Assembly: GCF_046119375.1 (NCBI RefSeq)
Contig: NW_027362771.1
Span: 559,736,001 to 559,800,000, forward strand
Direction of reading: 5' to 3'
Origin: Phyllobates terribilis
Lineage: Eukaryota
Length of the DNA: 64,000 nucleotides
Shown: positions 1-64,000 of the stretch, one piece after another
How positions within the stretch are numbered: the first letter of the stretch is position 1
How the letters are laid out: every line of letters starts with the position of its first letter
Notes under the pieces: model-generated
Told to the model about the DNA's origin: nothing
The model's database searches: none
What the model saw: only the letters and a program-made list of their open reading frames with translations
Made by a program: the position numbers and the translations under genes

Positions 1-455
1 CAGCAATCAGACCCTCTTTAGTTGCATTGTTGGCCAATGTAAAGAATGAATAGGGCTGAACAGCTCTGAAATGGTACAGTGGCCCCACAAATCCATGTAT
101 TCTCGACAGATCTGTGTGCAGCGGTCAGCAGCTCTGTCTCTCCCAGAGAGATTGAACAGATCAGGATGCATGGACGCTGCACTAAGTGATATATTGGGGG
201 TCCTCTGTAGTCTCAAACATCACCCATTATGTGGATGGGTGGTAAATCTGCCGCACCTAGACTATAAGGGTATATTCACATGCAGCGTTTTTTTGCACCA
301 AAAACCAGTGTTGTCAGGAAAAAGGCCACGTGTGAACATACCCTAATACACCTCTAGGGGCGCAGCTCTGGGGATGATGCATGATCGGCTGTGCATCCAG
401 TTCTGGTCTGTGGGGGACTGGAGGTTACAGAGATCAGTGCACATTGTGCATTTAC

Positions 456-589
456 CGGGGGCTCTGGCTCACTTTTCCTATTGCTTCTCTGCAGTGCAAT
501 CTGGCGGATCAGGAAGTTCATTTCGGGGGACCCCCGGACTCCGATTGTGGACCTGCGCCTGTGTTTATGCAACAATCTGGGAGATTTCT
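456..589 (-). CDS. CDCA2: CDCA2 second coding exon
   Basis: ttctttccag|AG AAA TCT...CCC CCG|GTAAAT; 134 nt; phase matches the previous exon. Confidence 0.88.
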
Positions 590-3183
590 CTGGAAAGAAT
601 AAAAAAAGCCATAAAAGAAAAAAAAAAAAAAAAGACTAAACAAAACGTGCAAAGTATAATGGCCGGAGAACTAAAAGTCCAACAGGAACCTGAAGTGGAA
701 TCTGTGAATTCTGCCCAAACCACCCAGGGGTAGAGCTTACGTCACACGTCAGATAATGTGGCATATCCCCATAGGAGGATTATTGCTGCTGCAAGTGGTC
801 GTTCTTTTGATGAAAGGCATTTTATTAAGAGGAATTTGTCACCAGGTTTTCGCTCCCCCATCTGACAGCAACATGATGTAGAGACAGAGACTCCGATTAC
901 AGCGATGTGTCGCTTATTGGGCTGCTGGCTGCAGTTTTGATAGAAATCACTGTTTAGATCTAGCGGTTCTCTGAATGCTGTACTCTGTATAACCCCGCCC
1001 ACATCACTCTGTGCATAGGCAGAAATCTGGCAGTGGCGGGGTTATACAGCGCTTATGAACATGGAGGACTAATGGCAGCAGGTTTAGTAGTCTTCTAGTG
1101 ATAATCTTCTGCTGATAAATCAGGGATTTATATCAAAACTACAGCAAGCAGCCCAGTAAGTGACATCGCTGGAATCAGGGTCTCTACATTATGCTGCTCT
1201 CGGATTAGATGGCAAAATCCTGGTGACAGATCCCCTTAAATTGTGGATAAATGTCCTTGTCTGCTCAGTTCTGTGAATGACATGCTGAAGCAGGATGCAC
1301 CGGAAGCCGAACACGCGCTCCTCAGCCGGGATCCTGGAGGTGCAGCCACCGAGGTGGCGATGGGGGCAAACTGATACTGCAGAAGGGAAGGAGGTGGATT
1401 TACAGGCCTTTATTTCCCCTGTGATGCATTACTTTACAAGCTTTGTAAATCACAGGAAGTCTCCCGGCACATGATGAACCCGCCTGCCCGCCCAGATGGT
1501 TTTCTTCAGTGCAACGATCTGGCTATCCACTTAAAGGGGCTATCCACTTCTTGGACAACCCCTTCTTGAACTAAATGTTTGCCCCTGATGAAATAAAAAA
1601 AGCTTATACTTCCCTCCTGTGCTGGCGCTGTTCCTGCGGTGTCGGCACTCGTGGTCCCGAAACTCTCTGGCTGTTGTGACACGTGAGCTTGGCGCCCAAA
1701 GAGCACTGGTGTCACTGTCTCTTCAGACAAATCGGACATGGAGGGGAAGTCCGGGCTGCGGCTAATCTCTGACTTCCTCTTCATGTTCAATTCGACAAGA
1801 GGCGAGGCCAGTGACGCCAGCACTGATTGGGCGCCGAGCTCACGTGTCACAACAGCCGCACGAGAGTCCCGGGACCATGAGTGCCGACACTGCTGGGACG
1901 ACGACGGCATGGGAGGGGAGTATAAGCTTTTTATTTTATTGGAGATGAGAAGGGGTTGACCAAGTAGTGGACAACTATTCAGATCATCAGTGCCTGTACA
2001 ACTCCTTTAAAAAGATAACTTACTGTCCGCTGGGGGACTGACCATTGGGACCCCAACTGATCCTGAAAACAAGGATTTGCAAAACGCCATCTCGGAAGAG
2101 GTAGAGTATGCGCTCCTCCGCTTCTTTCTCAAGTGAAATTGCTCAGCAATGTACGGGGCTACCCATAGAGAATGAATGAAGCAGGCGTGTGAATGCTTGA
2201 CCTCCGCTTCATTCATTCCCTATGGGGCTGGGCTTGGTATTTATGCCAGCTCCATAGAGAATGAATGGGGCAGTGGTAGGGGATCTGAGCTGCCACTTAC
2301 ATTTTGCAATGGGGATAAAAATTCCCTGTTCTGCTGATCGGTGTCTCCCCTGGTGGTCAGACCCCCCCAACGATCAGTAAGTTATCACTAACGTGGATAG
2401 CTGATAACTTGTTTCCACCCTTTCATGAAAAATAAGCCAGAAAGGCCTTTTATTCACAACTTCGGGGGGCACCTCACAGATTGAGAAGCCTCCAAAAGTA
2501 AGACCCTCTTGGCAGCAGATAGAAACCAGATAGCTTAGAAGAGAAGCGACCCCCATTGTGGTTTTCAGAAAGGAAGACCCCAATCTCTAGCATGTGCCGA
2601 AACCCCCACTAATGGCAGGTCGAAGCCAGCGATAATGTGCCATTCTCAACACTGGTCCTGTACCAAGACCACCCTGACAAGGTATAAGGAGACGGGTGGC
2701 CACACATGTACGGCCCTGTGCACACTTGGAATAAGCAGAACTGTTACCTGCACTCTTGGTGGTGAAGCTTTCACTACAGATCCCCAGGTCCTCCACAGAC
2801 AGTGTAGAGAAGTCGATCGGGGGGTTACATGGCGGCGGATCGTCAGCTGAGGCCTCAGTGTTCCTCTTAGGACTGGACACGGCCCCAGCTCCCGATGAAG
2901 AATGGCCGGAGCTCGATGGGCCAGGATCATCACAGACATCGCCGCCTTCAAAAACAGTCACCTGGCTTGTCTTCTCCTTATAAACATCCTCCAGCTGGGT
3001 GGGGGTGATGTTCTCCTTGGCCTCGTCATTGCTGATGTATCTGGAGTGCGGCCGCTCGGTGGAGAAGGAGGTCGGCTTGTTGTGCGGGGTCGCTGCCTCG
3101 TCTTCCGATACGATCTCATAGGACTGCTGCTCAGTCTGCGGCACCAGGATGGGGATCTCTTGTAGGACGTTTCTTCTGGCCAT
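456..3183 (-). CDS. CDCA2: Cell division cycle-associated 2 (Repo-Man), 5' partial; coding exons 3183-2748 and 589-456; the rest lies left of the window
   Basis: Spliced translation gives ...PIDFSTLSVEDLGICSESFTTKSA|EKSPRLLHKHRRRSTIGVRGSPEMNFLIRQIA, matching the recalled human CDCA2 N-terminal motif PLNFSTVTVEQLGITPESFVRNSAGKSSSYLKKCRRRSAVGARGSPETNHLIRFIA. It is head-to-head with KCTD9, as in mammals. Confidence 0.88.
829..1235. mobile_element. TTAA-flanked foldback MITE (Kolobok/T2-like) in a CDCA2 intron
   Basis: TTAA|GAGGAATTTGTCACCAGGTTTT ... AAAATCCTGGTGACAGATCCCC|TTAA; a related truncated copy lies at about 63130-63450. Confidence 0.7.
2748..3183 (-). CDS. CDCA2: CDCA2 first coding exon (MARRNVLQEIP...SESFTTKSA)
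   Basis: Acceptor ttgttccag with exon start at 3194; ATG at 3183; donor G|GTAACA after 2748; phase 1. Confidence 0.82.
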
Positions 3184-4216
3184 CACCTTCTCATCTGGAA
3201 CAAAACCCAGAAGGATGAGGCTATGGATACTCACATAGATCTCGCCTGTACACATATAGGCAGACACCATATGGATCCACCAGCCCACAACTACGGGGCC
3301 ACATAATGCAGCCTAGTCTGGAGCTGGGGGGTCTTCATCCTTGTATTACTATGAAGCTCCCAGGCACGGGCTTCATAGAAAATCATCCAGAGTCAGAAAA
3401 TCTGTGTCCCTCAGCTGCAGTGTTTTAAAAAAAATAATAATTCCCTTTACTTACCCTCCCCAGGTCCAGCGTCCAGTCTCTGCCGCTTCTGGTGTGTCTG
3501 CAGCCAATAACTGAGCTCAAGTAAATGACTCTAGCGGCTGAGCTCAATGATAGGACATGTCAACAGCGCTGCAGACAGTAACAGACACCAGAAACAGCAG
3601 CAGAGACTCAGAGCCGGACCCGGGGAGGGTGGGTAAATAACAGATTCTATTTTCCTTAACCATAGCAGGGGGAAAGGAGTTTTCTGAAACCGGAAAACCA
3701 CTTTAATTTCTCTAGATCCTGCAGTATACAGCGAACGCTGTCACAAAAAAAAAAAGCTTCAATCATCCCTCTCATCAAGCTACAAAAAAAAAAAAAAATC
3801 TGCAAAAGTCATCATCTAAAAAGCTAAAAGAAAAAAAAAAGTTATGAATCTCAAGTGACAAAATTTATTTATTTTTTTTTTTTTTAAACACAAAATATAT
3901 ATCTTTGAATTTTTCTTAAACCACCAAAACATGAGAAAAAGAAAAACACAAACACTCTACAAGTTGGCGCCCTCGCAGTCACCCTGGCCTGCCGATTCGT
4001 GTCGCCGGGACATTTTTTTTTTTACTCCACAATGAATATTTTAAACCCCAAAACCAACAGATGAATGGCTTTTTTTTTCCCACCATTTCCCTGCAGTAGG
4101 AAGGTGTTTTTTTTGCCGATTTTCAGAACATTATATGGTAATATGAACATTGCCGTGCAAAAACCTGATCCCTTAGACAGCTACACAGATGGAAAAGTAA
4201 AAGAAATGATGGCTCT

Positions 4217-4463
4217 NNNNNNNNNNNNNNNNNNNNNNNNNNNNNNNNNNNNNNNNNNNNNNNNNNNNNNNNNNNNNNNNNNNNNNNNNNNNNNNNNNNN
4301 NNNNNNNNNNNNNNNNNNNNNNNNNNNNNNNNNNNNNNNNNNNNNNNNNNNNNNNNNNNNNNNNNNNNNNNNNNNNNNNNNNNNNNNNNNNNNNNNNNNN
4401 NNNNNNNNNNNNNNNNNNNNNNNNNNNNNNNNNNNNNNNNNNNNNNNNNNNNNNNNNNNNNNN
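4217..4463. other. Assembly gap (N run); further gaps at 12336-12552 and 54446-54581
   Basis: N characters. Confidence 1.
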
Positions 4464-4630
4464 GTACACATAGTTACTATCCTGTATACTGGCTGCAGAC
4501 ATATATCCACAGACCATATACTCAATACTCCCCTCCCAGAGGTCCAGCACTCGGGTACCGACCATAATACATACATAGACATGCGAATACTTACACACAC
4601 CCGCACGGCACAGACACCGCTGCCTTCTGA

Positions 4631-5300
4631 TTCAAATTCAAATCAACCGCTCCGCAACTCGATTCCTCCGCTCAAGCTAAATAGTCCCACATACAACCGT
4701 ATAACCAAAACCCCTGACAAGACCCCATTCACCTCCAGAGAAGACCATCGACCACACTAGACGTGTTTTACTCACATATGTACGTCATACACGAAATCAA
4801 ACATGAATCGTACTAAAAGACTGCGGATGGATACGCGAAAGTTAACGGTTTCAACAGTGACGAACAGCGCAAGCGTGTGAAAAAAAGACGCATGCGCGTC
4901 GTGCTTTACTGACACACGAGACGCCATCTTTCATTTTGGCATCGGTTTTCCAAGAGGTGTACATATGGCTGATTTTACAGCTCCACTCCCATCAAGAGAC
5001 TCTATCATTGACAAAAGTGACGTTGTTTATAGAAGAAAGACGCCACGTTTTCTTAAAGTAATAATGTAACTTTTGGCGCCCACAACAAATATGGCGGTTA
5101 TGCGATTTCTGAGCCACCGAGAGCGGAAGTTAGTGAAAAAAAATAAAGGACCGGTAGGTGGCTCTCAATGAAAAGTTACTGGCGACACCTGCGATTGGTT
5201 GTTACATAACCCCGCCCAGGTCGCTTTTGATTGGTTTCTTTGGTGCTCTCAGAAAGACGGTGATTGGCTGGCGCGGCGTGCTGTCACGTTGTTCTCCTTC
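4631..5300. promoter_or_regulatory. Shared CDCA2/KCTD9 bidirectional promoter region
   Basis: CpG-rich. Three ATTGG (CCAAT on -) at 5194, 5230, 5263; TTTGGCGC E2F-like site near 5072; GCGG-N4-TTTGAA CDE/CHR-like module on - at 4637-4650. Confidence 0.6.
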
Positions 5301-5353
5301 AGTCTTCCGGGTTAGCTGGGGAGCTGGCCGGAGTCGGGAGGGAGACCCCGAGC

Positions 5354-5401
5354 ATGAAGAGGGTCACCCTGTTCGTGAGGGGGAATGGCCGGCACGGGAA
5401 G
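5354..5401 (+). CDS. KCTD9: KCTD9 exon 1
   Basis: ATG AAG AGG GTC...GGG AAG|GTGAGC. Confidence 0.93.
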
Positions 5402-7016
5402 GTGAGCGGGGGCTGCGGTAATACGGACGTGCTGGGGGGCGGGAGTGACCGGGAGGAGAATAGGGGGCACTTAAAGGGCATGTCCATTCTCCTCCCTAGA
5501 GACCCCACAGGACGCTGAGGGCAGGTTAATGCCCCTGACACTATAACTCCGCCCTCCTGACTCCTTCTTCCATCTTCCCTTCTGGTCTCTGCTGTTTCTC
5601 TTATTTCGCCTTTTGTTGTCACTTTTTCCACATCTGTAACTTTATATTTTACATTTTGCTATTTATTATGATTTATTGACGCCTTTTCGGGGTCAAAACA
5701 ACGAAGCCGGAAGCTTCTGAAGGAGAAAAAGAATACTTTTTTTTCCCCCATTTTGAAGGAGACAATGAAGGAAAAAAGTATTTTTTTCCCTTTTTATTAT
5801 TATTTTTTTTTCCATTATCCACTTTATTTTTTGTTTTGTGGAACCGAAACGATGCGACTGCGATTAGGAAAAAGTTATATAGTTTAATATTCCTGTAAAT
5901 TAGTTATTTACAAAAAAAATATGAACTTTTTTTTCTTTCTTGGAAGGTAGACCTTTTTTTTTTTTAAATTCTTGTATTGGAGTGTGATTTTTTATTTTTT
6001 TTGCAGCATAAATTTTTTTTTTTTTTTTATTAATACAAAGTTTACTCCGTAGATTTATTTATTTATTTTTTTTAGCCTTCAATTTTATCCCCTTTATTTT
6101 GGGGCAGGCAACAATAATTGTAATATATATATATATATATATATATATTCCCTCAATGTGCTTTTGGTGAGTTTCTTCTCCTATTATGTAAATTAGGTTT
6201 TTTTTATTGCATTTTTATCACGTTTTTGCCGCTGCGTTTTTTGTCTCTTTTTGGTGCTTTAAATAAAGCTTCTGTGTTTTTGATCCTTCCCGTTATTCTC
6301 TTTATTGATACCGTCATGTGCTGATTACTTTTTTTTTTCCCTGCTGATTTTCCACATCTGATGCGAGTCTATGGGGTCACCCGCTCTCGCCTCGGCCTCG
6401 TTTTCTCTGTTGCCCCCTTTTCCCCCCACAGCAGCGGCTCTGTTATTCCTCCCGCTTCCTCCCTGCTGCAGGTGGTCGCCTTTCACGGATCTACAATCTG
6501 CGACGTCCTCTCTCTCGCTAGCTCCAAATTAGGCATCCGCGCCACGGGGGTCTACAACGATAAAGGAGGAGTGATCGACGACGTCGCCCTCATCAGGTAA
6601 TGCGGGGTCCGATTTCCATATCACATTGGCTATTATTAAGCACTTTCTTAAGGGGTCTTCAGATGTATTCACTACATTTGATGGTGAGGCTCCTAGTGTA
6701 TGAACGATGGTGCTGCAGTACCGGGCACCGCCACACCTTGATGGGGGTTGCTGTGCCTGAGTATAAAAAACAAAGGGGGCTGCAGTGCTTTTTCTTGCTG
6801 ATTGAGGCTCTCCAAGGATTGTACCCCAGGGATCATACACTGAAAATCCTGGCACCTCCAGTCTGGCGTACTCAAGCCTGTGATCGATTCGATTGAGGGT
6901 GATCGCTCCGCGATCACAGGAGATTCCTCCTTTCGATCAGGATTTCCGTGCTGATGCTTTATCCTAATTTATAATAAGGAAATGAAACGGCAATTACCTA
7001 AAAATATTAAAAAGTG

Positions 7017-7081
<65 letters not shown>

Positions 7082-10000
7082 AAGAAAAATAATAAAAATA
7101 GGTTATGAAAAAGTAGACGGCTACCAAACAGAGGTGGGGTCTCTCCCGGTGCCTAGATCCCCATACAATGTCTGGATGCAGGAGACACAATCCCGCCTCT
7201 CCTAAATAAGACCGGACCCTGGAAAGTGTCCTTACTGAGGAAGTAAAAAGGTGGAGGAGCAGGGGGGGGGGCGCAGGACCGGACAGACTTGTTTCTGCTG
7301 CTATAACAAGCAATTAAAGGGGTTTTCCCATCGGACCTGTGTGACATCTGTGTCGGCTGATTTCTTAAAGGGGTATTCCCCTCTTTGTAATGTTAGGATA
7401 TGTGAAACGCGGCCATTTTTTTTTTCCCTCCCGCTTCTTCCATGAACTATAACTTTTTTTTTTTTATCCCTCCATCATTACGCCCAAGACGGGGGCTTGT
7501 TTTTTTTTCTTGTTGCAGGATGCGTTCTAGGTTTGAACAACACCGTTCATTTTACCGGTTAATGTACTGAAAAATGAGAAAAGCTTCCCGAGCGAGGTGA
7601 AAATAAAAATAGCAATCTTCTTTTCCGATGTTCTCTTGATAAAAAAACGACCTGGTAACTTTGTTCTGGGGGTCGGCGTGCTGATGGCCAGACCAAGTTA
7701 TATAGTTTGTTTCACTACTTTAAAAAAAAATCTGCTTCAGTCGCCACGTTCTGAGAGACGTAACCTCTTTTTTTTTTCTTTTTTTTTCTCGATAGTTTTA
7801 TCAGGACTTGTTGATTTTATTGGTGACGTTTTGGGGGCTGAACAACTTTCTCAGATGCTTTTACTGCATTATTTTGGGGGGGGGGGGGGGTGACGAGCAA
7901 AGAGGAAAAAAAAAATCCGCTTTTGCATTTATTAGTCCCCCTAGGGGACTTGAGTTTTTTTTTTACTTATCCACCTATACTTTATACTGTAATATTGTAT
8001 AATTACCAGTTTCCTATGTAGCCACAGACTGAGCTTCATAGGATACTAACAGGGCAGATATGGGGGTCATCAGTAGGTCCCTGGCTGCCGTGATCTCCCC
8101 ACCCCCCCATTCCTGATCCCAGAGATCAGGCCACCAGCTCACATCGACTGGTGGCACATTCTAGCGCCATCTATCTTTCATGGATGCCCGTTTGGATAGA
8201 GGTGACTGATCCTCCTGGTGTATCAGGGATTGGGGGCTCCAGTAGTGTTTCTTCGCCTACTCCCCGAACTATATATGCCAGACATGTCTGGCGTATCCGC
8301 TGTCTGTGTCTGTCCTGGGCCGTCTTCCGTTTCATTTTTCGCTTTTTTTCTCTTTTCTAGAGATGACGACGTCTTGTTTGTGAGCGATGGGGAATCTTGC
8401 GTAGGTGAGTGACCCTCGAATAGTAGAAGCCGTGAGGGAAGAGGAGAGCAGGTGTCACCCGTGACCGATCCGCAGCAATAGGACGTCGTCATCAAAGTGG
8501 TTGGGATTCAATATGGTCGCCTGATCTGGTGACGTGAAGGTCATCAGGGGTCTTGGAGGTTTTAGGAATATCAACACTTGATCCTTCTCTTCCCAGATGA
8601 CCAGAATGAGCCGATGATCACGGAGCCATTGACCGGGGGTCAGACGGACTGGCTGACGCTGAATGTCGGGGGAAGATATTTCACCACTACACGGTGCGGG
8701 TCTGGCGTGGTTGAGGGAGCCGGGGATACTCGGACCTCCACAGGATTTCTCTGACTTACTCCACATTTTTTTTTCACTCCAGGTCCACCCTTGTGAGTAA
8801 GGAGCCGGACAGCATGCTATCCCATATGTTCAGTGACAGAGGTAGGTGGTGGATGTAGAAAGGGCTGGAGCGATCCTTAACCCCTTTCTGAAATGATACA
8901 GTGTGTGCATGGAGCGAGCTGAGGAGCTGAGCTCTCTCCATACGCTGCAGGAGGTGGCTGTGCCAATTGTGACCATGGACCCCACGCAGCGAGATCGCAG
9001 GGAGCCGATAGGTTGATCCTGTGAATAGCAGCCTGTGGTTGGGCTTCATAGGAGATCAGTGATTTTACTCTACCCAGCGGTATATAGTCCCTAGAGGGAC
9101 GAAAAAATAAAGTAAAAAAAAATGAATTTGAAAAAAATGTTTTTAAAAATATGAAAGTTCAAATCGCCCTCATTTTCCCAATTCATAAATGATCATATTT
9201 GGGTTTGTCGTGTCCATAACGGTTCAATCCATCAATTTATAGAATTCACCCGTAGTATATAGCAAAAAAAATAAATCAAAACCCCAGAATTGCAAAGTTC
9301 TGACTTTTTTTTATTTAATTTTCCCCACTAAAATATATAAAAAAAAATAAATCCGGCTTTGGTATTGTAGTGGTACTGACCTTGACCATCATGTTACCGG
9401 GTCATTTTTGCTACACAATGAACACAGTAAAAATGAAGCCCAAGTAACAACAGCGGGATTGTGTTTGTCTTTATTTTCTGCATTTCATCTCCTCTAATTT
9501 TTTTCCCATTTATCTGTACATTATATGGTATAGTGAATGGAGTCATTCAAAACTCCCAAGTTTGTAGATGGGGGGGAAAAATAAAGTTATGGTTTTTGCA
9601 GAAAGGGGAGGGAAAAAATGACAGATTACCTCTCCGGAAAGGAATTAAAAGCTGTATAACTCCATTAGTTGCTCCATGCTCTTGGTGCTGGTATCGTCAC
9701 AGATGATAGAGCTTGTGAAACCAAGCACTTTTGCAATTTACTGCGTATTAAAATTTCCAGCCGTTCTTGAGATATTAACTTTTTTTTTTCTTTTGTGTAC
9801 AGCTGGTTGCCTAGGAGACCGACCACCGCTGCAGTCTAGCTTCTTGTAGTCAGTAAACTAAAGGTGGCCAGGATTCGGAGGTAACAGCATAGCTCCGGAG
9901 AATCCTGCTCGGCTTCAAAACAGAATAGAAAATATCTTGTAAGCGCTGTGCATGTTCCGTTGTCTAGCAGCGGTGGCCGGTCTCCAAGGCAATAAAAAGT

Positions 10001-13000
10001 AAACAAAAGAAAAGTGTGAATATCTCAAGAATGGATGAAAATGTTAATAAGGAGTAAGCTGCAAAAATGCTTGTATTTACTAGCTCTATCCGACAATATC
10101 CATTTTATGAAGATGGGAGTGATCCCTTTAAGGGATTGTTCTATCAATACTCGTGCTTAGGGACATGTTCTACGGGGCTCGGCTGTTCAGGTCACCCTTT
10201 TTCAGCCACAGTGGAGAGTCATCAGTGGATGCTAATAATCTCAGTACATCATCTATGTATTTTCTGTATTTCTCAGATGCTTGGGGGAACAAGAGGGACC
10301 ACCGAGGAGCCTTCCTCATAGACCGCAGCCCCGAATACTTTGAGCCAATCCTCAACTACCTACGTCACGGACAACTTATCGTCAATGATGGAGTCAATCT
10401 GCTGGGTGAGCACTTGGGGGCCGGGGTCTGTTAGTCTTAGGTGGGAGTCTGTAGGCGGGGGATGGGAGAGTAACACCTCCGTCACATTGCAGGGGTCTTG
10501 GAGGAAGCCAAGTTCTTTGGCATCGATTCCCTGATCGAGCATCTGGAGTTGGCGATAAAGGTGAGTGCAGGTGTATCGGATGAGATCTCATCACAAGTAT
10601 TTAGAGGGGGTGTCCAGGACTTAGAAAAAAAGCTTGTGCTGCAATACCAGACATAACCTGTGTACAAGAGTAAAAAAAAAAAAAGACCCCATCTCTTTCC
10701 TTTTTCATTTTTTTTTTTTTTCTAGATTTTTAATGAACTGTAAATGTAGGAATAATCCTTAGCAATTTCTCATTTTTATGCTTTTGTTTTTTTTCCTCAC
10801 ATTCTTACAAAAGCCATTCCCTTTTTTCTTTTTTATTAACATAGCCATATGAGGGCTCGGGTATTGCTGGACGAGCTCAAGTTATAAATGACACCATTTT
10901 AACAATATCATTTACTGATGAAAAAGAATCCAAATGAGATCAATACCTCCATTGTATTCCGGGTTTTATTTTTACGGTGTCAACTGAATGGTAATAATGA
11001 CCTGGATGGGTAATCTTTGTGATCGGGACGATTACGCTGATACCGAATCTGTATGGGTTCTTTTTTATTATTATTTTAATGGGTTAAAAGGTTTCAAAAC
11101 TTTTGGGAGAGCAGTAACTTATTTTTTTTAATCTTGTTGTTTGAGCTGTGTGAGGACTCGTCTCTTGCATGGCAATTTGGCATTTGTATTTATACTATTT
11201 TGTAATTTGGATCGCCTTTCATCTTCATATTATTTATTTATTTTTTATTTTTTTTTACAAAAAAAAAATTAAAGAAAAACAGCAAATCTGGAGAGTGCTT
11301 TTTTTTTTTTTTCCTTTTTTCTTTTCCACTCCGTACGATGTTTACTGTATGAATTAATTTATTCTATATTTTTATAGCTCTGACGTTTTACTATATACTG
11401 CGAATTATAGTATATTGTAGAAATGAAAGTCTGCTATTATTGGGCCTCGTTGGCGCACAAAGATGGCGGTGATGGTGGCCTTCACTAAGCCATTGGCTGC
11501 TAAAACAACCCATTTAAATCCCGCTGTCTTGATGCCAGAAGGGGCAAATAGTCGGTGGCCCATTCTCATCGCTCTAGCTGACACCCCGTGTGGCTCGCGC
11601 TCAAATGCTGTGGCTGCCCATGCACTTGACGTGTGGCAAACAAGTTCTTCACATGCCAGCTGGGGTTTTAAGAGGGTATTCTCATCTCCAAGATCCGATC
11701 CCAACATGTAGTAGGTGTAATAATATTAGTAAATACTTCCAATTAGAAATGTAATATAGTTCTTCTGATTTGCTATGTCACTTACCCCATGTGCAGGACA
11801 TTGCAGTAGCTTAGGTATCCATGGTTACAACCACTGATATAGTGACAGCTGTTTAGCTAGTTGCTAGTGGTTGTAACCATGGATATCTGAGCTACTGCAA
11901 TGTCTGCACATGGGGTAAGTGCCATAGCAAATCAGAAAACTATACTACATTTCTAATTGGAAGTATTTACTAATATTATTATTGCACCTACTATATATGG
12001 GATGGGATCTTGTAGATGGGAATACCCCTTTAAGCTATTTAAAAGTTACCATTGGTGCACCAATAAACGAGTGAAGCAGGGATTGAAAAGAACATGACTG
12101 CAAGATCTGACAACACACAGGATTTGTTTGTAGTCTGTAACCATGGAGACACATAGGTCTGCATAGGAGCTGCAAACATATTTACACTTCTAATCTCCTC
12201 TTCTTTTTTTTTTTTTCCCATTTAATGTAGAATTCACAGCCGGCCGAGGATCATTCTCCCATTTCCAGGAAAGAATTTATTCGCTTTCTTCTTGCTACAC
12301 CGACCAAATCCGAGCTTCGCTGTCAGGTGGGAAAANNNNNNNNNNNNNNNNNNNNNNNNNNNNNNNNNNNNNNNNNNNNNNNNNNNNNNNNNNNNNNNNN
12401 NNNNNNNNNNNNNNNNNNNNNNNNNNNNNNNNNNNNNNNNNNNNNNNNNNNNNNNNNNNNNNNNNNNNNNNNNNNNNNNNNNNNNNNNNNNNNNNNNNNN
12501 NNNNNNNNNNNNNNNNNNNNNNNNNNNNNNNNNNNNNNNNNNNNNNNNNNNNTTCTGGATGAGGAAAGGGGGAGAATTGCTGGGAACCCCACCGATTGTG
12601 AGAACAGGGGTCCCGCGGCTCCATCACTGCCTGTAGACGTGCCGATCACACCTGCTCATTACTGATCCCACAGGAGTGAATGAAGCAGAGGTCACATATT
12701 GGGGACTTTGTGACCCCCGTTCTCAGGATCAGTGGGCGTTTGATTTGTAAGATAACCCAGTCATCTCTCGTATAAAGGGATTATCTATGGCAGTAAACAT
12801 CACTCCAGTGGTCTCACAGCGCCCCCCCGATGGATTGCTATGGCCCCTGGAGGCCGACCAAACACCTTTTGGGTCTTTGGAGGTTCAATCTACTGTAGAA
12901 CTATTTTATACAGTGGCTTGCGAAAGTATTCACCTGATTAGCATTTTTTTGTATTTTGCTACCTCACAACGTGAAATTTTCCTTTTTTTTTTTTTTTGAG

Positions 13001-16000
13001 GGAGGGTTTTGCATCCCCACAGCATGATGATGATGATGATGCTGCTGCTGCTGCTGCTGCTGCAACCACCATGCTACACTGTGGGGATAGTGTTCTTGGA
13101 GTGATGAGCTGTGTTGATTTGGTGGCCAAAAAGTTCAATCTTGGTCTCATCTGACCACAGCTCCTTCCTCTGTACATTTGGGGAGTCTCCACTTGTCTTT
13201 TGGCAAACTCAAAACGAGCCGCACAATTTTTGTGTGAAAGTAAAGACTATTTCTGGCAATTCTTCCATAAAGGCCACCTCTATAGGGTGTACGGCTTATT
13301 GTGGTCTTATGGACAGATACTCCAGTCTCTTCTTGGGTACTCTGCAGCTCCTTTAGGGTCACCTTTTGGTCTCTGTGCTGCCTCTCTGATTAATGCTCTC
13401 CTTGCCCGGGCTCAGAGTTTTGGGTGGGCGGCCCTCTCTTGGCAGGTTTGTTGTGGTACCATGTTCTTTCCATTTGATGATAATGGATTTGATGGTGCTC
13501 CGGGGGATCATCAGATATTGCGATATATTTTTTTTATAATTCAACCCTGACTTGAACTTCTCAACAACTTTGTCCCTGACTTGTTTGGAGGTCTCCTTGG
13601 TCTTCATGGTGGTGGTGTTGTTTGGAGGTCTCCTTGGTCTTCATGGTGATGGTGTTGTTTGGAGGTCTCCTTGGTCTTCATGGTGGTGGTGTTGTTTGGA
13701 GGTCTCCTTGGTCTTCATGGTGGTGGTGTTGTTTGGAGATCTCCTTGGTCTTCATGGTGGTGGTGTTGTTTGGAGATCTCCTTGGTCTTCATGGTGGTGG
13801 TGTTGTTTGGAGGTCTCCGTGGTCTTCATGGTGGTGGTGTTGTTTGGAGATCTCCTTGGTCTTCATGGTGGTGGTGTTGTTTGGAGTCTCCTTGGTCTTC
13901 ATGGTGGTGGTGTTGTTTGGAGGTCTCCTTGGTCTTCATGGTGGTGGTTTTGTTTGGAGGTCTCCTTGGTCTTCATTGTGGTGGTGTTGTTTGGAGGTCT
14001 TATTGGTCTTCATGGTGGTGGTTTGTTTGGAGGTCTCCTTGGTCTTCATGGTGGTGGTGTTGTTTGGAGGTCTCCTTGGTCTTCATGGTGGTGGTGTTTG
14101 TTTTGGAGGTCTCCTTGGTCTTCATGGTGGTGGTGTTTGTTTGGAGGTCCCCTTGGTCTTCATGGTGGTGGTGTTGTTTGGAGGTCTCCTTGGTCTTCGT
14201 GGTGGTGTTGTTTGGAGGTCTCCGTGGTCTTCGTGGTGGTGGGTGTTTGGAGGTCTCCGTGGTCTTCATGGTGTTGTAGCCTCTGTGGCCTTTCAGAAAA
14301 GGTAAAGTGTATATACTGACAGACATGTGACCCTTAGATTGCACACAAGGGGACGTCCTGTCCCTAAGCATGTGACTTATGAAGGTGATTGCTTGCACCA
14401 GACATTTTAGGGACTTCCTAACAAAAGGGGTGAATACAGATGCACATGCCAATTTTTAGTTATTTGATCCCATACATTTTTAATTTATGCCTATATTTTT
14501 CTCACTTCACTAACTTAGACTATTTCGTGCTGATGCGTCACACACAAATCAGATAACAAAAATATTTAATCACAGGTTGTAATGTAACAAAATAGTTAAA
14601 AAAACAAACATGGGGGGTGAATACTTTCGCAAACCACAGTATAATGATTGTGACCTATCAAGTAAGAGCAGCACCTGACATTCCTATGGGTTTGGTTTGA
14701 TAATGTTACAGGGTCTGAATTTTAGCGGAGCCGACCTCTCCCGTCTGGACCTGCGATATATCAATTTCAAGATGGCGAATCTCAGCAGCTGCAACCTGAC
14801 GCAAGCCAACCTGTGTGGAGCCTGCCTGGAGCGGGCCGACCTGTCCGGATCTATGCTGGATGTAAGCTGGGAGGGTGGGATGAGGGGCGCAATGTCGCCT
14901 AATATAAAACCATGGGGTTAGTCTCCCAACCAGAGAGGATTCCTGTGACTGAGAACAGACCGGCTGTGTCCTCTTTATTATTAAGGGTATGTGCACACGA
15001 TGCAGAAATGAAGCAGAAATTTCTGCATCTCCCTGTCAGAAAAAACGCATGCAGATTGACAAGTTATTTCCAGGCGATTTTAGCATCACTTGGAAAGTGC
15101 TTGACGACTAGGTTACACTATATAAATCCATGCAACCAGCATGGATTTATATAGTGTGACCCGAGAGAGTGGTAAAAATAAAAAATAAATGTATACTTTA
15201 CCCTCTGATGGCCCGCGCTGTCCTGCTTTACACTCCGTTCTCCCTCGCCGGCAACTTTGAATTGAAAGACCTGCTGACGTCAGCGTCACGTGACCCGTCA
15301 CATGACTCTGACGTCAGCGCAGGTCCTTCAACTCACTGCAAAGTGCCGGAACCAAGCGGGAGCGGTGCGCGGGCCGACAGAAGGTAAGTATACATTTATT
15401 TTTATTTTATTCTTTTTTTACAGCTTTTTTAATGGTACCTGGGTGTGGATGAGACTCTCCTCTCCTCCACACCCGGGTACCATCCGCATATTAGAACGCG
15501 CCAATAGCGCAAGTACAAATGCAGTCTTGCGGAATTGGCGCATTCTAATGCAAGTCAATGGCGGCAAAAACGCCGCGTTTACGCAAATTAATTGACATGC
15601 TGCGGATTTTTGAGCGCAGTGTTTACGCTGCGGAAAAATGCGCATCATGGGCACAGCACATGCGGATTTCAATTGGGGAACATTGCTGCCCTTCTACCAT
15701 GCGTTTTTAATGCGTTTCCGCGGCGTTTACGCAACTGCAAAACGCCACGGAAACGCATTAAATACGCATCGTGTGAACTCTGCCTAATGGTGTTTTCTTA
15801 CCTAGGGAGCCAATCTGCAGGGGGTGAAGATGCTCTGCTCCAACGCAGAAGGTGCCTCGCTAAAAAGCTGCAACTTCGAAGACCCTTCAGGCCTGAAGGC
15901 AAATTTGGAAGGTTAGAAACCAAGAAATGTCACAATAAGGGGCTGGACAAGGGGTATATAGGCCTCTGCTTAGGGCGCCATTGGTAGGAAAATTGTGCAA

Positions 16001-18353
16001 GTGCCTTTAAAAAAGACCTATCACCAGGTCAAAAGTGGTCATGTTTGTACAGGAAGAAGCATGTACTCAGGCGAAACAGCTGTTCTACAGAAACATGAAC
16101 AAACAAGCATCTGTTTAGCATGAGTACATGCTTCTTCCTACTCTCGGCCCTGAAGAAGCATGCATTCACGCGAAACAGCTGTTTGTTTGTTGCTGTCTCT
16201 GCTCCTCACCTGATGACCGAATAAAGATGCCATTCTATTTTATGCCATTAAATCAGCCATACAGTTGCAGAGATATGGGATTTTATATTTGCTGCTAATT
16301 TTTATGGTCGTTACAAGATTTAAAAAAAAAAGAATATTATAAACTTATAAAGCGATTTTTGGTTTTGTTTTTTTTTTTTTTTTTTTTTAGAAATCCCTTG
16401 CTAAATTCTTATGCTAATGACCCACAAGTGCAGTGGGCCGGCGCTGCACTTACAGCTTTACTTTCTTTCTCCCTATTCCCCGCCCGCTGCCTGCCTCCTG
16501 TCTATGACTGACAGGTCACTCATGTTTCAGTCTCCTGCCAGAGACAAAAGGCAGATGGCAGGGAATAAGGAGAGAGAGAAGGAAGGGCGGTGAGTGCAGC
16601 GTGGGAGGGCGGTGAGTGCAGCGTGGGAGGGCAGGGAGAGCTGTGAGTGCAGCGTGGGAGGGCAGGGAGAGCTGTGAGTGCAGCGTGGGAGGGCAGGGAG
16701 AGCTGTGAGTGCAGCGTGGGAGGGCAGGGAGAGCTGTGAGTGCAGCGTGGGAGGGCAGGGAGAGCTGTGAGTGCAGCGCTTCGCTCACTGTACTTGTGAC
16801 TCGTTAGCATACAATTTCACCTATGGATTTCTCTAAAACAGCAAAATGTGTTTGGACAAGAAAGTTAAGGAAAGTTACTCAGCATGTGCCTTTACATACA
16901 TACAATTAGTTTGGGGTATAAAATCCCGGTAACTTAGTTTATACCACGATCAACATTTATTGTGTGTCCACCGAATAGGTTATAAGTATACGATCACTGG
17001 GGGTCCAACCACTGGGACCCACACTCATGTTGAATACAGCGGTGCCGTGTCGTCCGTGTGAATGAAGTATTAGTATTCATGCGTGACTATTGCTGTACTC
17101 ACTGCCTATGGAAGCGGTGGCCATAGATACATAAATGTGAGTGGAGTAGTGGCCACTACCTGTGCATTCGACATATTTCATTGATCAGTCAAGGTCTCAG
17201 CGGTCATATATTTCTCACCAATTCTGTTATAAATGTGGTTAGTTGGAGACCACTTTTAACAAACTATTTTGCTAAACTTTAGGCAACAGGGGATGGGAGG
17301 CAAATTCTTGCAAGAATGGATTTCAGCTTACCGCCGGCTCCAGCAGACAGTGCCGCTCTGCTGTAGCCACTGGTCATAGCTGCGCCCTAACACAGCGGAG
17401 GACATTGAAGAAAGGCAGGAGGAGACTGGCCCGCAGTTGTTACCCACTGGTGTAACCATCTGTTTGCTAGGGGTCCTGACTCTTGCGGTGACGAGACCAC
17501 CCCTTTAACTCAATAATTCCTTACCACCACTTGAGCTGATGAAAGTAGAATAGTGAATCGCCAATTCCTAAGATGAGTCTGTTTTATCTCAAAAATGGAG
17601 AAATTCAGGTGAATACTAAGCTGATTCTCATTGTTCCTACTTCCAGGTGCTAATCTGAAAGGTGTGGACATGGAGGGCAGTCAGATGACCGGGATAAACC
17701 TGAGGGTGGCAACCTTGAAGAACGCCAAGTTGAAGAATTGCAACCTGCGTGGTGCCACCTTGGCAGGAACAGACCTGGAGGTAAGAGGGGCAAAGCTCAT
17801 TTGACAGGGTCAGTCCTATAGGTGCCAAATTATGGTAAAGCCGGCCGAATCCTGCAGAATTGGCAGATCGTATGTACGGGTTACTCCCCACTTTCCCCTT
17901 TACCAAGTCGGGGGGAGAAAAGTATTGGGTATATTGAGTGAACCCCTTAACGACCTGTGACATATGGTCTCAAGCAGTCCAGTTGGTGTGTGGAGCGGGC
18001 TCAGGAGCTGAGCCTGCTCTTTACATGGCAGGTGTCGGCTGTGTGTTGAGTGGCATTTGTGTGGTCTGATTCTGGTGGGGCGTTTGGAGCTTCCATCACA
18101 AAACCATTGGGAGCAGGGTGCCGAACTGAGCATGGACATGTGCGAGGGAGTAGCTTCTGGTGGAACCTATGTTCTTCTGACCCCTTTGAGACTTTTTACC
18201 TAATTAAACACTAATTAATTTACTTTCGTCCTCTAGAACTGCGACCTGTCCGGCTGCGACCTCCAGGAAGCCAATCTCCGAGGGTCCAATGTAAAAGGAG
18301 CAATATTTGAAGAGATGCTGACGCCACTACACATGTCACAGAGTGTCAGATAG
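5354..18353 (+). CDS. KCTD9: BTB/POZ domain-containing protein KCTD9, complete, 12 exons, 390 aa (N-terminal domain, BTB, pentapeptide repeats)
   Basis: Twelve GT-AG exons total 1173 nt in frame, from [16 protein letters not shown] to [11 protein letters not shown]. They include [40 protein letters not shown] and [24 protein letters not shown]. Confidence 0.97.
6472..6596 (+). CDS. KCTD9: KCTD9 exon 2
   Basis: ctgcag|[42 protein letters not shown]|GTAATG. Confidence 0.95.
7027..7078. repeat. (AT)n microsatellite; others at about 6124-6148 and 52166-52198
   Basis: Uninterrupted TA dinucleotide runs. Confidence 0.95.
8361..8404 (+). CDS. KCTD9: KCTD9 exon 3
   Basis: ttttctag|[14 protein letters not shown]|GTGAGT. 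Confidence 0.93.
8597..8693 (+). CDS. KCTD9: KCTD9 exon 4
   Basis: tcccag|...[18 protein letters not shown]|GTGCGG. Confidence 0.95.
8783..8841 (+). CDS. KCTD9: KCTD9 exon 5
   Basis: ctccag|[19 protein letters not shown]|GTAGGT. Confidence 0.95.
10277..10405 (+). CDS. KCTD9: KCTD9 exon 6
   Basis: tctcag|[42 protein letters not shown]|GTGAGC. Confidence 0.96.
10493..10560 (+). CDS. KCTD9: KCTD9 exon 7
   Basis: ttgcag|[22 protein letters not shown]|GTGAGT. Confidence 0.96.
11672..12029. mobile_element. TTAA-flanked foldback MITE, palindromic along nearly its full length
   Basis: TTAA|GAGGGTATTC ... GAATACCCCT|TTAA; about 165-bp inverted arms around a short centre. Confidence 0.78.
12231..12326 (+). 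CDS. KCTD9: KCTD9 exon 8
   Basis: atgtag|[32 protein letters not shown]|GTGGGA. Confidence 0.96.
12911..14639 (-). mobile_element. Tc1/mariner DNA transposon, defective, in KCTD9 intron 8
   Basis: TA|CAGTGGCTTGCGAAAGTATTCACC ... GGTGAATACTTTCGCAAACCACAG|TA TIRs with TA target site; - strand transposase remnant [21 protein letters not shown]...[13 protein letters not shown]. Confidence 0.92.
13583..14275. repeat. 37-bp minisatellite, about 19 copies, inside the Tc1
   Basis: Unit GTTTGGAGGTCTCCTTGGTCTTCATGGTGGTGGTGTT; starts at 13583, 13620, ... Confidence 0.95.
14712..14861 (+). CDS. KCTD9: KCTD9 exon 9 (pentapeptide repeats)
   Basis: ttacag|[50 protein letters not shown]|GTAAGC. Confidence 0.96.
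14985..15784. mobile_element. Palindromic MITE with TAA target duplication (PIF/Harbinger-like), KCTD9 intron 9
   Basis: TAA|GGGTATGTGCACACGATGC ... GCATCGTGTGAACTCTGCC|TAA. Confidence 0.65.
15806..15911 (+). CDS. KCTD9: KCTD9 exon 10
   Basis: cctag|[35 protein letters not shown]|GTTAGA. Confidence 0.96.
16590..16778. repeat. 31-bp minisatellite in KCTD9 intron 10
   Basis: Unit GTGAGTGCAGCGTGGGAGGGCAGGGAGAGCT; GTGAGT at 16590, 16612, 16643, 16674, 16705, 16736, 16767. Confidence 0.95.
17647..17780 (+). CDS. KCTD9: KCTD9 exon 11
   Basis: ttccag|[44 protein letters not shown]|GTAAGA. Confidence 0.96.
18237..18353 (+). CDS. KCTD9: KCTD9 exon 12 (terminal coding part)
   Basis: ctctag|[41 protein letters not shown]. 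Confidence 0.96.
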   Translation, partial: NCDLSGCDLQEANLRGSNVKGAIFEEMLTPLHMSQSVR

Positions 18354-19086
18354 AGCGTTCACCTCTCGATCGGTGGTGTACTGGATCCTCCCAGCTTCCC
18401 GCACATAGTCCTGGGGCAGACATTTAATCTCTGTACTGTAATCATCTCTTCTCACTGATTTTCTCTGGGGATGGGGGGCACACATGTGGTGGTGCATGGC
18501 AGCCCTAGCCTGTTACACCCGCCTCGCTGCTTTAGTGAATCCTGGCCTGAGGTGCCGAGCTGGCAGGAAAGTGTATGGTGCCAACCAGCTCAACCGCTCA
18601 GCACTAATCTGATACCACAATGTTGGGTCGCCAAGGGGTTAAACCCTTTACTTATCAGCTGCTGGAAAGTTTGGAAACTTTCTGTTGGTTGTTAAGGGGT
18701 TGTCTATTCTTTTATTTTTTGGAGTTTGCCAAACTGCGTGCAAACTTGTACTCTATGCATATACAATCTGTGTTGTGTAGCACAATAGTTATCGTATGTA
18801 TAGGAACCAAACGGTCGTGGTTTTCGGCCGACGAAGACCAAATATAGGATATAAGTACAGAAAGAGAGGGGTGGAAGGGACTTCTAGGACCCATGTAGCA
18901 CATCTGGGATAGGGGGAGGGTAGAGAAGTCCTATCATAGCTGTATCGCCCCGTGTTCTGCGGCCTAGCCGCCATGGGGTTACTCGGTGCCTTATGTGATC
19001 TGTCACAGCTGCTTCTGAAGCTCTTTCTCAGTTATGCAAAATGACAGTATAAAATGCTGAACTGTTACCCTCCACCCTATATATTC

Positions 19087-19092
19087 AATAAA
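19087..19092 (+). terminator. Probable KCTD9 polyadenylation signal
   Basis: AATAAA about 730 nt after the stop, followed by GT/T-rich downstream sequence. Confidence 0.6.
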
Positions 19093-19259
19093 TATTTTTG
19101 GAAGGATTTCAGTGTGTGATCAATTTCTTTTTGCTTCTATTATATATTTTGATTTTTTTTTTTTTTTTTTTTCTCCAAGTACAGCGCTTTATGTGGTTGT
19201 GTTTGGTATTGCAGTTCAGCCCTATTCCTCGGGGTGCAGTTTGTGCACCCCTTCTTTAA

Positions 19260-19741
19260 AGGGTTATTCCCATCTTCATAGATGAGTATTGTTGGTTAGT
19301 GCTTGGGGGGGGGGGGGGGACATGTTTTCGATTTACTGTTTCTTAAAATGTTCTGCTGTTCTTGAAATATTAACATTTTGCTTCTTTTTTGTTTACAACT
19401 TGTTACCTAGGAGACCGACCACCACAGCCGTTTAGCTGAGGTAGCCAAACACTCGCAGTGCTTACCAGTATTTCTCTATTGAGCTTGTCAGCACTGCTTT
19501 GAAGGTGGCCAGGATCGCTGGAGTGCTCTGTTACCTCCTAATCCCGGCCGGCTTTAGCACAGTGCGCACAAGCTTAGGCAGCAGCGGTGGTCGGTCTCCA
19601 AGGCAATGAAATGTAAACAAATGAAAAATATTGATATCTCAAGAACGGCTCCAAATTTTTAATAAACTGTAAATTGCAAAATTGCTTCTTTTTACAAGCC
19701 CTATCCAACAATGGCCATATACGAAGATGGGAATAACCCTT
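19260..19741. mobile_element. TTAA-flanked MITE downstream of KCTD9; a related copy lies at about 9715-10128
   Basis: TTAA|AGGGTTATTCCCATCTTC ... GAAGATGGGAATAACCCTT|TTAA; shares the CCTAGGAGACCGACCACC core with the intron-5 copy. Confidence 0.75.
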
Positions 19742-20782
19742 TTAAGGATTTATGGGGGCCAGTGATGTCTCCCAGTCTATTTTCATTAGTAACAGCCTCG
19801 TGTTGCGTATGACTAAAGGCTGCAAGGCACGAAGGCTCATTCCTGCATTTATTTTGAGATCCAACCACTGTCGTGTGTTACGGACCATGTGATCCTGGCC
19901 TTTAGCCATAGTGTATGGGCAGCTTACGCTATGTCTTAAAGGGACCCTATCACCTTGGGAAACTATGTGCACATAGGGTTAATCTGCAGGTAAATAGTGT
20001 TACAATGCTGCCTAGCCGCCTTACTGAAATTGCGGCTACCAGAAGAAAATGAACTTATTTCCTCCCAGGAGCCGCCGGCTTTCAGTCACTGAGGGACACA
20101 ATGAGGAGCAGTTACAATCAGTACAAACTATTCTGTGCACCCAGCGGCTCAGTATGCTGTGAGCCGCGGCTGTAAGCACTCCCCGCCATTTTGATTGATA
20201 GTCGGCTCTGCAGCGCATCTATACAGAGAGAGCTGTCAATCAAAGTGCCGCCCCTTTGACTGAAAGCCAGCGGCTCCCGGGAGAAAATATGTTCATTTTT
20301 TTTTTTACCCCAGTAAGGCGGCAGGGCAGCATTGTAACACTACTAATCTGCAGTTAACCCTATATCTTTAGGTAAATAGCATTTTCCAAAGGAACAGATT
20401 CCTGTGTATTCTACCCTTACAGGTAATTATGTATTGTCATATAGACAGATAACAAGTAGATTATGTTATGCATTAAAGGGCTAAGTCGGGTTCAGAAAAT
20501 TAATTAAAAAAAAAAAAATCTGCAAAAATATCATCCATGCAATTTTTTTTACCATTTTAAATGAAAAAACCTACAGAATGCAATTCCATGGGCTAATGGC
20601 TTTTTTTAATGCTTTACCCTGTACAAAAAAAAAAATGCATATAAATTAAATGACTTGTCCCTCTAATAGCCTAAAAAAATAAAATATGTGGCTGTCAAGG
20701 AGCCAATAAAAAAAAAAAAGATTTTCAGGTCATGTGGAGAGATGACACGACACAAACGTCTAAAGCTTTTCCCGTGAAGCAT

Positions 20783-20960
20783 TAATCCCGCTGTGGCTAA
20801 ATTAATCTGGATTAACCTGTAGGGAAGTTTTAGATTAATGGGGTCAATGTGATCTCTTCACCGCAAGAGCGTTGTTTGTGCTGCTTCTTAAATAGCGGGT
20901 GACGAGTGCTGGGCGACAGACCGTGCCTGGCAGAAGTGCTGCTGTCACCTGTACGACCAG
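20783..20960 (+). promoter_or_regulatory. Candidate GNRH1 proximal promoter and non-coding exon 1
   Basis: TAATCC 20783, TAATCT 20803, GGATTA 20809, AGATTA 20832; TTAAATA TATA-like at 20888; consensus donor CAG|GTAAGT at 20960/20961; unique, non-repetitive-looking sequence between KCTD9 and the GNRH1 coding exons. Confidence 0.55.
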
Positions 20961-23783
20961 GTAAGTGCCCGCTCCTCTACCAGCAGTGTAAAGGGCCGGA
21001 TGCAATCAGATTTTACTAGTCTCTGGGCTTTCCAGGTCTGGATAAATAATTTTCTGCGCTAAATAAAAATGGAAGCAAGGGTTAAAGGGATTTTATGATT
21101 TTGGGGAAAAAAAAAAGTGCTTTACTCACCATCCCCTGGTGCATCACTGTCTGTTACTGTCAGGTCAGTAGCGCTACAGCCAATCAGTGAGCTCAGCAGC
21201 TCGTGCTATGTACTCGGACAGAGGCGCTGAACTCACTGGCTGCAGCATTGCAGGCAGAAACGGAGACTTAGCGCTGGACCAGGGGAAGATGAGTAAAACA
21301 CGATGTGTTTTGTTTCTTAAAACAAACCGGCAAGGGGTTTTCCGAAACTCCTAGGGATATATTACCAATAGCAACCAATCACAGCGCAGCTTTTATTTTT
21401 CAAAAGCAGAATATGAAATGAAAGCTGGATTCTGATTGGTTGCTATCGGCAACAGATAAAAACCTCTTATCTTTTAGGCCGATTTCTAATTCTCCCTCGC
21501 GATGTGTAAAGATGTCTGTCACGTTAACAGACCGTATCAATCACTAGAGAATCAAACCGAGGATAAAGCTCGAGAGCAGGATCCTAAAATGTGCCCAGCT
21601 TGTATACGTGGTCTCTGGCCATTTGCAGCAGCCGCATTGTGGCATCCCAACCCTCATCATTGCAGACTAGACCCAATAATATGAGTGTAATCAACTAACC
21701 CAGGTCCATGTCACCTTCATCACCGCATCTTGTCACACGTCCATCTCCTCCTCTCTCCCTAATTTTAAAGTGCTGTCTCTTTCTTGAAGTCTTTGTCTCG
21801 GGTCACCACCACCTGCCACTCAATGGTTAAAAAAAAAAAACACTTTTTTTCTCCCCTCTACCTCACTACACGACTTAAAGGGGGATTCCCCTTTAAAGTT
21901 AATATTAATCAATATTAATAGATCTTGGAATAATAATAATTTCCACAATTGGATGTGTTTAAATAAAATGTTCCCGTGCTGAGATAATCTTATAAATGTG
22001 CCCCTGCTGTGTACTGTGTAATGGCTGTGTCTGACCGTGCAGGAACATGGTCTGATCATACCACATCTCCTGGGCAGGGGAGGAAGGAAAAGAGTATACA
22101 GACAGTACAGCAGGGGATCACAGCTGATTCTTTCTGTGAGGTAAAACATTGTTTAAAAACAGGCAGGGAAATGTTTTACCTCCCAAGAAAGAATCAGCTG
22201 TGACATTTATAAGATTATCTCGGCACAGGAACATTTTATTTAAACACATCCAATTGTGGAAATTATTATTATTTCATTTTAATCAATAGATCTTGAACTT
22301 TCGTTTGTGGGAAACAAACGAAGCACCCCATACACAATAGTGTAACATCAACTAAACGCCCCCCCCCAATATCAACAGTCCAATGTGCATGAGGACCCCC
22401 GACATATGACTGTGGGGGGAGATGAGGATGCGACATGTCCGATTTCAGACGACAGATCCTTGAGATAAGCCGCCATCAGAGACGTCTGGCAAACTCTGCC
22501 TAATAGAGCACAGATGAGCACTCGCTCTCCGGTGTATGAGAGAGTCGGGTGAGATAGTTGCCGGCCGGTATACCGTTCAGCCAACAGCCATCCAAACCGT
22601 ATTGGGGGCTTTAGGGTTCATCTGTGAGGGCTTATGTCCGAGCACCCCACAAAATGGTATTCAGGCATATGAGCTGACGAGGCAATTTACTGGAATGGTG
22701 CCAACAGAGTCATTGTGTGCTCTGTCGTGCATCATTTTCAGAGGTCGATGCCTTCTGGAGGTGAACACCCAGACGCAGTCTACTATGTAAGAGTGTCCTC
22801 CTCCAGTAGGCGTATATGCCCGAAAATGATGGACGACAGAGCACACAATGACTGTCGGCACCATTCTAGTAAATGGCCTCATCGGCACATATGCCTGAAT
22901 ACCATTTTGCGGGGGATTCAGACGTAAGCACTGATGGGACCACTGTGTGTGGGGAAGAACGCAGTGTGAAAGAGCCCTTATTCTCCAACTAGAGCCAAAA
23001 CATCTCCTTTTTTGGGGTCAGAACATCTCACAATAGTGGTCTTGTTAGTACCTGCCAAAAGTAGTCCAAGGAAGTGGTCCAAGTAAATTTGCAGCAGGGT
23101 CATGAGTGCCAAAAGCTCATTGATGCACATGGAGAGTGACTTAAAACGCAGCACACATCAGGACCACCACCTCAATTACTATCCATGAATCTCACTCTCT
23201 TCCTGATAGTCACCATGGCTTCCATACCACCCTTGCTGTAGTCCTCTCAATACTCACACAACTGGACGGGAGCCCTCATGTTCCCTAGCTTTGTGCTCCA
23301 GGTCCTCACTCTTACTGTGCCCATTCACATAACTAATCGTTCCCCTCCTGGTCACTAACGCTGTACCCAAAGTCCTTGTCCAGACAGTGCCCACTCTCAC
23401 AACCGGACAGTCCCCTCCTGATCACTTTCCTGTCTCCAAATGTCTTTAGCCAAGTGGCTGCTACAAGTGGAGATCCTCGTTTCTCTCTCTCACTCTGTAA
23501 GAGCTCATTCACGCATCTAATTTTTCTGCGGACAAGAAAAACGGACTGATTATTCTGATCAGAGTTTGGTCCGAGAGTCATCCATTTCTCGTATATGTAG
23601 AAATTAAGAAAAAAAAAAAAATTTCTCCACCTGCTCCATTGAAATAGGGCCACACTCAGATGTCATCCAAGTGCAGTTTGATTTTTTTTTTTTTCACCCA
23701 TTGACTTGCGTTGTGATTTTGATCTGACTCTCGGATCGGATGTTTTATCTCTCTTTCCATATAGTGATTTTTCTCTGTTTATC

Positions 23784-24804
23784 TTAGACGGGTTTTTTTA
23801 AGCCACTTTTAATTTTTCTCCTGCTATATCCTCGTTCCATAAACCTTCTGGTCAAATCCTGTGCTTGTTTATGAAAAGTTTCTTCCTCAGTGCATATCCT
23901 TTTAATTTGCAGGAATTGTCCAGTTGGAATTCCCCTGATCGCTGAAGGTAAGTGGGATGAAGTCCCATGCAATAATGTGTTGGTAGAGGTTGACTTTCTT
24001 AAAACATCGGTAATGATCTGGCCGTTAGGGGAGGTTGTAATATGTAGATGTAGGAAGTCTAGAGTTCTACCAAATTGGAAAGTCAATTTGATATTCAGAT
24101 TGTTCTGGTTAAGATCATCCATCATAGTTGTTAATTGATCCACCGAACCTTCCCACAGGAACCAGATATCATCGATGTATCTCATCCACCCTTGTATGTG
24201 TTCAATTCCTTTTATATGGTCATTATGGAAGATTTTTCCCCATGCCCCCCCAAAAAAAATTTGCGTAGGCGGGGGCACATGATGCCCCCATTGCGGTCCC
24301 CTATCTTTGTAGAAAAATCTTTTTATTAAACACAAAGACATTGTGTTCTTCTAACACAAACTGAAGTAGTGTAATGATCAGTTGGGCTAATGGTTTTCCA
24401 AGGTTGCTTTCTTGGAGATATTGGGAATCCGCTTTTAGACTGTCCTGGTGTTTTATGGAGGAATATATGGCTTCTACGTCTCCTGTCACCATGACTGTAC
24501 CTTCATCTAGTTGTAGATGGTCTAGCCTTTTGAGGGCCTCTTTCGTATCTTGAATATACGAGGGGAGAGTACACACCAGAGGCTTTAAGTAGAAATAAAT
24601 TATTGTGCAAATGGTTTCACAAAGACCACCGTTCCCGGAGACCATTTGTCTCCACGGAGGATCAAGGTGAAGTTTTGGCAACAAGTAAGATGTTGGTAAC
24701 ATGGGATTTAAGCGTTTTATGGTATCAAGCATACTTTTGGGAATAACGTTTTTTTCATATGCTTTTTCCAAGATTTCTATCAGTTGGTTTTGGAATTGGT
24801 TCAA
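23784..24804 (-). mobile_element. Penelope-like retroelement reverse-transcriptase remnant, frameshifted
   Basis: Motifs LLPKLH, PSYIQDT, VTGDVEAIYSSI, a frameshifted GTAMG..AP, RYIDDIWFLW and the thumb region RKSTSTNTLLH...IPTGQF...RFMERGY; no GIY-YIG endonuclease visible. Confidence 0.82.
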
Positions 24805-26625
24805 AGGATCACCTGTGTGCAGTATAGCAAATCTGTCTGCAGATTTTCAAAATTCAAACAGAATACATTTAATAAATCTCAAAGACCTGATGAGTCTAGT
24901 GTACTTACTTTAAAAATCTAAGTCGGAATGGCTGTATATAATCCATTTTTAAAAATTTCCTTGCCTATATTAAAATAAGCATTTTAAGAGTCCAGCTCTA
25001 GCTAGTTGGGAATCGTTGTGGGACATCATCATTATAGATTATCAGAGGACAGGTGAAGATTTCTTTTATTAACCAAAAAATAAAACCAGTAAAAGAGGGT
25101 CAGGGAATATTTATTTCTGTTAAAGGACTTTTCTTTGTGTGTCTTTATTTATTTTGACAACGGGGTTAGTAATGGGGGTGTCTGATAGACACCTCTCCAT
25201 TACTAACCCCTGTGCTTGATGTCAGCTGACATCAACCTCAAAACCATTACCCCACTTGCCAACACACCAGGGCAAGTGGGAAGGGCCGAGGCTAAGCACC
25301 AGAATTGCAGCATCTAATGGATGCACCATTTCTGGGGCGGCTGAGGGCTGATGTTATTAGTCCGGGAAGGGGTCAATATCCATGGCCCCTTCTCAGGCTA
25401 TTACTATCAACCCACAACTGTTTAGCCTTTGCCGGTTATTAAAATTAGGGGGACCCCATGTCATTTTGTTTTGGGGTCCCCCCTTTAATAACCAGTAATG
25501 ACTAAGCAAACAGCTGTGAGCTGTTATTAATAGGCTGGGAATCTTTATGGATATTGGCCCCTTCCAAGAATATTAACACTAGCGCCCAGCTGTTGGCTTT
25601 CCCTCAGCTGGTTAGGAAAATTTAGGGGGTCCACATGCCGTTTTTTTTCCAATTTATTTAATTCGTGCAATACACAAACTGCGGGTGCTGACTCCAACTC
25701 TCATCAGCATCATGCTGATCACAGGGAGAGTAGGCGACAATGATGACAGTAGGATTCAGCGCCCGAAGCTTGGAAACAGCGCTAAATGTACAGCTTTTCC
25801 CAGGCGCCAGTACGTGTCACACTGATGGCACAAGGATTTCATCCGTGTGTCATCAGTGTGCACATGTGCAGGACGTATTGCGCCCTTCGCTGGTGGCAAA
25901 AAAACGGACATGTCAACATGTTTTGTATACGGACACACGGTCTGTACGGACACACGGTCTGTGTGAACACACTGACGTGTGCAGCCCCATAGATTTGAAC
26001 GGGTCTACGTGTGTCTCCAGTATGTGTGAAAACTGTCACCACACGTACTGGAGACATGTGCAGGAGGTCTAAAGTACGCGGAAGTCATTAAAATTCGTGC
26101 CCTAGGTGTGATTCTTGGTGCTGGAACACTCAGCATTGACATGTTAGTACTCACTGTTAACCTGTAATACCAAACTCAACCATTGAAAAACGGCGGTGCT
26201 ATTGCAGAAATTTCTTTTTCTAATCTTGGAGATTCATTATTGCAGACCCCATACGTTTAACATGTTTCACGTAGTCCATGATGTGTAGACAACTGGTTCT
26301 CCCACTCTGTTGTCGTCTCGAGATCTAAATTTGCTGTATGCCTAATGAGGAGTCTGGCTTTGCCATTCTTTTCAATGCAGTTAACTAAGAATACTATACC
26401 AATATATGTATACGGACCAGAAAGTATTCCAAAATGAAAACCTGCCATGATGCGCAGCATTCAAGAATCCATTTTTTGGATGCAAGAAACGGACCTCCAA
26501 CGTTCAAATAACTGAACTTAGATCACCATAGGACACTTACATGATCCAAGTTCTGGTATGATAAATCCCTGCTTAGAAAGTCTGTGAGGCCCTTATTAAT
26601 ACACATATTGGTTTGTTATTTCAGG

Positions 26626-26769
26626 ATGAGCCACCGTGGGACACCATGTTTCCTCCTTATACTTGTTCTCCTCTTGTCTGATCATATGACTTATTCTCAG
26701 CATTGGTCATATGGGCTGCAGCCAGGAGGGAAGCGCGACTTAGAAACACTCCAGGACTCCTATCCAGAG
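26626..26769 (+). CDS. GNRH1: GNRH1 first coding exon (signal peptide, decapeptide at 26698-26727, GKR)
   Basis: atttcag|G ATG AGC...CCA GAG|GTAATA. Confidence 0.96.
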
Positions 26770-29463
26770 GTAATAACAAATGGGATCAAAAGTCACCCCC
26801 TCCCCCCCATACTTATGATGTGTATGGGGGCCTTATCAAGACCAGAACTTTTATCTCGCTAGTGACCATGTTTGCAAATTAGCTCTCCTCCCGGAGGAGA
26901 GTTTGGTCCCTAATGCCATCTATTGGAAGTCGATACCCTATAATTGTCCATAATCAGTGTAGAATAGTGTAAGGATGGCTTTCTGAGATGTGTTTGATGA
27001 TGGTCTAGATCAGGGGTCTCAAACACGCGGCCCGCGGGCCGCATGCGGCCCCTGAGGCTGCTTTATGCGGCCCGCAGGCACAGACCCCTTGATGATCCCG
27101 ACCTGGTCCAGGAGGAGCCGCCGACAGCAGCGCTGCATTGCCGCACAGAGACTGTTTCCCAGCACTGCATTTCCAATGACAGCCGCTGACCAATCAGAGG
27201 CCAGCAGCTGATATCTGCGTGTCGGCGCAGTGAGTATGATGTCATTGCCGTACGCTGATGTCAGCTGCTGGCCTCTGATTGGCCGGCGGCTGACATTGAA
27301 AATGCTGTGCTGGGAGACAGTCTCTGTGCGGCAATGCAGCGCTGCTGTCGGCGGCTCCTCCTGGACCAGGTCGGGATCGTCAAGGGGTCTGACTCTGTGG
27401 TGCCTGCGGGACACATCTGCAGGAAGGCCGCCGAGGGAACGGAGGACAGGTGAGAATCATCTTTTTTTTTTTTATGTGTGTGAAGAACAGCACAGGGGGC
27501 ACATAGCCACAGGACGGGGACCTGGATGGGGCACATAGCCAAAAGATGGGGACCTGGATGGGGCACATAGCCTCAAGAGGGGGACCTGGATGGGGCACAT
27601 AGCCACAAGATGGGGACCTGGATGGGGCACATAGCCTCAAGAGGGGGACCTGGATGGGGCACATAGCCACAAGATGTGGACCTGGATGGGGCACAGAGCC
27701 ACAAGATGGGGACCTGGATGGGGCACATAGCCACAAGAGGGGACCTGGATGGGGCACATAGTCACAAGAAGGGGACCTGGATGGGCACATACCCACAAGA
27801 TGTGGACCTGGATGGGGCACATAGCCACAAGATGTGGACCTGGATGGGGCACATAGCCACAGGATGGGGACCTGGATGGGGCACATAGCCACAGGATGGG
27901 GACCTGGTTGGGGCACATTAGTACAAGATGGGGACATTACTACAAGATGTTTGCCATTATTACTATATGATGCTAATTGTAAGACAATATTACTGAATGT
28001 GGCCAATTGGGGGAAACAAAATTGTAAAAATCAAAAAAATAAAAATAAAGCCTGAAAAAATATTGGGCACTAAAAATGCTGTTTTATATGTAAACTAAAG
28101 TAAACACAAAAAAGTGCACGTTTATTATCGCCACATCCATAACGACCCAAGCTATAAAAAAATAAACATGGCAAAACTGTTCAAAAGGTGTATACAAAAA
28201 AAAATGGTATCACTAAAAATGTCACATTGAACAAAAAATGCGGCCCCCCAAATTCAAATTTTTTCCATTTGCGGCCCATATACCCAGCCGAGTTTGAGAC
28301 CCCTGGTCTAGATGGTCTTATAAGCTTTGCATTGCTCCCTGTGAAAAGAATGTAATAGCTTTCCTCCAGGAGGAAAAATACATCTCATGAGTGGAGTACT
28401 AGACAGGTTTTCACCACTCAATTGCAAAGAGGATGGCATCAGTCAAAGCTAAACCCCCTTTCTCCAAGGACACCATAGCAGTTGAATAGTCTGGGGGTTC
28501 ATATGTCTATATTTTTTAATTTTACTATTTACATTTATTTGATTTTACAAATTTTCTCTTGACTTTATATATAGACTATGCTAAGCTTCCATAAAAATAA
28601 ACTATTAGAAATAGTATATAACTACTTGATACAGTGTTAGCGCTGGTTATGCAATTTGTAGCGCAAGAGGTTTATAATTATAACCTACTTCAGAATGGCT
28701 GTAACTTACCAGTGAAGACCTTGTGTGCAAAAGAAAAAAAAAAGTGGCCTAAGTGTAGACCCCATGGCCAGTCCTGCCCTATTCTCAGTATTATCCATAA
28801 AAAAGTGCAATACAATATATATTACTTGTAATACATAGATAGGCTCAGTTTTTGTATCCATTGACATGACTTTATCCATCTAGACTAGAGCATGGGCTGT
28901 CTTTGTTCATTTCTTAGACTCAGAATGAAGTTTCCTTGTTCACAGAGCCAAAGCGTCTTGAGTGTTTCCTGCCACAAAACAGACTTAGCATCATGAGGGG
29001 AGCTTTGGTGAGTTGGGGAAAAGATTCCCAGCCCTGTGAAAAAAACCATCTTACCATATAGCATACTTATTAGTGATAATACTTGCATTTATTACATACT
29101 CTTTTTCACTGTATCAGTGGTAACCTTCCAGCTTGTTTGCGCAACTAGGCTTATTGTGGTACCGTTTTGGCTTTTAATTCTTTAATTAGTATGGTGATAT
29201 TTAGATAAAACACACAACACAAGGGGAGCTCAAAGGAACTTTAAAAGGTGGCCATGCTGGGGATGGTTTTAGCTTAGACTGGAGTTGTGTTGCAATAAAG
29301 AAACTGATGGATTGGCAAAGTAGTATAAAAGCCAAAAGTTACATGCATTTTATAGATTTCATCCATTGGGATGTAATTACACAGTACATATTTGAACTTT
29401 ATGGTATTTTTTGACTTACAGATGAATTGGCTGGAGGGAGAAAATGGCAGAAAGAAGATGTGA
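26626..29463 (+). CDS. GNRH1: Progonadoliberin-1 (prepro-GnRH1), 91 aa; coding exons 26626-26769, 28918-29007, 29422-29463
   Basis: 24-aa signal peptide, [13 protein letters not shown] processing site, then GAP ([11 protein letters not shown]|[30 protein letters not shown]|[13 protein letters not shown]). Lies between KCTD9 and DOCK5, the conserved GNRH1 position. Confidence 0.96.
27011..28305. mobile_element. Non-autonomous hAT-type element in the GNRH1 intron after the decapeptide exon
   Basis: TIRs CAGGGGTCTCAAAC / GTTTGAGACCCCTG; perfect 8-bp TSD GTCTAGAT at 27003-27010 and 28306-28313. Confidence 0.92.
27495..27915. repeat. 32-bp minisatellite, about 13 copies, inside the hAT element
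   Basis: Unit GGGGCACATAGCCACAAGATGGGGACCTGGAT; CCTGGAT recurs at 27521, 27553, 27585, 27617. Confidence 0.92.
28918..29007 (+). CDS. GNRH1: GNRH1 GAP middle exon
   Basis: ttcttag|ACT CAG AAT...GCT TTG|GTGAGT; 90 nt. Confidence 0.92.
29422..29463 (+). CDS. GNRH1: GNRH1 terminal coding exon
   Basis: ttacag|[16 protein letters not shown]; resembles the amphibian GAP C-terminus. Confidence 0.92.
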   Translation: MNWLEGENGRKKM

Positions 29464-29495
29464 AGAGATCCCACATTTCATAGCAGATATGATGT

Positions 29496-29501
29496 AATAA
29501 A
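29496..29501 (+). terminator. GNRH1 polyadenylation signal
   Basis: AATAAA 33 nt after the stop codon. Confidence 0.65.
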
Positions 29502-30136
29502 GTACAAGCTGTGATTACTGTGAATCATGTCGTAATAAGGAGTATAGCTATAGGAGGTGCTGGAGAAAAAAAGCACACAAAGGCCCCTCTGCCCCATGAG
29601 ACACCAGTATTATAAATGACATGTGGTCAGTGTCGGACTGGGGTGGCAAGGGCCCACCAGTGACCAACTCCAGGGCCCAACTTTTCAGCTACATGCTAAT
29701 GTGACATTATCCTCAGTCACAAATGTTTATAACAATGAACTGGATAGATTGTTAAATGAATAAGATGCTGCCTTTGTCTTTACATTGATTCAAGTAGTGG
29801 CCCACCGGAGGAATCTCCTGTTCTCCTTTGGGCCAGTCCAAGCCTGCATGTGGTATGTGGGTCCCTGTTACTTTTGTATTGGGGTCCAGGATCTTGAAGT
29901 TACACATCTGGTTATATACTGTATGACCACAGAACTGGATGATGTTTTAATATTACCAGCAATGGTCCTTATATAGTCACTGAGGTATCCCCAAACTTTG
30001 CATACATCAATAATTTGTTATATACTTTATCAGATAAATCAGCATCTTTCTCCACTTATGAGCCACCTTCTAATCCCACCCCTCGTGAAATCACCATCCA
30101 CTCTAATAAAACAGCTCACATCAATCTTGGACAAGC

Positions 30137-30428
30137 CAGCACAGTGAGGAGTCAGGTTACACCTCTTATGTAGGGAGGTGAGAGGAACAAATCAGCACAG
30201 TGAGGAGTCAGGTTACACCGCTTATGTATAAAAGGTGAGAGGAACAATCAGCACAGTGAGGAGTCAGGTTACACCGCTTATGTATAAAAGGTGAGAGGAA
30301 CAATCAGCACAGTGAGGAGTCAGGTTACACCTCTTATGTATAAAAGGTGAGAGGAACAATCAGCACAGTGAGGAGTCAGGTTACACCTCTTATGTATAAA
30401 AGGTGAGAGGAACAATCAGCACAGTGAG
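30137..30428. repeat. 56-bp tandem repeat, about 5 copies
   Basis: CAGCACAGTGAGGAGTCAGGTTACAC...GAGAGGAACAAT starts at 30137, 30193, 30249, 30305, 30361, 30417. Confidence 0.95.
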
Positions 30429-30881
30429 AGACCAGACAGACTGTGTGCAAATTGCCTCTTCAGAGAGGATGAAGTCTTGAACTCAAGCACCACTGATTGG
30501 AAGTAACAATCCTAAAAGTCAATATCGACTCTTTAACGAGCCTTGCCACATGACTTGGGATAAAATCCAAAGCAGAATCTCTATTTGCAGACACGTTTCA
30601 GGATGATGCCCCTCCTCAGTGCAAAACAGGAGCTCTGATTGGGCTGTGCGAGAGACCTCTGACTGGGGTCTAAGGGGTAATGTCTCTCTTTAAGGAGCCC
30701 TCCTATATATGGGGGTCCTCAGAAATGGAGACAGGTGACAAAGTAGTGGTGGGCAGACATATTTGCTTTGAATAACATTATGATCAGCCTCTCTTCAGCC
30801 TGAAATGGATGAAAACAGAGAATAATAGTCTTTTCCAATTTAGATAACCATATATTACATTTAGCATAAATATAATGTATA

Positions 30882-33800
30882 CACTGTGTGCAGAATTATT
30901 GGCTCAGTGAGTATTTTGACCGTATCATAATTTTTACGCAGATTTTCCAGCTTCGAGCTGTATAAAGGTGAATGATTATTTGATGGCGCTGACCAGGTGA
31001 TGTGTAATGAGGGGGTGCAGACTAAGGATACAACGCCCTTTATCCAGGGGTGCAGGATTGTTAGGCAGCTTCTTTTCCTCAGGCAAAATGGGCCAAAAGA
31101 TCTAACCGAGTCTGAAAAGTCACAAATTGTTACAAGTCGTACAGAGGATGCAGCACTCTAGAAACTCCTCCGATATTGGGGCGATCACAGAACCAGCAAA
31201 CGCTTTGCTACAAATAGTCAAAAGGAAGCAAAAAATGTGCTGAGAAATAAAGACGCAGATTATATCCCCAAATATCTGAGAAGAATCAAACGTGAAGCAA
31301 CAAGGAAGCCATTATCCTCCAGAGCTGAATATTCCATAACTACAGCCTCCCTGGAGGCCAGAAGTACAAGATGGTCAGTGCTCAGAGACACGGCCGAGGT
31401 GAGGAGGCTGAGCCCGACCACCACTGAGCAAGACACAGAAGTACAAGGTGTTCAGTGCTCAGAGACACGGCCGAGGTGAGGAGGCTGAGCCCGACCACCA
31501 CTAAGCAAGACACAGAAGTACAAGGTGTTCAGTGCTCAGAGACATGGCCGAGGTGAGGAGGCTGAGCCCGACCACCACTGAGCAAGACACAGAAATACAA
31601 GGTGTTCAGTGCTCAGAGACACGGCCGAGGTGAGGAGGCTGAGCCCGACCACCACTGAGCAAGACACAGAAGTACAAGGTGTTCAGTGCTCACAGACACG
31701 GCTGAGGTGAGGAGGCTGAGCCCGACCACCACTGAGCAAGACACAGAAGTACAAGGTGTTCAGTGCTCAGAGACACGGCCGAGGTGAGGAGGCTGAGCCC
31801 GACCACCACTGAGCAAGACACAGAAGTACAAGGTGTTCAGTGCTCACAGACACGGCTGAGGTGAGGAGGCTGAGCCCGACCACCACTGAGCAAGACACAG
31901 AAGTACAAGGTGTTCAGTGCTCAGAGACACGGCCGAGGTGAGGAGGCTGAGCCCGACCACCACTGAGCAAGACACAGAAGTACAAGGTGTTCAGTGCTCA
32001 CAGACACGGCTGAGGTGAGGAGGCTGAGCCCGACCACCACTGAGCAAGACACAGAAATACAAGGTGTTCAGTGCTCAGAGACACAGCTGAGGTGAGGAGG
32101 CTGAGCCCGACCACCACTGAGCAAGACACAGAAGTACAAGGTGTTCAGTGCTCACAGACACGGCTGAGGTGAGGAGGCTGAGCCCGACCACCACTGAGCA
32201 AGACACAGAAGTACAAGGTGTTCAGTGCTCAGAGACACGGCCGAGGTGAGGAGGCTGAGCCCGACCACCACTGAGCAAGACACAGAAGTACAAGGTGTTC
32301 AGTGCTCAGAGACACGGCCGAGGTGAGGAGGCTGAGCCCGACCACCACTGAACAAGACACAGAAGTACAAGGTGTTCAGTGCTCAGAGACACGGCCGAGG
32401 TGAGGAGGCTGAGCCCGACCACCACTGAGCAAGACACAGAAGTACAAGGTGTTCAGTGTTCAGAGACACAGCTGAGGTGAGGAGGCTGAGCCCGACCACC
32501 ACTGAGCAAGACACAGAAGTACAAGGTGTTCAGTGCTCAGAGACACAGCCGAGGTGAGGAGGCTGAGCCCGACCACCACTGAGCAAGACACAGAAGTACA
32601 AGGTGTTCAGTGCTCAGAGACACGGCCGAGGTGAGGAGGCTGAGCCCGACCACCACTGAACAAGACACAGAAGTACAAGGTGTTCAGTGCTCAGAGACAC
32701 GGCTGAGGTGAGGAGGCTGAGCCCGACCACCACTGAGCAAGACACAGAAGTACAAGGTGTTCAGTGCTCAGAGACACGGCCGAGGTGAGGAGGCTGAGCC
32801 CGACCACCACTGAGCAAGACACAGAAGTACAAGGTGTTCAGTGCTCAGAGACACGGCCGAGGTGAGGAGGCTGAACCCGACCACCACTGAGCAAGACACA
32901 GAAGTACCAGGTGTTCAGTGCTCAGAGACACGGCCGAGGTGAGGAGGCTGAGCCCGACCACCACTGAGCAAGACACAGAAGTACAAGGTGTTCAGTGCTC
33001 AGAGACACGGCCGAGGTGAGGAAGCTGAGCCCGACCACCACTGAGGAAGACACAGAAGTATAAGGTGTTCAGTGCTCAGAGACATGGCCGAGGTGAGGAG
33101 GCTGAGCCCGACCACCACTGAGCAAGACACAGAAGTACAAGGTGTTCAGTGCTCAGAGACACGGCCGAGGTGAGGAAGCTGAGCCCGACCACCACTGAGG
33201 AAGACACAGAAGTATAAGGTGTTCAGTGCTCAGAGACATGGCCGAGGTGAGGAGGCTGAGCCCGACCACCACGGAGCAAGACACAGAAGTACAAGGTGTT
33301 CAGTGCTCAGAGACACGGCCGAGGTGAGGAGGCTGAGCCCGACCACCACTGAGCAAGACACAGAAGTACAAGGTGTTCAGTGCTCAGAGACACGGCCGAG
33401 GTGAGGAGGCTGAGCCCGACCACCACTGAGCAAGACACAGAAGTACAAGGTGTTCAGTGCTCAGAGACACGGCCGAGGTGAGGAGGCTGAGCCCGACCAC
33501 CACTGAGCAAGACACAGAAGTACAAGGTGTTCAGTGCTCAGAGACACGGCTGAGGTGAGGAGGCTGAGCCCGACCACCACTGAGCAAGACACAGAAGTAC
33601 AAGGTGTTCAGTGCTCAGAGACACGGCTGAGGTGAAGAGGCTGAGCCCGACCACCACTGAGCAAGACACAGAAGTACAAGGGGTTCAGTGCTCAGAGACA
33701 TGGCTGAGGTGAGGAGGCTGAGCCCGACCACCACTGAGCAAGACACAGAAGTACAAGGTGTTCAGTGCTCAGAGACACGGCCGAGGTGAGGAGGCTGAGC

Positions 33801-36800
33801 CCGACCACCACTGAACAAGACACAGAAGAACAAGGGGTTCAGTGCTCAGAGACACGGCCGAGGTGAGGAGGCTGAGCCCGACCACCACTGAACAAGACAC
33901 AGAAGTACAAGGTGTTCAGTGCTCAGAGACATGGCCGAGGTGAGGAGGCTGAGCCCGACCACCACTGAGCAAGACACAGAAGTACAAGGTGTTCAGTGCT
34001 CAGAGACATGGCCGAGGTGAGGAGGCTGAGCCCGACCACCACTGAGCAAGACACAGAAGTACAAGGTGTTCAGTGCTCAGAGACACGGCCGAGGTGAGGA
34101 GGCTGAGCCCGACCACCACTGAGCAAGACACAGAAGTACAAGGTGTTCAGTGCTCAGAGACACGGCCGAGGTGAGGAGGCTGAGCCCGACCACCACTGAG
34201 CAAAACACAGAAGTACAAGGTGTTCAGTGCTCAGAGACACGGCCGAGGTGAGGAGGCTGAGCCCGACCACCACTGAGCAAGACACATTAGTACAAGGTGT
34301 TCAGTACTCAGAGACATGGCCGAGGTGAGGAGGCTGAGCCCGACCACCACTGAGCAAGACACAGAAGTACAAGGTGTTCAGTGCTCAGAGACACGGCCGA
34401 GGTGAAGAGGCTGAGCCCGACCACCACTGAACAAGACACAGAAGTACAAGGTGTTCAGTGCTCAGAGACACGGCCGAGGTGAGGAGGCTGAGCCCGACCA
34501 CCACTGAGCAAGACACAGAAGTACAAGGTGTTCAGTGCTCAGACACGGCCGAGGTGAGGAGGCTGAGCCCGACCACCACTGAGCAAGACACAGAAGTACA
34601 AGGTGTTCAGTGCTCAAAGACACGACCAAGGTGAGGAGGCTGAGCCCGACCACCACTGAGCAAGACACAGAAGTACAAGGTGTTCAGAGACACGGCCGAA
34701 GTGAGGAGGCTGAGCCCGACCACCACTGAGCAAGACACAGAAGTACAAGGTGTTCAGTGCTCAGAGACATGGCCGAGGTGAGGAGGCTGAGCCCGACCAC
34801 CACTGAGCAAGACACAGAAGTACAAGGTGTTCAGTGCTCAGAGACACAGCCGAGGTGAGGAGGCTGAGCCCGACCACCACTGAGCAAGACACAGAAGTAC
34901 AAGGTGCTCAGAGACATGGCCGAGGTGAGGAAAACTGAACCCGACCACCACTGAGCAAGACACAGAAGTACAAGGTGCTCAGTGCTCAGAGACACAGCCG
35001 AGGTGAGGAGGCTGAGCCCGACCACCACTGAGCAAGACACAGAAGTACAAGGTGCTCAGAGACATGGCCGAGGTGAGGAAAACTGAACCCGACCACCACT
35101 GAGCAAGACACAGAAGTACAAGGTGTTCAGTGCTCAGAGACACAGCCGAGGTGCTGAGGCTGAGCCCGACCACCACTGAGGAAGACACAGAAGTACAAGG
35201 TGTTCAGTGCTCAGAGACACGGCCGAGGTGCTGAGGCTGAGCCCGACCACCACTGAGGAAGACACAGAAGTACAAGGTGTTCAGTGCTCAGAGACACGGC
35301 CGAGGTGAGGAGGCTGAGCCCGACCACCACTGAGCAAGACACAGAAGCACAAGGTGTTCAGTGCTCAGAGACACGGCTGAGGTGAGGAGGCTGAGCCCGA
35401 CCACCACTGAGCAAGACACAGAAGTACAAGGTGTTCAGTGCTCAGAGACACGGCTGAGGTGAGGAGGCTGAGCCCGACCACCACTGAGCAAGACACAGAA
35501 GAACAAGGTGTTCAGTGCTCAGAGACATGGCCGAGGTGAGGAGGCTGAGCCCGACCACCACTGAACAAGATACAGAAGTACAAGGTGTTTAGTGCTCAGA
35601 GACACGGCCGAGGTGAGGAGGCTGAGCCCGACCACCACTGAACAAGTCACAGAAGTACAAGGTGTTTAGTGCTCAGAGACACGGCCGAGGTGAGGAGGCT
35701 GAACCCGACCACCACTGAGCAAGACACAGAAGTACAAGGTGTTCAGTGCTCAGAGACACGGCCGAGGTGAGGAGGCTAAACCCGACCACCACTGAGCAAG
35801 ACACGGAACTACAAGGTGTTCAGTGCTCAGAGACACGGCTGAGGTGAGGAGGCTGAGCCCGACCACCACTGAACAAGTCACAGAAGTACAAGGTGTTTAG
35901 TGCTCAGAGACACGGCTGAGGTGAGGAGGCTGAGCCCGACCACCACTGAGCAAGACACAGAAGAACAAGGTGTTCAGTGCTCAGAGACATGGTCGAGGTG
36001 AGGAGGCTGAGCCCGACCACCACTGAGCAAGACACAGAAGTACAAGGTGTTCAGTGCTCAGAGACACGGCTGAGGTGAGGAGGCTGAAATCCGACCACCA
36101 CTGAGCAAGACACAGAAGTACAAGGTGTTCAGTGCTCAGAGACATGGTCGAGGTGAGGAGGCTGAGCCCGACCACCACTGAGCAAGACACAGAAGTACAA
36201 GGTGTTCAGTGCTCAGAGACACGGCCGAGGTGAGGAGGCTGAGCCCGACCACCACTGAGCAAGACACAGAAGAACAAGGTGTTCAGTGCTCAGAGACATG
36301 GTCGAGGTGAGGAGGCTGAGCCCGACCACCACTGAGCAAGACACAGAAGTACAAGGTGTTCAGTGCTCAGAGACATGGCCGAGGTGAGGAGGCTGAGCCC
36401 GACCACCGCTGAGCAAGACACAGAAGTACAAGGTGTTCAGTGCTCAGAGACACGACCAAGGTGAGGAGGCTGAATCCGACCACCACTGAGCAAGACACGG
36501 AAGTACAAGGTGTTCAGTGCTCAGAGACATGGTCGAGGTGAGGAGGCTGAGCCCGACCACCACTGAGCAAGACACAGAAGTACAAGGTGTTCAATGCTCA
36601 GAGACACGGCCGAGGTGAGGAGGCTGAGCCCGACCACCACTGAGCAAGACACAGAAGTACAAGGTGTTCAGTGCTCAGAGACATGGTTGAGGTGAGGAGG
36701 CTGAGCCCGACCACCACTGAGCAAGACACAGAAGAACAAGGTGTTCAGTGCTCAGAGACATGGTCGAGGTGAGGAGGCTGAGCCCGACCACCACTGAGCA

Positions 36801-39800
36801 AGACACAGAAGTACAAGGTGTTCAGTGCTCAGAGACACGGCCGAGGTGAGGAGGCTGAGCCCGACCACCACTGAGCAAGACACAGAAGAACAAGGTGTTC
36901 AGTGCTCAGAGACATGGTCGAGGTGAGGAGGCTGAGCCCAACCACCACTGAGCAAGACACAGAAGTACAAGGTGTTCAGTGCTCAGAGACATGGCCGAGG
37001 TGAGGAGGCTGAGCCCAACCACCACTGAGCAAGACACAGAAGTACAAGGTGTTCAGTGCTCAGAGACACGGCTGAGGTAAGGAGGCTGAGCCCGACCACC
37101 ACTGAGCAAGACACAGAAGTACAAGGTGTTCAGTGCTCAGAGACACGGCTGAGGTGAGGAGGCTGAGCCCGACCACCACGGAGCAAGACACAGAAGTACA
37201 AGGTGTTCAGTGCTCAGAGACATGGTCGAGGTGAGGAGGCTGAGCCCGACCACCACTGAGCAAGACACAGAAGTACAAGGTATTCAGTGCCCAGAGACAT
37301 GGCCGAGGTGAGGAGGCTGAGCCCAACCACCACTGAGCAAGACACAGAAGTACAAGGTGTTCAGTGCTCAGAGACACGGCTGAGGTGAGGAGGCTGAGCC
37401 CGACCACCACTGAGCAAGACACAGAAGTACAAGGTGTTCAGTGCCCAGAGACACGGCCGAGGTGAGGAGGCTGAGCCCGACCACCACTGAGCAAGACACA
37501 GAAGTACAAGGTGTTCAGTGCTCAGAGACATGGCCGAGGTGAGGAGGCTGAGCCCGACCACCACGGAGCAAGACACAGAAGTACAAGGTGTTCAGTGCTC
37601 AGAGACATGGCCGAGGTGAGGAGGCTGAGCCCGACCACCACTGAGCAAGACACAGAAGTACAAGGTGTTCAGTGCTCAGAGACACGGCCGAGGTGAGGAG
37701 GCTGAGCCCGACCACCACTGAGCAAGACACAGAAGTACAAGGTGTTCAGTGCTCAGAGACATGGCCGAGGTGAGGAGGCTGAGCCCAACCACCACTGAGC
37801 AAGACACAGAAGTACAAGGTGTTCAGTGCTCAGAGACACGGCCGAGGTGAGGAGGCTGAGCCCGACCACCACTGAGCAAGACACAGAAGTACAAGGTGTT
37901 CAGTGCTCAGAGACATGGCCGAGGTGAGGAGGCTGAGCCCGACCACCACTGAGCAAGACACAGAAGTACAAGGTGTTCAGTGCTCAGAGACACGGCCGAG
38001 GTGAGGAGGCTGAGCCCGACCACCACTGAGCAAGACACAGAAGTACAAGGTGTTCAGTATTCAGAGACATGGCAGAGGTGAGGAGGCTGAGCCCGACCAC
38101 CACTGAGCAAGACACAGAAGAACAAGGTGTTCAGTGCTCAGAGACATGGCCGAGGTGAGGAGGCTGAGCCCGACCACCACTGAGCAAGACACAGAAGAAC
38201 AAGGTGTTCAGTATTCAGAGACATGGCAGAGGTGAGGAGGCTGAGCCCGACCACCACTGAGCAAGACACAGAAGTACAAGGTGTTCAGTGCTCAGAGACA
38301 TGGTCGAGGTGAGGAGGCTGAGCCCGACCACCACTGAGCAAGACACAGAAGTACAAGGTGTTCAGTGCTCAGAGACACGGCTGAGGTGAGGAGGCTGAGC
38401 CCGACCACCACTGAGCAAGACACAGAAGTACATGGTGTTCAGTGCTCAGAGACACGGCCGAGGTGAGGAGGCTGAGCCCGACCACCACTGAACAAGACAC
38501 AGAAGTACAAGGTGTTCAGTGCTCAGAGACATGGTCGAGGTGAGGAGGCTGAGCCCAACCACCACTGAGCAAGACACAGAAGTACAAGGTGTTCAGTGCT
38601 CAGAGACATGGCCGAGGTGAGGAGGCTGAGCCTGACCACCACTGAGCAAGACACAGAAGTACAAGGTGTTCAGTGCTCAGAGACATGGCCGAGGTGAGGA
38701 GGCTGAGCCCGACCACCACTGAGCAAGACACAGAAGTACAAGGTGTTCAGTGCTCACAGACATGGTCGAGGTGAGGAGGCTGAACCCAACCACCACTGAA
38801 CAAGACACAGAAGTACAAGGTGTTCAGTGCTCACAGACATGGTCGAGGTGAGGAGGCTGAACCCAACCACCACTGAACAAGACACAGAAGAGGAAACATC
38901 AAGACTGGGCCAAGAAATATCCGAAGGCAGGTTTTTCAAAGGTTTTATGGACTGATGTGATGAGAGTGACTCTTGGCGGACCAGATGGATTGGTCCATGG
39001 CTGGATAAGTAATGGGTAGAGACCTCCACTTCCACTCAGATGCCAAGGAGGTGGAGGTGGGTACTGCTATGGGTTGGTATTATTAAAGATGAGCTAGTTG
39101 GACGTTTCAGGTAGAAGATGGACTCAAAATCAACTCCCAAACCTACTGCCAGTTTTTAGAGGACACTTTCTTCAAGCAGTAGTACAGAAAAAAAGTCTGC
39201 GTCTTTCAAGAAATCCATGATATTTCTGCAGGACAACTCTCCATCGCATCATTGAAGTCTCCACTGCTCAGCTGCCAGTAACGGCCTTAACGATGAAAGA
39301 GTAATGGTCCGGGCCCGTTCCTCACCGCAACTAAACCCTACTGAGAACTTGTGGGACCTTCTTGAATGGGAGAATTACGATGAAGGGAAACAGTCACCTC
39401 TCTGAACAGTGTCTTGGACTGTGGTTGGTGCTGCCCAAAAAGTGGATCGTCAACAGATGAAGAAACTGGCAGACTCCATGGATGGAGCTTATGACTTATT
39501 GAGAAGAAGGGGCGGCTATGGTACTATATTAGTCACTAATATTTTTGCGACATGTCAGAAATATATTTTTGTAGATTTTGCATTGTTGGTTATTATTCTC
39601 ACTGTAATAGATGAACATAAACAATTGAGATGGAATTTTTTTTTTTTTTTTTAGTTTTTCATTTAGTTACATAATAATTCTGCACACAGATATTCTCCTA
39701 AAAAAGACAAAACCTCACTTTTACTTTTGTTAAATATTCAGGTTTCAGATTTATTAATCTTTGGGAATGACCGGCAGCGCTGGAGTTATTCAATAATAAT

Positions 39801-39848
39801 AAATTAATCATCAAAAATACAAATTGCCTGATAATTGTGCAGAAAGTG
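30882..39848 (+). mobile_element. Tc1-like transposon inflated to about 9 kb by an internal satellite
   Basis: TA|CACTGTGTGCAGAATTATT left end; ...TTGCCTGATAATTGTGCAGAAAGTG|TA right end, with an inner copy AATAATTCTGCACACAG near 39673. Degenerate transposase from ATGGGCCAAAAG at 31088 resumes after the array (AAGACTGGGCCAAGAAATATC...TTATGGACTGATG). Confidence 0.88.
31360..38890 (+). repeat. 77-bp tandem satellite, about 98 copies, about 7.5 kb
   Basis: Unit AGAAGTACAAGGTGTTCAGTGCTCAGAGACACGGCCGAGGTGAGGAGGCTGAGCCCGACCACCACTGAGCAAGACAC; starts at 31360, 31437, 31514, ... 38886. Confidence 0.98.
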
Positions 39849-40221
39849 TATACACAGGTGAGATGATAAAACTGAAAGGAAACACGAAGGAGACGGAGGT
39901 GGTTTGAGGATTTTACAATATCACGCAGTCCCATATGTACAAATTCCGATTACAATATTAACACGTATAGACGTGAAGGACGAGCCATCTACAAGGAGAG
40001 GACATCCCTCCCAGTTTATCAAGTCTTTTCTCCGATCGGATAAAATCTTCATTTATCTTAGTACTTAGAGCTCGCACTCAATAGACGGGCTATTGATCCA
40101 GAAGGTGATGCCACCATACTGGACAGTGGAGATCCACAAAGTGTCCATCACGATATCCAGACTAGGTGGGACATCACATGGGTTAAGGTTGGCCTGAAGA
40201 TGTATCAGGTCCTAAGACCCA

Positions 40222-40317
40222 TCACAATCCGGGTTCAGGAATCACGCTTGACTGCCTAGTCTTCGGAGGAGGTGTTGGTGGCTTTGCATCTTCTCTTTTC
40301 GGCAATAGTGGAGGTAT
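40222..40317 (-). CDS. DOCK5: DOCK5 terminal coding exon ([31 protein letters not shown])
   Basis: ctctag|...TTG TGA; resembles human LAPPLPVRREAKAPPPPPPKARKSGIPTSEPGSQ. Confidence 0.9.
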   Translation of the reverse strand: MPPLLPKREDAKPPTPPPKTRQSSVIPEPGL

Positions 40318-43300
40318 CTAGAGACCATCAGAAAGGACACAATGTAAAGTCTAAGTATCTGTATAGTAATAGTGGGATGGAAATATACAGTCACCTGGAA
40401 TAAGGTATGATCACTTACCTCTGTGGAAAGTCGCTGACTCCCCTCATTGGATCTGCTTTTAGGAGGTGGTGGAGGAGGTAACTCCATAATTTGTAAAGCA
40501 GCATCGCCATGAGTAGATAGTGATGGGAAACCTGATCGAGTAATGGATGATAAATCACATGAGGAAATAAAGCTTTATGTGGCATAAGGGGTAATGATTC
40601 TCCTTGTGGAGAATGACAAGCATGTCAGAGTGAGGAGGACTTATAAGCCACGCATGCTCCTCTGGGAAATTAAATATGCAAATTGTCTCTTCAGAGAGGA
40701 AAAGGACTAGAACTCTATTGCCACTTAGTGGAATCAGCGACCTTAAAAATCATTATTGACTCTTTAAAGAGCCTTGTAATATGACTTGGGATAAAAGCCA
40801 AATCAGAATCTCAACTTGCAGACACGGTGTTTCGGGGTGTTGCCCCTCATCAGTGCAAAGTATGAGATCTGATTTCGCTAGATGAGAGGCTCTGGACTGG
40901 GATCTAAAGCCCCCGTCTCACATAGAGAGATCGCTAGCGAGATCGCTGCTGAGTCACGGTTTTGGTGACTCACCAGCGACCTCACCAGCGATGTCTCTAT
41001 GTGTGACACTTTGCAGCGATCAGGCCCCTGCTGTGAGGTCGCTGATCGCTGCAAAGTGTCCTGGACCATTTTTTGGTCGTTGCCCTCCCGCTGGTCAGCA
41101 CACATCGCTGTGTGTGACCAGCGGGAGCAGCGATCAGGCTGGTAACCATGGTAAACATCGGGTTACTAGGGGCACACGCGCACCTAGTAACCCGTTGTTT
41201 ATCATGGTTACGAGCCAGCTAAAGTGAGCGGTAACCTCCCGCTCACTGTAGCAGAGTGGTAACCATGATAAACAACGGGTTACTAGGTGAACGTGTGCCC
41301 CTAGTAACCCGATGTTTACCTTGGTTACCAGCCTGCTCCTGCTTCAGCAGGCTGGTAACCAGGAGCAGGACATCGTGGAAAGATTCTTTCCACGATGTCG
41401 CTGCTCCCCTGATCGCTGGTGAGCCTGCCTGTTTGACAGCTCACCAGCGACCACATAGCGACGCAGCAACGATCCCTGACAGGTCGTATCGTTGTCGGGA
41501 TCGTTGCAGCGTTGCTAAGTGTGACGGGGCCTTAAGGGGTAACGTTTCTCCTTGTGGAGAGTGACAAGCCAGGACTGGAATGTCAGAGAGAGGAGACTTA
41601 TAAGCCATGCATGCTTCTCTGGGAAATAAAATATGCAAATTGTCTCTTAGGACTAGAACTCTAGCGCCACCTATTGGAAGCAGAAATTTAAAATCTCTTT
41701 CGTAGCCTTCATTGGGGGACACAGGAACCATGGGTTGATAAGCTGCCACCTGGAGGCTGACACTAAGAATACATCTTAGAACAAAAAAAGCTAACTCCAC
41801 CTCAACAGCCGACACACAGTTACACAGTTAGAGCAAAAGAAATAGAAGGAGCAAAAACAAAACCCCCCCCACCTCAAACAAGTGAGGGTGTCGTGTCCCT
41901 CAATGAAGGCTACGAGAAAGATTTTACAGTGAATACCAAAAATCTTTGTCAGTCATTTCATTGGGGGACACCGGAACCCTGGGATGTCCTAAAGCTGTCC
42001 CTGGGGTGAAAAACCTAACACCAGTACTGCAGAAGGAAGAATAGCAATCCCTCAGGTTACAATCTGGGTAACTGCCGCTTGTAGCACCCTTCTGCTAAGA
42101 CCTATCCCTGGACATAAAGGTAAGAGCTCCACAAAGATGTGGACAGAAGACTAAGTCGTGGCCTAATGGAATAGAAGAACAGACGCCTGGAGGCGTAAGA
42201 CCCAGGAGGCTTCTACCCTGTGGAGAGAGACAGCAGTGCCCTTGCGGGGGCACCCTGGCTTAGCTTGGCCTTCCACAGTGTTAGATCGACACCAGAGGCG
42301 AATGGTAGCCTTAGAGGCAGTTTGACATCCGCCAGAGCATACTGGGATGACCCACAAGGCATCGGCACGTCCAAACAGAGATGTGAGAGACAGGTAGAGC
42401 TGCACAGCCCTGACTACGTCAGATTTTGTAAGAGTCTCTCCAAGTGCCTAAAGGAAGGAGAGCAATCTCCTCATTAAGGTGGAAAGTGGAGAATCACACT
42501 AAGGAGAAAGGAGTTAGACTAATCCAGGCTAAGACTGGTCTGCTACTCAGATCTGTGTCTGCCTCCGAATGACACTAAACTAAACAACTGGATGTCGGCT
42601 GCCCAGGTGTAGCCTGGTGAGTAGGAGTTAAGATGTATTCTTAGTGTCAGTCTCCAGGCGGTAGCATATTAACCCATGGTTCCTTTGTCAACTAATGAAG
42701 CGACCGAGAAAAGCAAACAGATTCCCAGGAAAGATGCTGAATCTCCTTGTGAGTTTTCAGGGTAATGCCTCCTGGAAGAAGGTATGCAAAATAGCTCTCC
42801 TCCAGGAGAAAGAAAGCTCGGTCTAGTGTCTTTCTAGGAGGCCTTGCACAGCCTGTCTCCTGCTCCAATGGGCAAAAAACTCTCCGATTCTGGCAGTCAT
42901 GATCAATGGGGGACTCCCTCCATTGATCAGGTCACTGGGTTTCTGGGTGATACGATCAGGACCTGAAGATCCCTTGGAATAGATATCCAAGAGTTTCGGC
43001 AGACAGTCTAATGAGTAGAGGGCTTCCCGGAGATGATGGCAGGGGGGTAAAAGGTTCCGGCATGTCCTATCCTTTTGATCTCTAAGATGAGCAAGCGTTT
43101 CTGTATAAGGAGGAGTCCGGAGAAATAGCAGACAGCCGAACCATCATTTGGCTGACAGATAACTAAAGAGTAGGGGGCACAAAAAAAAATACACGGCAGA
43201 ATAGAAACATAAAAAATAAAAGTTCAAAAGAAATTTCAATAAATGCTAACATTTATTATACAGTCAAGGTTCTTGCACGTAGGAAAAAAAACTATATTGT

Positions 43301-46300
43301 CCATCTTAGCTATTCACATGACCACAATAACCTGAAAATCTTATTTATCAGGTTATTTAGTGTGAAATGCAAACAGTACAAAAAATGCAATAAAAAAAAA
43401 CCCAGAACATTGATGAAAATTGTCTTTTCTACATCCATGCCACAAAAAAATAGTGATTCAACAAGGCCAAAATAGCATGGTCATTAAGGGGTGAACCCAG
43501 TTCTCGATTTAAAGGCCTTCTATGGTATAATACATGGACATTCTCTGGAGCCAGAGTGACTCTTGAAGAAGTCCTAAAAAAAAAGTAAAAATTAAAAAAA
43601 GTATGAAAGTCCGATTGTCCTATACTTACTATGGGTTCTTGGAGTTTGGGGAGTGATCGGGGAAGGAATAAGAGGCGTTATCCCTGGATTTGTGGAGCTG
43701 CTGTGGAGGGTGAGACGGTTATCCGAAAGCTGAAGGCTCTTTGGTCGCGTTTTGGCAGACAAGCTCTGGGAATACATTGGAACCAGAACAGAGTAGATAA
43801 AGTAGATGAGGTGGCAATAAACTTGACATGACCCATGATCGATCCTGTTGACCTAGCCCAGATCTCCTGTCGCACACAATCCCGTCACTTCTCACCTCTT
43901 TTTCCCCCGGGCGCTCTGTGATGGTTTGAGATTGGCTGACGTTTCGCTTCAGTTTCATTGGTCTGATATCACCGTCGTCTCGGTCGTTGTGTTCTTCATG
44001 CCGGGAGATGAGGGATCCACGACGAGGAGGTACAGGTTCTGGAAGTGACCTAAGAACAAGTGGGGAATTCTTTAAATATGGAGAGGTCAACCTGGTAATC
44101 ACTCAATGTCAAGCAGCTGCTGCAAAAGCAAGCATTATTTTAGGAGATGTGTTTTTCAACCTAGGTAACTATGTAAGATCAAAATGTAATATTACCCCAC
44201 TATAAACCCCTTTAAGATCCAAATGCTGGGCCCTACCCCTAAGCTGTTGTGTTCTGGCACAGAATACTGTAAATTCCCTAATTCCTTATTGCAGGATCCC
44301 TGTTGTCCATGGCAAAACAAAACGATAGTGGTCTTTGCAACCATGAAGCTCAAGACGTTGGCAATTATGTGACTTACCCATGGGACTGCTTCCAAACCAG
44401 CAACGTCTTCTGTGAAGGCAATGCATGTGCAGATGTGGGAGATTTTGCTGGAGTCTCCATATATGCATTAAAACCATCTCAGTCAGCCAATCAAATCAAT
44501 TTTCTCTACTAACAAGAATCAAAAACCTACCCTTCCGAGCCCGGTCTGGAGCTCCCGCTTCCTGAAGAAGAAGAGGAAGACACAGTAGACAACCTTCTTA
44601 GAGTGGCAGATGTGATATATGGAACAACCACAGAGCCGGCACGACTCAGTTTCCTGTCTGTGAGGCTGGAAGGCTGAAGTAGAGTAAGGAATAGTTGTCT
44701 TAGACTATTATGGTCCATTCTGATGTTTCTCCAACGTTCCAGAATCTACTGGACTCTTACCAAAGTGATTGTCCCATACAGTTTTTCCACCTTTCTCCTC
44801 AGGTTCTGGAAACAGGACACAAGTCTCTCATGAAGAGGCCGGAGGTTCTCGGTCAACTTCTCTCCATGGATCCTGATTCCTTGAGCCAGAAGAGGCATCT
44901 GGATGGAGACAAAGCAGAAGAAAAGACATAAAAATTGAATGATACAGTGAGTAGAATGAAAAAATGATAAAATTGATCCCAAAAAAGTGTAGGCCAAGAC
45001 GTGTAGTGTCATCTCCTGTCGACACCACCTGGATTCGTACCTGCAGAGCAATCAGCTGTTTAAGAAGCTCAATCTTGTCCTGGTCTCCAGGATGTTCTTG
45101 CAGGTAGCGCTCCGTAAAGAAAGCCTATGAGAGATGAGGAGGTGTAATCAGTAATGGCTTGTGAAGAAACAGGACAGAGGAGGACATACAAGAGCTCTCC
45201 AAATTTCAAGATTGCAGAAGTGCAACCTGTTTACATAAAAGTAATAATCTGCATAAAACGTTGAGTCACTTTGTAAATACATTATTTTTCTGCGAGGGTC
45301 AGGATTTACAAGCCTGTAATGTACTCCAGAGCTGAATTCACAATTCTGCAAATTTCTGAGCTGAAATCTCCCAGAAGTTTATACTGAGTTTGTTCTGGTG
45401 ATATGCCTTCTAAGAACCAAGCCCTGAACCTGTCCGGCTGGATTACAGTGGTTGAGGGCAGCTGTTTGGAATGTGTTTAACGAGCTTGAGTCCAATAACA
45501 ATGAGCAGAACACGGAGTGCAGCTCTGGAGTATAAGAGATTGGTCACCTGTAAAGATTTGCCCTTAAAAAATGCCATAGAAAATAAAGAGAAAGCTGCAA
45601 GGTAATTCACAGTGGTTATTCAGTAACAATAAAAAAATTATATGTACTAGCTACTGAACCCGTTCTAAGCCCGGGTGGCGAGCATTTTTATTGGTATATG
45701 GTCTCCCATGCTGGTATGTGCTGCTCCCCTCCTGGTATTTGTGCTGCCCCCATCCTATCCCTACCATCCTATCCTGGTATGCATAGCACCCCTCACCCAC
45801 AATCCCGGTATGCGTGGCACCCCTCACCCACAATCCCGGTATGCGTGGCACCCCTCGTCCCCAATCCCGGTATGCGTGGCACCCCTCGTCCCCAATCCCG
45901 GTATGCCTGGCACCCCTCGTCCCCAATCCCGGTATGCCTGGCACCCCTCGTCCCCAATCCCGGTATGCCTGGCACCCCTCGTCCCCAATCCCGGTATGCC
46001 TGGCACCCCTCGTCCCCAATCCCGGTATGCCTGGCACCCCTCGTCCCCAATCCCGGTATGCCTGGCACCCCTCGTCCCCAATCCCGGTATGCCTGGCACC
46101 CCTCGTCCCCAATCCCGGTATGCCTGGCACCCCTCGTCCCCAATCCCGGTATGCCTGGCACCCCTCGTCCCCAATCCCGGTATGCCTGGCACCCCTCGTC
46201 CCCAATCCCGGTATGCCTGGCACCCCTCGTCCCCAATCCCGGTATGCCTGGCACCCCTCGTCCCCAATCCCGGTATGCCTGGCACCCCTCGTCCCCAATC

Positions 46301-49300
46301 CCGGTATGCCTGGCACCCCTCGTCCCCAATTCCGGTATGCCTGGCACCCCTCGTCCCCAATTCCGGTATGCCTGGCACCCCTCGTCCCCAATCCCGGTAT
46401 GCCTGGCACCCCTCGTCCCCAATCCCGGTATGCCTGGCACCCCTCGTCCCCAATCCCGGTATGCCTGGCACCCCTCGTCCCCAATCCCGGTATGCCTGGC
46501 ACCCCTCGTCCCCAATCCCGGTATGCATGGCACTCCTCGTCCCCAATCCCGGTATGCATGGCATTCCTCGTCCCCAATCCCGGTATGCATGGCACCCCTC
46601 ACCCCCCCAATCCTAGTATGCGTGGCCCCCTCATCCCCCAATCCTGGTATGCGTGGCCCCCTCACCCCGCAATCCTGGTATGCGTGGCCCCCTCACCCCG
46701 CAATCCTGGTATGCGTGGCCCCCTCACCCCGCAATCCTGGTATGTGTGGCCCCCTCATCCCTTTCACACTGTACACACATACAAAAAAATTAATAGTTAT
46801 ACTTACCTTTCTTCTCTGTGCTCCAGTGCTGCGGAGGAGGAGTACGGCTCCGGAGCACCGCGCTGTCCGGCGCCATTTTGCTGAAGACACAAATGGCGCC
46901 GGATAGCGTTATGCGCATGCGCCAATCCGACGCCTCACTCCTGTCCCGGTCTCCGGCGAAGAATGGCGCTGCGGCAACGCTCCTCCCGGTCAGGTAAATA
47001 TGGTGCTGGAGATCGCGGTATGCGTTCAGTGTCTACGCATACTGCGATCTCTGGCGCCATACACACTGCTCTTACCTGTAATGGCTGGATAAGTTCTTCT
47101 GTCTGGAGCCAGACTGTGGATCACGCATGCACAGTCTATGGAGGCTTCAGACAGAGACACGTATCCCCGGTTATATTATAGATGCACACCTCATGTGGCA
47201 CTGCTAGCTTGGCCCCAAGTTAGTCTCTTTATATAGGCCACGAGCAATGATATCCCATTATATTTGACCGCTGCAACAAAAGACAGTGTACAAAGACCAG
47301 AGGGGGACCATGGACCTGCCATCTCGAAATCTGGACAGGAAATCCACAACAATTCTGGTATATGTGAACATATCCTTTAACATGTAATAACCCAGTATCT
47401 GTACAGGATATGTACTGTATGTACCAGAACAATAGTGAGTGCAGCTCTGGAGTATAATACAGGATAAGTAATATAATGTATGTACACAGTGACTGCACCA
47501 GCAGAATAGTGAGTGCAGCTCTGGGGTATGATACAGGATGTAACTCAGGATCAGTAATGTAATGTATGTACACAGTGACTGCACCAGCAGAATAGTGAGT
47601 GCAGCTCTGGGGTATAATACAGGATGTAACTCAGGATCAGTAATGTATGTACACAGTGATTCCACCAGCAGAATAGTGAGTGCAGCTCTGGAACATGATG
47701 CAGCTCAGGATCAATAACAATCAGTATAATATTTTACAATCAGAGTAATATTTTATAAGTGGAAGAACAATTTCTGGGTAGAGAAATGTAAGAGCATGGT
47801 TCCACTGGTGATATCAGAGCCTATACCCGAGTGACGATTATGGATAACCCCTCCTGTCACCAGGCTCAGCCCCCACAATACTGCACACGGATATTGTTGG
47901 CACATGGGGAACACGCAGAGATTGAGATGTTGATGGCTGTTACCACCTTTTCATAGTTGGAGAATCCGCCCATGACGGCAGGGTCCACGATCCCATTGAG
48001 CAGCATGGAGAGCGGGTGCAGGGGCAGGCCGGGGTCCGCACGGTGCTGCTGGACCTGGTGACTGATCTTCTCATTCGTCAGTTCCATGGTCTCGATGGCG
48101 TTCTGTAATGGGCTGATCTCCTCCTGTGGGAATATCAGAAACATGGCCGCTTGCATCAGTCGCACTGAGGGTCTCCCCTCTGGTACACCACGGCTGATTT
48201 ACACTCTGAAGACTGTTTAGGACCCCCCCCCCCCCAGAAGTTGTCCTGCCGAGAGCAGCGTCCGCTATGGACAGGTTTGCTGCCTGTGAATGGAAACAGC
48301 TGTGTTCTCATTCACTGACACCAAACATGTCTGCAAAAGAGTGAAGAAATCAGGTTTCAAGATGGACCAATATATTTTTATATCCTCGCTGAGAATGTAA
48401 TGTGAGGACATATTCGTTCGTCTCCTTACTGTGTGCAAATGCTTTACTTCAAACCACTTCAGCATGCCGGGCAGCTTGTACGCGGTGGTGAACGTTGTCC
48501 TCTCGATCCACATGGTCTGTGGGGTAAAGAAGGGGGCCAGCATGGCAGGCGTTAATCAGGCGGTCACGTGTCAGCAGAGAACAGCAGTATATAATGATAG
48601 CCCGAAGTACCGCGCCCCCAAAAGAGGTTCTACGCTGGCCGCCAGAGTCAGCAAAGGGGGCACGCCAGCCGCCACAGGTCAAAAGAGGGGGCAGGCCGGC
48701 CGCCACAGTCAATAGAGGGTGCAATCTGGCCACCACAGTCAATAGAAGGTGCAATCTGACCGCCATAATCAATAGAGGGAGCACGCTGTCCACCACAGTC
48801 AATAGAGGGGGCACACTGACCATCACAATCAATAGAGGGGCACTCTGGCCGCCACAGTCAATAGAGGGGGCAATTCGGCTGCCACAGGTCAATAGAGGGG
48901 ACACGCTGGCTGCCACAGTCAATAGAGGGGGCTACCCAACTGCCACAGGTCAATACAGGGGGCACGCCGGCCGCCACGTGTCAGCAGAGAACAGAAGTAT
49001 ACATTGATAGAAATGTCACATCAGCCCAAAGTACCGCGCCCCCAAAAGAGGTTCTATGCCGGCAGCCACAGTCAGCAAAGGGGGCACGCCGGCCACCACA
49101 GGTCAATAGACGGGCCAACCCAACTGACAGAGGTCAATACAGGGGGCACGCCAGCCGCCACTGTCAATAGAGGGTGCAATCTGACCGCCAAAATCAATAG
49201 AGGGGGCACACTAACCATCACAATCAATAGAGGGGGCAATCTGGCCGCCATAATCAATAGAGGGGGCACTCTGGCCGCCACAGTCAATAGAGGGGGCAAT

Positions 49301-52160
49301 TTGGCTGCCACAGTCAATAGAGGGGACACGCTGACCGCCACAATCAATGAGTGGGCAATCTGGCCACCATAATCAATAGATGGGGCACTCTGGCCGCCAC
49401 AGTCAACAGAGGGGGCACGCCGGCTGCCACAGTCAATAGAGGGGGAAACCCAACTGCCACAGTGAATAGAGGTGGCACTTCAGCCGCCACAGATCAATAG
49501 ATGGGTTGCTCCGGCCACCATAGGTCAATAGAGGGGGGCCGCCGGCCGCCACATTCAATAGAGGGGGCTCTCTGGCCGCCACAGTCAATAGAGGGGGCTT
49601 TCCGGCCGCCACAGTCAATAGAGGGGGCAACCCAACTGCCACAGGTCAACAAAGGGGGCACGCCACAGAAAACAAGGAGGGGACTCTGGCTGACACAGTC
49701 CCTTAGGGTGAGGGGGGTGTTGCCTCTGTTGACACAGTCATTGGGGTTGGGTATCTACGGATGACACATTCTTACAGCAAATTCATTGTCAGGATCTTTC
49801 TCTCCTTTTCGGAACGGCCTGGAATAGGAAAAGCTGTGCACCTCGTTGAAGCGATAGTAACTGCAGGAGAAGAAAGGAGACCGGTTACCCATGGCGGAGG
49901 CAGATATTACAACCTTACAGGACTGGCTCCTTGTGTCTGACATAGGAGGGAAACAGCGCCCACCTGAGGATCTGATCGGGCACCAGCTTGTCCTTATATC
50001 GGGGAGGGAGGTTCATTAATGGCTTCACACTGAAGCACTGCACATCTGAAGAATTACTCAAGGAAATAAATCAGAAAGATGTTTAGAGGCGTTCGAGCTC
50101 CTTATCTGATGTAGAGCTCCAAATCCCCTGTAGTGCCCTTAAATGATGAAATTCTGGCTACATGCTGCCACCACTAGGTGGCGTTTTATTGTATGCAGTT
50201 CCCTTTGAGCTCAATAATTAATGTCTACAGTAAGCTCACTAGCTCCCTCTTGTGGCAGATGTAGGCAGTAACAATTTAATTTTTGAGATTACGACTACAC
50301 AGCGTATTTGGTCACACAATGTGAAGATCTAGTGGTCGATGTAATGGTGTTGCGAACATCACCGGCGAAATAAGGCATTGTAATTGATCGGCTGCTCTCC
50401 AGAGTAAAAGAACGCTCGCCATGGCCGTCATTCACTATGGCTAACAGACGAGATCCTGATTGGAGGACCCCCAGGGGGTACCAGAGTTAGGATACATTGC
50501 TTGGGGGAGTTTCTGATGTCATCTCCTGGCGGGGAGCTGCTGGACAGCTTCTCTGCGTTGGGGAACTGGGTCAGAAGCCAAAGGTTAAAATCTTCGAGTC
50601 GTTCATATTCCTTTCCCCGGTGTACAAAGACCTTGTTCTGCAGGAGGGAGAGAGCGAGGATTTTATGGGAGTGATGAGACTATGGAGGGAGGAAGAATAA
50701 TGGGTATAGAGGGGTGCGGAGCTTACCCGTAAGAAGGAAGGGAATCCCTGGCCATAGTATCCCACCGCAAAGTACTCCGGCTGTAACCTCAAGGAGCGCA
50801 TGATGTTCTGGTAGAAGCCGGCCTGTTTATTCTAAGGACATGGAGAGGTCAATGGTTACAGGTGCCGCGATGTGAACGTGGCACGTAGGCATCTGCCCGC
50901 TGACACATTGCTGCTGACACTAAGGGTTATTTCCAGAAAAGAAAATTATTTCCTATACATAAAATAGGGAATAACTGGCTGATCACTGGTGGTCCGAGCA
51001 CTGGGACAGGAGGGATTTTAAGATGGGGGCTCTGCAGCCCTATTGTGGTACCTGCCAGGAATCTGTGCGTGCAGCGCTCTGCTACATCCTGTGCACACTG
51101 AATCGATAGGAGGTTCTAGATGGCACAGCAGAGGTTCTGGATTCTGTCGCAGAGGTTCTAGATTCTGCAGCTGCAGAGGTCCTAGGTGGCGCAGCAGAGG
51201 CTCTAGGTGGTGCATCAGAGGCCCTAGGTAGTGCAGCAGAGGTCCTAGATTCCGCCACAGAGGTTCTAGATGGCGCAACAGAAGTTCTAGGTGACACAGC
51301 ACAGGTTCTAGGTGGCGCAGCAGACATACTAGATGGCGCAGCAGAGGTTCTAGATGGTGTTACAGAGTTCCATTCTCAGGGTTCTAGAACCCCAGTCTTG
51401 GGATCTTTTCAGGGTCCCCATGGTTGCTTTCCCTGCGATCATCAAATCATCCACTATCCATATAACTTCTTCTTTTGAGAACAACCCTTTAATATGTGAG
51501 CACCCAGCCCTGTGCCAATGTGTCAGAAAATGGAACCTAATACTTGTCAAAGCTGAGGTTTTGCTACAATTATATACAACCATGGCTTGATACATTGTAG
51601 AACCAACCCCCCCCCCCCCCCCTCCCCCCGGTAGAGAGATATTTTTTTCTGTGATGTTTTTAGCTGAGACAGATGCCTAGACTGGATACACTGCAGCAAA
51701 CTCTCAGCTGTGAAAAGTATTAAAGGGGTGATCTCATCAGCTGATCACTCGAGTCCAGCCAAGAGGTCGTAGCAGCTGTAATGTCGTATTAGCGGCCGTA
51801 CAGAAGAACGTATCACGGGGACCGCTCCAGTCCTCCAGAACAGAAGCCGCCTGTCTCCATTATGGCTGATAGGGAGGACGGTCGTGAGACAGCAGAGCCA
51901 GATTCCCTGGTTCCACAGCCCCGTTCTCGGATCACTCGGGGTCCCAGTGGTTGGACCACCAACAATCAGAAAGGTATCCCCTATTTTATGGATGGGAAAT
52001 AACTCACTAGCTTGGGAATAGCCTCCTTTAAAGACAGTAGAGGGATTTAGCCTCTGGATGTAAATGTTACAATTCACTCACAGCAAACAGACATGGAAAA
52101 GAGATCAAAAGTCCTAAAACCTTTCATTAGGAAACGCAGAAGCCTTAGTCACATAAGTAG

Positions 52161-52205
<45 letters not shown>

Positions 52206-55200
52206 GGTGCAGTCTCTCTAGATGTCTCTCCGCGTGTTACTAGATGGGTGCGCCTGACGAGGGGCGCAAGCTCCGATGAGGTCATTACCAGCAGGACGCT
52301 GAGCGGCTCGTAGTGGAAGATCTGGTTTTCGTACATCTCTATAAGCTCCTTGCTGCGTATGATGGCCTGTTCCCACATCTGTATCAGACAGGAGAAAGGT
52401 GTTACAAGCAGGGGCAGAGCAGCAGTGCACATTATGGAGTATGACACAGTCCAGAGGAAGATGACCCACCTTGCCCTTATCAAAGAAGGATATAATCTCC
52501 AGATACAGCCGTTCCTTCAGCTCCTGCTGGGTGTACACTGTGTAGCTGTCTCGTTGCAGCAGGTGAGGCGCGCATGGCTTATCAGACCACTAGGTGGCGA
52601 CAAAGCAGCATAATTATTACCAGCAGAGCAGGACATGTGGCAGCACTGATCGTGGAGGGCGCTCACCTTCAGCAGCTCGGCATGGAGGAGCAGGGTGTAC
52701 GCCGCCTCCGTGTAGTTCTCCTTGCTGAGGTGCAGATCTCTCAGTTTGTACACATACCTGCACAACAATGTAAACTATAGCATGGACTGTACAGCAGTGC
52801 CGCAGTATATTCAGTGCACATGTACCTGATATAAATATCCTCCCTCTTCTTCTCTTTATAAAAGTTCTGTATGAGAGAAAAAGGAACCCATGTGTAACTA
52901 GAAAGCAGACACCTAAGGGTTAAGTATAAACACGTATGTGTAATGGCGGTAGAGTAAGATCCCATTAAGCCCTAAGACCTAATTTTAATTTTTACATTTT
53001 TCTTTCTTTAGGGTGTTTAATTAATTCCCTTTTAACAAAAAAAAAAAAGGCTTCCTGGGAAAAAAGTTATGCAAATGAGCTCTCCTATGGGAGGAAGTAC
53101 CTGTCTCTCTAGTGCCATCTATAGGTCGCTACTCTGTAAGTCAATGTCATACCAGCAGGTTGACGGTGCAGCTCATGCGGTTCTCCTCGCTCTCGTCGTT
53201 GGCGATGGTGCGGTAATCCAGCAGGTTCTCCAGCAGGCTGCTCACCAGGACGGTGAACACTTCCCCAGAGCTGGAGAGATACTTGTGCTTCCTGCAGTGC
53301 TCCAACAAGCTGAGGAGCAACATCACAAATGGTCAGGGACGAAGAAGGAGCGCGCATGAGGGTTACACACACGCCAACGCCTCTACGACCAGAAACTCAC
53401 AGCTTCTCCAGGAGCTCCTTGTACTGTCTGTCTCCTCGTCCTCCTTCCACCTCCTGGTCCAGACGCGTGATCAGCTCGTTCTCAAACTACAGAAGAAAGA
53501 AAGGCCAACTGAGGAGTCATCCTCGGAAAGTCCGGTCTTCCTATGACCTGAAGCATACTTTCCCCGACATCATGTGTTGGGGAAGAGCCATCAAATGCCT
53601 TACTTGTCCCAGGGCTCAGCCAACTTTACTCTAAAGGCCACCTTAGGGGTTGTCCAGTGTGTCCTATCCTTGCCACCCTAAGTATCATCAATATTGGCCT
53701 TGGTGACACCCATGCGTAAAGAGAAAGGTGGTTTGCTTGGTCTTTGGGACCTCATGAATCTACTGGTGGTCACGGCACTGTCTACAGGTTAAGTATCTTT
53801 ATTTCATCTATGGGGGAATCAAATTCTCATCTTAGATATTTATTTAAGAAGATTATAGTAAGTGCAGATCTAATAATGAAACTAATGTATAAAAATTTGG
53901 GGTCGACCCTAAAATGGGACCCTATTACCTGGAAGCCCCCAACCCGTTCGGGGTCATTCAGTGGAAGGCCAGGCAAATATTATAACCAGGCATTTTTTCA
54001 TTTTTGCTCTTTTTTTTCGTCTACACAGCTGTAGGAGAGGATATTTTTTTTTGCGGGATGAGTTGTAGTTTTGATGACACCTTTCACTTTACCGTATAAT
54101 GTACTGGAAAAGTAGATCAGTGTGATTACGGGGATCCCAAACTTGTAAAGTGGTTTTTTTTTTTTTTTTTTTTAAATTTTAGAACTTTTTTTTTTAGACT
54201 TTTGTAAAACTTTGCTTTGTGCTGTAATTGTTTACTTGTGCTTGTAGATAGATTGTGAGGGGCTGGTTTATTTTGTGTGCCGAGCTGTCATTTTTAGTAA
54301 TAATGAAGTTTTGATTGCTTTTTATGGAGGAAAAAAAAGGCAATTCTGAGGGGTTAGTTTATTTTAAATCTTCATAGATAGGACTTTTTATACATGCAAA
54401 ATATGATTATTTTTTATTTCCTTTTTTTATATATTGTTAGAATTTNNNNNNNNNNNNNNNNNNNNNNNNNNNNNNNNNNNNNNNNNNNNNNNNNNNNNNN
54501 NNNNNNNNNNNNNNNNNNNNNNNNNNNNNNNNNNNNNNNNNNNNNNNNNNNNNNNNNNNNNNNNNNNNNNNNNNNNNNNNNTTGATGCAGAACCACCCGC
54601 AGTGGATTAGCCAAGGACTCAGGATTGCCTGTATTACAGGACTGTGAGCTGGAAAAGGCTGAAGGCAGAGCTGGTGACGGTCAGCTGCTGTTCTGTTTAG
54701 TATTTACAATTATTTCTGCTGCCACTAGAGGGAGCTCACAGCATACCTTTATTATAGTGTAAAATGTGAGCTACATAGTTCTGACAGTGAGCTCCCTCTA
54801 GTGGTGGCGACAGGCAAACAGCATTTTATTAAATAAGTTTGCCCCCGGCAAAAATACAATAGCGTTACTCCAAATATGATGTTTCAGAGATTATTATAAT
54901 ATCCGATTTGATAGCAAAGATGAAAAAAAAAATGAAATCTGAACTGTCACCAGCTTAAAAAAAAATGTCCCTTACCATATGGAAATGACCGCTGCCACTG
55001 AAGTTATGTTCATGCTGCATCATATCAAAGAAGATGGGGATTGTTGCTTTCCGTAGATCTGGCTCCGGGGTGAGGGTCACCTCCAGGACTGGTCCCACCA
55101 TGGAAGGAATGAATTTAATCTTGTGAGGTCCTAAATGAGAAATACATGGGGAATAAACCAGGTTTACAAGCAAGAAAAAGGTCTATACAACGTTTAGATA

Positions 55201-58200
55201 ATATGGGACATAGTAACCCTGAGAAATTATCCGAAGCGGTCCTGTAATTTCAGAGGTGTGGCGAGGGTACATGAGGAATAACCCTATTTCTACCCATGCT
55301 CGCTTGTATCCTGCATTTTTCAGCAGTTGTCGCTGAGCTAGTGGGTGGAGATTAGCTGCTTTGAGGTCTTCCACACAGTACACAGAGACATGAGTGATTT
55401 CTGATCTCCTGTCTCTACGTAGAACTCGTTCAGAAGGAGCAAAGGCAGCATGGAGGACATTATACAACAGTACTGAGCAGTGTAACTGTGAATCCAGCAC
55501 TAAGCAGCAGCCCCATCTGTTAGTATCTGTACCTCCTTCTCTCACTCTGCCTCTCCCTCCTCCTGCCTAGACTTAAACCAATATCAGTAATCTGATCCCT
55601 CAGTGAGTGGGTGGCAGGAGAGGGGGAAAAGTGACTCCTAAGTGGAAAAAGAACAGATTTTTCTCATCGGATATATTCCATGGTTTCTTATATTTGCCCG
55701 TTCTGTTTATTATGCAAAGATTGTTGCTTTAAGGCCGGATTCCATCTATGATAAAGAAGGTCGTAGTCATCTGTACGAGCATCTGGAGAAAATCGACCGG
55801 GTTCACAATGGCCACCAGGTCACCTGCAATGTTGTGGGCCTTGTCCTTACACCTACACATAGGAAGAAGCATAGTAATATGTTTGCCTCTCACCTAAATT
55901 ATACCACATATCTCTGATCTTCAGACCGATCTCTTTCCTCATGTCCCCGTATCTGCAAGAAACATTAGATAGAGATATTCAGCCTGTACACAAAGATAAG
56001 ATTAACAACCACAAAAAGAGAAATTCTTCTATAAGAAGATAGAAATTCATATAAATATCACATTTTTAATATTTATTTCATAGATTCTGACAACCATCAG
56101 ACACCACTAGGGGGAGCTCACTGTATACAGTTTCACCATTACATGGAGTTTTCTCATCTTCAGGAGCACAGTGCTCCCCTACCTCCCGACTTCCTGTTTG
56201 TCAGGGAACGGTGCGCTCCTAATGATTGCCAGCAGCATGGTTATGCCGCTAGCCCAAACAGAGTGCACTGCCGTGCTGCAGAGACAGCATCAGAAGAGCA
56301 CCGGGTCATATTTAGAGCAGCGCTAACAAGCTCTACATCAAAGGTGAGAACCGCTCACATCTGATGTCAAAACGAACGGCGCCTGATCCCTTATTTAATG
56401 ATATAAAAAACTCTAAACCAACGTCTTGTCGCTCTTACTTGCACAGGATCTTGTGCCGCTTTTCCTGAGAGAACTTGTGCAGCTGCAGAGAGTCGTGGGT
56501 TAACAGTGATACGGCCAAATGGAAGAAGTTATTCCAGAGCTGAGAAAAAAAAATCCAGAGATCAAAGGTGGAGACCTGCGGTAACAGAACTGTCCTTGAT
56601 CATCAAGTCTCAAAAAACCCAACGCAATTGACAGAGAAGGTAAATCTCCAGGCTCGGACTGGCCCATCGGAGAACTGGAGAATCCTCTGGTAGGCCGCCC
56701 CTGTGGAGGGGTGCTAATGAGCAGTCCTATTACACTTCATTCACAATTGGCAGAAAAAGGTGTCATCAAATCATTCATTAAACAAGCTAGCCAAATTAAT
56801 ATTACACAGAAGCAAAAGTAAATTTGCGTCCTAGGGTCAGGTTCTTTTTGCAAGTAGCTGAACAGTGGGCCCAAAGAATTAATGTTACTGGTGTCAATCC
56901 AGTCCAATACTGTATATCTCAATGGTTTTGTACTAAAACTGGTCTGACACTTCAGCCCCAATTCATAATTTACGGGTTTTTTTTATAGTTACTTTCCTTC
57001 TTTGCCTTGTGCTATTTGTTACAGTTTTTTTGGTGACAAATTTTTCATAAATTTTGCGCAAAGTCAAAAAATTGTTTCTTTTTGTGTTGACTGATTTTCT
57101 GACTTTTTAAGAAAAAAAAATTGCACAAAACAAAACGAAAAAGTAATGTACTCAAAAATACACCAGGAAGGGTGGGGGTGGGGCAGGAACTGGAGTGGAG
57201 AAGCGGCAAATTTTGCAACTTTTTTTATTTTTTTTTTAAAAGTCGCATATAAAGAAGCAGAAACATCTGGAAACACCAACCACAAAGAAGGAAAAAAAGG
57301 AAACAGGCGAGCAGATAGAAAACAGACTGCAAAAAAAAGCGCAAAAAGAATATTGAATTGGGTAAAAAATAAAAATAATAATAATATTTAATTGGATGCA
57401 AGCAAAAAAAAGAGCAAAAAAAGGTTTAACTGGGTGCAAGCAAATAAATATTTTTTGTGCTTTTTTTTTTTTTTGCTTGCACCCAATTAAATATTTTTTG
57501 CGCCTTATTATTTTTTTGCTTGCACCCCAAAAAAAAAAAAAAATCTTAAAACTGAGTAAGATCAGCGGCTGCCGGGCAAATCTGATGCCACTTATCTCTC
57601 TGCTAAAGAGAATCAAAGAGCAAATAAATGAGATTCTTAATATAACGAAGGTAGACAACTTTTTAGGGAATGTTTTGTATCGCTCTGCAGGGGATCTGTG
57701 GCCGCCATGGTATGGACGCCCGGGTGCGGCCTACAGCGCAGATATCAGGACTGACTGCTGTGTATTGCAGCTATGGGTGCAGGGATGGTGCATTAGAGCC
57801 ACGCTGCACTGTACTTCATGGTGCAGAGTGTATCCGCTCAGTATCGCTCTCCGTGGAGCCGTTGGGAGACGTAATATTGGATGAAAAGTGCTCGAGCAGC
57901 TTTTCCTTTATTGCAGATTTTATGATGTTGGTGCTGAGAAAGCATCGGCATAAAATCCTCCCCTAATGAAATTCCCCTAAATGAAATCTAATATTTATGG
58001 AGACGCCATTTCTGTAATGAAGGCATAAAAACGCTTTCAGGCTAATTGAAGAATAGGCCATTATCATTTCATGGACAGACGGCTCCATAGTCAGACTGCC
58101 CTTACTCTTAAAGGGGTTGTCCACTCCTGAGAATTTTCTCAAAAACCTTCCGGAATACTTTAAAATAAAAATATATGGTGATCTTACGTGTGCCCATCCC

Positions 58201-61200
58201 CTCCCCCAATGCTACTCTTCCACCGCAGCGCAGATCCCCTACTGGTCTTGGCGTTTCTTCAGTTAGGCGGAAATGTGACTTGTCACCATTGCGGGCAGTG
58301 ATTGGTAGCAGTGGTCAAATGTATTTCTGGATGGAGCAGGTCTTTGTATAGGCTGTTCTGGCCAGAGAGATAGATGACCACTGCAGCCAATCCGTGTTTC
58401 AGAGAAAGGTCGGCCGGGGACTATGGGTCTTGGATGACTAGTCCATGAGGCCGATCCTTGCCCCTCTAGATTGACAGGTCTCTCTCTATACACACACATA
58501 GGCAGAGACCTGTCAGTGTACGGGAGCGGGATGAGGAGAAGTCACCAAGAACCAGCCTCTTGGACTAGTCATCCGAGACCTACAGTCCCCGCCGGCCTTT
58601 CATAGTATGTTTTCCTTGAAATGCAGCAGTGTGATAAAGTAAAACATACGCGGCAGGACTCGGATTCATGCTGCCGTGGTTGGTTCGTGGTTATGGCCGC
58701 TCCCTTTAAGCTCAGTACACGGGCAGACCATGTTCTCACCTGTAGCTCAAAGTTGGTCTGATCCAGGAAGAACTTGTTCAGGACAACTGAAAACCTGTTC
58801 ATGGCCCGAAGAAACACCCTGCAAGAGAGACACCCGGAAAATAGTCACTATCATCACTTCCTTCATATGAAATTCCTGTAATCTGCCATCTCCTAATCCA
58901 GATCTCATTACAGCAATGAAGACCTGGCAGAGTGATAGTGTGTCAATGTACAGTACAGACCAAAAGTTTGGACACACCTTCTCATTTAAAGATTTTTCTG
59001 TATTTTCATGACTATGAAAATTGTACATTCACACTGAAGGCATCAAAACTATGAATTAACACATGTGGAATTATATACTTAACAAAAAAGTGTGAAACAA
59101 CTGAAAATATGTCTTATATTCTAGGTTCTTCAAAGTAGCCACCTTTTGCTTTCATGACTGCTTTGCACACTCTTGGCATTCTCTTGATGAGCTTCAAGAG
59201 GTAGTCACCGGAAATGGTTTTCACTTCACAGGTGTGCCCTGTCAGGTTTAATAAGTGTGATTTCTTGCCTTATAAATGGGGTTGGGACCATCAGTTGTGT
59301 TGTGCAGAAGTCTGGTGGATACACAGCTGATAGTCCTACTGAATAGACTGTTAGAATTTGTATTATGGCAAGAAAAAAGCAGCTAAGTAAAGAAAAACGA
59401 GTGGCCATCATTACTTTAAGAAATGAAGGTAAGTCAGTCCGAAAAATTGGAAAAACTTTGAAAGTGTCCCCAAGTGCAGTTGCAAAAACCATCAAGCGCT
59501 ACAAAGTAACTGGCTCACATGAGGACTGCCCCAGGAAAGGAAGACCAAGAGTCACCTCTGCTTCTGAGGATAAGTTTATCCGAGTCACCAGCCTCAGAAA
59601 TCGCAGGTTAACAGCAGCTCAGATTAGAGACCAGGTCAATGCCACACAGAGTTCTAGCAGCAGACACATCTCTTCAACAACTGTTAAGAGGAGACTTTGT
59701 GCAGCAGGCCTTCATGGTAAAATAGCTGCTAGGAAACCACTGCTAAGGACAGACAACAAGCAGAAGAGACTTTGTCTTTGTGCGATGCAGAAAAAGTGAA
59801 CGGATGGACTCTACATGCCTGGTTCCCACCGTGAAGCATGGAGGAGGAGGTGTGATGGTGCTTTTCTGGTCACACTGTTGGGGATTTATTCAAAATTGAA
59901 GGCATACTGAACCAGCATGGCTACCACAGCATCTTGCAGCGGCATGCTATTCCATCCGGTTTGTGTTTAGTTGGACCATCATTTATTTTTCAACAGGACA
60001 GTGACCCCAAACACACCTCCAGGCTGTGTAAGGGCTATTTGACCAAGAAGGAGAGTGATGGGGTGCTACGCCAGATGACCTGGCCTCCATAGTCACCAGA
60101 TCTGAACCCAATCAAGATGGTTTGGGGTGAGCTGGACCGCAGAGTGAAGGCAAAAGGGCCAACAAGTGCTAAGCATCTCTGGGAACTCCTTCAAGATTGT
60201 TGGAAGACCATTTCCGGTGACTACCTCTTGAAGCTCATCAAGAGAATGCCAAGAGTGTGCAAAGCAGTCATCAAAGCAAAAGGTGGCTACTTTGAAGAAC
60301 CTAGAATATAAGACATATTTTCAGTTGTTTCACACTTTTTTGTAAAGTATATAATTCCACATGTGGTAATTCATAGTTTTGATGCCTTCAGTGAGAATGT
60401 ACAATTTTCATAGTCCTGAAAATACAGAAAAATCTTTAAATGAGAAGGTGTGTCCAAACTTTTAGCCTGTACTGTAAGTGGGGCTTATATTCATTTCTAT
60501 CAACATCAATTAATCTGGAATTTTGGATAATCCAGCGCCTATGTCTCAATAACGCCAAATTAAGGGGATCTCCAGGGAAAACTAAAAACTTCATATTGCT
60601 CTTAGTTCCTAACATGTAGTCTCCATTTTTTTCATTCACGTTATTCTGGTTACACTCCCCTTCCCTCTTAGTATTAGTATAATACAACTCACTACTGAAA
60701 TCAGAGCCAAGGCTGCTGTAATCACAGGACATTATTGACCAGCGATTCCCTTCTTCAGAGACCGAGATGACGCGTAATTTCCCATTCATGGTATTTTAGC
60801 TATCTGAACCTATCTGGCCTTCCAGCTGATGCCTGCAGGGAGAAAGTAAAGTGCAGCAGTGACTAAAGTCTACCGTATATTAAACTTGCTGCACCCCCTT
60901 TTCCTCCTAACGTTAGCATGGTCTAACCCATGCCAAGGCTGCAGTAATCACAGGACATTCATAACAAGCTTGTTCTCTCTAAAGATAAACGGACAGTACA
61001 TCATTACATGATTTGTAGGATATAAAATTAATAATTACAATAATTTTCATAATTTGCATCTTCTATAACTACTTCTTCAGCTGATGTCGGCAGGGAGAAA
61101 GTAAAGGACTACAGAAACTCAAATCTCCTATTTTCCTCTATAATGAAATGAATTAATTGTGCAGCCTTCAAGTGAATGAAGATCATAAACAGCATACAGC

Positions 61201-63828
61201 CAAGAGAATGAGTTATCAGGTAGGAAGGACACCTACTTGTTCTGAGTCATGGTCATCAGCATCCAATCCCTCGGGAAAACTCGTTTTCCAATTAGGTCCT
61301 TAAACATGATAAATGTCTCCATCAAGAAATCCTACAGCGGACGGGAGGAAAAAAGTGGAAAAAGTTGAAGAAATGGACATCTCATGAGAGAAACTCAAAT
61401 AAGGCAGTAGGGGGACTTACAATGATGTCTTGACGAGTCTTGAAGGTGCTGATATAGTGATCATAGTGGTAATCTTCCATTTGTCTGAGAATGGCGGTCA
61501 TACAAGCGACAAAACGACCCTAAGAAAGAAACGAGCAGAAACAATTTCTCGAGAATGAATCTATGTTACGACATCTACTCCACCACCATTATAGGTTAAT
61601 GCGCTCCAGGACCCCATCGCAGACTCACTACATGTGGTGCCTGGCGGCTCATCCCTATAACTGTCCGGTTTACTCTCCGTAGAAGACGCTCCATGATGAG
61701 CTGGATGTGTAGTGTAGAGTCGCTCTGTACAAACAGAAGATAACAGTAATCATCAAGAATAAATCACATATGAAACTACGACAGGACAAAATTCATACCT
61801 AGTCTAAACAGTTAGACTCTACCAACACCAGAGGGAGCACAGGAGCTTATCAATGTAGAAATAGTATGCAGCAAGCTCCTAAGCTCCCTCTAGTGGTGGC
61901 CGTATTACATCTGATTTTATCATGCATGACTAAGATAAGTTTTTTCTTTCCTGGCTTAATATAAGCCAAGCATGTGAGGACCAAAATGACAATTTAGGGT
62001 CACTCCTAAGAGTTACACTTCCAGGAATGTTTAAATGTGCGGAGCAGAAAAAGGTTGTATTGCATCTCAGGCCCATTTACATCAATGGTGTTAGGCTGCA
62101 ATACCAGACACAACCCATAGGTGCTGTTTTTGGACGAGAGCAGAGCAGCCATGTTTTTCCTATTTCCGTCAGCATTACTGTCTCACTCACCGCTTCTTTG
62201 TTCTGTAGTGCCTCCAAAATATTACTGAGGAGCTGTCCGCTGGCATCATAATCAGGCTTGGTGTAATTGTCATCTAACTGTCCACTCAGCTGGTCAATAA
62301 AAAGAGGTAAAAGGGCATCTCTGCACTCTGCAAAGAGAAAGGGTCTAGTATCAAATAACATTCCAGTGTATGAGATGTATTAAAGCGCCGAAAAGTCATC
62401 AGACTATGCCACCCTACGTAAGGGTAGCGTATCTGGGGTCAGGTCTATTCTACTATTAGCCAAAAGGGCATATACTATACATTTTGTGCAGGCTGGCTAG
62501 TAGGAGTGATCAGATAATACACAGCTTCTGAGTCCGGTGTATTCGTGAGCATAGAGCTCCCCCTGCCTCTCCCCATCCTTCTCACTGCCATGAGGAGTGA
62601 GGAGAGGCAGGGGGAGCTCTATGCTCATGAATACACTGGAGTCAGAAAACTATATATTTAGTATTTGTGAACACAGAGCTCCCCCTGCCTCTCCTAACTC
62701 CTCATGTCAGTGAGAAGGATGGGGAGAGGCAGGGGGAGCTGTATGCTCATGAATACACTGGAGTCAGAATACTATATATTTAGTATTTGTGAACATAGAG
62801 CTCCCCCTGCCTCTCCCCATCCTTCTCACTGCCATGAGGAGTGAGGAGAGGCAGGGGGAGCTCTATGCTCATGAATACACTGGAGTCAGAAAACTATATA
62901 TTTAGTATTCGTGAGCATAGAGCTCCCCCTGCCTCTCCTAACTCCTCATGTCAGTGAGAAGGATGGGGAGAGGCAGGGGGAGCTGTATGCTCACGAATAC
63001 ACAGGACTCAGAACCTATGGAATAGATGATCACTACTAACTAGTCTTCAAAATATTTATTTTTTTTGCACCATTTTGTCTAATAGGGAAATTAACCAGTT
63101 CAATAACATAGTCTGAAGATCGACTACCTTAAAAGGAGTCTGTCAGCTGTTTTTTTGCTATGTAATCTGACAGCAGCATGAAGTAGGGGCAGAGATCTTG
63201 ATTCCATCGGTGTAACACTTCCCGGGCTGCTTGGTGCAGTTTTGATAGAATCCCTGTTTTCTCTGCTGCAGATATAACAGAGCTCAGAATGCTGAGCTGT
63301 GTATAACCCCGCCCACACCACGTATTGGCAGCTTCTTGTGTACACTGTCAACAAGCTACCAATCAGTGGTGGGGGCGGGGTTACACAGATTAGCTGGACT
63401 GCCTGGCACTTGACACCTAGTCCTGTAGTGATAATCTCCTGCTGATAAATGTTTCATCCGGTTTCTCTCAATTCTTCTATGGAAAGAAGCCGAACTAATC
63501 TAGTTGATTTGTGACCACAAGTATGCAAATAGGATACATGCGGTCACATGACCTTCAGCTTGTACCGGGAATATTGGAGAACCACGAAAGTGCGCACATT
63601 GCATGCTGTCACGATTCAGCAGTCTGCAGTCATATGTAAGGACTGCAGTCTTTTGTTTCAAGCCTGAACAACCCCTTTAATTATTACAATATGGGTAAAT
63701 ATTTTACCGCACAGTACTCACCTGGTTGCAGAAAGAGGTCACTCTCCACCACTTTGCACATACAGGTCAGTGTCTGATGGACAAGCTGGTCTGGAGGAAC
63801 GCTCTGCATGAACTTGGCGAAGAGGTCG
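40222..63828 (-). CDS. DOCK5: Dedicator of cytokinesis 5, 3' partial: last 28 coding exons (about 1017 aa, including the DHR-2 GEF domain and proline-rich tail)
   Basis: 28 GT-AG exons total 3055 nt with consistent phases. They include [22 protein letters not shown] (nucleotide-sensor Val present) and the DOCK5-type tail [20 protein letters not shown]. Convergent with GNRH1, as in mammals. Confidence 0.96.
40419..40531 (-). CDS. DOCK5: DOCK5 penultimate exon (FPSLSTHG...[20 protein letters not shown])
   Basis: gatcag|...|GTAAGT; 113 nt. Confidence 0.9.
40908..41532. mobile_element. Palindromic MITE with TAA target duplication (PIF/Harbinger-like)
   Basis: TAA|AGCCCCCGTCTCACA ... TGTGACGGGGCCT|TAA; internal inverted repeats GGTAACCATGGTAAACATCGGGTTACTAG. 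Confidence 0.75.
41698..42710 (-). mobile_element. Internally deleted DIRS1-like retrotransposon remnant in a DOCK5 intron
   Basis: About 80-bp inverted terminal repeats (41698-41778 vs 42629-42710), an internal complementary region near 41890-41970, and a degenerate tyrosine-recombinase C-terminal motif on - (42180-42260). Confidence 0.78.
43630..43765 (-). CDS. DOCK5: DOCK5 exon ([18 protein letters not shown]...PQTPRTH)
   Basis: tcccag|...|GTAAGT; 136 nt; RPKSLQL motif. Confidence 0.9.
43896..44049 (-). CDS. DOCK5: DOCK5 exon ([12 protein letters not shown]...[14 protein letters not shown])
   Basis: ttcttag|...|GTGAGA; 154 nt; divergent sequence but phase-consistent. Confidence 0.85.
44531..44673 (-). 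CDS. DOCK5: DOCK5 exon ([29 protein letters not shown]...SRPGSE)
   Basis: cttcag|...|GTAGGT; 143 nt. Confidence 0.93.
44761..44898 (-). CDS. DOCK5: DOCK5 exon ([26 protein letters not shown]...YGTITL)
   Basis: atccag|...|GTAAGA; 138 nt. Confidence 0.95.
45041..45124 (-). CDS. DOCK5: DOCK5 exon ([28 protein letters not shown])
   Basis: tcatag|...|GTACGA; 84 nt. Confidence 0.95.
45645..47183 (+). mobile_element. Possible non-autonomous Helentron/DINE-like element carrying the 31-bp minisatellite
   Basis: 5' end ACTAGCTACTGAACCCGTTCTAAGCCCGGG and a 3' TTATATTATAGAT-like end; no TSD or long TIR seen; boundaries uncertain. Confidence 0.4.
45790..46745. repeat. 31-bp minisatellite, about 30 copies
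   Basis: Unit CACCCCTCGTCCCCAATCCCGGTATGCCTGG; highly homogeneous core with degenerate edges. Confidence 0.97.
47435..47710. repeat. Degenerate tandem repeat, about 4 copies of GTGAGTGCAGCTCTGG...TAATACAGGAT...CAGCAGAATA
   Basis: AATAGTGAGTGCAGCTCTGG recurs at about 80-bp spacing. Confidence 0.85.
47947..48123 (-). CDS. DOCK5: DOCK5 exon with the DHR-2 nucleotide sensor ([13 protein letters not shown]...[16 protein letters not shown])
   Basis: ccacag|...|GTGGTA; 177 nt. Confidence 0.96.
48430..48516 (-). CDS. DOCK5: DOCK5 exon ([29 protein letters not shown])
   Basis: ccacag|...|GTAAGG; 87 nt. Confidence 0.95.
48570..49680. repeat. Degenerate ~30-bp minisatellite arranged in two duplicated blocks
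   Basis: GCCACAGTCAATAGAGGGGGCAC-type units; the header CACGTGTCAGCAGAGAACAG...CCCCCAAAAGAGGTTCTA occurs at about 48565 and 48975. Confidence 0.88.
49776..49860 (-). CDS. DOCK5: DOCK5 exon ([28 protein letters not shown])
   Basis: ctgcag|...|GTAAGA; 85 nt. Confidence 0.95.
49964..50045 (-). CDS. DOCK5: DOCK5 exon ([26 protein letters not shown])
   Basis: cttcag|...|GTGGGC; 82 nt. Confidence 0.94.
50496..50637 (-). CDS. DOCK5: DOCK5 exon ([17 protein letters not shown]...NSPKQ)
   Basis: ctgcag|...|GTATCC; 142 nt. Confidence 0.94.
50727..50831 (-). CDS. DOCK5: DOCK5 exon ([35 protein letters not shown])
   Basis: ccttag|...|GTAAGC; 105 nt. Confidence 0.95.
51105..51390. repeat. 21-bp degenerate minisatellite, about 12 copies
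   Basis: GGTTCTAGATGGCGCAGCAGA-type units. Confidence 0.88.
52289..52378 (-). CDS. DOCK5: DOCK5 exon ([30 protein letters not shown])
   Basis: atacag|...|GTAATG; 90 nt. Confidence 0.94.
52470..52589 (-). CDS. DOCK5: DOCK5 exon ([16 protein letters not shown]...FFDKGK)
   Basis: acctag|...|GTGGGT; 120 nt. Confidence 0.95.
52667..52757 (-). CDS. DOCK5: DOCK5 exon ([30 protein letters not shown])
   Basis: gtgcag|...|GTGAGC; 91 nt. Confidence 0.95.
52826..52866 (-). CDS. DOCK5: DOCK5 exon ([13 protein letters not shown])
   Basis: atacag|...|GTACAT; 41 nt. Confidence 0.94.
53153..53309 (-). CDS. DOCK5: DOCK5 exon ([18 protein letters not shown]...[10 protein letters not shown])
   Basis: cctcag|...|GTATGA; 157 nt. 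Confidence 0.95.
53401..53486 (-). CDS. DOCK5: DOCK5 exon ([28 protein letters not shown])
   Basis: ctgtag|...|GTGAGT; 86 nt. Confidence 0.95.
54976..55130 (-). CDS. DOCK5: DOCK5 exon ([37 protein letters not shown]...HFHM)
   Basis: catttag|...|GTAAGG; 155 nt. Confidence 0.95.
55894..55952 (-). CDS. DOCK5: DOCK5 exon ([19 protein letters not shown])
   Basis: ttgcag|...|GTGAGA; 59 nt. Confidence 0.94.
56439..56539 (-). CDS. DOCK5: DOCK5 exon ([33 protein letters not shown])
   Basis: ttctcag|...|GTAAGA; 101 nt. Confidence 0.94.
58740..58818 (-). CDS. DOCK5: DOCK5 exon ([26 protein letters not shown])
   Basis: ttgcag|...|GTGAGA; 79 nt. Confidence 0.94.
58951..60474 (+). mobile_element. Tc1/mariner transposon, near full length, frameshifted/deleted, in a DOCK5 intron
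   Basis: TA|CAGTACAGACCAAAAGTTTGGACACACC ... GGTGTGTCCAAACTTTTAGCCTGTACTG|TA with long TIRs. ORF 59365-59799 [16 protein letters not shown]...GRPRVT and C-terminal fragment [24 protein letters not shown]...GGYF. Confidence 0.94.
61237..61331 (-). CDS. DOCK5: DOCK5 exon ([31 protein letters not shown])
   Basis: ctgtag|...|GTAGGT; 95 nt. Confidence 0.94.
61421..61519 (-). CDS. DOCK5: DOCK5 exon ([33 protein letters not shown])
   Basis: ttcttag|...|GTAAGT; 99 nt. Confidence 0.94.
61629..61724 (-). CDS. DOCK5: DOCK5 exon ([32 protein letters not shown])
   Basis: gtacag|...|GTGAGT; 96 nt. Confidence 0.93.
62191..62327 (-). CDS. DOCK5: DOCK5 exon ([20 protein letters not shown]...LQNKEA)
   Basis: tttgcag|...|GTGAGT; 137 nt. 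Confidence 0.93.
62526..63012. repeat. 122-bp-period array of four hairpin units
   Basis: GAGCTCCCCCTGCCTCTCC at 62554, 62676, 62798, 62920, each followed by a 28-nt loop and the inverted arm. Confidence 0.93.
63722..63828 (-). CDS. DOCK5: DOCK5 exon ([35 protein letters not shown])
   Basis: tttacag|...|GTGAGT; 107 nt. Confidence 0.9.
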
Positions 63829-64000
63829 CTGTAAAATGATGAGGAGGTCAGAAGGTTTATTCGCTATTGACCCATGGCACAAATGCATAGCAAAAATCTA
63901 AAGGAGTTGTCTCCTCAGAGAAAGCCGACACTGTGGTGACCATATGATCAGGGGGGTTGTTACTCTTGTACAAATCGCCATTTGGTGTAAAGTAACTTAT

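What the first reader, a model, noticed from the sequence alone, without database searches (positions are those of the whole stretch)
26698..26727. Frog-type GnRH1 gene encodes the [Gln8] (chicken GnRH-I) decapeptide
Seen: CAG CAT TGG TCA TAT GGG CTG CAG CCA GGA + GGG AAG CGC = [13 protein letters not shown], in an intact gene at the GNRH1 syntenic position with an amphibian-like GAP (..MNWLEGEN..). Known: [15 protein letters not shown]2 is chicken GnRH-I, the bird/reptile GnRH1. Xenopus and bullfrog GnRH1 has Arg8, and Rana dybowskii has a Trp8 variant. Position 8 drives receptor selectivity via extracellular loop 3. Inference: if the host is an anuran, this is probably a convergent Arg8>Gln change. 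An ancestral CGG codon is one CpG transition from both CAG (Gln) and TGG (Trp), which could explain repeated changes at this residue.
Basis: partly seen in the sequence, partly recalled or inferred. Interest (0 to 1): 0.75.

Follow-up and report, generated by a model that had tools for sequence, protein, structure and literature searches.

The report
Poison frog GnRH1 encodes bird-type hormone
The golden poison frog's gene for the master reproductive hormone GnRH encodes the bird/reptile form (glutamine instead of arginine at position 8); this one-letter change is shared by all sequenced poison frogs and arose separately in other frog lineages, but the gene is already in public annotation, so the finding is real and modest.

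Summary
Window 26698-26727 reads [10 protein letters not shown], followed by GKR, inside an intact gene with three coding exons (91 aa).

- **Source:** the window is 100% identical over 22.8 kb to Phyllobates terribilis assembly GCA_046119375.1. The protein equals RefSeq XP_073507034.1.
- **Codon 8:** CAG is seen in DNA contigs from two samples of two studies. It is also in a spliced RNA contig that joins exactly the modelled exons.
- **Synteny:** KCTD9 ends 2.6 kb upstream of the inferred exon 1.
- **Distribution:** Gln8 is not peculiar to this species. It is present in all four sequenced Dendrobatinae. The sister family (Anomaloglossus) has Arg8, encoded CGG. Gln8 also occurs in Rhinoderma darwinii, Pseudophryne corroboree and Microhyla ornata, and Rana has Trp8. 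The other 25 anurans sampled, plus caecilians and salamanders, have Arg8.
- **Independent origins:** a precursor tree with the decapeptide masked needs four changes. A single Gln8 clade is rejected (p-AU 0.0012).
- **Caveat:** amphibians lack the Type I receptor whose ECL3 motif reads Arg8, so the functional effect is unknown.

No paper found describes Gln8 in frogs, and the scan's notes hold no earlier GnRH finding. This is a new member of a known kind, of moderate interest.

The parts
18237..18353 (+). Last coding stretch of the upstream neighbour KCTD9. It ends ..[30 protein letters not shown]. The acceptor site was not mapped.
   Evidence: An open frame ends at 18353. The called 390-aa gene in L003:1-1728 (= window 16626-18353) carries KHA + BTB_2 + Pentapeptide Pfam hits. 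L003 is 100% identical to the window.
20734..20960 (+). Conserved non-coding block holding the inferred proximal promoter and non-coding exon 1 of GnRH1. It contains a TATA-like TTAAATAG at 20888-20895. Exon 1 ends at 20960 (GACCAG|GTAAGT). The 5' end of the exon was not mapped.
   Evidence: The block is 83% identical to Rhinoderma L004:1750-2070. There the same donor is used by the RefSeq isoform X1 (MSR|MSHRG..). Coordinates were checked. No read support was obtained for this part.
26625..26769 (+). GnRH1 exon 2. It holds the start codon (26626), signal peptide (26626-26697), decapeptide (26698-26727), Gly-Lys-Arg processing site (26728-26736) and the first 11 residues of GAP.
   Evidence: The splice sites are confirmed by the spliced contig of X9.
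26719..26721 (+). Codon 8 of the decapeptide: CAG (Gln). Arg8 frogs have CGG or CGA here.
   Evidence: There are no other letters in X1, X5 or X9.
26955..28397 (.). High-copy repeats inside intron 2, including a 32-bp x 13.8 tandem array at 27496-27935. About 1.3 kb of it (27004-28313) has no counterpart in the D. tinctorius intron.
   Evidence: Word depth is about 10^5 in the DNA runs. TRF result. The blastn alignment to L001 breaks between window 27003 and 28314.
28918..29007 (+). GnRH1 exon 3, the middle of GAP ([30 protein letters not shown]).
   Evidence: Both junctions are seen in the X9 contig.
29422..29501 (+). GnRH1 exon 4. It holds the GAP C-terminus [13 protein letters not shown], the TGA stop at 29461-29463, a short 3' UTR and a candidate AATAAA at 29496-29501. 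The cleavage site was not mapped.
   Evidence: The acceptor at 29422 is confirmed by X9.

Best explanation
This is the single, functional GnRH1 (progonadoliberin-1) gene of the golden poison frog, Phyllobates terribilis.

**How the peptide is made (inferred from the standard GnRH pathway).** The 91-aa precursor is cleaved after the signal peptide (..HMTYS|Q). It is then cut at Lys-Arg. Gly11 serves as the amide donor, and the N-terminal Gln cyclises. [quoted passage not shown]

**How Gln8 arose.** The ancestral anuran codon was CGG (Arg). A single G-to-A transition at its CpG gave CAG. The change was fixed after Dendrobatidae split from Aromobatidae and before the Phyllobates / Dendrobates / Ranitomeya split. 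The same replacement happened independently in Microhyla, Pseudophryne and, by species phylogeny, Rhinoderma. The other CpG transition (TGG, Trp) was fixed in Rana.

**Why it recurs (inferred).** Recurrence probably reflects CpG hypermutability together with a receptor set that tolerates it. Amphibians, like birds and lizards, lack the Type I receptor whose SE/DP motif pairs with Arg8.

**Status of each step.** Shown here: sequence, splicing, transcription, orthology, distribution, codon states, purifying selection. Inferred: peptide processing, mutational mechanism, receptor tolerance.
For: - **Sequence and gene model:**
- **Reads:** CAG in two DNA samples from two studies, plus a spliced transcript contig with the exact junctions.
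- **Identity:** the protein is 100% identical to P. terribilis XP_073507034.1. The DNA is 100% identical over 22,838 nt to GCA_046119375.1.
- **Orthology:** best hits are anuran progonadoliberin-1, E = 5e-54. KCTD9 lies immediately upstream. Pfam GnRH passes its cutoff.
- **Distribution:** Gln8 in D. tinctorius, P. terribilis, R. imitator and R. variabilis. Arg8 in Anomaloglossus and 24 other anuran species, 3 caecilians and 2 salamanders. Gln8 also in Rhinoderma, Pseudophryne and Microhyla. Trp8 in R. dybowskii and R. temporaria.
- **Codons:** CAG versus CGG/CGA.
- **Tree with the decapeptide masked:** 4 changes, forced by starred branches. Dendrobatidae 95/91, with Anomaloglossus as sister 96/90. 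Microhyla + Gastrophryne 99/98. A clade of all Gln8 rows is rejected, p-AU 0.0012.
- **Selection:** dN/dS 0.17-0.33.
- **Receptor background:** PMC4232701 and PMC3265131.
- **Tolerance:** Pseudophryne corroboree, with a far more divergent native peptide, responds well to Arg8-based GnRH agonist (PMC10486684).
Against: - The mature peptide has not been observed.
- The tissue of the RNA run is coded, so hypothalamic expression is not shown.
- A Rhinoderma + Dendrobatidae clade is not rejected by this 81-column gene alone (p-AU 0.117). The fourth independent origin therefore rests on the accepted Dendrobatidae + Aromobatidae relationship, a starred branch, and lower dS to Anomaloglossus (0.22 versus 0.35).
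- Only four Arg8 codons could be read.
- Mixophyes uses CGA, so the Pseudophryne path may have needed two steps.
- Arg8 has survived at a CpG codon in most amphibians. Position 8 is therefore not free of constraint, and simple tolerance may be too weak an account.
Confidence: 0.88

Rival explanations
1. Ligand-receptor co-evolution: Gln8 was fixed by selection together with changes in the dendrobatid Type II GnRH receptors, so the poison-frog system has functionally converged on the sauropsid one. On this view it is not a tolerated, mutation-driven replacement.
For: Arg8 is conserved at a hypermutable CpG codon across caecilians, salamanders and most frogs. That implies selection on position 8, so each loss needs a reason. 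Gln8 has been stable since the Phyllobates / Dendrobates / Ranitomeya split, under dN/dS 0.17. In Microhyla and Pseudophryne, Gln8 comes with further changes at positions 5-7, as expected if the receptor contact surface shifted.
Against: No receptor sequence could be examined here. Amphibians lack the receptor type known to read Arg8 (PMC4232701). P. corroboree still responds well to Arg8-based agonist (PMC10486684). All five replacements are exactly the two CpG transitions of CGG, which points to mutation supply rather than a specific selected end state.
Confidence: 0.25
2. Sequencing or assembly error: the true codon is CGG.
For: None was found. It was a legitimate worry for a single base in one assembly.
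Against: CAG appears in contigs of two DNA samples from two studies and in a spliced RNA contig from a third study. The same codon is present in the independent D. tinctorius assembly. Gln8 is also in both Ranitomeya gene models.
Confidence: 0.01
3. Gln8 is an ancestral state retained from the tetrapod ancestor and shared with sauropsids, not a convergent change.
For: The decapeptide is identical to that of birds, crocodilians, turtles and lizards.
Against: Arg8 is found in all caecilians, salamanders, archaeobatrachians and pelobatoids sampled, and in the sister family Aromobatidae. The GAP is anuran-type. The tree nests the Gln8 lineages separately among Arg8 lineages.
Confidence: 0.02
4. 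GnRH1 is decaying or redundant in poison frogs, with GnRH2 taking over, so the change is a symptom of relaxed constraint.
For: Frog receptors bind GnRH2 better than GnRH1 (PMC7976225). The decapeptide is unusually labile in several frogs.
Against: The frame, splice sites and processing site are intact, and the spliced transcript has a word depth of 84. dN/dS is 0.17-0.33. Nine of the ten residues, and the GKR site, are unchanged across Dendrobatinae.
Confidence: 0.04

Closest known systems
Progonadoliberin-1 of Phyllobates terribilis (RefSeq XP_073507034.1) and of other Dendrobatinae (D. tinctorius XP_073413248.1, Ranitomeya imitator XP_069623128.1, R. variabilis XP_077118223.1)
   Same: The P. 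terribilis model is 100% identical to the protein encoded here, and the window is that locus. The others are about 90-96% identical and all carry Gln8.
   Different: Nothing differs for the P. terribilis model. These are automatic gene models, and no paper found comments on residue 8.
Chicken GnRH-I, [Gln8]GnRH, the GnRH1 peptide of birds and most reptiles
   Same: The encoded decapeptide [10 protein letters not shown] and the GKR site are identical.
   Different: The origin is independent. The signal peptide and GAP are anuran-type, only 40-48% identical to sauropsid precursors. The lineage's ancestors had Arg8.
Mammalian-type GnRH1 (Arg8) of Xenopus, bullfrog and most amphibians
   Same: It is the same gene, with the same exon plan, the same KCTD9 neighbour and a homologous GAP ending ..[11 protein letters not shown]..
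   Different: One base of codon 8 differs: CGG versus CAG.
[Trp8]GnRH of Rana dybowskii (Yoo et al. 2000, cited in PMC3265131; UniProt Q9IAU2)
   Same: It is also a lineage-specific replacement of Arg8 in an anuran GnRH1, and it is the other single CpG transition away from CGG. It is shared by R. temporaria.
   Different: The residue is Trp rather than Gln, in a different family (Ranidae). Its pharmacology has been studied, whereas the dendrobatid peptide has not been studied in its own host.

Membership tests
Vertebrate GnRH1 (progonadoliberin-1) | Decapeptide of the form QHWS-x-G-x-x-PG followed directly by the Gly-Lys-Arg amidation and cleavage site | tested here: met
   [13 protein letters not shown] at 26698-26736. 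Pfam PF00446 scores 19.4 bits against a cutoff of 18.5.
Vertebrate GnRH1 (progonadoliberin-1) | Signal peptide ending immediately before Gln1 | tested here: met
   24 residues with the hydrophobic core [10 protein letters not shown] and small residues at -1 and -3 (S, T). They align with the signal peptides of 12 anuran orthologs. The cleavage itself is inferred.
Vertebrate GnRH1 (progonadoliberin-1) | GAP homologous to GnRH1 GAP, not to that of GnRH2 or GnRH3 | tested here: met
   All best hits are progonadoliberin-1, with E down to 5e-54. The sequence falls inside the hyloid GnRH1 clade.
Vertebrate GnRH1 (progonadoliberin-1) | Gene plan: non-coding exon 1; exon 2 with signal peptide + GnRH + GKR + 11 aa of GAP; exons 3 and 4 with the rest of GAP | tested here: met
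   Exons 2-4 are confirmed by a spliced contig. Exon 1 is only inferred, from conservation with Rhinoderma.
Vertebrate GnRH1 (progonadoliberin-1) | Conserved synteny with KCTD9 | tested here: met
   A KCTD9-type gene (KHA, BTB_2, Pentapeptide) ends at window 18353 on the same strand. DOCK5 was not found within the window.
Vertebrate GnRH1 (progonadoliberin-1) | Expression in preoptic/hypothalamic neurons and release at the median eminence | not testable with these tools
   A spliced transcript exists, but the tissue of the run is coded.
Chicken GnRH-I peptide form ([Gln8]GnRH) | Encoded decapeptide identical to that of bird and reptile GnRH1 | tested here: met
   It is identical to the decapeptide in 28 sauropsid precursors, for example Crocodylus P0042 and Falco P0061.
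Chicken GnRH-I peptide form ([Gln8]GnRH) | Mature peptide with N-terminal pyroglutamate and C-terminal glycinamide | not testable with these tools
   The required Gln1 and the Gly-Lys-Arg site are present. Peptide chemistry is needed to test the mature form.

The most novel reading that the evidence does not exclude
Loss of Arg8 in anuran GnRH1 is a recurrent, CpG-fuelled event: at least four changes to Gln and one to Trp among 34 species. On this reading it marks lineages whose pituitary GnRH receptors have changed their ligand preference. Poison frogs, Darwin's frog, corroboree frogs and Microhyla would then have re-tuned hormone-receptor pairs, converging on the sauropsid state. They would respond differently from other frogs to the Arg8-based agonists used in captive breeding.
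Probability: 0.2. Interest if true: 0.6.

Novelty: new member of a known kind. Interest (0 to 1): 0.4.

Why it matters
The textbook view, repeated in a 2021 review (PMC7976225), is that amphibian GnRH-I is the mammalian (Arg8) form, with the Rana [Trp8] peptide as the known exception.

The data here show otherwise. A whole poison-frog subfamily makes the bird/reptile form. Position 8 has been replaced at least four or five times in frogs, each time by one of the two CpG transitions of CGG. This is a clean natural example of mutation bias steering repeated change in a hormone.

It also supplies matched Arg8/Gln8 sister lineages for testing ligand-receptor co-evolution: Anomaloglossus versus Dendrobatinae, Mixophyes versus Pseudophryne, and Gastrophryne versus Microhyla.

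There is a practical side. Breeding programmes for threatened frogs use Arg8-based GnRH agonists. PMC10486684 reports such use in Pseudophryne corroboree, whose native peptide differs at positions 5-8. Knowing the native peptide could guide agonist choice.

The gene itself is ordinary and already annotated.

Tried and rejected
- **DOCK5, the expected downstream neighbour.** I looked for it with ORF listing and a Pfam scan of ten ORFs in 39900-64000. Only a Tc1-type HTH fragment turned up. Small exons in a large frog gene are easily missed, so this says little.
- **Codon-8 DNA for more species.** Rhinoderma isoform X2 was not on record, so I used isoform X1 instead.
- **Wang et al. 2001 on the bullfrog receptors (PMC14595).** This paper is not held, so I found no direct potency data for [Gln8]GnRH on frog receptors.
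- **Literature search for the decapeptide string plus 'frog'.** With min_terms 1 it was swamped by 'frog'. Its only use is that no paper holding both terms ranked first.
- **Receptor (GnRHR) comparison.** It could not be done. No receptor sequence was available from a tool, and I did not type one from memory.
- **Species names of the sequencing runs.** They are coded. I identified the species from exact protein and DNA identity instead.

Full report
**1. The observation**

Window 26698-26736 reads CAG CAT TGG TCA TAT GGG CTG CAG CCA GGA GGG AAG CGC, which translates to [13 protein letters not shown]. Codon 8 (CAG) lies at 26719-26721. A six-frame search finds no other GnRH-like motif in the window.

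The motif lies in an exon bounded by an acceptor (..TTTCAG|G, exon from 26625) and a donor (GAG|GTAATA after 26769). The exon has an ATG at 26626 and a 24-residue signal sequence.

A search for open AG..GT exons found 28918-29007, encoding [30 protein letters not shown]. The last coding exon is 29422-29463, encoding [13 protein letters not shown] and a stop. The precursor is 91 aa. Pfam's GnRH model passes its curated cutoff.

**2. Is the base real, and is the gene used?**

I laid the contigs of four public runs on 26400-29700.
- Two DNA runs, from different samples and studies (X1, X5), each have a ~1-kb contig covering 26400-27000 with no other letter in the exon. X5 differs only in introns: a GGA insertion after 26892 and three single-base differences.
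- Run X9 holds a 401-nt contig that covers exon 2, jumps 26769|28918, covers exon 3 and jumps 29007|29422. Both jumps are at GT..AG, and the exons carry no other letter.
- The DNA runs lack these joints, so the X9 contig is a spliced transcript.

CAG is therefore present in the genome of at least two individuals and in mRNA. The tissue is unknown because run records are coded.

**3. Whose genome?**

The word search returned anuran progonadoliberin-1 proteins. The best was Dendrobates tinctorius at 96% identity. Its 90% cluster also holds Phyllobates terribilis, Ranitomeya imitator and R. variabilis.

The window's protein is identical to the P. terribilis entry XP_073507034.1. The DNA fetched for that entry comes from GCA_046119375.1, JBJBSG010000011.1:559752626-559775463. 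It matches window 16626-39463 at 100% over 22,838 nt.

The window is therefore the golden poison frog (Hyloidea, Dendrobatidae, Dendrobatinae). An earlier scan note names the same host (s1-201002).

**4. Orthology**

A called gene with KHA, BTB_2 and Pentapeptide domains, the KCTD9 architecture, ends at window 18353 on the same strand. From memory, this is the KCTD9-GNRH1 arrangement seen in human.

About 2.4 kb further on lies a block (20734-20960) that is 83% identical to the Rhinoderma locus. It ends in GACCAG|GTAAGT. In Rhinoderma this same donor is used by RefSeq isoform X1, whose extra MSR is read across it. I take it as the promoter and non-coding exon 1. This is an inference, and the 5' end is unmapped.

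DOCK5 was not detected in the window.

**5. Distribution of residue 8**

A profile search plus cluster listings gave GnRH1 for 34 anuran species, 3 caecilians and 2 salamanders.

| State | Species |
|---|---|
| Gln8 | D. tinctorius, P. terribilis, R. imitator, R. variabilis, Rhinoderma darwinii (all [10 protein letters not shown]); Microhyla ornata (QHWSYDMQPG); Pseudophryne corroboree (QHWSFDNQPG) |
| Trp8 | Rana dybowskii, R. temporaria |
| Arg8 | The other 25 anurans, all caecilians and all salamanders. These include Anomaloglossus baeobatrachus (Aromobatidae; QHWSFGLRPG), Gastrophryne (Microhylidae) and Mixophyes (Myobatrachoidea) |

Sauropsids in the same search carry Gln8 and mammals carry Arg8.

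**6. Independent origins**

I built a maximum-likelihood tree of 31 amphibian precursors with the decapeptide masked.
- Four changes of state are needed. Starred branches force four, and the bootstrap range is 4-4.
- Dendrobatidae form a clade (95/91), with Anomaloglossus as sister (96/90).
- Microhyla pairs with Gastrophryne (99/98).
- Rhinoderma lies elsewhere in the hyloid clade (99/99).
- Pseudophryne lies outside the hyloid clade.

The AU test rejects one clade holding all Gln8 rows (p = 0.0012). It does not reject Rhinoderma + Dendrobatidae on these 81 columns alone (p = 0.117).

Three origins are therefore shown by this gene. The fourth rests on three things:
- the starred Anomaloglossus branch;
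- lower synonymous distance from P. terribilis to Anomaloglossus (0.22) than to Rhinoderma (0.35);
- the accepted sister relationship of Dendrobatidae and Aromobatidae, which is established knowledge and was not tested here beyond taxonomy.

**7. Mutational route**

| Codon 8 | Species |
|---|---|
| CAG | P. terribilis, D. tinctorius, Rhinoderma, Pseudophryne |
| CGG | Anomaloglossus, Leptodactylus, Gastrophryne |
| CGA | Mixophyes |

Between Anomaloglossus and the dendrobatids, the context CTG CGG CCA versus CTG CAG CCA differs only by the G-to-A at the CpG. All five position-8 replacements seen in frogs (four Gln, one Trp) are the two CpG transitions of CGG, out of five possible single-step amino-acid changes. 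No ranid DNA could be read.

**8. Constraint and function**

Pairwise dN/dS among P. terribilis, D. tinctorius, Anomaloglossus and Rhinoderma is 0.17-0.33. The other nine residues and the GKR site are unchanged across Dendrobatinae. The gene is under purifying selection.

- The Arg8 contact is with the SE/DP motif in ECL3 of the Type I receptor (PMC3265131).
- Amphibians have lost that receptor, as have anole, chicken and zebra finch (PMC4232701).
- Frog receptors prefer GnRH2 (PMC7976225).
- P. corroboree, whose native GnRH1 differs at positions 5-8, responds well to Arg8-based agonist (PMC10486684).

My reading is that Gln8 is a tolerated change supplied by mutation bias (inference). However, Arg8 persists at a CpG codon in most amphibians, so position 8 is not neutral. 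Receptor co-evolution therefore remains a live rival.

**9. Novelty**

The protein is already an automatic RefSeq model, so the gene is not new. I found no paper describing Gln8 GnRH1 in any frog:
- 'GnRH1' + 'poison frog' gave nothing relevant;
- no paper holds both the decapeptide string and 'frog';
- 'cGnRH-I' + 'anuran' gave only general reviews.

The library lacks most subscription journals, where this literature lives, so absence is weak evidence. The scan's own notes hold no GnRH finding.

**10. Verdict**

The finding is a new member of a known kind, and its interest is moderate.

Noticed in passing
L005:13086-13124 (Pseudophryne corroboree) and protein P0031 (Microhyla ornata): Two frog GnRH1 precursors encode decapeptides with Asp in place of the near-universal Gly6, together with Gln8: QHWSFDNQPG and QHWSYDMQPG. 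As far as I know neither is a named GnRH form. Both are followed by an intact GKR site.
   Followed up: partly
proteins P0130 (Rana temporaria) and P0134 (R. dybowskii): The [Trp8] variant described from R. dybowskii is also encoded by the R. temporaria RefSeq model. Lithobates, Aquarana and Pelophylax keep Arg8, so Trp8 looks like a trait of the genus Rana.
   Followed up: partly
proteins P0003, P0007, P0041, P0084, P0106: Other single-residue variants were seen: Anomaloglossus [Phe5], Eleutherodactylus coqui [Met7], the lizard Hemicordylus [Phe5,Gln8], and the snakes Python and Protobothrops [Phe7,Gln8].
   Followed up: no
window 26955-28397: Intron 2 of GnRH1 holds high-copy repeats, with word depth about 10^5 in the DNA runs. 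They include a 32-bp x 13.8 tandem array at 27496-27935. About 1.3 kb of this (27004-28313) has no counterpart in the D. tinctorius intron.
   Followed up: partly
window 31359-38890: A 77-bp satellite of about 98 copies, 95% alike, lies just downstream of GnRH1. The scan has already noted it (s1-224858). A 56-bp x 5 array lies at 30137-30428.
   Followed up: no
window 45771-46761: A 31-bp x 32 tandem array, 96% alike and G+C-rich, leaves ORFs open in most frames on both strands. It has no Pfam hit.
   Followed up: no
window 59365-59799: This ORF carries Tc1/Sleeping-Beauty-type transposase HTH domains (HTH_Tnp_Tc3_2, E = 4e-10). It is a transposon fragment.
   Followed up: no
window 20734-20960: This non-coding block is 83% identical between Phyllobates and Rhinoderma. 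It has a TATA-like motif and ends at a conserved splice donor. It is a candidate GnRH1 proximal promoter and exon 1.
   Followed up: partly
window 26892, 28529, 28580, 29205: The second DNA sample (X5) differs from the assembly only in introns: a GGA insertion and three single-base differences. None is in coding sequence.
   Followed up: no

Follow-up and report, generated by a model that had tools for sequence, protein, structure and literature searches.

A 77-bp tandem array that probably arose in place within the transposase gene of a decayed Tc1 element in the golden poison frog

The amplification in place of segments of transposable elements (TEs), giving rise to minisatellites and satellites, is a known process (Ahmed and Liang, 2012, PMC3389668; reviewed in PMC6947457 and PMC9659126). 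In the Haber-Louis model, which has been applied to 300 human TE-derived arrays, a region flanked by direct repeats of 5-20 bp gains copies (PMC3389668). The array described here resembles TE-derived minisatellites in the local amplification of a TE segment, in the rest of the element that flanks it, in the short direct repeats at its unit boundaries and in its growth by local duplication of units. It lies in a Tc1 element of the golden poison frog, Phyllobates terribilis, within a 64-kb stretch of DNA that was analysed as a whole and is referred to here as the window. The origin of this array is very easily read, yet the route is an ordinary one for repeat DNA, and the locus adds nothing new on mechanism. 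The initial annotation had presented such a readable origin as unusual, which was overstated, as in-place amplification of TE segments with short direct repeats has been documented at scale (PMC3389668).

The features of the element and its array are as follows, with the evidence for each in brackets.

30880-30881, no strand: left TA target-site duplication (read from the sequence)
30882-31087, plus strand: left IR/DR terminal repeat, with an outer transposase-site-like repeat at 30882-30909 and an inner one at about 31044-31071 (end-motif search, alignment A1)
31088-31358, plus strand: 5' part of the transposase pseudogene, aa 1-94 of a full-length relative, HTH domains, with 1 in-frame stop and at least 3 frameshifts (translations, tblastn of P0011, 81% DNA identity to L001)
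31359-38884, plus strand: 98 tandem 77-bp units, each corresponding to transposase codons ~95-121 with a 2-nt deletion (repeat finder, core search, unit split, alignments)
38885-38890, plus strand: CAGAAG, a 6-nt direct repeat at the end of the array, with which every unit also begins (sequence, unit split, alignment)
38891-39530, plus strand: 3' part of the transposase pseudogene, aa ~122-335, DDE domain, with at least 3 in-frame stops and at least 6 frameshifts (translations, tblastn of P0011)
39630-39848, minus strand: right IR/DR terminal repeat, inner repeat at about 39664-39691 and outer repeat at 39822-39848 (pattern search, alignment A1)
39849-39850, no strand: right TA target-site duplication (read from the sequence)

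The element starts with CACTGTGTGCAG at 30882 and finishes with ...AAAGTG at 39848, so that the terminal inverted repeats (TIRs) with TA at both ends are as originally described. When the left end was aligned with the reverse-complemented right end (alignment A1), the outer and inner repeats were in register, about 165 bp apart at each end; the inner repeat of the right end was also recovered by pattern search. Of 25 bases compared at the outer ends, about 6 do not match between left and right. As both ends have the IR/DR layout, the flanks belong to one element. Its TA duplication, IR/DR ends and transposase with paired HTH and DDE domains place it in the IR/DR Tc1 group of Tc1/mariner. The domains of the pseudogene were assigned through the full-length relative P0011, which itself passes Pfam HTH_23, HTH_Tnp_Tc3_2 and DDE_3; a Pfam search with the short open pieces of the pseudogene in the window returned no match. 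The contexts of the D, D and E motifs remain recognisable in the 3' part of the gene. Along the colinear path, the gene is broken by no fewer than 4 in-frame stops and no fewer than 10 frameshifts, with one of the latter inside every unit, and the element therefore lacks the uninterrupted transposase frame of an autonomous transposon. Judged from its sequence, it is an old, non-autonomous IR/DR-type Tc1 copy of which nothing is preserved except the ends and the TA duplication. The view that the parent element is still intact is wrong for the gene, and the divergence of the right outer end speaks against it as well. Without 97 of its units the element would measure about 1.52 kb rather than the 1.4 kb first estimated.

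Within this TA-flanked element (30882-39848), Tandem Repeats Finder reported an array of the 77-bp unit at 31359-38890, 7.5 kb in total, with 98.1 copies, 95% matches and a score of 13602. Dividing the array at its unit boundaries gave 98 units, of which 92 are exactly 77 bp long, in agreement with the copy number of about 98 given previously. A 32-nt core of the unit, searched for across the whole window, had 92 matches with three mismatches or fewer, where shuffled sequences lead one to expect none, and all of these matches were confined to the array. The array is free of N, and the window holds three N runs elsewhere. Its units fall into 59 types with a mean pairwise difference of 4.1% (2.8% outside CpG), and two-unit local duplications are present, the longest exact repeat being 307 nt at an offset of 154. 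The most divergent units are the last two, which retain the family-like T33, A54 and A70 that have gone from the interior. Arrays that evolve in place typically show a variant pattern of this kind. On both strands the array contains no open reading frame of more than 71 aa; it is non-coding, of the minisatellite type and seen at one locus, and most likely has no function. The name 'satellite' that it had been given is unproven, since the evidence comprises a single 7.5-kb locus, outside which the window contains no further copy of the unit. The array lies about 4 kb downstream of the decapeptide-encoding exon of GnRH1. Tandem arrays together occupy about 19% of the window. Folded as a single strand, a dimer of the unit showed a modest advantage over shuffled sequences (z = -2.8), and we do not argue for hairpin-driven expansion on that basis.

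The unit is derived from the transposase gene itself. In tblastn, residues 5-110 of P0011 align to 31096-31407 and residues 95-335 to 38809-39519, and the overlap across the two flanks, residues ~95-121, is the 77-bp unit. It translates as RSTRCSVLRD..., which falls where the DNA-binding region ends, and it takes in the C-terminal half of the second HTH domain together with the beginning of the linker. Translations, tblastn and alignment confirm that the transposase resumes after the last unit, as originally described. Every relative that was recovered, comprising several proteins and one DNA contig, has the segment in a single copy that is colinear with both flanks. For example, residues 21-102 of P0005 align to the left flank and unit 1, and residues 77-123 to the last unit and the right flank, and in P0002, P0004 and P0007 the stretch ...PRSTRCSVLRDMAKVR.AETRPPLNKTHK... 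is present once each. In the DNA contig (L001), flank, unit and flank run on unbroken, with 81% identity in the left part and 88% in the right. Comparison of both DNA and protein revealed nothing missing and nothing added at the junctions of the two array edges. The segment in this copy has the hexamer CAGAAG at both boundaries, one base longer than the AGAAG homology noted in the initial annotation, which was otherwise real, and this fits the slipped duplication proposed there as a beginning. In L001 the left boundary reads CAGAAG and the right one CATAAG, which means that the family already possessed the direct repeat in nearly complete form. All units carry an identical 2-nt deletion, which places the amplification later than the frameshift. 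A 647-aa repeat protein (P0001), the top match with 11 stretches, was first taken as a second array from the Tc1 segment; it failed to align to a canonical transposase (E about 0.9) and was rejected as a repeat-inflated chance match.

We consider it likely that the array was born in place from this internal segment of the transposase gene, by a slip followed by growth. A unit colinear with a single-copy segment, continuous flanks and a bracketing short direct repeat are what in-place birth of the Haber-Louis type involves, and all are found here. In outline, an IR/DR-type Tc1 copy would have inserted at a TA, and its transposase gene would already have been frameshifted when the array began. 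The 77-nt stretch of codons ~95-121 presumably sat between two CAGAAG hexamers, and a slip between them, whether by replication slippage or by misaligned repair or exchange, could have produced the first tandem duplicate. Unequal sister-chromatid exchange, slippage and conversion may then have brought about growth and partial homogenisation to about 98 units, as the variant pattern suggests. The bracketing hexamer fits a start by slippage under the Haber-Louis model, with unequal exchange to follow. A repeat of 6 nt is short for such a start, and the match between the hexamers could owe part of its exactness to conversion once the first duplicate had formed.

The array might be real while its assembled size or unit variants are products of assembly, through noisy-read gap filling or mis-tiling followed by short-read polishing. 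The published P. terribilis draft is an Illumina assembly in which gaps were filled with only 4.8x PacBio (mean read 5.1 kb) before short-read polishing (PMC12208295), and N runs do occur in the window; if the window comes from this draft, few long reads may support the assembled length, and the short-read polishing may have changed some of the differences between units. However, no multi-unit exact block betrays mis-tiling, the longest exact repeat being only that of 307 nt, the local variant patterns are ordered and show gradients at the edges, as in real arrays, and nearly all units keep the exact unit length. We therefore regard this reading as quite unlikely. It is very unlikely, in our view, that the array arose once in the master copy of a Tc1 subfamily and spread by transposition, which would make this locus one of many. 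The TIRs and TA duplication would suit such a history, and repeat-bearing Tc1/mariner MITEs, such as miDNA4, are known in frogs (cited in PMC12054243 and PMC9659126). Against it, each recovered relative holds the segment once, and the element is 9 kb long, with decayed ends and a dead gene. Transposition of Sleeping-Beauty-type elements drops steeply with size, and a Tc1 of 9 kb in this state of decay would be ill suited to mobilising the array as cargo, as had been envisaged. A 61-aa open reading frame across two unit junctions had no protein match in a collection of 5.8 billion proteins, which counts weakly against a spreading subfamily, as short-read contigs rarely hold such arrays. Finally, insertion of an unrelated satellite into a Tc1 element is extremely improbable, as is an origin in which two different Tc1 copies flank an older satellite. 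We found no point in favour of this, and it is refuted by alignment A2. Unit and transposase gene are colinear in DNA and protein with seamless junctions, and one IR/DR layout is common to both ends. The original claim that the flanks come from one Tc1 element, and that the array is not an independent insertion, is upheld on the same grounds.

This locus is a useful teaching case, as donor, both breakpoints, bracketing hexamer and product are found together and the array-less relatives represent the 'before' state. It also has value for annotation: arrays of this kind inflate and fragment frog assemblies and risk being miscalled as satellites or repeat proteins. It would also provide one data point for a genome-wide tally of Tc1-born arrays, by frequency and position, in very large frog genomes. 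More tentatively, Tc1 copies in the golden poison frog might give rise to tandem arrays much more frequently than expected from the proportion of the genome that they make up, although we think this rather unlikely. If true, this would suggest a Tc1-linked process, for example misaligned gap repair after excision attempts, that turns dead transposons into kilobase arrays and contributes measurably to the 12.6-Gb genome. The plainer alternative is that this genome is prone to arrays everywhere. Tc1 accounts for about 7% of reads in P. terribilis (PMC12208295) and, with about 19% of the window in tandem arrays, chance alone would place the starting point of some arrays inside Tc1 copies.

Among known systems, miDNA4, a Tc1/mariner MITE of the frog Xenopus tropicalis, and DTC84 of the clam Donax (PMC3879986) are likewise TIR-bounded class II elements with an internal tandem repeat. 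These are short, high-copy and non-coding and the repeat travels with the element, whereas here a piece of an open reading frame was amplified in a copy of full-length type that has relatives without the array. The Bari1 cluster of Drosophila melanogaster, with about 80 tandem copies of a Tc1-type element, is similarly a long tandem array of Tc1-family sequence, but its unit is the whole element (cited in PMC9659126) and not 77 bp from within a gene. With Sleeping Beauty and the IR/DR Tc1 group, the host element shares the TA target, the ends of about 200 bp with outer and inner repeats and the two-HTH and DDE transposase, and differs in being a pseudogene copy. The TE-derived minisatellites that have been tabulated from coding regions come mostly from LINE ORF2, whereas the donor here is a coding segment of a Tc1 transposase in a frog; and whereas the majority of human TE-derived arrays have two units (PMC3389668), this one has 98 and is far larger than most.

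Tandem Repeats Finder resolves a single array of period 77 at 31359-38890 (98.1 copies, 95% matches, score 13602). Cutting at the unit start yields 98 units, 92 of which are exactly 77 bp and the others 70-78 bp, and the array contains no N. Furthermore, a 32-nt core of the unit has 92 matches in the window at up to three mismatches, every one within the array, and none in shuffles. Together, these results confirm the tandem array described in the initial annotation. They do not support the label 'satellite' used there, as one locus was seen, and 'minisatellite-type array' is the safer name. On either strand of the array no ORF exceeds 71 aa, and the fold of a unit dimer shows only a modest gain over shuffles.

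The array is housed in a Tc1 element, the limits of which were read from the sequence:
30882: element start, beginning CACTGTGTGCAG, directly after TA
39848: element end, ...AAAGTG, directly before TA
When the left end was aligned with the reverse-complemented right end, outer and inner copies of one motif of about 20 nt fell in register, with a spacing of about 165 bp at each end, and the inner right copy was also recovered independently of that alignment. This is the IR/DR arrangement of Tc1 elements of the Sleeping Beauty type. Because it is common to both ends, it shows the two flanks to be parts of a single element, as initially proposed, and the alternative, that they come from different Tc1 families, fails. 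Subtracting the 97 extra units leaves an element of about 1.52 kb.

The source of the unit could be placed within the transposase. In a profile-free search, the 93-aa open piece at 31162-31440 retrieved Tc1 transposase fragments, the cluster mates of which include a full-length transposase of 338 aa, P0011. By tblastn against the window, P0011 residues 5-110 match 31096-31407 and residues 95-335 match 38809-39519; the residues shared by the two matches (about 95-121) are the array unit. Pfam assigns HTH_23 to P0011 residues 11-42, HTH_Tnp_Tc3_2 to 67-134 and DDE_3 to 140-287, and these positions show the unit to be the second HTH domain's C-terminal half, extending on into the linker. The earlier reading of the unit as the linker after the HTH region comes close to this.

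Relatives that lack an array carry this segment once. The proteins P0002, P0004 and P0007 each contain ...PRSTRCSVLRDMAKVR.AETRPPLNKTHK... a single time. In another, P0005, residues 21-102 align to the left flank and unit 1, and residues 77-123 to the last unit and right flank, with exactly one unit separating the flanks. A junction-spanning peptide had no match in a large protein collection, which is weak evidence. The top-ranked candidate, P0001 (a 647-aa predicted protein with tandem units of about 55 aa, from a 522-kb ENA contig), reached that rank solely through the summing of weak matches over 11 repeats, and is unrelated to Tc1 transposase.

At the DNA level, the comparison was with L001, a contig of an ENA metagenome assembly that is presumably host DNA and may be chimeric. 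Its positions 1-40 are an Illumina adapter-like stretch and the sequence past about 640 (640-1149) is unrelated; only positions 41-640 were used. There, flank, unit and flank run uninterrupted, and identity is 81% with the part left of the array and 88% with the part right of it. Because alignment of the element with L001 shows no bases gained or lost at either junction, insertion of an independent satellite into Tc1 is excluded. We consider it likely that the array arose in place from the Tc1 transposase segment.

How amplification began is suggested by the breakpoints. CAGAAG opens every unit and one further CAGAAG closes the array, after which the gene resumes with AGGAAACATCAAGAC. The short boundary homology noted initially is present, but is 6 nt long, one more than had been given; by our own estimate, a 6-nt extension past whole units has a chance of about 1 in 4000. 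Since the left site in L001 reads CAGAAG and the right one CATAAG, the direct repeat was nearly there in the family already, and is perfect in the window copy. In the Haber-Louis model, which Ahmed and Liang used on 300 human TE-derived arrays, a region between direct repeats of 5-20 bp gains a copy through slippage or unequal exchange (PMC3389668). The CAGAAG bracketing fits this model, in which the region between the two hexamers would gain a copy by unequal exchange or a presumed slip.

The parent element had been described as still intact, but it is not: the colinear path of its transposase gene contains at least 10 frame changes and at least four in-frame stops. The DDE motif contexts remain recognisable. 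Because every unit carries a 2-nt deletion relative to L001 (a frameshift) and P0005 reads in the same shifted frame, the gene was already broken when the array began. Between the left and right outer ends, about 6 of 25 positions are mismatched. Mobilisation of the array as Tc1 cargo, also suggested initially, is possible only in principle and is not supported.

The 98 units of the array fall into 59 types, with 17 units identical to the consensus. Mean divergence is 2.3% from the consensus and 4.1% pairwise (2.8% outside CpG positions), with three CpGs holding 68 of the 164 differences. Local two-unit variant patterns (units 5-11, 22-25, 47/49 and 88/90) and a longest exact internal repeat of 307 nt, at offset 154, are as expected from unequal exchange; no multi-kb exact block, a sign of mis-tiling, occurs in the array. 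The published P. terribilis draft was an Illumina assembly with gaps filled with 4.8x PacBio and short-read polishing (PMC12208295), so the array may stand on few reads if the window derives from that draft. The most divergent units are the last two, which at positions 33, 54 and 70 share the L001 state and the M and N residues of relatives, the interior states being derived. This is how edge units behave when homogenisation does not reach them.

The surroundings include the following features:
26626-26770, plus strand: GnRH1 exon with signal peptide, decapeptide (26698-26727) and GKR, ending at a GT donor
59979-60293, plus strand: second Tc1-type transposase fragment (P0011 residues 231-336, 39% identity)
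30137-30428: tandem array, 56 bp x 5.2, 97% matches
13581-14273: minisatellite, 37 bp x 19
27496-27935: minisatellite, 32 bp x 14
45771-46761: minisatellite, 31 bp x 32
48637-49665: minisatellite, 30/60/90 bp
62539-63013: minisatellite, 122/244 bp
The Tc1 element and its array lie about 4.1 kb downstream of the GnRH1 exon, on the same strand. The second Tc1-type fragment is unrelated to the array-bearing element, has an in-frame stop and lacks an array. About 450 bp separate the 56-bp array from the Tc1 insertion site downstream of it, and the 56-bp unit bears no relation to the 77-mer. Minisatellites are abundant in the window, with others beyond the five listed. Since tandem arrays occupy about 19% of the 64-kb window (the 77-bp array counted) and Tc1 accounts for about 7% of P. 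terribilis reads (PMC12208295), arrays starting within Tc1 copies are expected by chance in such an array-prone genome.

Such origins have precedent: in humans, TEs are the source of at least 23% of minisatellites and satellites, which grow by local unit duplication (PMC3389668). The donors covered in reviews are LINE ORF2, LTRs, MITEs and Helitrons and, among Tc1/mariner elements, the frog MITE miDNA4 and the whole-element Bari1 cluster (PMC9659126, PMC6947457, PMC12054243). In the Bari1 cluster the repeat is the entire element, whereas here it is a segment of Tc1 transposase coding sequence. With both flanks kept, this array is a tidy further example of the well-documented tandem repeats derived from transposable elements.
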